Positions 1 through 64,000 of a DNA stretch of 64,000 nucleotides are shown one piece after another; position 1 is the stretch's first letter, and each line of letters begins with the position of its first letter. Position numbers and translations under genes: made by a program. Location of the stretch: the NCBI GenBank assembly GCA_010093605.1, contig MU004182.1, positions 1,969,195 to 2,033,194 on the forward strand, read 5' to 3'. Source of the stretch: Lophium mytilinum. Taxonomy: Eukaryota. Below the pieces are notes generated by a model. That model was not told the DNA's origin. It did not search any database and saw only the letters and a list, made by a program, of their open reading frames with translations.

Positions 1-57
1 CTCCGCACGCCTCGGCCGTATCATGCATCGCAATAGCTGTATCTAAAAGCAACAATC

Positions 58-1991
58 ATGGCACGCCGCGTCACCTTCCCCGGTCTCGACCTCTACATTG
101 GTCAGCTCCATGGCAAATTGTCCATGTCTTTGGCATCGAAGACATACCCTAGCTTCTCATTGGAGCTATATGGCACTACGCAAAGCAGTTCTATTGAGTA
201 TCATCAAAGCCCTCCCCCTAGCGGACTCAGCTCCCCAATCGCCAGGCGAATCATGTTGCCTGGGCTGAATCTGGACGTCTTAAGACTGGGAGGCATTCTG
301 AAGTTGTGCTTTGAAGGGCTTGAAGGTGCGAGACTCGTATACGAGCTGGCTGGATGTGACGAGCAACTTAACCCAGCTACTATCACAACACCGTTCAGCC
401 ATCAGGCAGACCCTGAGAAGTCGCCCAACCCAACGAAAAGCTCCTCTGAATCTCCGGTGGCGCAGTCTTCCCCTATAAAGCCTTCCGCTACAAAGTCTTC
501 CGCTGCGCAGTCTCCCGCAAACGCAAACGGGAATAGCAACCAACAGAAACACTTACCAGCATCGAAAGAGAACGTAGCCAAGCCACGTTTGAAGGTACCA
601 TCATCCAGTCCCCAGGACCCCGAGTCAGTCCTCAACAATAGCATAACTCAGCAGTCAATCAGCACACCTCAAACGTCCTCGACGGAGAGTCTTCCATCCC
701 TTAGTACCCCCAGGTCTACCATTCCCACTAAATCTCCGCAAACATCCTCTACATCGCCAGTAAGCTTAGACGCCGGGCACCCCGTCCAAAAACCGACTGT
801 TGCTGTTGCTGTCGTTACGAAGGCCGCCTCACTCAACCCCACCTCGGCCATATCGACACCCGCTAAGGCAGCATGGCCTCGTAGTCCACAGGTCCCAGCC
901 ATCACGGACAAAAGGCCATGCAACGCTCCGACATCAGCACCAGCAGCAAAGAAGATTAAGATAAAGGTTGAAGGGCATACGGTGTCTAACGTGACAGCAC
1001 CCGACAAGCGTTATGGCTTGCTGGGGTATCTCGAAGAGACCCCCATCATCAAAGCCGAAAATCCAGCCACTACAGAAGTCGGATCTGGTAATTCTGAGCT
1101 GAAGACATCTACTGTCACTCAAGCCCAGCCTGCAGGTATCAACACAGTACCCAACTCTGGGGCAACTTCTGGTCTCCAAGCACCAGCTGGTCAGGCTAGC
1201 ACAGTCAACGTGGCAATTTCCGAGCCCTCGCCAGATTCCGCCATACAAATTCAACTACTGGAAACCAAGGTTTTGCTTGCGGTGAGAAGTTTGGAATGGC
1301 TGAAGGGCAAACGGTCTTTCGACGAAGTGGAACTCCCGCAGCGGCGTGAAGCATGGAAGTCTTATCTAATGGCATTCCAAGAACTAGCCAGCTTCAAGGC
1401 GAAGCAAACTGATACCAGGCGAGCGCAAGATCGATTGATCTTTCAAGCGGCTGGAGAGGCTATAAAAGCGGTGGCCAAGGAGAAAGAAGAGGCTCTAAGA
1501 GACATGGATGTCATTTATGTCTATGGCTACAATACTACCCCAAGATTAGGCTTCAGAACATACGGGAAGCTCCGCATTGATCTGAAAGCTCGGTCACTGC
1601 ACTGGGAATACGTCGATGTATCGCGCGCTGAAGACGTCAGCCTCTACGCAAGTAGTAAGTACTCTAATTTGTGCTTGTTTGTTCCGCAAGAAAAGAACCT
1701 AATATCATGATAGCGAGCGTGTCATTGACCCGCGCCAGTCCTGGAATTCTGCTGCTGGAACTGCGCGCTGGCCGGATGGGGATTGGAACGTACTTTTCCA
1801 TAAAGGTCTCTGACAGCCACAAGATCCATGGCGTGACTCCCAAGAGCTACGAATGGAGGAAGTCACATACGGAGAACAATATTTGGGTTTACCCGGGTGT
1901 GGTTGACATCATAAAATCCCTTCGACCACTCAGTAAAGCGAAGAGCATGATCGCTAACTCCAGCGCTACGGCTAGCTCTACAGTAGCTTAA
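58..1991 (+). CDS. Uncharacterised protein: duplicated N-terminal module, long S/P/T-rich linker, helical segment, globular C-terminal domain; 2 exons
   Basis: 550-aa ORF from ATG 58. Phase-1 intron 1655-1713 (GTAAGT...CTAAT...TAG) joins in frame to the 1671-1991 ORF. Confidence 0.75.
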
Positions 1992-2532
1992 GCCATAATG
2001 GCGTTTACAAATCGGCCGGGACATCGTCCTCGAGCTTTCCCATTTCGAGAGGGCGTTTCTTTTCCCTATTGGCGTCTGGGTCGGGATTAGGCATTTCAGA
2101 CATCTGAGAGATGCCTCTTGAGAAGGAGAATGCGGACTTCTGAATGGATGGCGTTTGGAGTATCGGTTTGAAAAGTGAATTGCGGCTTTTATCGGTCTGT
2201 CTGGGAGCTCCAATGGAGTCCTTCCGCAAGGTTTTAGGTAGGGTTGCCCACGGCCAACACATATGAGCCGAGCATGCCCGGCAAATTAACTAAAAGCATT
2301 TTCGTACTCTCTTCTCTTAGAGGGTTTAAGCATACAAGCCAGCGTCCAAAATACGCGGTGCTCTGAGTTTTGTATTGGGACGGAAAGGTCTTGATTATGA
2401 CGATCGTGATGAAGCAACGATGAACACCCCTCGAACGTGTGAAAGTGCAACACAGAGACGTGACGGCTACAAGTTCACGGACCCTCGGTCTTCGAGCTCA
2501 TGGAATGTAGCTTGTTACCAACGAAAGGACTA

Positions 2533-2881
2533 CAGTAAAACCTGGTTATAGTGTTTTCGGGTTACAGTGATATTCTCTATAGAGTGATAAATCTCGGCCG
2601 ACCGTACACTTTTGTATGGGGTATAGTAATAAGCTGGTTACTATGGTATTATAAGCCCCCGCTCACCAAAATCACACTAACCAGAGGAGATTTTTGTATG
2701 GGCTGGTGGTCCGTGGCACCTCCGGCCCCCTTCGACACCCCTTTAAACCCCCCTAATTTTATGTTTTGGGGAGGCCGCTGGCTTACAAAGCACCAACACG
2801 TGATATTGGATACAGTGATACTCTCTATACAGTGATACAACCCCTCGGCAAAAACCGTATCACTATAACCAGGTTTTACTG
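2533..2881. mobile_element. MITE (349 bp) of the Tc1/mariner pogo-like family
   Basis: TIRs CAGTAAAACCTGGTTATAGTG / CACTATAACCAGGTTTTACTG, TA on both flanks (2531-2532, 2882-2883), no transposase. Ends align with the element at 12253-14345. Confidence 0.93.
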
Positions 2882-3525
2882 TATCAAAGGTTTCGAGACT
2901 CCCAGCCGATCAATTGGATGACATCATTTCTCATACGCCTTATATTGCGCCTGTTTATTTTACCTTTCTGCACATATCGATAATTCCTCGAAGCTCTCCC
3001 AGCGGTCAAGGGGTAAGCGAACACGATGGATATATCACGTGCCCTCGCGCCGGGCGTCTTGTTTACTTCACTTCTCCCGCTCGCCTCCTACCTTCACTCT
3101 CCACCTCGCCACAATAGCTTTCTCTCAACTATAAAAGCTGCTCGCTCCCCACTCACCTACAGCACTAACCTCCTTCTTGCTTTTCTTCAGCGCGTTCACT
3201 CTCCAGTCCGCAGCAAAGGACGGAGGTGAGCTGAGCGATCTATCAACAAGCATCCAGTCCGACTGCATCAAAACAGAACAAGATTCGAAGCTGCTTCGTT
3301 TACTTCTAGGTGTTTACTCGCTGGAACAGGCCACTCCGTCAAAGATCTCCTGAGCTCTGCAGAAAAAGAGAAAGGTCGCAAGCTCAGCACGCGTACCAAA
3401 ACCATCCTTCATCGGTCTGTTCAAAACATCAACAACCCACCTTGCCTCGAACCGCAACCCACAAACCTTATATTCTACCAACCGTCACTCTCCATCTCCA
3501 AACCCCTACATCACTCATCCTCAAC

Positions 3526-4539
3526 ATGTCCGCCTACACTCCCCACCCTTCTCCCAAGAAACGCGCCACCTCGGCCCCAGACCTCGACTTCGGCATGCTC
3601 GCCTTCACCGAATCACGCGTCCTGGCCACCGACAACACGCGCTCCTTCTCCGACGCCCAAACCTGCGTCCCCTCTTCCACCGTTTCCACCGACGAGCACG
3701 AAGAAGAGGAAGCCGACGACGCTCGCGACGCGCCCTCCCCTATCAAGCAGCACGAACACCTCCTCGCTGACGGCCACACCACCGACTGGCGCCACGTCTT
3801 CGCTTCCAAGCCGCCCAAGCTGCCGGATGCGATGAGTATGAGTTTGTATCCCCGCTTCCCCTTCCCCTTGCCCTACCACCCCCTTTGCCCAAAACCCCAT
3901 GAACGAGTGAGCCAGCTGTAGAAACATGTGGAAATAAGAATAGGAATGCTAACAGCTGATCCACAGGCGAGCGCGCCGCCGGCGGCTGGATTGACATCCA
4001 TTCCATCCGTACGCTGCTCCCCGCACCCGTACGCGCTCGCAATGGCGAGGCCGCGCGCGCGAAGCTGCACATGGTGCGACACGGCTCGGACCGACTGGAG
4101 ACGCTCGAGGTGGTGGCGGACCGCGACCACCTGTACATTTCGTCGACTGTGGGGCGACGGGGCCGGGATTACTGGCTGTATAGCTTGAAGCGGGATGGGA
4201 AAGGTACGTTTTGCATTTTGCGTTTTCTCTTAGTGTTTGGAGTCCCGGAAAAACGCGAAGGAGGGTTGTGCTGTTGGGATACATACGCACGTTGTTGGGT
4301 TTCAAACTTTTGTGAAGAATGGTGCTGACAAAAGGGTGTTTCTCACGATTACAGTGCGCGTATGGTACCGCGAACTCCACGGCATGGTCACCATCATCCT
4401 CTCCGCACCCGACGGCAAGGGGTGCTGCGACTTCCGCGCGCCCAAGAAGTGCGAGCCGTATGCCTTTGCGCCCTTCTTGCGCATTCTGGCCGATCGCATC
4501 CATACTCTGGCGGATATTTCGCAGGATGACAGTGAGTGA
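3526..4539 (+). CDS. Uncharacterised protein, 3 exons
   Basis: ATG 3526. Introns 3836-3966 (GTATGA...GCTAAC...CAG) and 4204-4354 (GTACGT...GCTGAC...CAG) give a continuous frame MSAYTPHP...ERAAGGWIDIH...VRVWYRELHG...DDSE*. Confidence 0.8.
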
Positions 4540-4689
4540 GTTCCCCTTCTCTACATCTCTCTGCACAAGACGGCTGGCTCGATGTTGGCGTTTGCTGGGA
4601 TGGAGTTGGGTTTCGAAGGGGTTGGATGAGGAGTCCTATTTCTTTATTGGAGCTGGGTTGGATGGTCAACACTGGTGCGGGATATCGGG

Positions 4690-4820
4690 TGCGGGATACC
4701 ATTCCTCACAGGAGTCGGATTTGCTTTGGCATTGTTTTCTGGCTTGATGCCGCTGCGGGATACCATTCCTCAAAGGAGTTGGAATTGCTTTGGCATGATC
4801 TTTCGGCTTGACGCCGATGC
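4690..4820. repeat. Two-copy tandem duplication, 64-bp unit
   Basis: TGCGGGATACCATTCCTCA(C/A)AGGAGT...TTGCTTTGGCAT starts at 4690 and 4754. Confidence 0.85.
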
Positions 4821-5846
4821 TTCTGGGTATGGTGGGGATGATTGAGTGGGTACTCATATTCACGCAACGGGATCGGTGAATCCGGGGAAACATCCATGGA
4901 CAGATGAGGCATGTATTCAATATCCGGGATCAAACCATCAAAACAATCAATCGATTAGTAGTTCTTACCAATGCAATTCTACCGAACCGCGTCGTGGCGG
5001 ATGGTGATGATACTTGGACAAAGATAAGGAAGATTTCAGTGCCAGATGTTACAAGGTATTGGATGCTACCTACAGTATCAAGCCATATGTCTGTGCACAC
5101 AGATCTATCGCTACTTGGCTTCAATATTACTCACTTTGCACCACTGTAGGGGGTATTCTGGCTGCCCAAGCAGCTAATTAATCAACAAGTAGTCTAATCT
5201 ATACTGTTTGAAACTCAACATCGACTTCGGATCGTCGAAATCCTCGGGGGTTCCCTTCGCAGTGGCAACCCAGTGTGCCCAAACTTAAGGCATGTCACTG
5301 TACACTGCAATGCTGTAGTGGAAAGCTGCGCGCACTCGTGGTCAAAGCGCTGCAAAAGACGTTCGAACATCGAAATGAAGCGTTGTAGGCCATCATGAAA
5401 CATTACGAAACTCGCCGGGCCAGGTTACACTGGGAGATTCAGAAGCACCAAAATATAAAGAAAGGAAAGACGTAGATACCTAGCTTTTCCACAGACCTAC
5501 GGATGCCCTCTCAGATATCCTTCGCTCGACATCAAACAACACGGGCTATCTATCACGTGACGCCTACTCCACGATAGATCAAAAGGGGAGCTACAAAAAT
5601 CGTCTAATAAGCAGGAGGCCACACTAGGGGTGTCATGGGTACCGTGAACCGCACGAGCAGAGGTGCGTCGTGCAATCAAACCCCGGGCTCCTTCTCTACA
5701 GCCTCGCCAAGCTCCCAACAGCTCTACCCTCCCGGCGGAGGTAATCTCCGCTCAAGCCTAGCTTTGAGTACTAGTATGTTCCTAAGCGAGGTGGAACCGC
5801 CAGACAGGTTCCATGGTTGAGATCTCGCCAAGGCGGGAACAAGCCC

Positions 5847-6215
5847 TTGCTGGAGCCTCGGGAGGCTGGGCGGAAGCGACTCCCGCCTTTCCTGTAGGCG
5901 GGCAAGGCAGATCGGATCGTGGCTAAAATAGCGTAATAGACTTGTTGAATCATTTTAGACCTTAAGGCATCGCTTGGAATGGTCTAGGATAGAAGCAGAT
6001 AGTTATTCCCAAGAAATGGCGGACGCTATTAAGGTTTTGCTGGACACTCGGGAGGACGGGCGGATGCAGTTCCCGCCCTTCCTGTAGGTGGACAAGGCAG
6101 ATCAGATCGTGGCTATTATAGCGTAGCAGCTTCGTTAAGAAAGTTTTGAACTATAAGGAATCTCTTGGAATGCTCTAGGATAGAAGGAGATAATTGTTCC
6201 CAAGAAATCGCCGGC
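5847..6215. repeat. Diverged tandem duplication, 190-bp unit
   Basis: TTGCTGGA..CTCGGGAGG...CCTGTAGG...CAAGGCAGATC.GATCGTGGCTA...CTAGGATAGAAG...CCCAAGAAAT starts at 5847 and 6037. Confidence 0.85.
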
Positions 6216-9200
6216 GGATAACCTAGATGGTAACTAGATGAGCAAGTTCTGCTTACGGCTACTTCGCCAATGGATTAATGGCGACTATTGCTGTGACGGG
6301 CTAATATCGTTGAAAGAGATCCATAAGAGCCGTGGTTGAGGAGTAAATTAGCATTATCTAGCAAAAAGGTCGAACATGTTCCCCGCGGGGAAATCGAAGT
6401 CGGCAAGTTGTCGCGGTATTGACATAGCGCAGGATTACTGATCTATTCGGATAGAGCATGCTTTCCCGTGCGTCTTGCCGTTGGGCCTAAGGCTTAGCGA
6501 ACCGTGGATGGGTGGTGGGATCTAGTAGGCATTCCAACCACTCCCTATCGCGCTGCCGGCCATCCGAGTAAAGGTGCCAATGAGTGACTCGGTGGGGTAT
6601 TAATGATCATGAAAGATAGTTCCCGGTGCTCTTTGTAGTGGAGAAGATTTGGCTCCTGCTATTCGCGTACCCGTAGTTAAGGGAAGGACCTAAGCGTATA
6701 TTTTATTCCCGCAACCTGCATTGGCTTTCAAAGATAGGTGATGGCATGAGGCACTACCTACCAGCGGATTAAAGTCTCACTCCGCGCGTGCTACTCCCAA
6801 ATTGGAGGACGGATGAAATGTGATAGTCGCGATACACCACCTCGCTTACCTCTATGAGACTCATCTGGCCACAGCGTCAAAATGGTGGTCCTTTTTCACC
6901 GCCAATATTGCCGACATCCGCATACGACCAGTTCCACTATCATGTGTCGTTGAAAGAATATAAAGTGGAGTGAGCTTAAACGCAAGTCGAGTGACCAGTC
7001 GCTGTCGTTGACCAGGGGATCGGCAGGTACTAGCCGAAGTTGCCGGGGTGTCGGAGGTAGCTCCGACGGCGATGGCAGGTGCGGATGTGTAGGCCGCGAG
7101 GAACGACAGGTCGTCCGTGATTTCACGTTCAGTGTGACGTGTACGTAAATGAGATTGAGGATGTCGTCTTGATGCTATGATGTGTGCATGCTGCAGTGGA
7201 GCTTTGGTGTGGGCGTTCTGCAAGGTGGCTTGGCGGGTCCATGGAGCTGGAGGGAGCCCGGAATTTTCTACGCTTCTTAAATTGGGAGCAAGGATTACCA
7301 AGATTTTGACGGATCTAATATTTGAAAGGTTTGGAAAGAGGTTGAAGTGGATGCGGATGGCATATTGTTAGAGCATAGCGGCCCTTTCCTTTAACTAGAA
7401 CGTAAAGCCATGAAGACGTGGGCATTGAGTAGAGCACCCCTGAGTGGTCAGGTAAATGTGAGACCTGAACACGGCTGTATCCACACCCCCTGGCATGGTG
7501 TGTGCGTGAAGGCTGGGGATGAATCCAGACCGCCCGAACACTCCTTCGGCTGGTGAGAACACGTATCGTACAATATGAGCATGGCGCGACGACTTCCCAA
7601 GAAATTGATCAGCCGATTACAGACCGGGTCAAAGGGTGGGTTTGAAGTAGCATGCATGTGCAACTCCTACGGGTGGGTCCGCGATTCAAAAAAGTAGAGG
7701 ACAGTTGTTGTACGAGCTTGGTCCAAAATTCTGGATCCGCCTCTTCTATCCGCGCAAGTAAATGCATGACTCTCGGCCTAAATGCTACTGTAACATTGAG
7801 GAGTCGGTAACCGGGAGAGTCTATAATCAATGGCGGCGGAAATGCGCAAGAGTACTGCGCGTGATCTTTGTTTGATCAGTTCGCCAAAATGGGCTGCATC
7901 GTGGCGTACAGAGTGCATGGAGCTTCCATAGTCGGGTCTATGGCTAGAGCGAAGGTGCCAGCTGCACGCTTAGCCGATGAAAGATGCTAGCAAATCTAGG
8001 CTGGAGTCCCCGGGTCGGAGGGGAGTAGCAAAGATAGTAGAGTATTGGAACGCGACCAACGCCATCATCCGTCCTCTCGTGGGAGCTGCAGCTCATCCAC
8101 TCATCCTTGCCGGTAGAGGTGAGAGGAGTGCATCATCTTATCGGACGAGGGCGATGGGAGGATGCCGAAACCAGCGATACCGTTCGGCTGATGGTGCTAA
8201 GGGCGTAGTATCATTCGATATTTGGAGCAATCCACCAGGTGGTTGGGACGACGTGTCGTGATTCAATAGGCGCCAAAAGCTCGGCGTAGGTAGAAACGAA
8301 AGCTTTCCTAGTTGCAGAGGGAATCGATAGCAGGGTGAAGAGAATGGAGTCTAGACATGAGCCAGGCGTGAGGCTAGCGCACGCAGTGAAAGGCCGCCAC
8401 GAGCATTACCTAAGAATTAGAGCAGGCTTCGAGCTCTGTACTCGGTAAGTGTTTCACTCGGGATATCAGGATTTCCGACCCGAAGACGACTGTGAAGAAA
8501 GAATCACTGGTCCGTATCACTGCTGGGGTGGCAGTGGAAGAAGGGATGCACCATGGAGCTGAGTATAGATAGAGCGGCCTAATCCGAGGTTTTTGGACTG
8601 TGACCATTCTAGAATATACCAGCAATGCATTGCTACTCCAGACTAGCGGCAACGGCGATAATAGTAACAAAATAACATGCAGGCGGATTCCACGACAGTT
8701 CAGGACACTTGCAAGCAATGTTATCCTGAAAGGCAACAATGGCACAGCTCCTTTTCATGCATGGTCGAGGTCTAGACCCTGGGCGATTCCAGACGAGGGC
8801 CCGAGGCGGCGGACCGTAGCCTGGCACAGGAGGCCTTACTTGATCTGATGGAAGTTGAAACGCCTCGTGAGAACGAAGGAAGGGTCCAGCGCTGAGGCGG
8901 GCAGCGAGTAGGAGGTTCGGGTCCAGGTTGATACGACGAAACAGCGGAGTCCAGACCTGGACGGTGGAGGATGGCCCCCAGCTGCTTGGAACGAGGTCCA
9001 CAGGCCAGCACTCGGTGATGCCTTAACGGACGCCGTCAAAGTCCGCCCCTGAGGCACAATTCCCGGCGGTGCACGAGAGAGTTTGAGGCCGCATCGTGGG
9101 TCGTGGTGGACAGGAGGGCTGACGACCTGCCTCCGCGTTAGCCGGCGCAGGACAGAAGGGGATGCTGAGGCATTTTTAAGCGGGCTGCAGCGGTGATGAC

Positions 9201-9833
9201 TCCGTCTGAGCAATGGACAAAGGCCCAGAATTAGAGGCTGATTGAGAATGCTATAATGCTTGCAGATGTCGAGTCAATGATGGGTTTCTGACGATGGCAT
9301 CGCGAAGTCTGCGAGCTGGCTGGGAGAGCGGCACAGGCTGCCGCTGTGAAGGCCGCCAAGGCCCCAACGGCTGCCGCGCAAACGGCCAGTGCAAGTGCAC
9401 AAGTCCGTCTGAGAGGTACGAGGCCGTGGTTGATCGGCGCGGACACGACGCGGACAGAGGTGTGGCGTAGATTTGTGGCCTAGATCGTTGTTTGCCCAGC
9501 GATCGAAGTCACCACCAGGCACTGCAGGGGGGGCTGACTCCCATGCACTTTTCGCTCGAGCTCCCAAATGCACCGCCTGCACCGGCCGGCCATGGCAACA
9601 CGAAACGCGCGGAACCCAATCCCAATCGCATCCTTGGCCGCCGTTAAGCCCGGTGCTCCACGTCTCCAGCTCCCATGATCGAAGCATCGCCCGATTAGCC
9701 CATCCTAGCATGCCGTCTAACCCGCCGCGCCCGAGCAAGATATATTCCCACTTCCCCCCAGAATGCCAGATGCCTTCACCACATACCACACAGTTTCACC
9801 AAGCCCAATCCGCTCCTAAACACTCCACGAACG

Positions 9834-10322
9834 ATGCTGTACACCAGCACGATACATTCCCCAGACCAAAAAATCACCACCCTGCAGCCTGCGACTTGCT
9901 ACTTCTCCTACGTGCCGCCTTCTGCAACCACATCCGTCGACTCTCCACCCCTCTCGCCATCCTTCTCGCTCTTCGGCTACGAAACACCGTCAGACCCGTC
10001 GAACCCGCTCCTAGCTCTTCGCTCATCACCTCCAGCGCCCTCCCCTCCGGCAATGGACGCTTCCAAACTCATGCAGCTGCAATCCTCCGTTGCCCACCGA
10101 CCCAGATCCCACCCAATGCAGCCCCAGAGTAGCTCATCGAGCTCTTCGTCTTCCTCCTCAGGCTCGCCACCGCCTAGTGAGCTGCAGACATTCCGCTGCT
10201 CACGATGCCACCGAACCAGCAACTGGGGACATTCTCCACAAACTTCCGGCATGGTCTCCTTTGGCACCAACCTATACTATTGCAACCGCTGCGCGAGCAT
10301 TGTGGGCTACGGCTCCGTGTAA
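9834..10322 (+). CDS. Small Ser/Pro-rich protein with C-terminal CxxC...CxxC putative zinc ribbon
   Basis: 162-aa ORF ending RCSRCHR...GMVSFGTNLYYCNRCASIVGY. Confidence 0.7.
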   Translation: MLYTSTIHSPDQKITTLQPATCYFSYVPPSATTSVDSPPLSPSFSLFGYETPSDPSNPLLALRSSPPAPSPPAMDASKLMQLQSSVAHRPRSHPMQPQSSSSSSSSSSSGSPPPSELQTFRCSRCHRTSNWGHSPQTSGMVSFGTNLYYCNRCASIVGYGSV

Positions 10323-12252
10323 ATCATCCAGAGACCTTGCGGACTGGGTCCTCAAGGAAACCCTTCTCTACTGCTTATACTACTATCCGACATCACTCAG
10401 ATACCAGGGGTTAATTTCAACCCGAGCGGCCTCGACCTTCCTATCAGCGGCTTACGACATGCCGATTGATTCGACTTCATCGTTCAATAGCCTTGTCAGT
10501 CACGCATGCTTCAGAATGCAACTTCCGAGTGCTGGCCCTCCTCTCCGGAAGTGGAAAGTCTGGTCCCCCGTACACCTTAAAACAGGTCACGTATTCGATG
10601 AAAATTGGATGTTATGGACGATGAACCGGCTTCAGGCCGCGGACTTGATGCAGTGAAGAAACTGCTCCTCGAAAGAATTTCGGATCGCCTGTTATGGTGT
10701 TTGGTGTCTCACTCACTCCGGCTGCGCTGGGACAGTGATGTTGGAGGCGTTGGAGGCGATGGAGACGTCGTGTGCTGGCAGACGGACTACAGGCCAGGAG
10801 CGTTGTTGTTTGCTGGGCAAACTCATACTCAGCTGGAAAATTCTGAGAAGTACCACTAGTAATCTTGCGCGTGTTGATACCCATACGAATCCACGAATAT
10901 ACGAATTTTATTCTTAACAAACATATCTACTATTCTTCCGTCTGATCCCGCCGTAACTAACAAGTCAAAGCGCACTGTGAAAACATGCATCCTGCAACAG
11001 ACACATCAACCTGTGTCGTCATACATTTCCATTTCCATCTTCCCACAGCCCAGCGTAGGTCCCTCTGGCCCTCCTCCACTCCTCACCAAGCAACCTACCC
11101 CGCTTCCATCTTTCTTCGTCAAAACATCCGAGTCTCAGACCACAACGGCCGCCAATTCATGCAGGTGCCACGGAAATCGATCGAGCGTGCAGTATGTACG
11201 ATCCGTGTTGTGTTCATATCGCTTCAGGTGTAGTGCGTTCTTCTATAGTTGGCGGCCTAGAATTCAAGAAACGTTTCTCGTCCCACAACCGCCAATATTC
11301 TTCACCGATCCGTTCGCCCCTCGAAGATATGCTAAGCCTAGCTACTGCACCAAGCACGGCGTTCTAATTGCATTGAGCTGCTCGGGCATATCAACACCAT
11401 GAAAAACAAGGACGACCTACCTCCACTACATGCGGTACCGACCTCCACGACCTCACCAACGCATCCAGGCCTCGGGCGCTGATCGCGCGTGCATCAAGCA
11501 AGCGTCGATGTGCCACACACTTTTCAAGTGTATTCAGCTCTCCAGGGCTACTCGACGCCCTCGAACCTAAGGGGAGCCTATCTCAACTCATAAAAGTGAG
11601 GTCGACCCCTGTCGATCGCGCGCCTGTCCCCAATGGCGGCGGGCCTTAAGGCCTGGCTATCAAAGAATCCCAAGGCCTCAGGCCTTTTCAAGCATCAAAG
11701 CTTGTTTGTAGCACACGCATCCCTGCAACGGCTTCTCGAGATCTTGCTCTAACCCCTACCCGCTTGTCAAGATCTTGCTCGTGAAGCTGGTGCGAGCTGC
11801 ACTCTCCGCTATACGGCAGGATGGGGTGGCGAATATCTCGATGCAGCGCGAAGTGGCGAATGTGGTGGTGCAGGCGGCCAAGCTCGAGGCTGTCTTGACT
11901 ATTCTCCTGGCATTATCAATGAGATTAGCATTACGCGTGTATCCACTCTCTCTATTCTCCCCTCGGACTCCAATTCGGCCACTACCGGACAAAATTTGTA
12001 CGATACGGTGCTAGATCCTCAAATTTCAAAGCCTTGTAACCAAATGACCTCCAGAAAAATCTCTTTTACCTAAAATTCGTGCGTTGGCCAGCCAATGGTG
12101 GACTCTGCGTTCCGCCTATCCGCCTCGGCGGTATAAGAACTTTTTCTACCTAAAATCCGTGCGCCAGCCTTGCCGCGAAAACTTGCCCACCCACCGCCCT
12201 CACCAGCCACACCTCGCTTTCGATCGATCGCGGAACCGCGACTCATCAATTA

Positions 12253-14345
12253 CAGTAAAACCTCGGTAGAGTGATACGGTTTTTTGGGCCGTTTTATATC
12301 ACTATACAGAGAGTATCACTATATTCAGGTTTATTAGTAATCTACTTAGTAAATAATAATTAGTTAATAATATCTTATATTCTCGCCTGTAAAGCTAAAA
12401 TAGATGTATCCTAAGCTACCTAAGGCCGCTAAGATTACTAGAAAAAGTTGGATATATATAATTACTTAGTATTTTAGATCTTTTATTCTCTTAGGCGTTA
12501 GTTATACTAATAGAGAGCCTAAATTAGAGCTAATTTACTATCCTTCTACTACTCCTTATATAGCCTAAGAGTAGCTAAAGCATTAATAGCTTTCTAGATC
12601 TTAATTATAGAATCCTTCTATATCTCCTTAGCATTTAATTTATTATCTTCCTGCCTAGAATATAGCCTAATAATAAAGGAAATAGCATTCTCTAATAGCT
12701 TAATAATTTCCTCTTTATCTAGATAAATAAAATTAGATATATCTATATATTACTAGATTCTTCCTACTATTTCTAAGGCATCTAGGCACTACTATATATT
12801 ATCTAATAGGGGGGGTTCTATATAGTCCTTAGGACGCTAAGAAGGGCCCTTATAGTTACTAAATATAGTTAATTTAATATAGTAATTTAAAATAGTTAAT
12901 AGCTTAATAAGGTTCTATGCGGTAATAGCCTATTAAATAGCCTATAATACGTGGATTTTCTTAAGAGGATTCTTTTTCTCTATAGTCTAATTAACTATAA
13001 AGTGCAGCTAGAAACGCTAATAATAGGCCTTAAAATTGTAAATAATACCCTAATCTATAGGCTAATAGATAGATGTATAATTAGGGGGTAAAAATACTAC
13101 CTTAGTATTCTTTAAGGTATTATTATTATTTACTATTTTTATAGCGCTCTTATAAGTGCTAAAGCTATCTAAAAGAAGTACTACCTTTCTCCTATTTATC
13201 CTCTTATTAAACTAGGATAGATACTCTAGTATTAGGCTTCTAGTTATCTACGCTTTCTTATTATTCTTCTAGCTAAAGTCTATTCCCCTTATATTTACCC
13301 TATTAGAACTAAAACACTATAGATTAATAGCTATTCTAATAATCTAAAGTAGAAGCTTATTAGTTCTATTACTGTTTAAATAATTAATAATAGTAATACA
13401 TACTTTCTATTTCTTTAAACTAGGCAGTTACTTAGTAGCTAAGATAATATTAGGTATAGCCTTCTAAAAGAGGCTATATTTATCTATATTATATATATTT
13501 AATAGCCGGTAATTCTCTACTTCTTAATATACTATTACTATCTCTTTCTTAGTATTCTTAATCTAAATAGATCCGGCCTCTCTATATTACTTTCTTTTCC
13601 GCACGCTGTTTCTTATCTTCTAGCTATCTAGCTAGCTATTAGAAAAGGCGGGCATTAGCTTACAATTTAATGCCGTAATAGACTACTATAGACTCTAAGC
13701 GGCTATCTATAGAAGGTCTTCTATAATAGAAACCTATAAAGCTTATAGAACCTAGTACTATTTAAAAAGGGCCTTATCTAGAAGGGGGTGCTCGGTAGCC
13801 CTTTTTCTCTCCCTTTTATCTTATTCTTTTTATAGCCTAATTCTATCTAGGTTCTTATATTTTTAGCTAAGGATTAATAATACTAAGGACTAGCTAATAT
13901 AGTATTAAAATTAATCCGTAGCCTATAGGGCAAGCTATTTTTATTATAATTTAGGGTGTTTAGTATAGTAATTATAGATTTACTTGCGCTTAAGGTCTAT
14001 AATACCGTAGCAATGCTATTAGTTAGGGTTCTAGGCGCGAGGCATTATAGGATTAATATTTAGGTGTAAAAATAATAGAAATTAATAGCTTTTTAATAGA
14101 TATATAATATTATTTAGATAGAGAATGCAAAAAGCTATATAGCCAGCGCGGAAAAACTGCCTCTAGATAACCTTAAAATAGCGGTGTAGCCCCCTAGTTA
14201 GTATAATTTTAGTAAGAGGGTACTAGTAATACCTTTATAAGTAGTAATATTACTATCCTTATATAAAAACGTACGGTTAGCTAAAATATATCACTCTATA
14301 GAGTATATCACTATACCCTGAAAACACTATACCGAGGTTTTACTG
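12253..14345 (-). mobile_element. RIP-inactivated Tc1/mariner (pogo/CENP-B-like, DDE_1) DNA transposon, ~2.1 kb
   Basis: TIRs CAGTAAAACCTCGGTA(G/T)AGTG, TA TSDs at 12251-12252 and 14346-14347, very AT/TpA-rich. Minus-strand translation keeps FSNS*LDS*KIRNSVR...EAGS, IYNIDKYSLF, VLLLDSFSTY and FLPPNYTSIY*PID*GIIYNFKAYY among many stops. Confidence 0.95.
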
Positions 14346-15802
14346 TACCACCACATCGTTAATCTCCAACCTTTCATCAAAAGATCTACACACCAGGCAC
14401 ACCACACAATCCCTATCGTCATCCCGTGCCCATACATAGAACGACTTTGTATCTCATCGTCATCCCCTCCAGCTCCTTACCTGCTGTGCCGCCTTCCTCT
14501 TACTCCCGCCGGACCCAAATCTTTTCTGCTGCAAACCCACATCTCGTGTCCCGAGGACCTCCGGACGGGGTTTACCAGCGCTAGACATGGAGGTATATTA
14601 ATATCGTGCGTTCAGCGAATTCTCCGTTTTGCATGCCGCCTTGCCGGCGCACGTGCCCAGGTACGTGCAGGTTGGGATCGGCGCTAAGGCGCGGATCGAG
14701 GCGGCGGGATCGGCGATTGCTTTTGCTAGGACGCTGGGCAGGAATTGATGACTCGTGGGAGTTGACTGTGTGTCTGGGGGCGGTGAGAGGGATGGAAAAT
14801 GGTGGTGATGGAGGGGGGAGGAGGTGGGTGGGTATTGGGTTTGTTTTCGTCTTCTGGGCTTTATTGATACTAGCTTGGGCTGTATTCATTTAATGATTCT
14901 TGCTTTATTGCAGCTCCTTCTTCCTTGAATCCTCTTTTGAACCACGATTCTCTTTCTAGGTTAGAGATCGATGGTTGTCTTTCCCTTTTTCGTTCGAGAA
15001 ATCTATGACTCCATCTCTCATCCATTCTTTCTTTTCGCGCGCAGTCCGTGCGCTGAATGACTTCCTCGCAAAAAGAACGAGATGAGCTCGTTAATGGCAG
15101 AGCCCTTGACATTCCACCGCTTTGATGTCATCGAAGCGTATCAGGCATGCGCGCACTTTCTGGACTCCTCAAGTTGCTAGAGCATCAACCCATTTTTCAC
15201 GGGCGAGCGCATGATGCCTGTGAAGACTGAAACGTAAGGTTCAAGAAGCCTGGATTAGCGGTGAGCGACGCGATAATTATGCGGAGAAGAGACGAGATCT
15301 TAAGACGCTTCTGCGCACACACATGCCGCACTACTCCGCGACCCTGCTTTAGTGATGCACGCCAGCTACATTATCAGCATAATCGGAAAGTCGATCAGTC
15401 AGAAACTTCTAGCGATGGTCCAAACATCACCGCAACGTAATCTGCTAAATAGCTAAATTTCATTGTTGGCATCTATCGAGGTACCCATGTTGGGGATGCG
15501 AAGTGAAGAGTGATCGCATTCTGAGGATTTCCTAAACATTCCCCATTTCGTAGCTTTGTTCATATTGTGTTGAGTTCATCGACAACAGAAAAGAGATCGC
15601 AAGGCCTTATTTTGGGGCCGCAAAGAAAAGTACCAGAAGAATGTGATTCATGGGAAGCAAAAATAAAATCAAAGGACTGAGAAATGTCAGGAAGCAAAGA
15701 AAGAGCCCATAAGATCCAGGAGAACTGAAGTAAGTCCCAAAAGACGGTTTCAGAGGAAGGCTGATAGTTGATCGGATCGAGCCGGAGCAAGACATGATGG
15801 CC

Positions 15803-16719
15803 TCATATATCCCTCCTCATCGCTGCCTGGAGAGCCGTCACGAATGTGTCCATGTTTTTTTCGTTTCCCACCGCTTCGCCTTCAACCCAATACTCGAAAT
15901 CTGAGGGCGCGGCAAGGTAAGTGTACCATATTGGTCAGGGGAGCAAATTGACGCCAAAGGAATGATGCCATCGACGGTCCGTCTCGAATCGGATAAATCC
16001 CGCAGACCGGCTCACACGATTTAACATAAAAGTCAGCATCTAAGTTCAGGAACATCTAGGAACAAGAGTGACTTACTAAAGCCCGTTAGAGGGAACATCT
16101 CTTTTCTCGCTGGGTAATGTTCGGTGTGTTCCACCACGAGATTCTTTCTCTCCGCGTCAAGATATATCAATGTCGGTCGAGGATTCCAAATATGACCCGG
16201 CTTTTGCTCATTATGTGTGAACATGCGAATTTTTATGTCCTTAGGCTCGCCGAGACGATTGTCTTCAGAAGCCTATCCGACGGCTTGGGGATTTCCATTC
16301 ATTCCCAGTTGTGCTCCCGTGGCGCCAATTCTCAAAGCTGGGCTTTTGCGCGGCTTGGTCTTCGCAACACTGCTCCCAGAAGGCCTAGCTCCAGCCGGCT
16401 TCGCGGTGTTGCGCGGCCTGGGTGCAACTGTAGTTACCGTTGATGATGCTGTATCGCTGTCGCTGTCGGAGATCTCTATGAGATCTTGGAACTTCGTGCG
16501 CGCTCTCCGCCCATTCGAGGAACCATCTTGGAGACGATACAGTCAAGGGCTTCTTGAGATTCACAAATAATGCATCCACGTACCTTCAGCTACCTTCCCG
16601 GTGAATTCGGTGCGAAGAATCTCATCTCCGCTAATGTCCCTCCATACGAGCTCCACCGTTTCTTAGCTCTTCGATTGATCGACGTTGAAGTCCATCCCCG
16701 GCATGGAGATGGGAGGCAT
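15803..16719 (-). pseudogene. Pseudogenised paralog of the 58-1991 gene
   Basis: ATG 16719 (MPPISMPGMDFNVDQ...), two intron-like segments (GTACGT, GTAAGT donors). In-frame stops at 16665-16663 (TAA), 16275-16273 (TAG) and 15937-15935 (TGA); second acceptor appears mutated to AA. Confidence 0.7.
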
Positions 16720-17012
16720 GGTTGAGAGAAGGCTGGTACATGTGACAGTCCATTGAGAGAGATGATTTTAAGGGAGAACTAAAGTGGCTGCCGGATTTGA
16801 CGATGGAAGCGGCTTGGTAGGTTTCCAAGACCGAGGAGGGTGAAGAAGGAAAGGTTTAGTACATTATAGATATATGAAGTGAGGTGCTCGTCCCATAGCG
16901 CTAACCTAAAAAGTAAGTCACGTGCGGGTCTCAGAGTGAGGTATCAGGCGTCTCTTTAGCGGTGAGCGGGCGCAATGGTTGGGTAAATGATCGTATTTGA
17001 TCGTATTGGCAT

Positions 17013-17863
17013 GGGGAGGGGTTCTAGTACACCCCCTTTTGGCTTGTAGCACACCCCTTTCTTCATCCATCCACGCCCCCCTTACGTCTGATCTTCTGAT
17101 TGGCCCGGAGGGCTCGGATCACTGCTCCGGCGCTTCATGGTGAGGCTGCACAGCCTTCCCATTTCATCGTGCATTCTTACCGTTTTCAACAGCCTATACT
17201 TAGCTGCGCATGAGGCCGTAGATGAGGCCGTAGATGAGGCCGTGCGTGAGGCCGTACGTGAGGCTACTTATGGCAAGGCTGTGCAGCATACCCGTTTTAC
17301 TATGCATACTTCCCGTTTCCTACAGTGTATATAGGCCGTTGTATTGCTACCTACGTGCCTACGCGCCTATGAGTATGCCAAAACAGTCAAATTAGCACCT
17401 TATTACGGCCTCTCCGCATCAAACCTGGCCCCCCTACATCGCCGCCGCACCCCCTGGCTATCCTGATCAATAAACCCCTCCAATTCCTCCTTGAATAATG
17501 CAAGCTAATGTAGAGCTCTGCATAGCTAAGCCGCGCTGGCGCTGCCTAAGGCTAAGGACGTGCGCCTTTGCGTGCTGCATGAGCGCCTCCTCAGCTTCCT
17601 CTAGAGAGTTGTAGGCCTGCTGCGGTGGCGGCTGGAGGTCCATGGTGAGCGTATTGTGGAGGTGTAGGATGAGGATGTGATGGTTTGTAGCCACGCCGCA
17701 CTTGGAGAGAGCATTTGGAATTAGTGAGAAACCTAAGCGAGCGAATCGGAGGCCTCGGAGGACCTCTCCGGGCCAATCAGAAGATCAGACGTAAGGGGGG
17801 TGTGGATGGATGAAGAAAGGGGTGTGCTACGAGCCAAAAGGGGGTGTACTAGAACCCCTCCCC
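17013..17863 (-). mobile_element. Non-autonomous Mutator-like (MULE) element, internally deleted
   Basis: ~100-bp TIRs (GGGGAGGGGTTCTAGTACACCCCCTTTTGGCT...) and 8-bp TSD ATTGGCAT at 17005-17012 and 17864-17871. Internal fragment MDLQPPPQQAYNSLEEAEEALMQHAKAH resembles fungal MULE transposase N-termini. Confidence 0.88.
17211..17264. repeat. 12-bp minisatellite inside the MULE
   Basis: TGAGGCCGTAGA x2, TGAGGCCGTGCG, TGAGGCCGTACG, TGAGGC. Confidence 0.8.
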
Positions 17864-19879
17864 ATTGGCATACTTCCGACATTAATATTTGATGGGCCTC
17901 GGGTCACACCTAACAGTACCTTCTAGATCGAAGGTAAATATGTCAAATGTACCATTACTTTGATAGTTTTTCTGGGCCCCAGCCTATCTCCCAGACGCGG
18001 AGATTTTATACATACCCGCTTTCGCAGGTCTACCATCAGTTTCATCAACCCAATGAGACGGCACACTCAACTAGTACACCATTGACGACTTGTACATGCT
18101 CGCCTATTGCCCTCTCGATAGCAGGGTTTCAACTTCGGTATCCCAATGCATCCCAGAGTAAGGACCTCTGCCCTATTGGCAACAGACTTGTTTGCCACGA
18201 TGCACATCCGCACCCAAAGTCTACTTCTTGGACTCTAAATCAAGTAAAATGTATAGGGCTCCAGATCGTAGCTCTTGACATCGCCGCTGAATTCATCAAA
18301 TTCATCCGAAATGGCCGTGGGTTCGAGCAGTCAGGTGAGCCGATGTACATGTACACACGCAAAGTAGCAGCGGCACGGCTCAAACAACTCCTTCTCTTCC
18401 TCTATATCAACAAATGTCAAGACACAATGGAACACCCACTCACGGTCAATCTGTACGTCCGCTACACCGCCATAGCAATTGATAGATGATCAGATTCCTC
18501 GAACATCGTTAGACGTCTAACACACACCAACCCGCCCCTACGTCGCAGAATCAGACCCCTCAGATACCGCTTGCATGCCGAGTCAGTCGAACACCCGGGC
18601 CTCTCAGCTTTTTCGTCTTCTGCAATCTGACAAAGTGCTCATTGGCCTACCAGAGTCGGGACCCTTTCATATCATGTGACCTCTATCCAGCCAACCAGCC
18701 GTACCAGCCGCACACTTAGTACGCCCTTAGTAATCTGCCCTAGCCACCAAGGCGTGCTCCAGAACGGCCGGGAAGTCTTACGAGATGCTAAACGCACCCC
18801 AACATGACCGACGACACACAGCTAGGTCTAGGAGTTCGCGAAGAGCGTTCGCGGTACACACGCGGTAAAAAGGTGCTTGATCACTGTAGTAGGCCACGAG
18901 AAGAACGTTGTACCAGTCTACAACTGGTATGATGGGGCAGCAGTCATATTTTTATCAAAGTTTCCTTCGGTGGCCGTGCGGGGGCGGCAAAGCCGTGGAC
19001 GAAATAATTACGATAACAGGAGATGCCACTGGTTTGAGACATGAGCCGAACATAGAAGCAGTGCGGTCGGGGCTGCGAATCCGGGAGCAATGGTTCTGGG
19101 GAGTGTTGGACTAGGTGCTTCGGTAAGAGTGAATGATAGGCCGGTTACTCTTGGAAGAGTGACTGCCGTAGCAGCATTACCATTGACTATATACGCTGAT
19201 CTACTCTACTTAGGCTGATAGAACATACACAAGTTTGATGTCTGGGCTTGCGTAATGTTTGACACGGCGATGCCTCGCGGAGTCGAAAGCCCGGGTAGTT
19301 CCTTGCTGAGACAGATCCAAGTTGGAAAATGTACTGATGATCTTATTCTTGGTGGTTTTGCTTTCCGCTGGCACACATCGTCCGGTGATGAGGGATCCAG
19401 CAATCAAGGCATCCGAGCGTAATATACATAATCAACAGAGAAGCAGCGAGAGTTGCAAATAAATCGGTCAAAAAACGCAAGCTTATGAAGGATAACACGG
19501 AAGAGATAGTATTACATAAGAGGGGAGCGAGTTTAGGAAGGACCAGGGGCACGGTGGCTTCCTTCCGCGTACAACCCACGATAATTCTCGAAGAGATGAT
19601 GCTAGAAACATCTCACTTGCCTAAAGAAGTACAATAGATTCACGTATGTGAATATGTCTCCATTTCTAAAACGGGCATAAGCTCCAACGGGTGCTTAAGG
19701 GTGCTTCAGGCGGTCTTCGTGTCTATCCCTCCGATAAAATTAACCCTCGGCTGGGATATGAGGTCTCGTCCCGCGCAATACACCTTGAAAGGAGCCTACG
19801 TCTTGGATAGGATGCCATTGAGACGATAAAAACAAGGAAGAGATAAAGCAATTAGTTTTTACAGAAACTCTATTCTCGA

Positions 19880-20520
19880 CCTCTACGCCACCCTAACCGA
19901 GTCGGACCTATGGACCAGTTGAGAGGAAAAAGGGAACATTTTGAACCCGCATAACCGCACTTGTCGTTCCATTGCGCTGCTTAAAAGACCGCGCAATGCT
20001 CGTTTCCCTGAGGGGGATTCTTCGATGGGCGTCCATCTTGGTCTGTAAATGTTTTCTCACGCTCCGACTTCTTGCACTTCTTCTCCTTCTCGCAGTGTCT
20101 CCAGAAACCCTCTCTCTCAACATGCCCCACTGCTTGGATGAACCGAGTGCTCTCTTCCGGGTCCGTCCTCTCGTAATCGTGCTCCCTTGGGACTACAGTC
20201 GTGTGTTTATAATTGATGTCAGTGTGTCCGGCCCGACAATGGATGTGCTGGTGCTCGCTTTTCTTCTTAACGCTACTGCCTGATGCTTGTAACGACAAGT
20301 AAAGATAGAATACGGAGGACGGCGAGGCACAACTCAAGCTATCTTAGGTGTCAGTAAAGCCTTGTTGCAGCTATGTTGTAAAGAGTTCCGTGGATTAGAT
20401 TTTGTCACTATCTAAAGTTTGCAATTAAGTGAAAAGAGAAGGCGGAGGACCGTGAGGCGTGAGGAGAACTATCTTAGGTGTTGCCAAAGCCCAGTTTCGA
20501 AAGATCCCGTGGTTAGAAGG
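19880..20520 (-). pseudogene. Deleted paralog remnant of the 21269-24052 gene
   Basis: HCRAGHTDIN...DPEESTRFIQAVGHVEREGFWRHCEKEKKC...KTFTDQDGR matches PCRTGEIDIT...DPEDSDEFIQAVGYYERKNFWKHCREVMNC...RKFIDSEGK. Flanks also resemble that gene's 3' and upstream sequence. Confidence 0.75.
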
Positions 20521-21268
20521 TAAGGCATTGTTGGCTGACCTTGAAAGAAAACGATGAGAAAGGTCTAGATCTCAGGACGGAATATCAGCTTGGTGATTAC
20601 AGCACTAATGATTTCATTGTGCGAAAGAAAGAATTGAAAGGGACGTCATCTGAGAAGAAGTACGGAGGGAAAATCTTGGTGAAAATAGCTTCCGCAAAGG
20701 GTATGTCCTCTGCTCCTTGAGTCTCCACTTCCTTAGGAGCATTAACAGGCGTTCCCAGCTGTCGTTTCTCTCACTCCGATATGGACGGGGCCGAAGCATA
20801 CTCTAAAGGCCACCTCAAACGCTATTTCCTTTAATTGATGTGCATCTGAGCCTGCGAAGGTGGGCCATGATGCCAGTAGCTTTGGAGTTATTCTTCGAGT
20901 TGTAACATTGCGTGAGAGGTACCGAGTTACAGTTAAGTTAATTTATAACAAGACATCGTTATAAGCAAACGCACCCCTTACGTGAAAATCTAGCTATCCT
21001 ACTCTGCATCCCCTCAGCCATCATACAAGGTGCCACCCGATTAGTACGAAGGTTGAAGAGCATGTGTCCCGAAGAGGATACTATTCGCAAGGGAAGATAA
21101 ACAGAAAAGCAAAACTGAGCACGAATCCTCTCTGCTTAAGTTGCAGGCCACCCCATCCGAGCCGGAGCCACATACCGGTCGAAATATGAGAAAGGCCAGG
21201 AACGCTGTAGACCTAGACGACCTCGCTGTTTGTTCCGTTCGTGCGCTGATGGAACATGGGACCAGAAA

Positions 21269-24052
21269 CTAGGTGACTGTTTCGCAGCCCCAGTACGGGC
21301 GATCACCGGTCCATGTTTTTCCTTCGGAATCTATAAACTTCCTCTTGCCAGTGTCCTTGTCTTGGTTGCAATTCATAACCTCTCGGCAATGTTTCCAGAA
21401 ATTCTTCCTCTCGTAATAACCCACCGCTTGGATGAACTCGTCACTATCTTCCGGATCTAGAGCGAGGTTGTTGGGTGGCTTGTGGTCATTGGTAATGTCA
21501 ATTTCGCCAGTCCTGCAAGGGTAGTTCTGAAACTTGCTTTGACGGGTATTCCAGACAAGGACATCGCCTCCTGGTGACCTTGCGATGGGTATGTTGAACA
21601 TGAAGCCTGCTGTGATTCCAACACCAGACTGGCCAGAAATAGCGGCGAATGCTTGGTCGGCCCAACCGTCGGTCTTATTCACCGTGCTCTCGAGGGGGAC
21701 TTCTCGAAATCCCACCTCGCGGTAGTGGAAGTAGGACTCGCGCGCGATTGCCTAAATCACTCACTGTTAGCCCTAATACAACCAGATTTGAGCGCATAGC
21801 CTCACCTCTGGCGTAATGTCAGTCCTGTTGCTATGTTCGTCGTGGCCGCCGTCTTCATCCTCGAAACCCTTGTGGGCAAGCAGTTCCCACCCCGGCGGGG
21901 GTTCAACGGTACGCTCTTTAGTGTCTTGCCAGCGAATCCTTTTAATGCGAATTAGCAAGGAATGTAGCACTGAGGAAGGCAGGAATTACCAGTAGAACCG
22001 AAAATGAAGGTTCGGGTACTCTGGCAGGCACACTTTCGTGCTGAGCGTGCCCTCGTCGTCAGGGCCCGTGCTACCTCTTTGATCATCTTCACAGTTTGGA
22101 ATGGCGTCAGAAACAACAATGTAAACTCCCTCCCTCCGCCAGGCCCAGTTGATGGCCAGACCACGAAAGAATCGCTCCACGTGGTCCTGAATTTTGCTTG
22201 CTTGATCGGGTGGAGAACTAAAATAGAGGCTAAAGGACCCTTGTCAATAGTTGCCAACGCAATAAATATTGGATCGGTAAACGTACCCCGTCTTTATCTC
22301 ATCCGCAAGACCTTTCCCAGTCATCAACATTTCTTCTCCAGCGTCTGTTATCATTCTGTTGAGTACTTTTCCTATGTTGGAGATATACTTTTCCAGTTCT
22401 CCTTCTGTATCGTGAAGCAAGTTGCTGTAAGATTTTAGCCAAGATTACAGGGCTGAAAGGCTTGGGAACACATACCTAATCCCTTCCATCAAGATAGATT
22501 GGATGCCTGTACCTGCCGCAGCTACTGAACCCATCCCAGAGAAAAAGGCTCTGGCAGCTTGGGCTGAATCCCTCACAACCTCTGACGTTACCTTCACACC
22601 GACCTTTGACAAAGCGTTGCTAAGGGGCCCAGATAGTCCCAAACCTCCAGACTCTGCGAACGGTACAAGTGCAGCCGCACCCCAGCCAGTGATCGCCCCT
22701 GCAATAGCAACACCCGAGAAGATGATTTGCATCGCTATTTTCTTTTGCCGATTGCTCAAGAATTTTGCTTCCACTTGCTCTTCAGTCGACGTAAATCGAG
22801 CAACGAAATCCTTGCTCTGGGCATCCCAATAATTCCAGGCTTTATCGACGTGATCGACCGTGAATTCTATTCGTGCCGTGTAGTAAGCAAACCATGTGAA
22901 GAAGTAAAACGCCTTTCGGAGATCGTCGTCGTCCATGTCGAAACCCTTGATGTCGTCACACATAGGAGCCTGCTATGAGTCAGATCGCGTGCGAATCCAG
23001 GTATGGAGAGAACAAACCTTGCATTGTTTGGTCAAGTCGCATGACCACTCCTCCGTTGAGGCATCAGGCATATATTTTTCTCTGAGCCAATAAATAAACC
23101 TGGCCTCAAGGTCTGGGTCTGCAGCTCGAATCGCTGCGAATTCCTCTATTTTCTCCTCCAACCAGTGATACCCTCCGGACTCATTCCACGCCTCTTTACT
23201 GAACTGTCCCCACCCACAGCCAGGCCCACGCCCAAGGCGTGGCATAGACTTGATAGATGCCTCAACAATCGAGTTTGCGAGGAAGTCCCAGAAGCCACGC
23301 TGATACGCATCAGACTTTTTTGCAACACCTTTGTTCCTGGCATAGTTTCTTGGATCTGGAAATGCACTGAAATTTCCGTGGAAGGTAGAATTGGCTTCGA
23401 AAACACCTTCTCGATAGGCCAAACTTTGGTCCTCGTTGCGATGGATCTTGCGGTTGGTAAGGTCAGCGGCTGCCATATCGAAGCCGACTAAGTATTCGTC
23501 CGTCCAGTTCCGGCCTGTCGTAGGATTGGCTTCGTTCATGACGAAAAGCCACCACATCTTGTCGTAATGTCCTCGGGCGCAATCAGGCCCAAGGTCGTTA
23601 CATCTGTATTTGTATTCGCTGTCTTCTACCTTTCCTGTGCCACTCGAGGTAGGCTCTGGACCTGATGTAGAAGTGACGGAAGTGATAGTAGAAGTAAGCC
23701 CTGTGGACTCGGCAATCGACGTAGCCATGGAGAAAGACAAGGCCGTCCTGGCGAGAGACGAGGCGGCTCTGGAGAGAGACGAGGCGACCCTGGAAGAAGA
23801 CGAAGATGTCTCGGAGGAAGACGATGTGGCCTTGGACGAAGACGTGGATGACGAAGAAGGGCCTCGTGGCTGTTAGTTTCCCATGTACAAGAAGGACAAG
23901 GAAGACATCTTACCTTGTACTGGCTGAGAATACTCCGACTTTAGTTGGCGCGGCAAGATGTTGGACGTAACAACTTGCGCAAAGAGGAAACACATCAGAA
24001 CAGTCATGAAGGAGTAGCCCCGTGGCTTCTGACGACCCCGGTAGCCCGGCAT
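21269..24052 (-). CDS. Large putative secreted protein (signal-like N-terminus, S/T-rich stretch, Cys-containing domain, central Gly/Ala-rich hydrophobic helices), ~7 exons
   Basis: ATG 24052 (...FMTVLMCFLFAQVVTS). ORFs 22973-23740, 22445-22963, 21986-22180, 21773-21970 and 21269-21715 are linked by GT-AG introns; first intron acceptor uncertain. Confidence 0.75.
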
Positions 24053-26307
24053 CTTGACCGAGGTTCCAGCTGAACTACCTTGCGGCTGGGTATAACGGGA
24101 AGAATAAAGTGAGGTCTTAAGAGGTGTTCCGGTACGGTAGGAAGGAGATGGAGAAAAGGATGGTGGAGATCGAAAGACAAGAAGGGGTTCTATGCCTTAT
24201 GTAGACGACGGAAATTAACAGACTACGGAATACAGAAAGACGGCGGAGGATGGTGAGATGCAAATAGAATCATCTTAGGAGCTAAAGCTTTGCTACAAAG
24301 AGTCCCAACATTGAAAATGGGATATTGATGGTTCCATTAGACGGGAGTCATAGGCGAGAGAGAGATATGGAACGGCCTAGACTCGCTGGATAGGAAACCC
24401 TTGGTCCTACGTTTCGCCTATGGGTGAAGTACGTTAAATTTTCCAAGCTTGGTACACACAAACATCCCAAGGATTTCACAAAATAGCGGCGTCCAAGATG
24501 AAGGCCATGCTCTCTGCATTGTTGAAATCATTTTGTATAAACTTCAACAAATCGAATGAAGATGAATGAAGCAATGCGAACCCATCCACAAAAATGCCCT
24601 ATTATTCAGCGACTTGCCGTCCATTATGCTCGTATGAAAATATGCAAACTAACCCAGCTTGGAAGCTAGCCTTTTGAATGCTGCGAACAATAACATCATC
24701 TGAGATAACTCAACAAGCTTACCAAGTTGTTCAAATCGGTTCGTGCTATTTTAAGCCTTGTGGAGTCCAGCTAACTGTGGCAGCCCGGGTTATGCATATA
24801 TATAGCGCGCGCTGCATCAATAAGAGAGCTTCTAAAAAAGGCACTGGCCTATGCATACATAACGTTCCATTGCTCATCACACTACTGGTGCTTTCAGTGT
24901 CTATCTTAGATTTGTTGAATGTCATATTGTCTATATTTGCGAATCCCGCTAAATGTTGGACGGGACAGGCTTTTTCATGCAAAACATCTGCGTATGACAG
25001 GTCTGGTTGTATCATAGACCCCGCCCTCTCTACTTGTATCAACTGAGCGCTTATGGGTATGCAGTCCTCGACATGGCTTGGTTTGGCTTCATGCTCGTCG
25101 TTGTTGTGAGGAGATCTGTCGTGATAACCGGGCTTCGCTTCAATGAGAAACTCGTAACTTTAGTTTGGTATCCGCGAAGGCGACTGCATCGGCTGCTTAT
25201 TTGCTGGATTGCTCTTAGTCTTCCATGAGACATATCGATCTTGGGCTGAGCGGTGTCGGTTGATCGCAACAAAACCAAATCTGGAATTCAGACGTCAGAT
25301 CAGGGCTCTTGTGTGCCTAGGTGGGTAGCTGAAAGAGGGTCGTTTCGAATGCCTGAGCCTGTGACGACTGCTGAAGCCGATATAGATGAAGGAGGTACTG
25401 GGAAAAGGCAGCAATGCAGGGGTCTCAAGGTCGATCAACTCGTAGCATGCTCGGGCAGAGCTACACCGGGCCGATGACGGCCTCCCCGCACGATCATGCT
25501 ATTGATGGCTTCCAATGCTGTATGTTTAGTACTCGTTATCAGGGCCAACGTCGTGACACGCCGGGCCGGAAAATCAACACCATAGCGTGCTAAGATCTCA
25601 TTGGATGGAATAGACATTTAACAACCACGGTCGGGAAAAACTAGAATTTCTAAAAATTCCCATCGACCATGCTGCCAGGAAATGTCGACCGCGAATATGG
25701 CACGATGATGGAAAGCTTAATGCGGAAGTCTAAATTTACCAGCTGAGCCTATGTTAAGTTTTCTTGGAGTAATACAATATATTTACGAAGCTATATCTTC
25801 TCAGCATAGATCACAGATAAGAACAAAGTAGATGGCGAAAACCAAGTACATCGACTTATTACATAATTGTGCAAGACAAAGCGAGTGAAAGCTGGCCAGC
25901 TGGTCACACGTAATCTCAACGTAGAGTCGAGTAACATCGATTCTTGTCGTCTTCCCCGAAAGGGACGGGGATAACTGCGTTCGTTGACACCCGACAGCCA
26001 TATCACGTTGGGCGGGTTGCGAATCCTTTCCATCAAAGTGACAACTTCAACAGTGACGACGAAAGCGAAGCCCTCTTTGACCTCAATGATTTGCTCTAAC
26101 CACATGTCACTACATCACAGCCAACGCACGAAGGTATCGCAACCCAAAAAAGGACACCCATGTAGCAATACAATAACCTCAACTCTCATTAGGGACAACA
26201 AACTCTAGAGATAGGTAGGGAGGTACGTAATGTTAGGATAGGAAACGTGGAGGTAAAGCAAGCCACCCCTTTCCCTCCCCTTCACACCTCAACCGCATCA
26301 ATCACAA

Positions 26308-29300
26308 TCACCAAATCTGGCCCTCACTTTCTCCCGATCCCGATGCCAAAACTCCACCAACTTCCTTTCTTTCCGACTGTCCCTTTCCCTTCCTCAGCTT
26401 CATCAACCCCCTCCCCTCTGTCCCCGTCTCCCTGGATCCGCTCTGTCGCCCTTCGTTCTGGAGCGGCTGCAAGTCCCACGTCCTTCCGCTGGATATGCGA
26501 CTCAGCGGCCGGATCTGGCATATCTCTACGTCCGAGCGGCTTCGACGGAGGTCCCCCTGGTGTATCAGCGAGGGTTCGCTGGACGCTGGGCGGCGCCGTG
26601 AAGGTAGACTCTCTTCGCTCGTGACGTGGCGAGGACGCGCGGGAGGTGCTCGGTTGGGGGGGCCGAAGGGCGGGCTGCGCAAGGTTGAAGTCTTGCCCCG
26701 AGAGGCGTCTGTTCCATGCGGCGCTGGGCGGCTCGGGGGATGTGGGCTGTTCCCGATGGTGAAAGACTTGGTCGCTGGCGTCTCGGGAGCCGTTTGGGAA
26801 CGCAAGTAGAGAAGCGGTCGCGTGGATTGCGGGTAGGGGCTGGAGGCGTGGAGGCGTTGCTGGAGTTGGCGTTGACGACGGCGGGACATGGATGGGAATC
26901 GAGTCCGAGTTCGAGTCTGAAACGGACGCCGTGGTTGTCGCCCAGCTTGACTCTGTGTAATTTGCTTCCCTTGATCCTGACGCCACCTTTTCAGTCGCTC
27001 CATGTTGACTCTTCCCCTGTCTAGGCTGTCCAAACGCTCCCGTTCCATGCGTAGTCTGCGCATCCGCTCTTGCTCGTGCTGATGGGTCTTGCTTGTCGTT
27101 GTGGATTCTTGGTCCATCATTTGCCGGTAGCTCTCCCACTGTGCCTGAAGGACGTCGTTCGTACGCCGAATAAGAAGGCTTTCCGATTCCTGTGGCTCTT
27201 GGTACATCCAGGGAACTTTCAGTTCTGAGTACGATCCGATGCGAGGAACGATCGGACGAGATACTGGGCTTTGGAGCCTTTTTTCTGAGCCACGCTGCGA
27301 GCGATGCACGTGGACCACGCAATGCTGACGCAGAGGGACCGTGAAATGAGTTTGATTCGGAGGCTGTCTCTGTCGGTCCTGATCGAGGTCCCAGTTCTGT
27401 CGAGGTTCGGGATCCTGGGGTGCTTGAATGTTGGCCTGATGTACCTTTTTCCGCCGCTGTTGCTCGCTCTCCCGTAGACGACGTATGCGACCCTTCTGCG
27501 GATACTCCACTGCTTGGGGCTCCGATTCTCTTGAATGTCTCTGCCGCGGTGTGATACGCTGATCGGAGTTTTGGGACGTCCCTTGCAGATGACCCCGACG
27601 ATTCCGAGCAACTCGATCTTTGGGCAGCAGATGCTCTCTTGACGGATATTCTCTGGGCATTCGATCGTTGGATTTTAGGTCTGCAGTATGAGGAACTCGA
27701 GGAACTCTCTGCCTGTGCACGTACTCTCCCTTGCGATAGTAGTGAGCGATCCGGTCCTGGCCCCCAAGTTGAAAATCTGCGTCTCCATGGATCTTGTATT
27801 TGCGGCTCTGATGTTCGTGATGGACTGGTCGAGTGGAGTATGGCTTGGACGGAAGACTTGCGCCCTGGTTCTTTCTGTGCGGCCGGCCGTGATCCTCGTC
27901 GTTGGACTCCCTTGAGCCCCTGTACATTCGGTACCCTGGTCGACGATCTTCTTGCAGGCCGTACTTCTTCGAATGCGTCATCCGACCCGTCGACTGCCCT
28001 CCTGTAACTCGTTGCACTTGCACCCTGCGCCGAGTCCTCCAACTCATGCAAGGAACTGGTATCCGGAGCACTCGTCGTCGGTGGCTGCGCTGCCTCGCTT
28101 TGCTCTCCTCTCCTGCTATCCCTTGCTGGCGTGCGACGGATTGGTCGTGTTTCTTGGAGCGGCGGAACCAAAGGAATCGTTGGCCTCTTGCAGGTTGAGC
28201 GACTCTCTTCAGATGCGCTCGTTCGTTCTGTTGAAGAGCGCCATGATGACGCCGTTCCTTGACGCGCCTGAGCCCGAGCCATCTGACACGACCTGATTTG
28301 GAACTTTGTTCCAGCTTTGAGACATTCATCTTTGCCTGGCCTGCCCCAGCTAGCTTCCTGTGGCGAGAAAATATCCACAGCTTGCACTTGCGAGCGCCTC
28401 CTGTTTTGCCTTCCTGTGTCACTGGCGCCCTGCGGATGTTCTGCTTGCTCCCTTTCAGGTCTACGGGCTTGACTATACCCATGTGCTTCCTTCGACAAGA
28501 AAAGAGCCTCAGCTTGCGCTTCAGATTCCCTCCCGCTTGGTCTTCTCGAATCCCGTTGTGCTTCTGGGTTTGCCTCGGGTCGACTGGTATGACGGTTCCA
28601 AGGTGACCAGTCCTCTGCGCTTTCCGAATTCTTTTCTTGAAGCATCTCAATGCGAGAGGGTTCCGGGTGGCTCGTCGCCGCACGAACAGGTGGCGATGCC
28701 CCCAACCCATCAAATGACGCCGCTTGGTAACCAGTGGCTTGACGCGATGGAGGTTTAGAGCAAACAGGCTGCGACGTTTGGCCCTGAAGGGACTTGTGAC
28801 GAGGTTCGTCACCAGTGGCAGTCCGGGTTGTCGGAGTCCTTGACGGTACCGACACCCTATGCGCCTTTTCAAGGGCATCTGTCCTTTGGCGACTGGTGGT
28901 AAGGCTTCGAATCGTTGCATTTCTTGACGGCGCCGTTTGTGCTTCTTTGGGGGCTGCTGAACTTTTTCGACTTGCAGTTCGGATCGTTGCACTACGTGAT
29001 GGTGGTGCCGATGATGCTTTTTGTGGAGCTGCTGTGTTTCTTCTTGACCTTTGTTGCGTTCCCCCAGGAGCACTTCCTGGTGCTTGGCCTGGTGCCGCGT
29101 CTTGAAAGGGCTCCTTGTCCCGTGGCCGGTCACGGAAAGAAGGCTTCCGCGGTTGTTCGCTAGGTGGTTGCTGAATTGGCTGAACGTCGGGTTTGGCCCA
29201 TGTGGGAGTATCGCGGATAGGATAGTCCGGTTGGTTGGTCTGAGTTTTTCGTCTTCTGGGAACCGTTTCCAGCGGTATGGGAGGTCCAAGTGATGCCGGC

Positions 29301-29391
29301 TCGCGACCGAGATCTTCCGTTGGGGCTCTAGACTGCCGTCTAGGTCCAATAGTAGGTTCAGTTTCTGCCGGTAATGTAGCTTGTCGTTCAA
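26308..29391 (-). CDS. Candidate overlapping +1-frame ORF (1027 codons, R/K/H-rich; first ATG at 28920)
   Basis: Stop-free for ~3.1 kb on the same strand as the giant ORF; translation not demonstrated. Confidence 0.4.
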   Translation of the reverse strand: MNDKLHYRQKLNLLLDLDGSLEPQRKISVASRHHLDLPYRWKRFPEDEKLRPTNRTILSAILPHGPNPTFSQFSNHLANNRGSLLSVTGHGTRSPFKTRHQAKHQEVLLGERNKGQEETQQLHKKHHRHHHHVVQRSELQVEKVQQPPKKHKRRRQEMQRFEALPPVAKGQMPLKRRIGCRYRQGLRQPGLPLVTNLVTSPFRAKRRSLFALNLHRVKPLVTKRRHLMGWGHRHLFVRRRATRNPLALRCFKKRIRKAQRTGHLGTVIPVDPRQTQKHNGIREDQAGGNLKRKLRLFSCRRKHMGIVKPVDLKGSKQNIRRAPVTQEGKTGGARKCKLWIFSRHRKLAGAGQAKMNVSKLEQSSKSGRVRWLGLRRVKERRHHGALQQNERAHLKRVAQPARGQRFLWFRRSKKHDQSVARQQGIAGEESKARQRSHRRRVLRIPVPCMSWRTRRRVQVQRVTGGQSTGRMTHSKKYGLQEDRRPGYRMYRGSRESNDEDHGRPHRKNQGASLPSKPYSTRPVHHEHQSRKYKIHGDADFQLGGQDRIAHYYRKGEYVHRQRVPRVPHTADLKSNDRMPREYPSREHLLPKDRVARNRRGHLQGTSQNSDQRITPRQRHSRESEPQAVEYPQKGRIRRLRESEQQRRKKVHQANIQAPQDPEPRQNWDLDQDRQRQPPNQTHFTVPLRQHCVVHVHRSQRGSEKRLQSPVSRPIVPRIGSYSELKVPWMYQEPQESESLLIRRTNDVLQAQWESYRQMMDQESTTTSKTHQHEQERMRRLRMERERLDSLDRGRVNMERLKRWRQDQGKQITQSQAGRQPRRPFQTRTRTRFPSMSRRRQRQLQQRLHASSPYPQSTRPLLYLRSQTAPETPATKSFTIGNSPHPPSRPAPHGTDASRGKTSTLRSPPFGPPNRAPPARPRHVTSEESLPSRRRPASSEPSLIHQGDLRRSRSDVEICQIRPLSRISSGRTWDLQPLQNEGRQSGSRETGTEGRGLMKLRKGKGQSERKEVGGVLASGSGESEGQIW

Positions 29392-32300
29392 CTTGGGTTG
29401 CGTCCTGAGCCGGTGGAGTTCTCAAAGATTCCTCAGTGGGCGGTGATTCAGGATCAAGAAACTCATCACTCTCATCCACAAACTCCTGGGGAAGGGACTG
29501 ATTATCTTGGTACACGTTGTCTAGCGCATGCGAATCATCAAGCACAGATTGTCGTCGAGACTGTGCAGTTTCAAAGGACTCGGTTTCTGGCTCTGCCACG
29601 GTGACAGTAGTGGCTCTCGTAGGCTGTCGTGATGCCGCATCCGTTGCACGCCTAGATGGAGCCTCAGCACGAGAGGTTGGGTGTCTGGATACGACCTTGC
29701 TCGGCTGTCGGCTTCGAGAGGCCGGGAGTTGTTCTTCCACATTGACATCTGTGGTAACGGATTCCGGAGGAGGTTCTGCTGGTTGCTCCTCGGGCGGAGA
29801 AAACGTCGTCGACCGTCGAGAAGCTGCTGTCGGCTGCCCAGAAACTCCAATTGAAGTCTCTCTAGAGATTGGAGCGGGCTCAGTTTGCTCAAGCTCGTCT
29901 TCTTCAGGCTCGGGCTCAGCTGTGAAGTTATCTTCGAAAGTCGAAGTACGGCTAGACTCTTGAGAGGTGGGTTCTGAGGGGAGCTCTAGTGGCGTTGCGA
30001 TTGGTGTTTCTTCTTCGTCCTGAGACCAGTACTCGTCGATTGGATCGGACTCCCCAATCTCCTCGCTCAACTCTGACTCAAAGGTGGAATGGCTGGAGAG
30101 CGGGACAGGCTCATCTTCGATGACTTCCTCACGCGTGGTTGGGACACCAGTAGGCTGTCGTGAGACTCTAGTGGCGGCTCTCGGAGGTAGAGGAGGAGGT
30201 TGATCTTCGATTGTGGGTTCTTGATAGATCTCCTCGTCCAGAGAGTCAGGCGCCACAGTCTGGTCCTCATCAACTGCCCATGGCTCGTCTTCTGAATGCG
30301 TGTCCTCTTCCACCTCGGACTCACTTTCCGGCTCCGGCTCCGGCTCCGGCTCACGTACGGCCTTCTTGATCCTCGAATATGGTGTTTTGACTTTTGGGAA
30401 AGAAGTCTCACTCTCGTCTTTGACCGTTGGCTTCCTCGAAAGGGCTGTTGGCTGTCGGGAAACGACAGTAGGTGTCTTTGATAACGCTGTTGGCACCCGG
30501 GATACGAGGGTAGGTTGGCGAGACACGACTGTAGGCTTTCGAGAAGCTAGAGAAGTTTCCTCTGCCTCTGGAATTGGTTCATCCATCAAGGTAGGTTGGC
30601 GAGAGATGACTGTTGGCTGACGAGACACGGCCGTAGGCTTCCGGGACACTGGAAGGGCCTCTTCTAGCTGTGGACCCAGTTCTTCATACGGAAAAGTAGG
30701 CTGCCGAGAAAGTTCCGTTGGCTGGCGAGATGCGACGGTTGGTACCCTCGTTACCACCGTAGGCTTTCGGGACACTGGAAGTGTTTCTCTGTTCGCCTGT
30801 GGATCAGCTCCTTCAAATGCGGTTGGCTGTCTCGAAACGGTCGTTGGATTACGCGATAAGACAGTGGGCGCTCTAGTCACTGCTGTAGACTTCCGGGAGA
30901 CTACAGGAATTTGTTCTTCCGCGGTAGGCTGACGTGAAATGGTTGTTGGCTGCCGAGACATCTTCGTGGCTTTCCTAGACACGACAACAGGCTTTTGTGA
31001 AGCAAACCCGTCCTCGACAACCTCTGCAAAGATTGGTGTGTCTGTGGGGGCTCGAGTCGGCTTTCGGGAGACGACAGTGGGTTGTCTAGACACCACTGAG
31101 GGCTGTCTAGGTGCCAACCATGGAAGACGAGAGCGTCCCGTGGAGACACGTCGTGGAACTTCAGGGCGCTCGGCATCGAGAACTTCGGCGATTTCTTTCT
31201 CAACGGGAGGGCTTGTATCGCGCCGTATCATATCAGCGGCGAACGAAGATTCCCGATCCAGCGCCTTCACTGCCTGCTCGGATGAGAGGTCTTCCAGAGA
31301 TCTGAGCTCATCAAATTGAATGGGTTCTGAAGGAGGCGAATTTATGAACTCCGAACTCGACGCATCGGAGCCGAACTCGTCCTCAAGCTGATCTTCGGTC
31401 ATCTCGATCAGAGTCGGATTCTTGTCAAGTCCTTGGCCCTCTGGATTAGCCTCGATATACTGTTCGACGGGCGACTCTTCGCTGATATCCTCTGGGCCAG
31501 GTGTTGCTGTCGCAGGGGTTGTCGTAGCTCGTCTCACTACTGGCGGAACCGATTCGTCAGAAGGGGTTCCAGAAACAGAAACGCCCAAGTCCAACGCTGC
31601 GTGACTAGGAACTATAGGCTCTCTTTCCAAGACGCTAGGTGTTTTCTCCAGCCTCGTAGGTTCTCGCTCCAACTTGGTCGTAGCGCGTCTGAGAAGCTCG
31701 ACTTCAGGAGCTTGAACCAGAGTAGCTGCTCTCTCGACTGTTGTTGGCACTCGTGTATGAACAGTAGGGTGCCTTTCAAGATTCGTTGTAGCACGGCGAA
31801 CAGGAACCTGTAGCTCCGGCTCGGATTCGTACCTTATCGGCGACTCTGACAGCGGTGCCGATGGAACACCCTCGGATCTAGAACGTCGAGATTCCCTTCT
31901 CTTGACGACAGTGAGTCTTCGAGTTGGTTGCCTCGAGGCGTCTTGCACGGTGAAGGTGTCTGAATCCGTCCGCCGTCTCGTGGGCTGCTTCGATAAGGGA
32001 ATTGTGTAGCTGCCCAATTCACGCGATTCAACGGCGGTTAGTTGTCGTGAAACTATCGTTGACTGTTCTGAAGTGGCGGTCGGCTGTCTCGAGACTACAG
32101 TGGGCTGCCTGGAGACGATGGTTGGCTGCATTGAGACCACAGAGAGCTGCCCAGAGACAATAGTTGGCTTCCGAGAAACGACCGTGGGCTGTCTCGAAGC
32201 CACTGCTGAATGCTCTTCTTCAGGCATGGCCTCGGGCTCAACCTCTGGTGGAGATGGTGTGCTTGTTTCAGGTTGCTCAACTTCCGAGGAAGAGGAAGAG

Positions 32301-35300
32301 GACGCAAAAGCTTCTTCGACGTCTGTCGACTCCGTAGAACTGCTGGAGTCCATAGAACTGCTTGACGAGGAATCATCCTTTTGGACAAGCATCTCAGTGA
32401 AATCATCTGATGGCGACGGCGTTTTGTCGGGGACAATCAGCCTGATCTCGACAACCTCTTCTCTTCCTGAAGTGATCTCATCCTTCATGTCTTCAGAAAG
32501 AGACATGAAGACATCACGTCGCATCCGGTACATCGAAGGGGTACTGGTAGTGGTCTCGGAGCGGGAGAACTGCCTGGCTGGCAAAGGTGCCGCTTCGTTC
32601 GATGGGCGCGTAATCGATCGGGTAACCTGTCGAGATACGGGTTTCGACTGGTGGGGGCCAACGAGAGGGGTCTGATCAGGCTGCTGTTCGGTCGCTTTTC
32701 GCGTGACTGCTCGTGTGACCTGCCGGGATACGGGCTCTGATTCAGGGGCCTCCGATGAGGTTCCAGATGATGAAGACGAGGTCGCCACGATGATGGATTG
32801 TTTGCGACTAGAGGGCGCAACTTCGTGAAAAGTAGAAGCTCGGCGAGACTGTACAATAGGCTGGTCCGCAACCTCGTCGCTCGACCCACCAGATAGCGAA
32901 GATGTCAATCGTAAAGTTTCGTAGCGAGGTTGTTCTTCTCCAGGTACTCTGATTTCGACAACGGTCTCCGGCTCTGACGAACTAGATTCTTCGCCCTCAC
33001 TTCCTTCGTCTTCTTGATCCTCGGCCGTCTCTTCATCCGAAACGTCATCCTCGGTCGATTCGTCTCCAGCAGATTCTTCGCTGCTGGATTCCCAATCTTC
33101 GTCGATTTCTTCGTCTTCCTCAACTTCCTCTCCGGAGGGTTCACTGCTAGATGATTCCAAATCTGGCTCGGATTCCTCCTCTTCGCTATAGTCTTCATCG
33201 ACGTTACTATCTTCAGAAGATGATGAAAAAGATGACACTGAACTTGGCGTCGAGGTGAGTCTAGTGTCGACCCTCGATATAGGTTCTTCCAACACGACAG
33301 AAGTCTTGCGCCTGGTTGGGACTCTACTAACAATCTCGGGCTCTGCTTCAGCCTCAGCTATGGCACCTTCTGGCGATAAACTGCGCATGGTGAGGGTGCG
33401 AGACTTAGTGGAGCTCTTTCGACGAGTCGGTCGTCTCGAGCTCGTTTCTAGCTGTGGCAGGGATGCCTCGACTTCGGGCTGTTCTTCGACCTGAACAGCG
33501 GCAGCTTCGGCGTCCTCTGGCGGCGAAGGGTCCTGCATGGTAGCCACTCGAGATTTAGTCGAGTTCTTACGGCGAGTCGGCTGTCTAGAGACGGTTTCTG
33601 GCTCCGGCACGGGTTCCTCAACCTGGGGTTGTTCTTCGACCTCAATAGCAGCAGCTTCGGCGTCCTCTAGCGGCACAGGGTCTCGCATGGTAGCTGCGCG
33701 AGATTTCGTCGAGCTCTTGCGGCGAGTCGGCTGTCTGGATATGGTGACCGCCTCCGGCAGGAGTTCTTTAATGACAGGCTGTTCCTCAACGAGAGCTGCG
33801 GCAGCCGCAGTACCTTCCGACGGTGAAGGAACTCGCACGGTCACGGAGCGAGACTTGAGGGAGGACTTGCGTCGAGTTGGCCGTCTTGAGATTGCCTCTG
33901 GCTCGGGCAAGGGTTCCAGCTCGAGTTCCACGGGATCGATCGATTCTGTAGTCGTAACCGTTTGAAGGATGAAACCTTCCTCCGGGGGTTGTTCTTCCTC
34001 GTCTTCTTGTTCAGGTTCGGACTCATCTGACGACAAGCTTTCATCTCCGGCTTCTTTGGCTAGCTCATGCGGGAAAGTTGGCGCACGGGATGGCAAAGTC
34101 GTTGGGTGCCTGGTCCGAACCCGGTCGGTTTGCTCAAACTCAGGCTCGAACTCCGGCTCAAGATCTACGGCTTCATCTACCAAGGACGACGAAGATGAAG
34201 CGTGTGAGATTGGCTCTTGAGATGTAGCTTGCCGAGTGGGCTGTCTTGTCGGCTGACGAGACGGAAGCCGTGTCTTCTGTCGGGTCGAGATACGCTCCGC
34301 AGGTTGCGGCTCTTCTCCAGCCGGCTTTAGCTCTTCCTCGGCGAGATGCAACTCTTCTTCAGCAAGTTCAATAGCCTCATCCAAGTCGAAAGACCCTGGC
34401 ATTTTAGCTTTCCAAGTAGATTTCCGGGTCGGCTGCCGGGATGGAAGCTGGGTTTTGCGCCAGGACGGTATCTGTGACACGGTTGGGAAGTCTTCCTCGC
34501 TTGTCTCAACCTCGGAACCTTCCGAAAGTGGATGCGTAACTTGGGGAGTAAGGTTTCCTGTTGGTTGACGAGACGGAAGTTCTGTCTTTTTCCGAGTCAA
34601 AATACGCTCCATAGTCTGCTGTTCTTCCTCGACGTCCACATCAACTACAAGCGTAGCTTGCCGAGTGGGCTGTCTGGTCGCCTGACGGGATGGAAGCTGA
34701 GTAGGGGCGCGGCTCAGCGGTCGCGGTTCGTCCTCAACCTGTACAACAGGCGCAGTCTCAGCCGAAATAGGCAACGTAGCTTGCCGAGTTGGCTTACGAG
34801 ATGGAAGCTGAGTCGGAACACGGTCGACAGGTAGCGGCTCTTCGTCGACATTAACCTCAGCTAGTAACGTAGCTTGCCGAGTGGGTTGTCTAGTTCCATG
34901 GCGGGATGGAAGCTGAGTAGGAACACGGCTCACGGGTCGCGGCTCGTCCTCAACTTGTTCAACAGGTGCAGCCTCGGCTGACGTTGGCAACGTAGATTGT
35001 CGAGTTGGTTTACGAGATGGGAGTTGAGTCGGAACACGCTCGACTGGCAGCGGCTCTTCGTCGACAGTTGTCTCGATGGGTAGCGTAGCTTGCCGAGTAG
35101 GCTGTCTGGTCGGCTGGCGGGATGGTAGCTGAGTAGAAGCACGCCTCACAGGTTGCGGCTCGTCTTCGACTTGTTCGACAGCTGCAGCCTCAGCTGACGC
35201 TGGCAAGGTAGCTTGGCGAGTTGGTTCACGGGATGGAAGCTGGGTCGGGATACGCTCTACAGGTAGGGGCTCTTTCTCATCTCGTTGAACAGCTGCAGCC

Positions 35301-38300
35301 TCGGCCGACGTTGGCAGAGTGACTTGGCGAGTCGGCTTTCTTGTTGGCTGACGCGATGGTGGCTGCATCGTGGGTTGTTTGACGATACCAGTGACTGGAG
35401 CTTGGAAAGCTACCGAGTCTTCCTCTTTGTCGTACACAGGGATCGCTTCGTCCTTGACGTCCTCGTCGGAGACATCAGAGCTCTCGGAGAGCAGCGGGGA
35501 GAGTGTCCTTTGTCTCGCGGGAGTGGATACTACAGGATCCGGGGCAGGCTCTGAGTACGCTCTGGTGTGGCGTCGCGACGGCTCGGTCTGCTCATCGAGC
35601 GTATCATCCGAGACAGGAGTAGGCAGCTGCTCAAGGACACTGGCGATAGCTTCCAGAGCGGCAGGCAATTCTTGCTGCGCAGCTTCGAGCCATTGCTGTA
35701 TCTCCTCAATCGGCGCCTGGGAGGACGGCTTTCGCGAGATGCTTTGAACTCGAGTCAAAGCACGGGAGAGGGGCTTCGTCGAAACAACGCGCTCCAGCGC
35801 TTTCGGGACTTCATCAATAACGGAATCGATGGACTTACCTCGAAGATGCTGAGTGGGCGCTCTGCTCATAACCTGAGTGGGCGCTTTGGTCAAAATATTC
35901 TCCAGGTCTGCAGTGATGTTGTCAAGCTCGTCCATGAGTTGCGCTCGGGCTTCGGACAGATCTGACATCTCTCTTCGAGTCTTTCTCAAGAACTCCTCGC
36001 CATTGGATGATAATTCTTCCGATGCATCTTGCGCCTCATCTTGAAGGAGTGCTCTGGCTTGAGTCTCTGTTGGTGGTGAATACGAGGTTGGAGGCGGTGC
36101 GTCTTCAACGGCAGCGTTCTGGAACTGCTCTTCGTCTTTCTCGTCGGGCTTGGCCTCGAGATCAACACCAAGATCGTCAGCGGTAGACTCGACAAGGTCG
36201 ATAAGATCAGGTGCTGAGGTGACAGCTTTCTTCAATACGGCTGGGGGGTCATTGATAGTCGGTCCTAACTTTCCGGTCTTGCGCACGTTCAACCTTTGTG
36301 CGGCAGTCGGTGGACACGGAATGCAAGAAGTACTATCCTGAACACTCTGCACCAACACCTGCGATAGTCGTCTAAGCTCGGCGAGTCCTGGGTGAACCGC
36401 CTGCAATTCGTTGATGACCGAGTGAATGGCGCTGTCATGCTGTGTGATGAGCTGGTTAATGATGTCTCCCATGTCTTTGGCGAATGAGTCGTCGCAAACG
36501 TTGATCGAGATGGTTCTGCCACTTCTACCCTGACCGCAGCAATCCGAGGCTGATTGTCTTCTGCATCGAGATGGGCGACTCTTCGCCAGGCTACAGGGAG
36601 CGCATCTTGAAACTCCACACGATGGGACATCCGCGGGCTTGGACAGCACAGTGCGGCGTGGCTGGATTCGAGCTCCAGGATAGCCAAAATCTTTGGTGTG
36701 GCGGCGACCGAAGCCCCCACGGTCGTCGACATCGTCGGGAACAAGCTCATCATCGTCTTCTACAGGCTCGCTATTCCTGGTGGAAGACTCCGCAGGTTCA
36801 GACGCACTTCGACGGTGGGTCGAGCGTTTCCTGAAGTACTCATCTCGCGGGTCATCGGGTCCATCTCCACTTGAGCCAAAGTCACCGGGGACTATCTGTC
36901 TTGGCTGTGTCGACTTTCGCTTGGATTTTACAACAACCCCGTCATCAGGGAAAGAGACAGACGAAGTACGAGCTCTTTCCGACGGCTTCGGCTTTGGGTC
37001 ATCAGAACACTGAGTTGCACGCCGATTCGAGGATGTCCTAGGTTCAACCTGAGTAGACGACTTTCGCAAGCTAGACTTCCTCCGTTGCCGAATTCCCACA
37101 TCGAACGGCTCAGGGGGTGTAGCGTCATTTGTCTTTCGACGCGGATGCGTCCGAGAGCGTCCATCAGGTTCGGCGGTTGAAGGCCGGCGTGAAGTCTTGC
37201 GTACCGGTGACACTAGTTCTGCGTGATCGGAAGACTCTGCTGGATGAGTTGCAGCCGGGTCTGAAGGCAGTGGAGCCGTAGGTTTTTCCGAAAGACGTCG
37301 AGTGCTTTGCCTCCTAGGCTGCGCACATGATGCATCGTCGTGGTCAGCTGGCACTGATCTACTTGACAACTTCCGATCTCTAGGCGGTTTCCCGAGGGGC
37401 CCGGCATCGTGCGGTGGTACTTTGAAAACATTTGTAGACCTCCGACGCGATTTCGAATCAGTCTCGGCGTCTTTGTCTGGTGCGTTTGTGTCGACATTCG
37501 TTGATGCCTTGGTTGACTTTCGGCGGGACGTGGGAGTCCTTTCCTCATTTGTCGTTCCGTTTGTCGGTTCACTTACATAAAGCTTTGGCACTAGTTTGGG
37601 AGTTATCTCGGACTCATGCTGTGTTAGTGATCCATCCACCTGTCGCCGAACGAAGGGACTGGCTTGATGCGGCGGGTTGGCTGCATCTGGAGGTGGCTTC
37701 GAAAGCGGTAGATATTGGTCAGAGGGAGCTTCAGCGTCCTGGGAGTATTGACGCGACTTCAGCTTCGGGATGACCGCTTCCACGGCCACTGTTGCGTTCA
37801 CTTGACCCGCCTTGGTGGCTGGATTTGGAGGTTCCAGAGGAGTTGGTGGCGGAGGCTGCGTCCTGGTCTCCCAGTACGACTTCGCCGCCCCCACGACGGC
37901 AGGCTTCGAGGGTGAGGGGGAAGATCCTCGTTCCAGGAGACGTCCGTAGGGGTTCTTTCCCTGGAGGTACGCTGGGGATTTTGCCCGAGCAGGAACGATT
38001 TGGGGCTCGCGAAGCTCCTGGGTAGGGGTGAGGGCTGAACGGTGAACCGAAGAACGCCTGACTGGGGCTGGGTCGGCAATCTCAATCGGTGCTGGGCGTG
38101 GCTTCCTCCGAACAGAGTGCTCTCGGGCCTCGATGGATTGATCGAAGTCGTGCGAAGACGGTTGAGATTGACGGCCATTCGTGCTCGTGCTGGCCATAGT
38201 CGGCTGCGTTCTAGTGGCCGACGGGTTGTTTCGGGAAGTTGTCGGCTGGACCTGTCTCGGTGGATCGGAAGAATTGATGGCTTTGATGCGTGAGGCTATC

Positions 38301-38395
38301 GTACTTTGAGTTGGGTCGCGTCTAGGATTGGCTGGGGTTTTACCTCGATCTGATCGAGGCTGGGAGGACGGATCAGGCTGGGAGACTCGTCTCAT
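26324..38395 (-). CDS. Giant (4023 aa) intronless, low-complexity protein with dozens of S-R-[QKAV]-[PA]-T motifs
   Basis: Uninterrupted 12-kb ORF from ATG 38395; coherent repeats, acidic tracts and a short coiled-coil-like region. Confidence 0.9.
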   Translation of the reverse strand: MRRVSQPDPSSQPRSDRGKTPANPRRDPTQSTIASRIKAINSSDPPRQVQPTTSRNNPSATRTQPTMASTSTNGRQSQPSSHDFDQSIEAREHSVRRKPRPAPIEIADPAPVRRSSVHRSALTPTQELREPQIVPARAKSPAYLQGKNPYGRLLERGSSPSPSKPAVVGAAKSYWETRTQPPPPTPLEPPNPATKAGQVNATVAVEAVIPKLKSRQYSQDAEAPSDQYLPLSKPPPDAANPPHQASPFVRRQVDGSLTQHESEITPKLVPKLYVSEPTNGTTNEERTPTSRRKSTKASTNVDTNAPDKDAETDSKSRRRSTNVFKVPPHDAGPLGKPPRDRKLSSRSVPADHDDASCAQPRRQSTRRLSEKPTAPLPSDPAATHPAESSDHAELVSPVRKTSRRPSTAEPDGRSRTHPRRKTNDATPPEPFDVGIRQRRKSSLRKSSTQVEPRTSSNRRATQCSDDPKPKPSERARTSSVSFPDDGVVVKSKRKSTQPRQIVPGDFGSSGDGPDDPRDEYFRKRSTHRRSASEPAESSTRNSEPVEDDDELVPDDVDDRGGFGRRHTKDFGYPGARIQPRRTVLSKPADVPSCGVSRCAPCSLAKSRPSRCRRQSASDCCGQGRSGRTISINVCDDSFAKDMGDIINQLITQHDSAIHSVINELQAVHPGLAELRRLSQVLVQSVQDSTSCIPCPPTAAQRLNVRKTGKLGPTINDPPAVLKKAVTSAPDLIDLVESTADDLGVDLEAKPDEKDEEQFQNAAVEDAPPPTSYSPPTETQARALLQDEAQDASEELSSNGEEFLRKTRREMSDLSEARAQLMDELDNITADLENILTKAPTQVMSRAPTQHLRGKSIDSVIDEVPKALERVVSTKPLSRALTRVQSISRKPSSQAPIEEIQQWLEAAQQELPAALEAIASVLEQLPTPVSDDTLDEQTEPSRRHTRAYSEPAPDPVVSTPARQRTLSPLLSESSDVSDEDVKDEAIPVYDKEEDSVAFQAPVTGIVKQPTMQPPSRQPTRKPTRQVTLPTSAEAAAVQRDEKEPLPVERIPTQLPSREPTRQATLPASAEAAAVEQVEDEPQPVRRASTQLPSRQPTRQPTRQATLPIETTVDEEPLPVERVPTQLPSRKPTRQSTLPTSAEAAPVEQVEDEPRPVSRVPTQLPSRHGTRQPTRQATLLAEVNVDEEPLPVDRVPTQLPSRKPTRQATLPISAETAPVVQVEDEPRPLSRAPTQLPSRQATRQPTRQATLVVDVDVEEEQQTMERILTRKKTELPSRQPTGNLTPQVTHPLSEGSEVETSEEDFPTVSQIPSWRKTQLPSRQPTRKSTWKAKMPGSFDLDEAIELAEEELHLAEEELKPAGEEPQPAERISTRQKTRLPSRQPTRQPTRQATSQEPISHASSSSSLVDEAVDLEPEFEPEFEQTDRVRTRHPTTLPSRAPTFPHELAKEAGDESLSSDESEPEQEDEEEQPPEEGFILQTVTTTESIDPVELELEPLPEPEAISRRPTRRKSSLKSRSVTVRVPSPSEGTAAAAALVEEQPVIKELLPEAVTISRQPTRRKSSTKSRAATMRDPVPLEDAEAAAIEVEEQPQVEEPVPEPETVSRQPTRRKNSTKSRVATMQDPSPPEDAEAAAVQVEEQPEVEASLPQLETSSRRPTRRKSSTKSRTLTMRSLSPEGAIAEAEAEPEIVSRVPTRRKTSVVLEEPISRVDTRLTSTPSSVSSFSSSSEDSNVDEDYSEEEESEPDLESSSSEPSGEEVEEDEEIDEDWESSSEESAGDESTEDDVSDEETAEDQEDEGSEGEESSSSEPETVVEIRVPGEEQPRYETLRLTSSLSGGSSDEVADQPIVQSRRASTFHEVAPSSRKQSIIVATSSSSSGTSSEAPESEPVSRQVTRAVTRKATEQQPDQTPLVGPHQSKPVSRQVTRSITRPSNEAAPLPARQFSRSETTTSTPSMYRMRRDVFMSLSEDMKDEITSGREEVVEIRLIVPDKTPSPSDDFTEMLVQKDDSSSSSSMDSSSSTESTDVEEAFASSSSSSEVEQPETSTPSPPEVEPEAMPEEEHSAVASRQPTVVSRKPTIVSGQLSVVSMQPTIVSRQPTVVSRQPTATSEQSTIVSRQLTAVESRELGSYTIPLSKQPTRRRTDSDTFTVQDASRQPTRRLTVVKRRESRRSRSEGVPSAPLSESPIRYESEPELQVPVRRATTNLERHPTVHTRVPTTVERAATLVQAPEVELLRRATTKLEREPTRLEKTPSVLEREPIVPSHAALDLGVSVSGTPSDESVPPVVRRATTTPATATPGPEDISEESPVEQYIEANPEGQGLDKNPTLIEMTEDQLEDEFGSDASSSEFINSPPSEPIQFDELRSLEDLSSEQAVKALDRESSFAADMIRRDTSPPVEKEIAEVLDAERPEVPRRVSTGRSRLPWLAPRQPSVVSRQPTVVSRKPTRAPTDTPIFAEVVEDGFASQKPVVVSRKATKMSRQPTTISRQPTAEEQIPVVSRKSTAVTRAPTVLSRNPTTVSRQPTAFEGADPQANRETLPVSRKPTVVTRVPTVASRQPTELSRQPTFPYEELGPQLEEALPVSRKPTAVSRQPTVISRQPTLMDEPIPEAEETSLASRKPTVVSRQPTLVSRVPTALSKTPTVVSRQPTALSRKPTVKDESETSFPKVKTPYSRIKKAVREPEPEPEPESESEVEEDTHSEDEPWAVDEDQTVAPDSLDEEIYQEPTIEDQPPPLPPRAATRVSRQPTGVPTTREEVIEDEPVPLSSHSTFESELSEEIGESDPIDEYWSQDEEETPIATPLELPSEPTSQESSRTSTFEDNFTAEPEPEEDELEQTEPAPISRETSIGVSGQPTAASRRSTTFSPPEEQPAEPPPESVTTDVNVEEQLPASRSRQPSKVVSRHPTSRAEAPSRRATDAASRQPTRATTVTVAEPETESFETAQSRRQSVLDDSHALDNVYQDNQSLPQEFVDESDEFLDPESPPTEESLRTPPAQDATQVERQATLPAETEPTIGPRRQSRAPTEDLGREPASLGPPIPLETVPRRRKTQTNQPDYPIRDTPTWAKPDVQPIQQPPSEQPRKPSFRDRPRDKEPFQDAAPGQAPGSAPGGTQQRSRRNTAAPQKASSAPPSRSATIRTASRKSSAAPKEAQTAPSRNATIRSLTTSRQRTDALEKAHRVSVPSRTPTTRTATGDEPRHKSLQGQTSQPVCSKPPSRQATGYQAASFDGLGASPPVRAATSHPEPSRIEMLQEKNSESAEDWSPWNRHTSRPEANPEAQRDSRRPSGRESEAQAEALFLSKEAHGYSQARRPEREQAEHPQGASDTGRQNRRRSQVQAVDIFSPQEASWGRPGKDECLKAGTKFQIRSCQMARAQARQGTASSWRSSTERTSASEESRSTCKRPTIPLVPPLQETRPIRRTPARDSRRGEQSEAAQPPTTSAPDTSSLHELEDSAQGASATSYRRAVDGSDDAFEEVRPARRSSTRVPNVQGLKGVQRRGSRPAAQKEPGRKSSVQAILHSTSPSRTSEPQIQDPWRRRFSTWGPGPDRSLLSQGRVRAQAESSSSSSYCRPKIQRSNAQRISVKRASAAQRSSCSESSGSSARDVPKLRSAYHTAAETFKRIGAPSSGVSAEGSHTSSTGERATAAEKGTSGQHSSTPGSRTSTELGPRSGPTETASESNSFHGPSASALRGPRASLAAWLRKKAPKPSISSDRSSHRIVLRTESSLDVPRATGIGKPSYSAYERRPSGTVGELPANDGPRIHNDKQDPSARARADAQTTHGTGAFGQPRQGKSQHGATEKVASGSREANYTESSWATTTASVSDSNSDSIPIHVPPSSTPTPATPPRLQPLPAIHATASLLAFPNGSRDASDQVFHHREQPTSPEPPSAAWNRRLSGQDFNLAQPALRPPQPSTSRASSPRHERRESTFTAPPSVQRTLADTPGGPPSKPLGRRDMPDPAAESHIQRKDVGLAAAPERRATERIQGDGDRGEGVDEAEEGKGTVGKKGSWWSFGIGIGRK
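33400..33900 (-). repeat. Coding tandem repeat, 150-bp (50-aa) unit
   Basis: SR[RQ]PTRRK[SN]S.KSR codons recur at 33421, 33571, 33721 and 33871. Confidence 0.85.
34560..35360 (-). repeat. Coding tandem repeat, 216-bp (72-aa) unit
   Basis: AGCGGCTCTTCGTCGACA at 34833 and 35049; EPLPVERVPTQLPSRKPTRQ.TLP units. Confidence 0.85.
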
Positions 38396-38770
38396 GGATG
38401 TCGAGGACTGGTGTTGTTATGGGCTGAGAGTTCAGTGGATGGGTTGAAAGGGCTGTTGAGTAGGTGTTTGGGTGGCGTGCTGGTTGGTTGAAGGTGCTGA
38501 ATAGAACGATACTGAAGGCAATGAGTCGTAGGATGTAAATAGGAATGGGTCAAAGGTGCACACGTTAGAGCTGTTGAGTGTTTGGGAGTGGAGTCATGAG
38601 AAGGAAAGGAACAGAAAGCAGGACACGAAGGAACAGATGCAAGGCGCCAAGAAGTGCGCAGAAAGTGCAGGTGCTTCCTCAATTGCAGACCCGTGGGAAG
38701 TACCACCCGCTCCAAGCGGAAACTATACTGTACATCGCCGCCCTCAAGCTATGAAAATGCTATATACAAT

Positions 38771-39697
38771 CTACTTCAGAGCAGCTTGCAGACTCTCCAG
38801 AACCTTATTGCAGACCTGCATTAGCTTGATTGCAACTTGCATCTTTCGCATGTAGAGTATAACGAACCTCGAGCTCGATCTTCGCCTCGGCAATATCCTG
38901 TTCGCTGCCGCCGCCGGTGGCAACCTTTTGCGCTTCTGCGATCTGGTTCCGTACAGCCTGCTCGGTTGATTATATATCAGCGAATGTCAGTCCAGCACGT
39001 TCCAGGGAACTTACGTCGGCACTGAAGTCCTCGAGAGGGTATCCCTCCACGGCGTTGATGCTCAATTGCGAGTCTGGCTGAACCACGGCAAAGCCTCCAG
39101 ACACTAGAATGTCTTCCGTTAGCCTTCACGGTACGTTGTTGCTGCCAATCTCCTACATCCCCACAATCATCGCCATACGGATTCCCTCTAAGCCGAGTAC
39201 GCCAAAACGCAAGAGTTCGAGCAACGTACGGAAGAATTGCTTGCTGCCTCCGCTTTCCTCAATGATCTCCACCAAGCCGGGCTTCAATTGTTCGATCGAC
39301 GGAACGTGGTTGGCGAGAACACCCATCTCTCCGGACTCGGCGGCGAAGTTCACTTGTACACTAGATTGGCCGATGTTCAGTATAGAAGAGCAGAGTGTGA
39401 TTGAAGAGGTAGCCGGGCGACCGGTTGACGTACACATCTTGGGACTTGTAGATGGACTAGAGAGAAAGCTCAGTCAGCGCTCGAATCTTGAAGCCAGCCT
39501 CATAGAGACAGGGGATTATCCATTGAGCAGCATCAGATGCTTGCCGCGCCAGTGGAGATGCATACCTGGTGAGGGAGCGCCAGAGACAACTTGATCTTGT
39601 CGGCTACGGCGTCGGCGTATCCTCGTCGCTGGATCGGGGCGCGGAAAGTGGCGGGGCTCGCGCGGATGGCTGCCCGGGCAATGCGGAGAGAGCTCAT
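38771..39697 (-). CDS. ATP16: Mitochondrial F1-ATP synthase delta subunit, 6 exons
   Basis: Presequence MSSLRIARAAIRAS...RRGYADAV, then KIKLSLALPHQ, ESGEMGVLANHVPSIEQLKPGLVEI, SGGFAVVQPDSQLSINAVE, AEAKIELEVLESLQAALK*. Confidence 0.97.
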
Positions 39698-40841
39698 GGT
39701 GTTGTCGAGGATGGGGCGGATGCAATTGGTGGTGGAGAGCAGAGCTTGTTGTTGAGATTGGAGCTGGAGAAGCCGAAGTTTGTGCCAAGACATCACGTGA
39801 GCCCGAGACTGTATCGCGCTAAAAACTTCAGCTCTCAGCATCACTGAACATCTTCATCTTCGAGTCAAAAAAAGCCAGATCCTATTTAGACGATGGCAGA
39901 GTACCCTCTTTCTCATTCGGCTTGCATTCGGTGAGTCAGTCACGAGCTTGCATGAGACCTAATGAGCCGCAATCACAATACCGAACACAGTTCAAGATGA
40001 CCTATCTACGCAATATCTTTCATTAGTCGTTTTGAATGCTAGAAAATACAGAAATTCGCGATGTCCTTCGATCATCTTCCTTCGAACATCTTGGAACTGC
40101 GTTGCCGCGATCAGTCTACCTTGCACCCTTAGTCTCGATTTCTCCGTGAGTCCGTAAAACGAGCACGCTGGTGTTGCACAGTCATCTACAACACCACAGC
40201 TCTATCTCGGTAGAAAGTGTTGGAGGCTCTTAGAGTCACTCAAAAACAGTGACCTGACTGGCAGTGTAGCATACTTTGCATCACGACCCTGTGTTCTGTT
40301 CCATCTGGGGTGACTTCAGACGGAGTCAGCCAACCATGGCTTTACATCGTACGTATATTGTCACACCTTCCCTTGGTATTTGAACCTTTGGGATACGATA
40401 GCAGCTCATCATGATGCATTCCTGACAATTGTAAGCCATCTCCTGTATCCTGACTCGTTCCAAGGCGATTCGCTCCAGCATAGCGACCTTTCAACTGTGA
40501 TAGACACCCAACATGTTTCAGTCGCATTCGTATCCGAGACGACACGCTCGTAGATATCGAAAGCTTGTGCTTTACCCTTTACGACTGACCGGTGTCCCGG
40601 CACACGTCCTACAGCAGGCGCAAATCCACCAATGAAACCTGCCCAGACTTTCCAACCGGGGTAGGCACATCATCCCATACTCGCGCAGGGGTTCGATTCA
40701 ACAAGGCAGAAAATAAACTCTTCCAATACTAAACCCTGATTCCAGATGCCGCCGCTTATATTCTGATGACACCCGGCCTAGCTCTCCTTCTCAGCCTGCT
40801 AAGAGAAGCCAAGCGCCTCCTCCAAAAAAACAACACTGAAC

Positions 40842-41225
40842 ATGAAGCTCTCCACCCTCGTTGGCCTCACCATGGGTGTTTCCGCCGTGCGAGCGGTCGC
40901 GATACCAGCTGCTGAGGATCAGATCAGCCTCAACTATTAGAATGGCGTGACGACGTGTACCCAATGCAGTGGCAGGACGAATTGCAGGCAGGTAGACTGT
41001 AACGCTATGTTCAAGAGTACGTGGCACGGTGGCTCACGGATCGATATCGTCAATCTTGCTAATACAAGTGCATTCGGTGCCTTACAATATGCGGATGAGC
41101 AGGCATCACAGCGGGAACGACAGCGTCAGCAGGAAATGGATGAAGAATATGGAATCGGATGGACGATCGACTTTTATGGCAAAGTTATCCCGGGGAAGAA
41201 GCTAGAGGTTGCGGCAAGGGCGTAA
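40842..41225 (+). pseudogene. Small secreted Cys-containing protein (effector-like) with one in-frame TAG
   Basis: MKLSTLVGLTMGVSAVRAVAIP signal peptide, TAG at 40938-40940, frame continues TTCTQCSGRTNCRQVDC... to stop 41225. Confidence 0.7.
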
Positions 41226-41471
41226 GAAATCTTGTGCACAATAGGGCAAGTCGTGTTCGCAAGACTCACATATCTTGATTGGCGATAGGGATAGGTGATG
41301 AAGAATGTGCGTGGGAACACGATCTCCAAATTTTCAGACTGTTCTGAACATGCTTTTCGAAGGTAAACACAGTCCCAAGAATATCAGCCGACCTACCAAC
41401 CCCCCCAACCCCCCGTTCCTTCTTCCGCTCTCACAGCCTCAAAATCCCCCTTCCATCCATCCGTTCCCACC

Positions 41472-42329
41472 TCACCATGGCCTTTCCATCCCCATGATTG
41501 AAGCCCGCAAGGGAGGTCGACGATCTCTCGCCACCTTCTCCCGCCATTCCAGCTCATATATCTTCTCCGACAAGTCGTTCCACGGCTCTGCGTTCTTCCT
41601 TGGTTCCTTGTCGACTTTGTACCCTCGAAATTCAGCGTTGCTGCCAATGACGCCCAGCTCAGCCCTGCCCTCAAAGATGTTGCACTTGTTGTCCTCAAAC
41701 TCTAGATACCCAACGTGCTCATTATCCCAATCGGGCTGGATCAGAGGGGTGGCGTCGCGCATGTCGCGGCCACGCCATTGGAAGTAGATACGCCGGGGGT
41801 ATCTTTCCAGACCATGATCGGATTGATCGATGTAAGCCTTGCGTCGCTCCTCCTCCTTGAGACGGCGTTTTTCCTGCTGCATCTCATACCGTTCCGGATC
41901 CTCATCTTCTTCCCATCCATCGTCATCGCTATCATTGTCGCCTTCTTCTGCAGTATCACCGCCATCTGCCTTTCGATGCGCCTTCATAACATCGTCCAAA
42001 AGACTCGGAGTCATTTCCATCAGCATGGTCCCCTCTATCACCCCGAAGTTGAAATCCGCATCAAAAAACCAGCACCCCTCTTTGACCGTCTCAGAGATAT
42101 CCATTGTGAGCTTTTCGTTATCGTAGTAGTCGCTCAACGGGCCAGTGACAGCCTCGCACTCGATGACGTAGGACCCGGTGGCTCTCCAGAAGCCCCATTC
42201 TTTTGGGATGGGCTTGCGGTGCTGTTTTCGCATGTACTTGATGTGCTCTGCGAAGACTAGTCGCTCTTCCGGCGGTCGCTCTTCTTGAGACTGGGGTCTG
42301 TTTTTGTTTTGGGGTGTGCGGGCGCTCAT
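41472..42329 (-). CDS. Hypothetical protein with beta-rich domain and acidic insert
   Basis: 285-aa ORF; ADFNFGVIEGTM, IYFQWRGRD, GYLEF and FRGYKV motifs resemble a widespread uncharacterised fungal family. Confidence 0.85.
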   Translation of the reverse strand: MSARTPQNKNRPQSQEERPPEERLVFAEHIKYMRKQHRKPIPKEWGFWRATGSYVIECEAVTGPLSDYYDNEKLTMDISETVKEGCWFFDADFNFGVIEGTMLMEMTPSLLDDVMKAHRKADGGDTAEEGDNDSDDDGWEEDEDPERYEMQQEKRRLKEEERRKAYIDQSDHGLERYPRRIYFQWRGRDMRDATPLIQPDWDNEHVGYLEFEDNKCNIFEGRAELGVIGSNAEFRGYKVDKEPRKNAEPWNDLSEKIYELEWREKVARDRRPPLRASIMGMERPW

Positions 42330-43074
42330 TGTTTTGGCGTGGGGCCCGATGCGTTGGCCTTGATCGGTTCAAGTTTGATGATTGTGGCCTGTCGTGGTCC
42401 ATGCAACTCGACGTGAGACGTCTGATCGTAGGTTCGAGTTCGCTGTGAGTATGCCAGCCTACAGGTGAGTTCAGATGTGGTTCATTTTTTGACGGTCAAT
42501 TAGGTGCAGCTACCTTCGTAGCGCTACTCGAAAAACGCGGGGATAGTCGAGTCCACAAACATGGAGGAGGTAAGAGCACTGAGAATCCACAAAGTCAAAT
42601 ATCTGAAATGAAATGCTGGAATAGGTGAGCACGTGGCGAACGTCCACGTGGAAATGTGAGGTCCAACCTAATTCCAGACTAATGGAAGGATTTCTTCAAG
42701 CCATCAAAGTTGTCGGTACCTTGGCGACAGTAGCGAGAAGATCGAAGCGGCTCAAACGGCATCAAGTTTGCCAGTAGTCTGACACTAGACACTTTGAGAG
42801 TGTGCATTGATTTCATTGCATCCCACCATCACTCGAGGCCAATCTCATCTCCCACGCACGCGCGGGGCACAACTTCAATCCCGGGTCGTATATCGCACGC
42901 AGGAGGGGACGTCATCTTTTCCTCTTGCCTTTCATATGCTCTATTTCAACAAACTCTACTTCATAAATTGGATCTCGTCTCCTCTGATCTACGTCGAGAG
43001 AGCCTGATGAAGATATTCTAGCAAAGCATTGAAAAACTTGGCTTGTATCAATCACCGAGGCCCATAGAGCTCCT

Positions 43075-43713
43075 TCACTTCCCTCCAAATGCTTTCGCGA
43101 ACCCTTCCTGAAACTCGGCAGCAGTAGTAACGTATCCCCTACTCGTCAACACCTTTCCAACCATGATATCATGGACATCCTGAAACGGGTCCGCACACCC
43201 ATCCGAGATAGCCGTTACGACATATTCTGCATCACTAGCCGTAATCGCAGTCCTCATGACGCACCCCGACGTGCTCAGCCCAGTGAGAATCAGCGACTTA
43301 ATCCCCTTCTTCTCCAAGTAATCGCCCAGGCCAGGCGACTTGAGCGCAGACACGTGCCCCGGGACCCTCAAGAACGTAGCTTCGTCCCCGGTTCCTTCGA
43401 GCAGCTCGGCGGCCTCTTCGCCACCTCCAGATTTCATAGCAGCCGTGAGGCCTGCGAGCCTCTCGGGGTCTTTGCAAGTCGGGAAGGGCTTGGCGTTGAT
43501 GTCGATCAGGCAGTGGATTACCTGGATGCCTTGAGATTTCGCCCAGGTACGCATGTTGGCGGCAACTTCGAGAGCTGGGGCACCGACTGCGCCGGCGGGT
43601 TTTTGGACGAATAGAGAGTGGAAGTCTAGAAGGAGGAGGGCGGTTTGTGAGGGGCCATAGTGACCAGGTGTGGACACGTCGGCTGGATTGAAGGTGGCTG
43701 TGAGGCTCGTCAT
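43075..43713 (-). CDS. Isochorismatase-family cysteine hydrolase
   Basis: TALLLLDFH, GIQVIH, GIKSLILTGLSTSGCV and VTAISDGCAD motifs. Confidence 0.92.
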   Translation of the reverse strand: MTSLTATFNPADVSTPGHYGPSQTALLLLDFHSLFVQKPAGAVGAPALEVAANMRTWAKSQGIQVIHCLIDINAKPFPTCKDPERLAGLTAAMKSGGGEEAAELLEGTGDEATFLRVPGHVSALKSPGLGDYLEKKGIKSLILTGLSTSGCVMRTAITASDAEYVVTAISDGCADPFQDVHDIMVGKVLTSRGYVTTAAEFQEGFAKAFGGK

Positions 43714-44161
43714 GATAGTTGATGTCGATTCGGGGTTCGGCACAGGAGATAGTGGGATTCAGAAGTTGATGGGGTGTTTTCGCGCCTGGGTTCGGGAGGT
43801 AGGATTTATTCGCGTGGCTGGCGGCGCTCGGGGGGTCGTTGGGTGGCAAAGCTTCCTAGCAGATCAACAGACTTCTACGCGGCTTTACTAACTTTAAACC
43901 TTTGTAGGAAACTAGGATAACGGTGAAGAAGGGTAGGGCAATGATCGCTGTTGGCGGACATCGGGCGCACTCTCGGGGATAGTCAAACGGCGTTAGAGGT
44001 GGGAGAGCGAGCCAATCAGCTTGCTTTATTTTGGATGCTTCCGTTCAAGTCACGTGCTTGTTTTAACACGAGAAGAACGTGATTGTACTTTATAAGCCCA
44101 ATTTCTCAGCTTTTAGTTGCAGTCTTTCTGAGAACACGTTGAGTTTGAACTGGCAATCGGT

Positions 44162-45911
44162 ATGACGAACGGACCCAACAGAGAAGAAGATCTGGAATTG
44201 AGTCTATGCACTAATACCCTCATCAAAGCTGAGCAGAAGGATGCTATCGGACCACAAAAACCGAGCAGTCAGGACAAGCAGGACGAGCAGAAAGATGAGC
44301 CTAACCTAAACGATATCGAGAATACCAAGCCAAAAGGCCTCGTGGACGACAGGCCTTACTCGATCTTCTCCCATAATGAAAAGAGAATCATCATCCTCTG
44401 TGCTGGTTTCTCCCAATTCTTCTCTCCAGTCTCTGGCCAAATTTACTTCCCATCACTCGAGACCATCGCAAAAGACCTACACGTGTCTTCATCCCTGGTC
44501 AACTTGTCCATTACGGTATACCTAGTGAGTGCCCTCAGACGCAGGCTGAAGTTTGCCTACTAACTTGTGTAAGATCATGCAAGGTTTCGCACCCGCATTC
44601 GTTGGCGGGTTCTCCGACAGTACCGGACGAAGGCCAGCCTATTTCATATGTGCCATCATCTATGCCGCCGCAAACATCGGCCTAGGCCTCCAAAACAACT
44701 ACGCCGCGCTGATGGTCCTACGCTGTCTCCAAAGCGCCGGGGGCAGTGGTAGTGTAGCACTTGCGAATGCCGTCGTGTCCGATCTCGTTACATCCCAAGA
44801 GCGTGGCGTCTACGTCTCGTACTTGTCCGTTGCTCCGCAAGCTGGGCCGTCGCTTGGTCCCATAATCGGTGGCCTACTTGGACAATATCTCGGGTGGCAT
44901 TCCGTTTTCTGGTTTCTACTCATCTGCACCGGTGTCGTGTTCGTACCATGCGCTATTTTCTTTGCCGAAACCTGCAGGGCGGTCGTTGAGGATGGATCAG
45001 TACCTCCGCCCAAGTGGAGACGATGCTATCTCAACACGAAGCTGGAGAGGAGGCTCATGGCGGAAGGGCAGCCCGTTCTTTACGAGAAGAGAGATGAGCT
45101 CGAGAGAAAGAGGAAGCTCAGATTCCCGAACCCTTTGGAGACGGTCAAGATCGTGTTTACGAAGGAGGCAGGCTTCGTGTTGGCATATGTCGGTATTTTA
45201 TGTTGCGCGTACTACGCCACAGTAGCTCTCATCCCCTCCCAATTCGGAACCGTCTATGGCTTCAACCAAATCCAGATCGCACTATGCTATCTGCCTCTAG
45301 GCTGTGGAAGCTTGCTTGCTAGTTTCGTGCGTGGCCGGATTATCGATGCGAGGTACAAGGCCCACGCCAAACGCTTGGGATTTCCACTGGAATACAACCG
45401 CCAGGTTGACCTCAGCGACTTTCCCATCGAGAGGGCTCGCTTGGAAGCAATTATGCCGAATTTGGCTCTCGGCTGCGCATGTTTCATTGGTTTCGGGTGG
45501 ATGATTGAATACAAGGTCAATCTGGCGGGTCCGCTAATTTTTCTCTTCGTCATCGGCTTCTGCGTCTCCGCATCGATTAACACCGTCTCTGTCTTGCTCA
45601 TCGATATATATCCCGGAAAGGCTGCGACCGCGTCTGCTGCTTGTAACCTTGCCCGTTGCTGGTTGGGTGCTGGAGCGACCAGCGGCGTAGCGCCTTTGAT
45701 TGGCAAAATTGGAATTGGGTGGACTACCACCTTCTTTGGACTTCTTGCTGTTGTCTTCAGCCCAATCCTCTGGTACGTTATGCAGAACGGTCCGAAATGG
45801 CGTCGTGCTACCAAGCTAAGGAAGGAGCGGCAAAAGGCTGAACGTGCGGCAAAGGCGGCTACAGGTAATGAGAACGATCAGCAATTGAAAGACCGGGTTG
45901 TCTCTTCTTGA
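44162..45911 (+). CDS. MFS multidrug transporter (DHA1 type), 2 exons
   Basis: Intron 44525-44573; YSIFS, IYFPSL, GGFSDSTGRRP, LRCLQSAG, ERG and GPSLGPIIGGLL motifs; multiple TM segments. Confidence 0.95.
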
Positions 45912-46064
45912 ATGTCATTAAATCTCATATCGCTTTCCTACTCCTCGTGGGCAAATACCAGCTAGTCCCCGAGAGTTCGCGAGCGGTAGAACAACGCGAT
46001 CGTGGTACTCTAGCAAGCAAGAGTAGTTTTGTCTTCCAGGTTTACTTCGCTTTTTGCCACCCAT

Positions 46065-46649
46065 TTAGTGTCCAGACGTGCTTTTGTCGCTTTCTGATAA
46101 TTTGTAGAGCAGCCATCCATACTCTTCGCAACACGCTCTGCCACGAACATGTCGATATTGGCAGTAGGCGCAGAAATCTCGTAATGACATGAAAGATGTC
46201 GATTCTCGACTCACGGTTTCAATGCCATACAAATGGAGGGTTTTGTCTCCTATCAGCCAGGCTAGCAGCCTCAATATTCGAGAGGTGATCAGGACGAAAC
46301 TCTTGTGTTGCAGGCTAGTCCCGAAGGAGTGACTTAGTGCGCGAGCTACCTCTTCGTCCTTTTCCCAGCCTCCCGACGCCGACAGGGACGACATATCCTT
46401 CTCCAATTCCCGCTTACACTCATTGCAAAGATGCGGTAAACCACGGACGAGGGTCCGCACTTGCTGATCGAAACTCTTCAGCTCCCACCAGAAGTCGTCG
46501 AAGAACTCTTGGAGGCGGTCATCACGGCGCCTGCTGGACGTGTCGTCGCGAATTGTGTCAACGCCTTTCCCGTAAGCTTTTGCGGCCTCGATGAACAGCG
46601 GTAAAATGGCGGCGAGTGTCAGCCCCACTGTCTCAGCTCCGGTAACCAT
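46065..46649 (-). CDS. Short or truncated protein consisting of a HeLo/SesA-like fungal N-terminal helical domain
   Basis: MVTGAETVGLTLAAILPLFIEAAKAY start followed by amphipathic helices; possible GTGAGT donor near 46215; no downstream domain. Confidence 0.6.
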   Translation of the reverse strand: MVTGAETVGLTLAAILPLFIEAAKAYGKGVDTIRDDTSSRRRDDRLQEFFDDFWWELKSFDQQVRTLVRGLPHLCNECKRELEKDMSSLSASGGWEKDEEVARALSHSFGTSLQHKSFVLITSRILRLLAWLIGDKTLHLYGIETVSRESTSFMSLRDFCAYCQYRHVRGRACCEEYGWLLYKLSESDKSTSGH

Positions 46650-47088
46650 TTGGAGACCTAGTCTGCAGTCGTATGCGTGGTGTCGAAGAGACTGGAGATC
46701 GTCCGGCAGCTGGTTTGGGCACACAGCTATACCACTGTTCCGGTGCTGCTCTGGTAATCTAGACAGCGTTGAGGCACTCCCGAAAGGTTGCCCAGTCAAG
46801 ACGCTGCTTAGAGACCGCTGTGTGAAATATGGTATCCCACCTGGACTGTAAGATTCACTCTGCGCAGCAAAAACAAGCGATCCAGAATCTGTGACTTGTT
46901 ACTATACTAAGAAGATAGCCGGCATAATGAGGTGGCAAGTAGTGACGATGGGGAAGCCGAACGTGGATGGAGACTAGCGCAACACTACGAATAATAGCAG
47001 GTGAGAAGAGACGCGAGATTGGTAGAGGCGTGATACTTTAGAGTTGCCCATATATAGGGTACGCAGGCTCATCTAGGTATTTATCTCT

Positions 47089-49033
47089 TCATTTCCGGTC
47101 AATTTCAATACCTTCCATAGTCCCCGCCTTCCGCCATTTATCAAGCATCTCGTTATACACCGGAGAATCAAGCCCAAGAGATGCACCACGAGCTGTAGAA
47201 GGTGATAATGTACCTTCCGAATTGAGGTAACCTAGTATCCGAAAGAGATCAGCAAAATTCGAGGAACGCAGGTGGCGATTTTGCGGGAGAGGACTCTGAC
47301 TAACCGGGCGTGCACTCTTTGAAATAGCCTAGTCTGGCTATCGCAACGTCCTCCATCCTTTTCACCCAGGCGGCTTCAGCTTCTTCTGTCGGCTCAATGG
47401 TTCTAATGCCCCTCTTCTTCGCCTCCGAGATGAGGTAGGCGGCGTGCTTGGCACGCTCACTTAATAGACCTGTATAATTCGGTGATGTGGAGCTCTGTAG
47501 ATGAGTAAAGGTTAAGAAGTTGGGGAAGTCTCGCCCGATGATACCATGAAGGGTGCTCGGGCCGTCTTCCCATTTCTCCGTCAGAGTAAGGCCATTCCTC
47601 CCCTTGATAGTCATGTTCGCTCGCTGCGAGTAGTCAGTTCCCCAATCAAAGCCAGTGGCATAGATGATGCAGTCCAGCTCAAACTCCTTCCCGTTCGACA
47701 CGACACCCTTTTCGGAAACTTTATCAACGCCTTTCCCATCCGTGTGGATAAGGTGGACGTTAGGATAATTGAAGCAGTCCAGGTATTCGTTGTGGAAGCA
47801 AGGTCGCTTGCACAGGCGGCCGTACCAAGGCTTGAGAGCCTCAGCTGTCTTTTTGTCTTTCACGATCTCTTCGACGCGAGAGCGTAGCGATTCCATTGCT
47901 TTTATGTCTACTTTTTTGAGGATGTCGTCCATGGGCGTGGAGGAGTCCTTCCCGAGAGCTTCCATGGCGAGCATGAAATGAGTCCAGCCATCGTTGACGA
48001 GATCTATATCTTGTGGCTGGCCCGAAAGAATGCGCTCAAAGTTCTCCGCGCGGTGTTCTTGCCAGCCTGGTTGAAGGGACTCAAACCATGTACGATCAGT
48101 TGGGGGGTTCGGCTTTGCGTCCACGGAGGAGGGTGTCCGTTGGAAGACATAAACCTCAGCCCCTGATCTCGCAAGGTGGGGAAGGGCTTGGATAGAGGAA
48201 GCTCCTGTTCCAACAATCCCAATCCGCTTTCCACGAATCTTGTCCAAAGGCGCGTTGAACCGGTCGCCGCCGGTGTAAGCAAAGTCCCAGCGCCCTGAGT
48301 GGAAGCTGTGGCCGGCGAAATTTTCGATCCCTTGAATGCCAGGTAGGTGGAGTTTGTGTAGAATTCCGATGGCGGAAATTACGAACCGTGCTCGAATCGT
48401 GTCTCCTCGTGAGGTGGTGGCGACCCAGCGAGCTAGGGAGTCAGACCAAGTGAGTGACAAAACTTCCGTTCGAAAATGAGCTTTAGCCTGAAGATTATTC
48501 ATCTTGGCGATATTGAGAGCGTGGGCGTGGATTTCGGCCCCTGGGGCGAACTTGGCCGTCGGTACGTACTTCGTTTCTTCGAGCAGCGGTAGATAGATGT
48601 AACTTTATATGTTAGGCTTTGAGCAGTAACATTATGCACAGAAATGGTGGAATACATACGCTTCTGTATCACACTCTACTCCTGGATACCTATTCCAATA
48701 CCACACACCTCCAAAATCTCCCGCTTTATCTACAATTCTAATATCATCCACCCCGGCGTCAATGAGCCTCGTAGCAGCTAACAAGCCCCCAAATCCACCC
48801 CCAACAATCAGAACCTCGACATCTTCATTCACGGGATCTCGAACGATTTCCTCTGTCCATGGATCTATAGCAAACCTTGCAAGTTTGCCTTTGGCCTCAC
48901 GAAATTGGCTGGTCCCGCTCTTGTTCAAACGCTTCTCGCGTTCCTCGCGGTACTTGTCGTCTAGAGCCTTCACCTCGGGCGTGGGCTTGGTGGCAGGTGC
49001 GCCAAGATCTTCGACTTCTAGAGACGGAGCCAT
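47089..49033 (-). CDS. Baeyer-Villiger monooxygenase (FAD/NADPH), 3 exons
   Basis: GGGFGG, GGVWYWNRYPG, BVMO fingerprint FAGHSFHSGRW, GTGAS, KRPCFHNEYL, ATGF, CTPG. Confidence 0.95.
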
Positions 49034-51269
49034 GTGGGGGTCTTCAAGGGGGTAAAATCGGCGTTGCTGGGGAGATACAAGTAGAATCGCCGGGACTCGG
49101 GAGGAAGGGACAGGAAGAAAAGTTTCGGGGCTAGGCACGAGGTGCAGAGCCTATATAGCTCTTGTTCAGATTAGGTGTTGAAGCAGTTCCACGAAGCAAC
49201 AAGCGTTCCGAAGCACAGTTCTGTAGCGTAGACATCCCGTCAGAAAAAGTGTAGATGTACCCCGCCTCTCGGCCTTACTAAGTACGTAGCAAGCTACATA
49301 CTTACAGTCTATGAAGCGTACTCTCATGGATTGATTTGGCCCGGAACTGTCACGGAATTGGGTATCTCCGGTGGCAGCATCATCTCTTCTATGACATGCC
49401 GAAGATCAATGGGCGTAGGCTCTAGCATTATCATAGAATAAGTAGAAGACTTGGAGATAAGTCTGGAATACTATATCTGATATGTCTTTGTGTTACGGCG
49501 TTCTAGGTTGCAACGAACGAGCAATGACATCACGTGACTTATGCCGACCTCAACCAATCAGAGGTGACGGCTTTCCGAGGGGCTACCGAACTGCATACCC
49601 CAGTGAGGCCGCCACGAACTGTAACTGCACTGGACACTATCGTGGGAATTTGCACATAGCGATGGTACCGAGACGAATCGCTACAACGGCAGCGCTGTCC
49701 ACTATTAACACGACGAATAGCGTATGCTACACGAGCGTCTCGTCCAAGCCGTCCTCGCGGATGATAGAAGAGTCATAGTTGGACGAAAAGACTGACGACT
49801 AGGTCTTCTGATTTTGGACCGTTGGCACAAACTTCATAAAACATCGAGAGCGAGGCAACGGCAACCACAGGAATCGCAAACACATCACTTGCACACCGTG
49901 GCGCACTGGTTGGAACCGAAGTCAAACCAGCTGGTGCCAAGCGGTACACCTGTGTGGACCTGTTAAATGAAAGAATGGCTTCCTCCGTGACGGCATATGG
50001 TCATCTTTACCACTACTGACCACACAAAGCCGACATGACCATGGCTCGCTGTTCCCTTACTCATGCCGCGACCACGTTCACGTACTCGAATGGAACAGCA
50101 ACCTCTATGTCTTGAGTTGCTCTTATCCTGTGCTTCCAGACTATTTATATCTCAACCCAATGCCTCGTGCTGGTGGTTTGATCTCCAGAAAAGTTTACAA
50201 ACGCCTGAAAAAGACAGCTGGAGTTACCTTTCGATAAGCTTGTGGTGAAAACATGCGGCCATCATGGCATTCTCTCCACATTTACAAATCAGTTGCTAGA
50301 CGGTAGAACGCCCATCGTTCTAATGGCGTGCTAACAAGCTCTAAATACAGGTAGGTCAAATATGTTAAAGTCTGTTGCTTCGAGTTCTGTAGATCTTCCG
50401 CCAACTTAGATCAGAATTGTTCTGCCTCCTGGATTGAAGACTTTTGACAGGTTTTCAACTTCCATCCAAGTTTTTCTTTCTCGTCGCCAACATGCCAATC
50501 AGCGGCTAAAGAACGGCTCTGCAATCTTTCAGGCTTTTTCCCCTTGTTTGAATTGGCATTTACTTTTTCAAGAATAGCTTTAATGGTTCCACGCAATTTG
50601 AACAAACCGCAATTGCAGTAGTATGAGCAATCTTCTCTATCCGTATAGAAGAGACTCCACTCTCCCTCTCTATACTTTTATCGCAGTACTTCACTCTTTT
50701 TCTCTGCTAATCGCTCGCGATGTGGCCTTTTTACTGTTTATTTCCTATCGAAAAACCCCATAACTCAGTCTCGAGCAAATGATATATTATGGCGTTCGAA
50801 ACTTAGGTCTACTCTTGAGATCCCCTTTCGGCTCCATCATGTCTGTGTTACAAGCTCTTTACTCTTCGTGCGGCTGAGTTAGGCTTTCTGACCGATTTTC
50901 TAAATCGTTACCCACCATGAGGGCTCAAATATCTGGTCAAGATTGAGTCCTAGCTCACCGTTACTCTACATTGCACGTTTATACGTACTACTCAACTGCA
51001 GACCCCCTGTACGCAAGCACCTCTTCATGGATCCCTATTCGATTCACTGAGCTGCATATGAAGGCCCCTTGACCATCGCTAAGTAGATCCAGAAGTGAAC
51101 TGAAAGGGCCATGGTGTAGATATTTAAGGCTGTCTTCCTGTTTCAGGGCACTCATCATTTCTTACTGCATTGCAATCCACCCAAGCCACCACCACCACTA
51201 CCAATACCGGGTCCGACAACAATCGTCAAGCTTTTATGTTAAAAGTCGTTATAACATACTCACGGTCCA

Positions 51270-52919
51270 ATGGCTTATCCAAGAATTGTCGCTTTTGATC
51301 TTGAGTAGGTCTCGTTCCTCCTCACGGTCAACACACCTAATGTATGCCTTAGTGGCACGCTCTGGCACAATTGGCTTGACGGAAACAAGATTGGTTGCAA
51401 GGGATGGGTTAGTAATGCATTGGAAGATAATCTAGAAATTGTGGGGAATCAAATAAGAGACAAAAGGTTTGTATTAGATGTACTAGTCCCGCAATACCGT
51501 ACTAATAGGCATCATTAGAAACAAGTCGGTCAGAGTTAAGGTGTCTGACGATGTGTTCAACATAATCAGTGATCTAATCGGGAATCGGGTCAAAATTGCC
51601 ATTGCTTCGAGGAACACGCACAAGTCTTTGTATCTGTACTCCTCTATTAGTTTTTTTTTCCAATTTATTGACTTGGATCTTAGGTGCGACCGCGCACTGT
51701 GGTTGTTAAAGGTTTTCGACCCACGCACAAACCAGTGGAGACCCCTCTCGGATTTCATAGTATACAGTGAAATATACAATGGTAGGTCGTGTTCTTCGCG
51801 CATGGTGTCTGTGTACTAATATTTGTAGAATCTAAACAAATACATTTTGAACGCATTAAAGAATATAGTGGAGTTGAATATCACGATATGGTAGGATCAC
51901 CCTCTTCGCTGATCGGTGGGCTTAGCTAACGCGCGTGCCAGCTCTTTTTCGACGACCAGGCCGCGAACAGCGAGGTAGAAATGTGGCAAGGTACACCCGT
52001 TTCTTATCTACAGTAACATAAGTATATACTTACCGTACCCATAGGTGTTACATTCCAGAAAGTGGCCCACTCTTCCCGTGGTCTTATGCTGGGAGAATAC
52101 TTTCATGGTCTGGAAGTATGGCGCCAAAACCAATACATGAGGTGTCCAATGCCGAATGCAGGCCCCGATCCACTTCCCAACCGACGGCATATAGGCTATG
52201 TCGGTACGGATTGGTTCACCGGACAACGCTATGCGGAAGGGATGCGGCGCCTCAAGAGCAGCCGTCCGTCGCGGTGGGGTTGGGGCATGTATGTTGCAGA
52301 CAACCCGGAGATGTAAGCTCCTCTCCCTTCGAGATTGATATTCAGCCTGCTCACATAGATGATATAGGGCCGCATTTTTCGCGAGGTGGGGACGAGAGAA
52401 CGACCCCGACACGAACATCTACATATGTAGATTATTTGTACGAGATTTTGAAATCTTTAGGCAAATGGACAAGGTAGGTTACTCCTGATCATACTACCCA
52501 CCATACCTCCTTACGAACCTATCTATCAGGTCTGGGTCGCGGAGAAGGGGTCCATTCACCGAACAGACAACCACCATAGCACTGATGAGCAGATTGCGGA
52601 GAGCCAGCTAAAGCGGGATAAACTTATCGCGAGAACGTTCAAAGTGGATAAGCCCTATGTTCTCTTTTCTAGGCACCACTGGATGCGGGAGATGCGGGCT
52701 ACAAATCTCCCTCACGGAAAACGGTTCAATGAGATGGTCCTGTACCCTCAGGTCCAGGATGCTCTCTTCTATGGTGAACCAATCAAGGTCTCAGACGCAC
52801 GTCCACGCTTCTTTGGGCCGGACTACAAGGTATTGAACTACCATACTAAGATGCGACCATGGAATATCCTATGTAATGAGGAAACCGAGGATGACTTCTT
52901 GAGTCATGGCGAGGCTTGA
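51270..52919 (+). CDS. MDP-1-type HAD phosphatase with an extra C-terminal ADP-ribosyltransferase-like domain, 9 exons
   Basis: Eight GT-AG introns give MAYPRIVAFDLDGTLW...IAIASR...SKQIHFERIKEYSGVEYHDMLFFDD...GVTF, then HIGYVGT...RWGWGMYVADNP...FNEMVLYP. Confidence 0.88.
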
Positions 52920-53873
52920 TAGCCTTGAGTGGATTATGGGGTTTAAGAGTATGGTATCGTTTCGAATCTGTAGAGTAGAATGCTATCTAAGTCGTGTACA
53001 GAAGGCACTGTACGGTAATATATTCGCAAAGTCTCCAAGCACGCCTCCTCTAGGCAATTCAAGTGATACTAACGTGATACGTACGTATACGGTGCTTGAT
53101 GGCACGTCCTCTCGCTTATGAAAACAAGGGGAAGCCTATTTTAGGGGCCGGGAGGCTTGGGGCTGTGCAGGAGCACAAGCTGGCCCATGCTGGTGAACGA
53201 AGCGCCGATCATTCGCTGCCTGGGAGACATCATCGTTCTTCCCCAGCGCTCTGGGCTGCTTTAAAAGGTCCTACTGCCGTTCTACCAATCTCATGTGCTA
53301 TAGCATATATATATCTTAGAAGAGGCCGGTCAAAACCTTCACGGTGAGCTGCAGACTACCTCAGAGACCCTTCCCAAACGTCGGCACAAGGCTGAGACAT
53401 CTAGCCTCGCGCATCGACCAAACAGAAGCCACCATGCAAGCCTCAATATCCCCACGGCCCGCATCCGTCGATGCCGAGTTGGCCAAGCTCGTGTTTTCAT
53501 CTCTCACTCCAACCGCCCAGCTCGACTCGCTGTGCAACAAGGAGAATCCCGCCTCTTTGCGTGAAACTGACACCAGCCGGGGCGCAATAGCGTGCGCTGG
53601 TTGGTTCATGCACGCGACGTTTGCTTCACAACAGAGCACACCGGCTGCGGTACCGCTATGGCGTTGATCTGGAACTCAAGAGCTGAAAGACGAGAACAAG
53701 GGCCCCGGCACCTTAAAACGAGATGATTCCCGTGAGAGGAGTGGTTTTGTGCGACGTAAGCTGAAAAGGTGTTGACAGTTCCTCAGATCTCATATACTTT
53801 GATTTTTCTCTACTCGTTTCTTCTTTTCTCTCAAACTTCAGCTTTCGCATCGTTCAATACCCTCTCACACAGA

Positions 53874-54888
53874 ATGGAGTCAAGAGAGCACATCATCGCG
53901 GTTCCGAAATGGACCTTAGCACTCCGCATCGTGTCCCTCGCCCTTGCAGTCATCATCCTCGGTCTGAACGCCTATGGTATCCATTGGTGGGCTTTTGACA
54001 AGCTTATCTTTTCTCTCGTCGTCGTACGTGGAACCATCGAATGACTCTGGAAGCTCAGATCAGCTAACTTCATCGCAGTGCCTTTGCACAATCGGAGTAG
54101 TCATCTACATGATAGTAGCTACGCTGGTGACTCCAAAGGCCTATAACATGTGGGCTTTCCTTGCGCTTGACATCTGGATGGTCATCTTTTGGCTCATTCA
54201 GTTCGCTCTCGTGGCTAGCCTTGCGGCTGCCTTCGCGAGCGCTTCGTCGTATGTCTATAGCTATGGCTACAGCTACTACTGGAAGCGTGGCGACCTTAGC
54301 AAGCGTGACAGTACGACGTATGGCGCGTACTATGGTGCTCTAGTTGCTGGAGCAGTCTTCGGAGCGTTCAACTTGTGAGTAAATCCGTGACAGAAAGTTC
54401 ATGTCAATGGCGATCAGTATATTAATAATTGTAGCATTCTTTTCCTGGTGAACCTCATCATCTTCAGCATCCACCTTCACAAGCACCGTCTCTCCGGCGC
54501 GCCATCTACAGCACCTCCTGGCTACAACGGCAATGCCGATGTGCCTACTGAGAAGTACAAGAATGGCGCCCAGACTTATCAGGCACAGCCCCAACAAATG
54601 CCACAACCTCCTCAGCCAATCGCCCAACCTCAGTACGGCCATCCCCAGTATGCCCAGCCACAACAGCCTGCTCCTCCCCAATTCACAACTCCATACACTC
54701 AGGCCGCAGACCCAGTGAGCAGGCAAGAAGCTATCAGTCCTATATCCAATTTCGGCCACCCTGTAAATGCGTCGGAGCTATCCACCCCTCAGCACACGGG
54801 AGGGAATCCTAATGCGGTGGAGCTATCGGGTCCGCAACATACAGGGAACGCTAATGCAGTGGAGTTGGGTGCGGGTGGCTATAAATGA
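53874..54888 (+). CDS. MARVEL-like four-TM membrane protein with P/Q-rich tail, 3 exons
   Basis: LRIVSLALAVIILGLNAY and YNMWAFLALDIWMVIFWL; introns near 54024-54078 and 54376-54433. Confidence 0.85.
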
Positions 54889-55089
54889 TCATATGAGAAT
54901 CTTTTGTCAAGAGGAGGATTTCATAGGCCATAAATCGGGTACCGCGTTCGAAGACGAATCAGTCGGGATCGTAGGACTCGGTTTCCTTGGCTCTGATATT
55001 CATATCACACGTAATCAAGCCTCGTTTATACCTTCCTCAATCCTCCTAACGTTAATCTTTAGCTATACCTAAACAAGCCGACCAATGTC

Positions 55090-56102
55090 CTAACCTCTTC
55101 CTCCCTCATCCGTAGCCGTCGCTTCGCCCATTTGATACCTCCTCGCCTGCCCACCTAACTCCCTCTCCTCCATCCTCCTGATGAGCTCTAATTCCCCTAA
55201 CCCCTCCTCTTCCATCATCGGCGCTCCAGCAGTAACCAGCCAATCCTCCCCCCTCCTGTCATAGCTTGGAGGCGATTGTTCATCCCCCGCTCCCAGCTCT
55301 CCCTCTACCCTCACATCATCCCTACTACTCCGCTCTACCTGCTCCGTATACTCCTCAGACACCACAATCCTCCTCTTAATCCTAAACGACCACTGCAAAC
55401 ACACCCACCCAAGCGTCTGCGCTCCAACCGCTCCCCACGTCAGCCCCAACCACACCCTTCCCACACTCACATCCAAAACCTCGTATAAACGCGCATGCCT
55501 CGCGAAACCCCTCGCCGACGCCGTCAACTGCGCGGCGCCAACAAAATAATTTCGTACTCGCGCCGATTCGGCTCACTCTCACCCCACGGCCTGACTTTGA
55601 ACGTCCTCAGCTTCGCCAGCGCGTCGCCGACCCTGAACGTACGCCCCGGGCTGGATAAGAGGCAGTGGAGCGGGTAGATGCTGTTCTCGTCCTCGGGCCG
55701 CGCACAGCACCCGTTCAGGTACACGCGGAACACCCAGGTCTGTTGTCAGGCGCCCAAGGTAAGGTAGGCGTAGGGGTTTAGGAGGCTGGAGTTGTATGGC
55801 GGCTCCTGGCCGTCAGTGGTGTTCCAGCCGCTCAGCTCGATTGAGAAGCGGAGAATGGAGACGGGGTCGCCGAGGGCGCGTTGGTGGGAACGTTGGGTGG
55901 TCCCCGGGGTGATGGCGGTGCCGGAGATGAAGGTGGTGAGGGTGAGGGTGATGGCGAGGAGGTGGAGGAGGATGGTGAGGGTGAGGATGATGGGGGAGTT
56001 GCGGCGGTCGTTGGGTTTTGTGTATGGGGGCGGTGGAATGGGGAGGTGAGAGATGGGGTTGCTCCTGGGCGAGGCTGGGGGTTGGGAAGGGTCGGTGTGC
56101 AT
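55090..56102 (-). pseudogene. SUR7/PalI-like membrane protein pseudogene
   Basis: N-terminal TM, in-frame TGA at 55748-55746, FRVYLNGCC...C motif, frameshift near 55525, then VGRVWLGLTWGAV terminal TM. Confidence 0.6.

Positions 56103-64000: not shown

Follow-up and report, generated by a model that had tools for sequence, protein, structure and literature searches.

A +1 frameshift motif, UUU_CGN or YCC_UUU_CG, has been documented in influenza PA-X, in amalgaviruses and in human PLEKHM2. In its published description, vertebrate PLEKHM2 undergoes +1 programmed ribosomal frameshifting at UCC_UUU_CGG, with a shift site at 1545-1553, a +1 stop at 1789-1791 and an overlap of ~80 codons, and a site in ASXL1 is predicted. 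Antizyme +1 frameshifting is described as occurring in fungi too. Among viruses, the influenza A virus PA-X site is given as UCC_UUU_CGU and the amalgavirus ORF1+2 site, including that of the yeast virus ZbV-Z, as UUU_CGN, with all four CGN codons tolerated in amalgaviruses and overlaps of up to 287-968 nt.

Cellular +1 frameshifts are also found in ABP140 and EST3 of S. cerevisiae, where the shift takes place on CUU_AGG or CUU_AGU instead of UUU_C. Long dual-coding regions that do not involve frameshifting occur in animals, for example in GNAS (XLas/ALEX), CDKN2A (INK4a/ARF) and POLG (POLG/POLGARF), where alternative promoters, splicing, or leaky or non-AUG initiation are used, where the overlaps are roughly 100-350 codons and where one product is often basic and disordered.

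Here we describe a giant gene whose 3' third, judged by sequence comparison, is very likely a real, evolutionarily conserved dual-coding region giving two disordered tails. The gene lies in a window of 64,000 nucleotides, the whole stretch of DNA that was analyzed, whose host is a filamentous ascomycete. The relevant features are as follows:

26324..38395, minus strand: giant frame-0 ORF of 4023 codons
26308..29424, minus strand: +1 open run, stop to stop, with 1037 sense codons (29421-26311)
29198..29224, minus strand: frame-0 motif YPIRDTPTW, shared by all homologs and lying immediately before the junction
29104..29110, minus strand: putative +1 slip site CCC_UUU_C, where +1 conservation sets in
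29036..29110, minus strand: junction block of ~75 nt, near-invariant at all three codon positions
28918..28920, minus strand: first +1 ATG, not conserved in homologs; +1 conservation sets in 184 nt before it
28648..28794, minus strand: +1 core motif SPFRAKRRSLFALNLHRVKPLVTKRR...RRRATRNPLAL, with a +1 codon-position signature
28150..28521, minus strand: +1 basic-aromatic motifs KRKLRLFSCRRK, KCKLWIFSRHRK, RVRWLGLRR and RFLWFRRSKK
26327..26371, minus strand: frame-0 C-terminal W/G-rich motif KKGSWWSFGIGIGRK, matching the ...GRWGWGWGRG end of Pleosporales orthologs

The giant frame-0 protein is disordered and S/P/E/R/T-rich with SRQPT-type repeats, matches no Pfam family, and has annotated orthologs of 2370-3434 aa in genomes of the order Pleosporales. 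The +1 frame is open over the final third of this ORF, with bounding stops at 29424-29422 and 26310-26308; the frame-0 stop is at 26326-26324, and all three stops are TGA. An earlier sequence-only reading had reported a ~3.1-kb same-strand overlap, stop-free in +1 for more than 1000 codons, with the stops of the two frames 16 nt apart, and these coordinates and counts are right. Open +1 runs peak at 140-166 codons in the rest of the gene, and the upstream 2991 codons contain 60 +1 stops (~1 per 50). The +2 frame of the tail is not spared, having 36 stops.

We compared the window with four independent homologous loci of metagenomic origin (L001, L002, L003 and L005; L004 and L006 are 99.9%-identical copies of L002). 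Like PLEKHM2 as published, the gene is cellular and nuclear and carries (in the four homologous loci) an in-frame YCC_UUU_CG at the start of a conserved overlapping +1 ORF, with stops flanking the +1 frame and none inside, substitutions that are synonymous in +1, raised synonymous-site conservation at the site and, as proposed here, a shared N-terminus with an alternative C-terminus. Unlike the published vertebrate case, it belongs to filamentous fungi, its overlap is 448-1037 codons rather than ~80, its E-site codon is CCC instead of UCC, the window has CAA instead of CGN as the A-site codon, and the fungal site is known here from sequence alone. With the PA-X and amalgavirus sites, as these are described, the homologs share a P-site UUU_C followed by an Arg CGN codon (CGA in DNA, with CGG and CGU inferred from proteins, out of the four that amalgaviruses tolerate), whereas the window has CAA. 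In contrast to those viral RNA genomes, the gene described here is chromosomal and fungal and has orthologs across an order; its overlap is 3-10 times longer, and what the two frames encode are disordered tails instead of a polymerase or nuclease partner. The proposed event would resemble antizyme, ABP140 and EST3 as cellular +1 frameshifting in fungi, but here no frame-0 stop is present at the site in 5/5 sequences and both products are long. As in GNAS, CDKN2A and POLG, a single exon encodes conserved proteins in two frames of the same strand; however, no conserved start or splice was found here, and the overlap reaches 1037 codons.

The null for +1 openness was 1000 synonymous-codon shuffles of the frame-0 tail, with codon permutation as a second null. 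Synonymous shuffles of the window gave 9.6 +/- 2.3 +1 stops (minimum 3) against none observed, and the longest +1 run averaged 293 codons with a maximum of 793, so that ~1000-codon +1 ORFs never arose. Codon permutation of frame 0 gave 14.6 +1 stops (minimum 7), and the reverse null, 1000 shuffles with +1 as the primary frame, gave an expectation of 34.8 frame-0 stops (minimum 22), where again none is observed. The sequence-only reading had cautioned that a scarcity of NTA and NTG codons in frame 0 lowers the +1 stop frequency. The composition shift is real, with T at frame-0 codon position 2 going from ~0.14-0.23 to 0.09-0.14 in the tail, but it is insufficient to explain the openness, as 0/1000 shuffles were stop-free. 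Stop avoidance is seen directly, since NTA followed by a purine and NTG followed by A are absent from the tail: C or T follows 18/18 NTA codons and A follows 0/18 NTG codons, while in the upstream control a purine follows 35/69 NTA codons and A follows 25/133 NTG codons.

Both frames are open across 448-657 codons after the junction in all four homologous loci, where +1 stops occur every 34-60 codons upstream. Given frame 0, 1.5-3.8 +1 stops are expected and 0.2-10% of shuffles are stop-free per locus (0.10 for L001, and 0.002, 0.018 and 0.044 for the others); given +1, 11-19.7 frame-0 stops are expected and 0/500 shuffles are stop-free at each locus. The +1 frame has no stops in any of the four, and frame 0 has a single isolated TAG in each of two. 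The TAG in L002 (and L004) is 6 codons upstream of CCC_UUU_C, at a position that is Trp in a close relative, JGI genome P0029, and that in L005 is 90 codons ahead of the conserved end. The earlier suggestion that one DNA stretch gives two alternative C-termini is supported, as neither the shuffles nor the homolog stops refuted it.

A phmmer search of the +1 product against 1.84 billion representatives gave 10 matches (best E 2.5e-13), including hypothetical proteins of Bimuria, Massarina, Nothophoma and Didymella. Searches with the frame-0 tail found nothing among proteins of 1373-7041 aa. When tails were compared by all-against-all blastp, with the 1100 codons upstream as a control, +1 outscored frame 0 in 10/10 tail pairs (87-164 vs 0-137 bits) whereas frame 0 outscored +1 in 10/10 upstream pairs (35-255 vs 0-35 bits). 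The best-conserved portion of the +1 product is the core at 28648..28794. Over its 59 codons pN/pS is 0.45 in +1 vs 1.15 in frame 0, with 104 synonymous codon differences in +1 vs 23 in frame 0; between the window and the four loci, +1 has 57% amino-acid identity with 73 synonymous codon differences, vs 27% and 9 in frame 0. Other blocks show the reverse, with pN/pS of 0.30 in frame 0 vs 0.96 in +1 for the YARKDDYYPRL block and 0.52-0.60 vs 0.71-0.98 for late blocks. The selection check in both frames that had been suggested from the sequence thus reveals a mosaic of purifying selection, some blocks being constrained in frame 0 and other blocks in +1.

The +1 motifs quoted earlier, and the first +1 ATG at 28920, were found in place. 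Specifically, KRKLRLFSCRRK (28521-28486), KCKLWIFSRHRK (28389-28354) and RVRWLGLRR align with the Pleosporales +1 motifs QKRSxKLxGxRRKR, RRKLPRLLLxGRRSK and ARRKxLGM. The frame-0 terminus previously called plausible, KKGSWWSFGIGIGRK at 26371-26327, is the counterpart of a conserved Pleosporales W/G-rich end, which reads ...GRWGWGWGRG in Paraphoma, Plenodomus, P0029, L002 and L003 and has variants in Lophiotrema, Pleomassaria, L005 and the window. The +1 end ...RRLFRG is found in Massarina, Kalmusia and L003. Gene models differ in the tail that follows the giant N-terminus: it is the +1 tail in Paraphaeosphaeria and Kalmusia and the frame-0 tail in a number of other genomes. The +1 product has a gene model of its own in four annotated genomes, which counts against frameshifting. 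Both tail products are predicted to be disordered, the +1 tail being more basic.

Conservation of YPIRDTPTW identifies frame 0 as coding as far as the junction, and the length of the stretch upstream of the junction varies greatly. CCC_UUU_C is invariant in 5/5 DNA sequences and +1 conservation begins exactly there; in L005 the last +1 stop is just 2 codons upstream. The site reads CCC_UUU_CGA in all four homologous loci, and in-frame YCC_UUU_CGN occurs once in each of their giant ORFs (1805-3587 codons), at the junction; CGA is not rare among the codons of these ORFs. The window, with CCC UUU CAA in frame 0, departs from the published YCC_UUU_CG motif, and at the protein level Arg after Phe is absent in Decorospora (PFQ) and P0029 (PFP). 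In the junction block 104/132 frame-0 codon pairs are identical (pS 0.10), frame 0 reading PF(Q/R)xAAPG..PGxxPGGT and +1 reading (S)PFxTRHQ....LLGER.KGQE. Because Pro-Phe in both frames forces CCCTTTC, the invariance of the site may follow from dual coding and not be its cause. A stimulatory RNA structure found no support (0 covarying pairs, z-scores of -1.45 to +0.30).

Transcript evidence comes from run X1, whose RNA-like contigs are of low depth and can miss rare spliced or internally started transcripts. Spliced transcripts of the neighbouring gene do occur among these contigs, which match the genome collinearly, free of indels and joints, across 26363-28426 and 28584-29122; among those listed, none spans the slip site with 31 nt on both sides.

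The sequence-only reading had offered splicing, frameshifting or an overprinted gene as routes to the second tail. Frameshifting fits best, since +1 conservation starts at the invariant CCC_UUU_C, 184 nt before the first +1 ATG, the loci share no conserved +1 ATG, and a spliced form is absent from the contigs, although this absence is weak evidence as contigs drop rare forms. We infer a ribosomal shift at CCC_UUU_C in this gene. An independent overprinted +1 protein, not fused to the giant N-terminus and made either from a shorter transcript of its own under an internal promoter or by initiation that is internal or non-AUG, appears unlikely, but several observations favor it. Stand-alone +1 models of 482-721 aa exist in Bimuria, Massarina and Nothophoma, and a 465-aa Didymella model combines a frame-0-like N-terminus with a +1 part. 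Between junction and core each locus offers one or more +1 ATGs, the fourth +1 codon after the site is ATG (L002, L003) or ACG (L001, L005, window), the window has no CGN codon at the site, and contig depth is greater toward the 3' end. Furthermore, both frames are open in L002/L004 despite the giant-ORF TAG just upstream, so giant-ORF ribosomes should not reach the site in that lineage. However, no start codon is conserved, as Paraphaeosphaeria, Kalmusia and P0011 carry Pro at the fourth-codon position, and the conserved junction peptide precedes all +1 ATGs in the window, L001 and L005. There is also no intergenic-like stretch, frame 0 being continuous in the window and in 3/4 homolog lineages, and the rise in contig depth, a poor measure, is gradual without a step at 29110. 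Alternative splicing, in which a rare intron with a length that is not a multiple of 3 ends near the junction and puts some mRNAs in +1, is improbable to a greater degree. Models in Didymella, Paraphaeosphaeria and Kalmusia link frame-0 and +1 parts, presumably via predicted introns, and the variable length upstream of the junction is in its favor. Yet the X1 contigs, which cover most of the tail and can miss rare forms, report no joints in 26102-38383 vs five in flanking genes (38799-40436), four of these in a strongly expressed neighbour. Frame 0 is uninterrupted and coding-like to the junction in 4/5 sequences, and +1 conservation sets in at a fixed nucleotide motif unlike a 3' splice site.

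We consider it very improbable that frame 0 alone is translated, with the open +1 frame a by-product of hydrophobic-poor composition and its conservation hitch-hiking on frame 0. Composition does lower the expected +1 stops in homologs, to the point that 10% of L001 shuffles are stop-free, both products are predicted disordered (core AF2 pLDDT 56.6, Atlas model 0.45), and +1 K/R exchanges can be synonymous A/G changes in frame 0. Nevertheless, no window shuffle and few homolog shuffles were stop-free, and +1 prevails in every tail pair and in no upstream pair. The core's codon-position signature is opposite to frame-0 coding, with invariant columns at frame-0 positions 1, 2 and 3 of 16/71, 38/71 and 39/71, and its 104 +1-synonymous changes include AGR to CGN arginine switches that alter frame-0 residues. 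Hardly credible is the converse, that ribosomes must always switch frame and +1 is the sole true tail, frame 0 past the junction being open but untranslated. For it speak the better conservation of +1 across the tail, the choice of +1 by gene callers in 10/10 database matches and the empty frame-0 tail searches. Against it, 11-35 frame-0 stops are expected after the junction whereas the window, L001, L002 and L003 have 0 and L005 has 1, frame-0 blocks have pN/pS of 0.30-0.60, the frame-0 W/G C-terminus is conserved between Pleosporales and the window, and at least five genomes have full-length frame-0 models.

Dual coding with the +1 tail reached by ribosomal frameshifting at CCC_UUU_C is thus our preferred reading, to which we assign a probability of roughly 55%. 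The majority of ribosomes would hold frame 0 and make the full 4023-aa protein, with an S/A/R/P-rich, disordered tail closing in the conserved W/G-rich motif. A minority would slip +1 at CCC_UUU_C (29110-29104), as the P-site tRNA-Phe moves from UUU to UUC pairing, and would translate ~930 codons in +1. The shifted product would comprise the common 3097-residue N-terminal part and a distinct basic (R+K 23%), disordered tail bearing the conserved linear-motif core PFxAKRRxxFAxNLxRxKPxVTKRR...GRRxTxNPLA. The giant gene would probably, in this way, give one protein with two alternative tails.

The source of the window is a filamentous ascomycete, and the giant ORF on its minus strand (frame 0) is overlapped in its 3' tail by a second open frame (+1). 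The sequence-only reading had reported two open frames at this position, an observation that proved exact, with a 1037-codon +1 run and stops spaced 16 nt apart.

Features of the giant gene in the window
38395 to 26324, minus strand: giant frame-0 ORF, 4023 codons, uninterrupted
29421 to 26311, minus strand: open +1 run, 1037 codons, 0 stops
29110 to 29104, minus strand: CCC_UUU_C, the junction and candidate slip site
26326 to 26324, minus strand: frame-0 stop
26310 to 26308, minus strand: +1 stop

Over the first 2991 codons of the giant ORF the +1 frame contains 60 stops, and along the tail stretch the +2 frame contains 36. The giant protein is rich in S/P/E/R/T with SRQPT-type repeats, and a Pfam search returned no family for it, for the +1 product, for three +1 homologs or for the ortholog at L005, one of the metagenomic loci described below. 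Two tandem repeats lie inside the giant ORF, at 33398-33805 (period 150 nt, 2.3 copies) and at 34652-35274 (period 216 nt, 2.9 copies); their matches are 77-82%, each period is a multiple of 3, and they encode PTRQ/SRQPT units. Elsewhere in the window, other ORFs resemble by eye a transporter, a monooxygenase and a fungal transcription factor, and an AT-rich island at 12001-14000 (GC 0.319 versus 0.44-0.57 in the remaining window) may derive from a decayed repeat or transposon.

The openness of either frame is not derivable from the other frame. Specifically, 1000 synonymous-codon shuffles of the window's frame 0 gave 9.6 +/- 2.3 stops in the +1 frame (minimum 3), with 0/1000 stop-free and a longest +1 run that averaged 293 codons and reached at most 793, so that the ~1000-codon +1 ORFs for which the sequence-only reading had proposed this check never arose. 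Permutation of the frame-0 codons gave 14.6 +1 stops. The same reading had cautioned that a scarcity of NTA and NTG codons in frame 0 would by itself lower the +1 stop frequency; T at codon position 2 is indeed about halved in the frame-0 tail, but this drop is too small to account for the open +1 frame. NTA codons in the window tail are followed by C or T in 18 of 18 cases, versus a purine after 35 of the 69 upstream, and NTG codons are followed by A in 0 of 18 cases versus 25 of 133 upstream. In the converse test, with +1 taken as the coding frame of the window, 34.8 frame-0 stops are expected (minimum 22) and none is observed.

Orthologous DNA was found at six metagenomic loci by a pattern scan of metagenome contigs. 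Three of these (L002, L004 and L006) are 99.9% identical, their 13 and 4 differences being too few for a close-pair comparison, and were counted as one lineage, leaving four independent homologs. All four carry a giant ORF (1805-2917 codons before the junction) followed by a tail that is open in both frames, and upstream of the junction their +1 frame has a stop every 34-60 codons.

Open frames around the junction in the window and the homologous loci
Window: last +1 stop 105 codons before the site
L001: last +1 stop 96 codons before the site; 469 codons open in both frames past the junction, cut by the contig end
L002: last +1 stop 14 codons before the site; 657 codons open in both frames past the junction
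L003: last +1 stop 45 codons before the site; 583 codons open in both frames past the junction
L005: last +1 stop 2 codons before the site; 448 codons open in both frames past the junction

The ortholog stops that had been named as contrary evidence are confined to frame 0. There are no +1 stops after the junction in the homolog loci, and both frames are open in five of five lineages, the exceptions being a single frame-0 TAG in L002 (before the junction) and another in L005. Shuffles of the homolog loci had an outcome that was asymmetric between the two frames: given frame 0, 1.5-3.8 +1 stops were expected and 10% (L001), 0.2%, 1.8% and 4.4% (L002, L003 and L005) of shuffles were stop-free, and given +1, 11-19.7 frame-0 stops were expected and 0/500 shuffles were stop-free at every locus. 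Two long same-strand ORFs that are open beyond composition are found in several lineages.

At the protein level, phmmer, run exhaustively with the +1 product as query, returned 10 proteins (116-721 aa, best E 2.5e-13), namely hypothetical proteins of Bimuria, Massarina, Nothophoma and Didymella, all Pleosporales, together with metagenome and Logan ORFs. The matches share the core PLATxLxSxPFVAKRRxPFAINLxRNKPxVTKRRPLxGxKRxHLxVGRRLTKNPLAR, with more basic motifs downstream. Word-index searches with the frame-0 tail gave no match, either for the window tail against proteins of 2212-7041 aa or for the L005 tail against proteins of 1373-4370 aa; these blanks reflect the need for shared 5-mers in low-complexity sequence, because frame-0-tailed orthologs were found via the N-terminal region. 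Several individual sequences depart from the common arrangement. P0006, a seven-member protein cluster from JGI metagenomes (439-528 aa), carries the frame-0 motif YPIRETPSWTRPD and, ~50 residues after it, the +1 core PFVARRRSRFALNL in one uninterrupted predicted protein that lacks the junction block. The cluster resembles a natural fusion in which a deletion has brought both frames into one phase; since its ORF is short at both ends, it may equally be a decaying copy. P0011, a 116-aa JGI metagenome ORF of the +1 type that is nearest to the window's version, turns inside the core to sequence like the window's frame 0 (ATRYQASSF versus ATGYQAASF), pointing to a 1-nt indel or to misassembly of its contig. 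L005 has a lineage-specific His/Pro/Val-rich insertion with PVHH-type repeats (9448-10045, ~150 codons, frame 0) adjoining the junction upstream, where the +1 frame is open for 232 codons and then meets a TGA 2 codons before CCC_UUU.

All-against-all blastp of the tails scored the +1 frame at 87-164 bits versus 0-137 for frame 0, with +1 higher in 10 of 10 pairs, and blastp of the 1100 upstream codons scored frame 0 at 35-255 bits versus 0-35 for +1, with frame 0 higher in 10 of 10 pairs. Whole-tail codon-position divergence was saturated and alignment-dependent, and a block-wise analysis was therefore used instead, on gap-free, phase-consistent blocks of the four-locus DNA alignment.

Selection by block (invariant columns are given for the three codon positions)
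Block adjoining the junction upstream: frame-0 pattern; pN/pS 0.66 for frame 0 versus 1.28 for +1
75-nt junction block: nearly invariant at all three positions; 104/132 codon pairs identical; pS 0.10 versus 0.5-0.7 elsewhere
APxYARKDDYYPRL block: frame-0 signature; invariant columns 11/20, 14/21, 5/20; pN/pS 0.30 in frame 0, 0.96 in +1
59-codon core: +1 signature; invariant columns 16/71, 38/71, 39/71; pN/pS 1.15 in frame 0, 0.45 in +1
Two mid blocks: +1 favoured; pN/pS 0.62 and 0.53 for +1 versus 1.04 and 1.76 for frame 0
Three late blocks: frame 0 favoured; pN/pS 0.52-0.60 in frame 0 versus 0.71-0.98 in +1

The 59-codon core has 104 synonymous codon differences in +1 versus 23 in frame 0. 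Compared with the four loci, the window core reaches 57% identity and 73 synonymous codon differences in +1, versus 27% and 9 in frame 0, and part of its +1-synonymous differences are AGR-to-CGN arginine switches that alter frame-0 residues. Judged from these alignments, both frames show clear, spatially separated signs of selection, a mosaic in which the two frames are selected in different places. Protein-level purifying selection in both frames is seen in the block pN/pS values, in the conserved C-termini of both products and in the blastp pairs. The alternative C-termini inferred by the sequence-only reading are supported, with both frames conserved and selected and each tail having its own conserved end, and dual coding is strongly supported.

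Both products already occur in public annotation, in different genomes and with the overlap unrecognised. A search with the conserved N-terminal region returned ten giant orthologs in Pleosporales (2370-3434 aa, 29-42% identity to the window), of which five or six have the frame-0 tail. The frame-0 end ...GRWGWGWGR(G) occurs in Paraphoma, Plenodomus and a JGI genome, as well as in L002 and L003, with variants in Lophiotrema, Pleomassaria and L005 (KWGWLWGK); the window ends in ...KKGSWWSFGIGIGRK. Models from Paraphaeosphaeria and Kalmusia have the +1 tail attached to the giant N-terminus, and the +1 ends are alike in Kalmusia (...RRLFRDRG), Massarina (...RRLFRGAWG) and the +1 frame of L003 (...QRLFRGARE). 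The models are therefore of three types, with the frame-0 tail, with the +1 tail fused to the giant protein, and with the +1 tail as a separate gene. Two giant-ortholog models (P0035 of Pleomassaria and P0036 of Decorospora) carry a precomputed ATP-synthase delta/epsilon domain (PF02823), which is probably a gene-model merger with an adjacent gene.

Conservation of the +1 frame has a single starting point, an invariant CCCTTTC that is read in frame 0 as CCC_UUU_C in five of five DNA sequences (window, L001, L002, L003 and L005), where it encodes Pro-Phe-Arg/Gln. The site stands at the 5' end of the open +1 ORF, with no +1 stops past it over 448-933 codons, and it combines +1 purifying selection with raised synonymous-site conservation. 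In the four homolog loci it reads CCC_UUU_CGA, the sole in-frame YCC_UUU_CGN of each giant ORF (1805-3587 codons). The A-site codon of the window is CAA rather than CGN, and in-frame YCC_UUU_CG is absent from all of its 4023 codons; the window is therefore not classed by motif as a YCC_UUU_CG member, for which the homologs qualify. In Pleosporales homologs Pro-Phe is followed in +1 by D, E, G or V, from which we infer, from proteins rather than DNA, frame-0 codons that fit CGA, CGG and CGU. These sequence features point to a +1 frameshift at CCC_UUU_C as what would be the best mechanism for entry into the +1 frame, and we lean modestly toward it. Several observations count against it. Pro-Phe coding in both frames by itself forces the CCC_UUU_C heptamer, CGA is commonly used for Arg in these ORFs, and Arg after Phe is missing in the window and, at the protein level, in Decorospora (PFQ) and in the JGI genome P0029 (PFP), leaving CC_UUU_C alone as the universal part. 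The frame-0 TAGs of L002/L004 and L005 and the stand-alone +1 gene models, described below, likewise speak against frameshifting, as does the outcome of the RNA-structure analysis. Other frameshift types were rejected. An antizyme-type +1 shift does not fit a site where the codon after UUU is CGA or CAA and where the L002 TAG lies upstream rather than at the site, and for a canonical -1 shift (X_XXY_YYZ with a downstream structure) C_CCU_UUC fits the heptamer solely from the +1 frame, the shift that is needed being from frame 0 to +1. Downstream of the site, an RNAalifold hairpin has 16 pairs that are all invariant or broken with 0 covarying, and single-sequence fold z-scores are -0.34, -1.45, +0.30, -0.87 and +0.06, which lends no support to a stimulatory RNA structure.

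That the +1 product is instead an independently initiated, overprinted protein is in our view less likely, yet a serious rival. Three annotated genomes present it as a stand-alone gene, and the Didymella model adds a frame-0-like N-terminus. This reading also gains from the CAA of the window, which fails the published motif, and from a frame-0 TAG at 10147-10149 of L002 (also in L004) that sits 6 codons before the slip site in a lineage where both tail frames are still open. It is opposed by the start codons: a conserved +1 ATG is lacking, the window, L001 and L005 have no +1 ATG ahead of the conserved junction peptide, and the first one in the window lies at 28920. The TAG in L002 and L004 is a lineage-specific nonsense change, because the close relative P0029 has Trp there. 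A second frame-0 TAG (L005, 11395-11397), followed by CAG CCU, precedes the conserved W/G end by 90 codons. Frame 0 is open and conserved past both TAGs, and either could be read through, lie in a short intron or be a recent nonsense mutation. A short intron removing the L002 TAG (GTGACT...CCAG, 45 nt, or GTATCC...ATAG, 102 nt) was set aside, its splice signals being weak.

Rare alternative splicing into the +1 frame is the least probable of these readings, and we regard it as quite improbable. It is opposed by contigs of the sequencing run X1, which match the genome collinearly along 26363-28426 and 28584-29122, with 0 indels and no joint in the giant gene, although rare isoforms may escape contigs. 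X1 was guessed to be RNA, and uncovered parts of the giant gene and missing joints carry no weight; the run does contain RNA, since its contigs include spliced forms of a strongly expressed neighbouring gene with four short introns. Because the X1 contigs are collinear, the two frames are no assembly artefact over these stretches and the assembled transcript is unspliced there. No listed X1 piece spans the slip site with 31 nt on each side. The neighbouring gene (38384-39985, minus strand) has a contig depth of ~3,000-12,000 versus 1-7 for the giant gene, and its four introns (57-109 nt skipped) are bounded by CT..AC on the plus strand, that is GT..AG on the minus strand.

Disorder is predicted for both tails. 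An AF2 model of the +1 core (15-row alignment) has a pLDDT of 56.6 with one 5-residue helix and no fold, and the ESM Atlas model of the Nothophoma +1 protein has a pLDDT of 0.45, with no usable feature match and structural rows all at TM <=0.22. In the S/A/R/P-rich frame-0 tail 14% of the residues are hydrophobic, and the +1 tail is more basic (R+K 23% versus 15% in the window) and more hydrophobic (22%). A frameshift at CCC_UUU_C would yield two proteoforms with a common giant N-terminal scaffold and differing putative C-terminal interaction modules, one a W/G-rich end and the other a basic array of short linear motifs.

Programmed frameshifts conserved in nuclear genes are very rare. The kind of system proposed here is known from PA-X, PLEKHM2 and amalgaviruses. 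YCC_UUU_CG or UUU_CGN is a +1 frameshift site shown by mass spectrometry in influenza A PA-X and in human PLEKHM2 (efficiency ~1%) and is proposed for amalgaviruses and a yeast virus, with the P-site tRNA-Phe re-pairing from UUU to UUC; the PLEKHM2 study states that no vertebrate cellular frameshift into an internal overlapping ORF had been confirmed before. Our site shares the short motif with PLEKHM2, but lies in another kingdom with an overlap ten times longer. A literature search for fungal cellular frameshift or dual-coding cases found only viral and vertebrate work, and a fungal chromosomal case in which 450-1000 codons overlap and both frames are under mosaic selection appears to be new. 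We assign a probability of about 0.5 to the boldest reading, in which a chromosomal gene of filamentous ascomycetes would rely on a PA-X/PLEKHM2-type +1 frameshift (CCC_UUU_CGN), so that a single giant disordered protein could end in either of two 450-1000-residue tails encoded by the same DNA, both under purifying selection since before the split of Pleosporales and the window lineage. If true, filamentous fungi would have here, antizyme aside, their first dual-coding gene accessed by frameshifting, with by far the longest such overlap known for any cellular genome. If confirmed, it would also explain the annotation conflict in Pleosporales, where at least three incompatible models of the locus exist, would make the UUU_C-type +1 shift an ancient, general eukaryotic decoding option rather than a viral or vertebrate oddity, and would provide a natural system for the co-evolution of two disordered proteins in one sequence.
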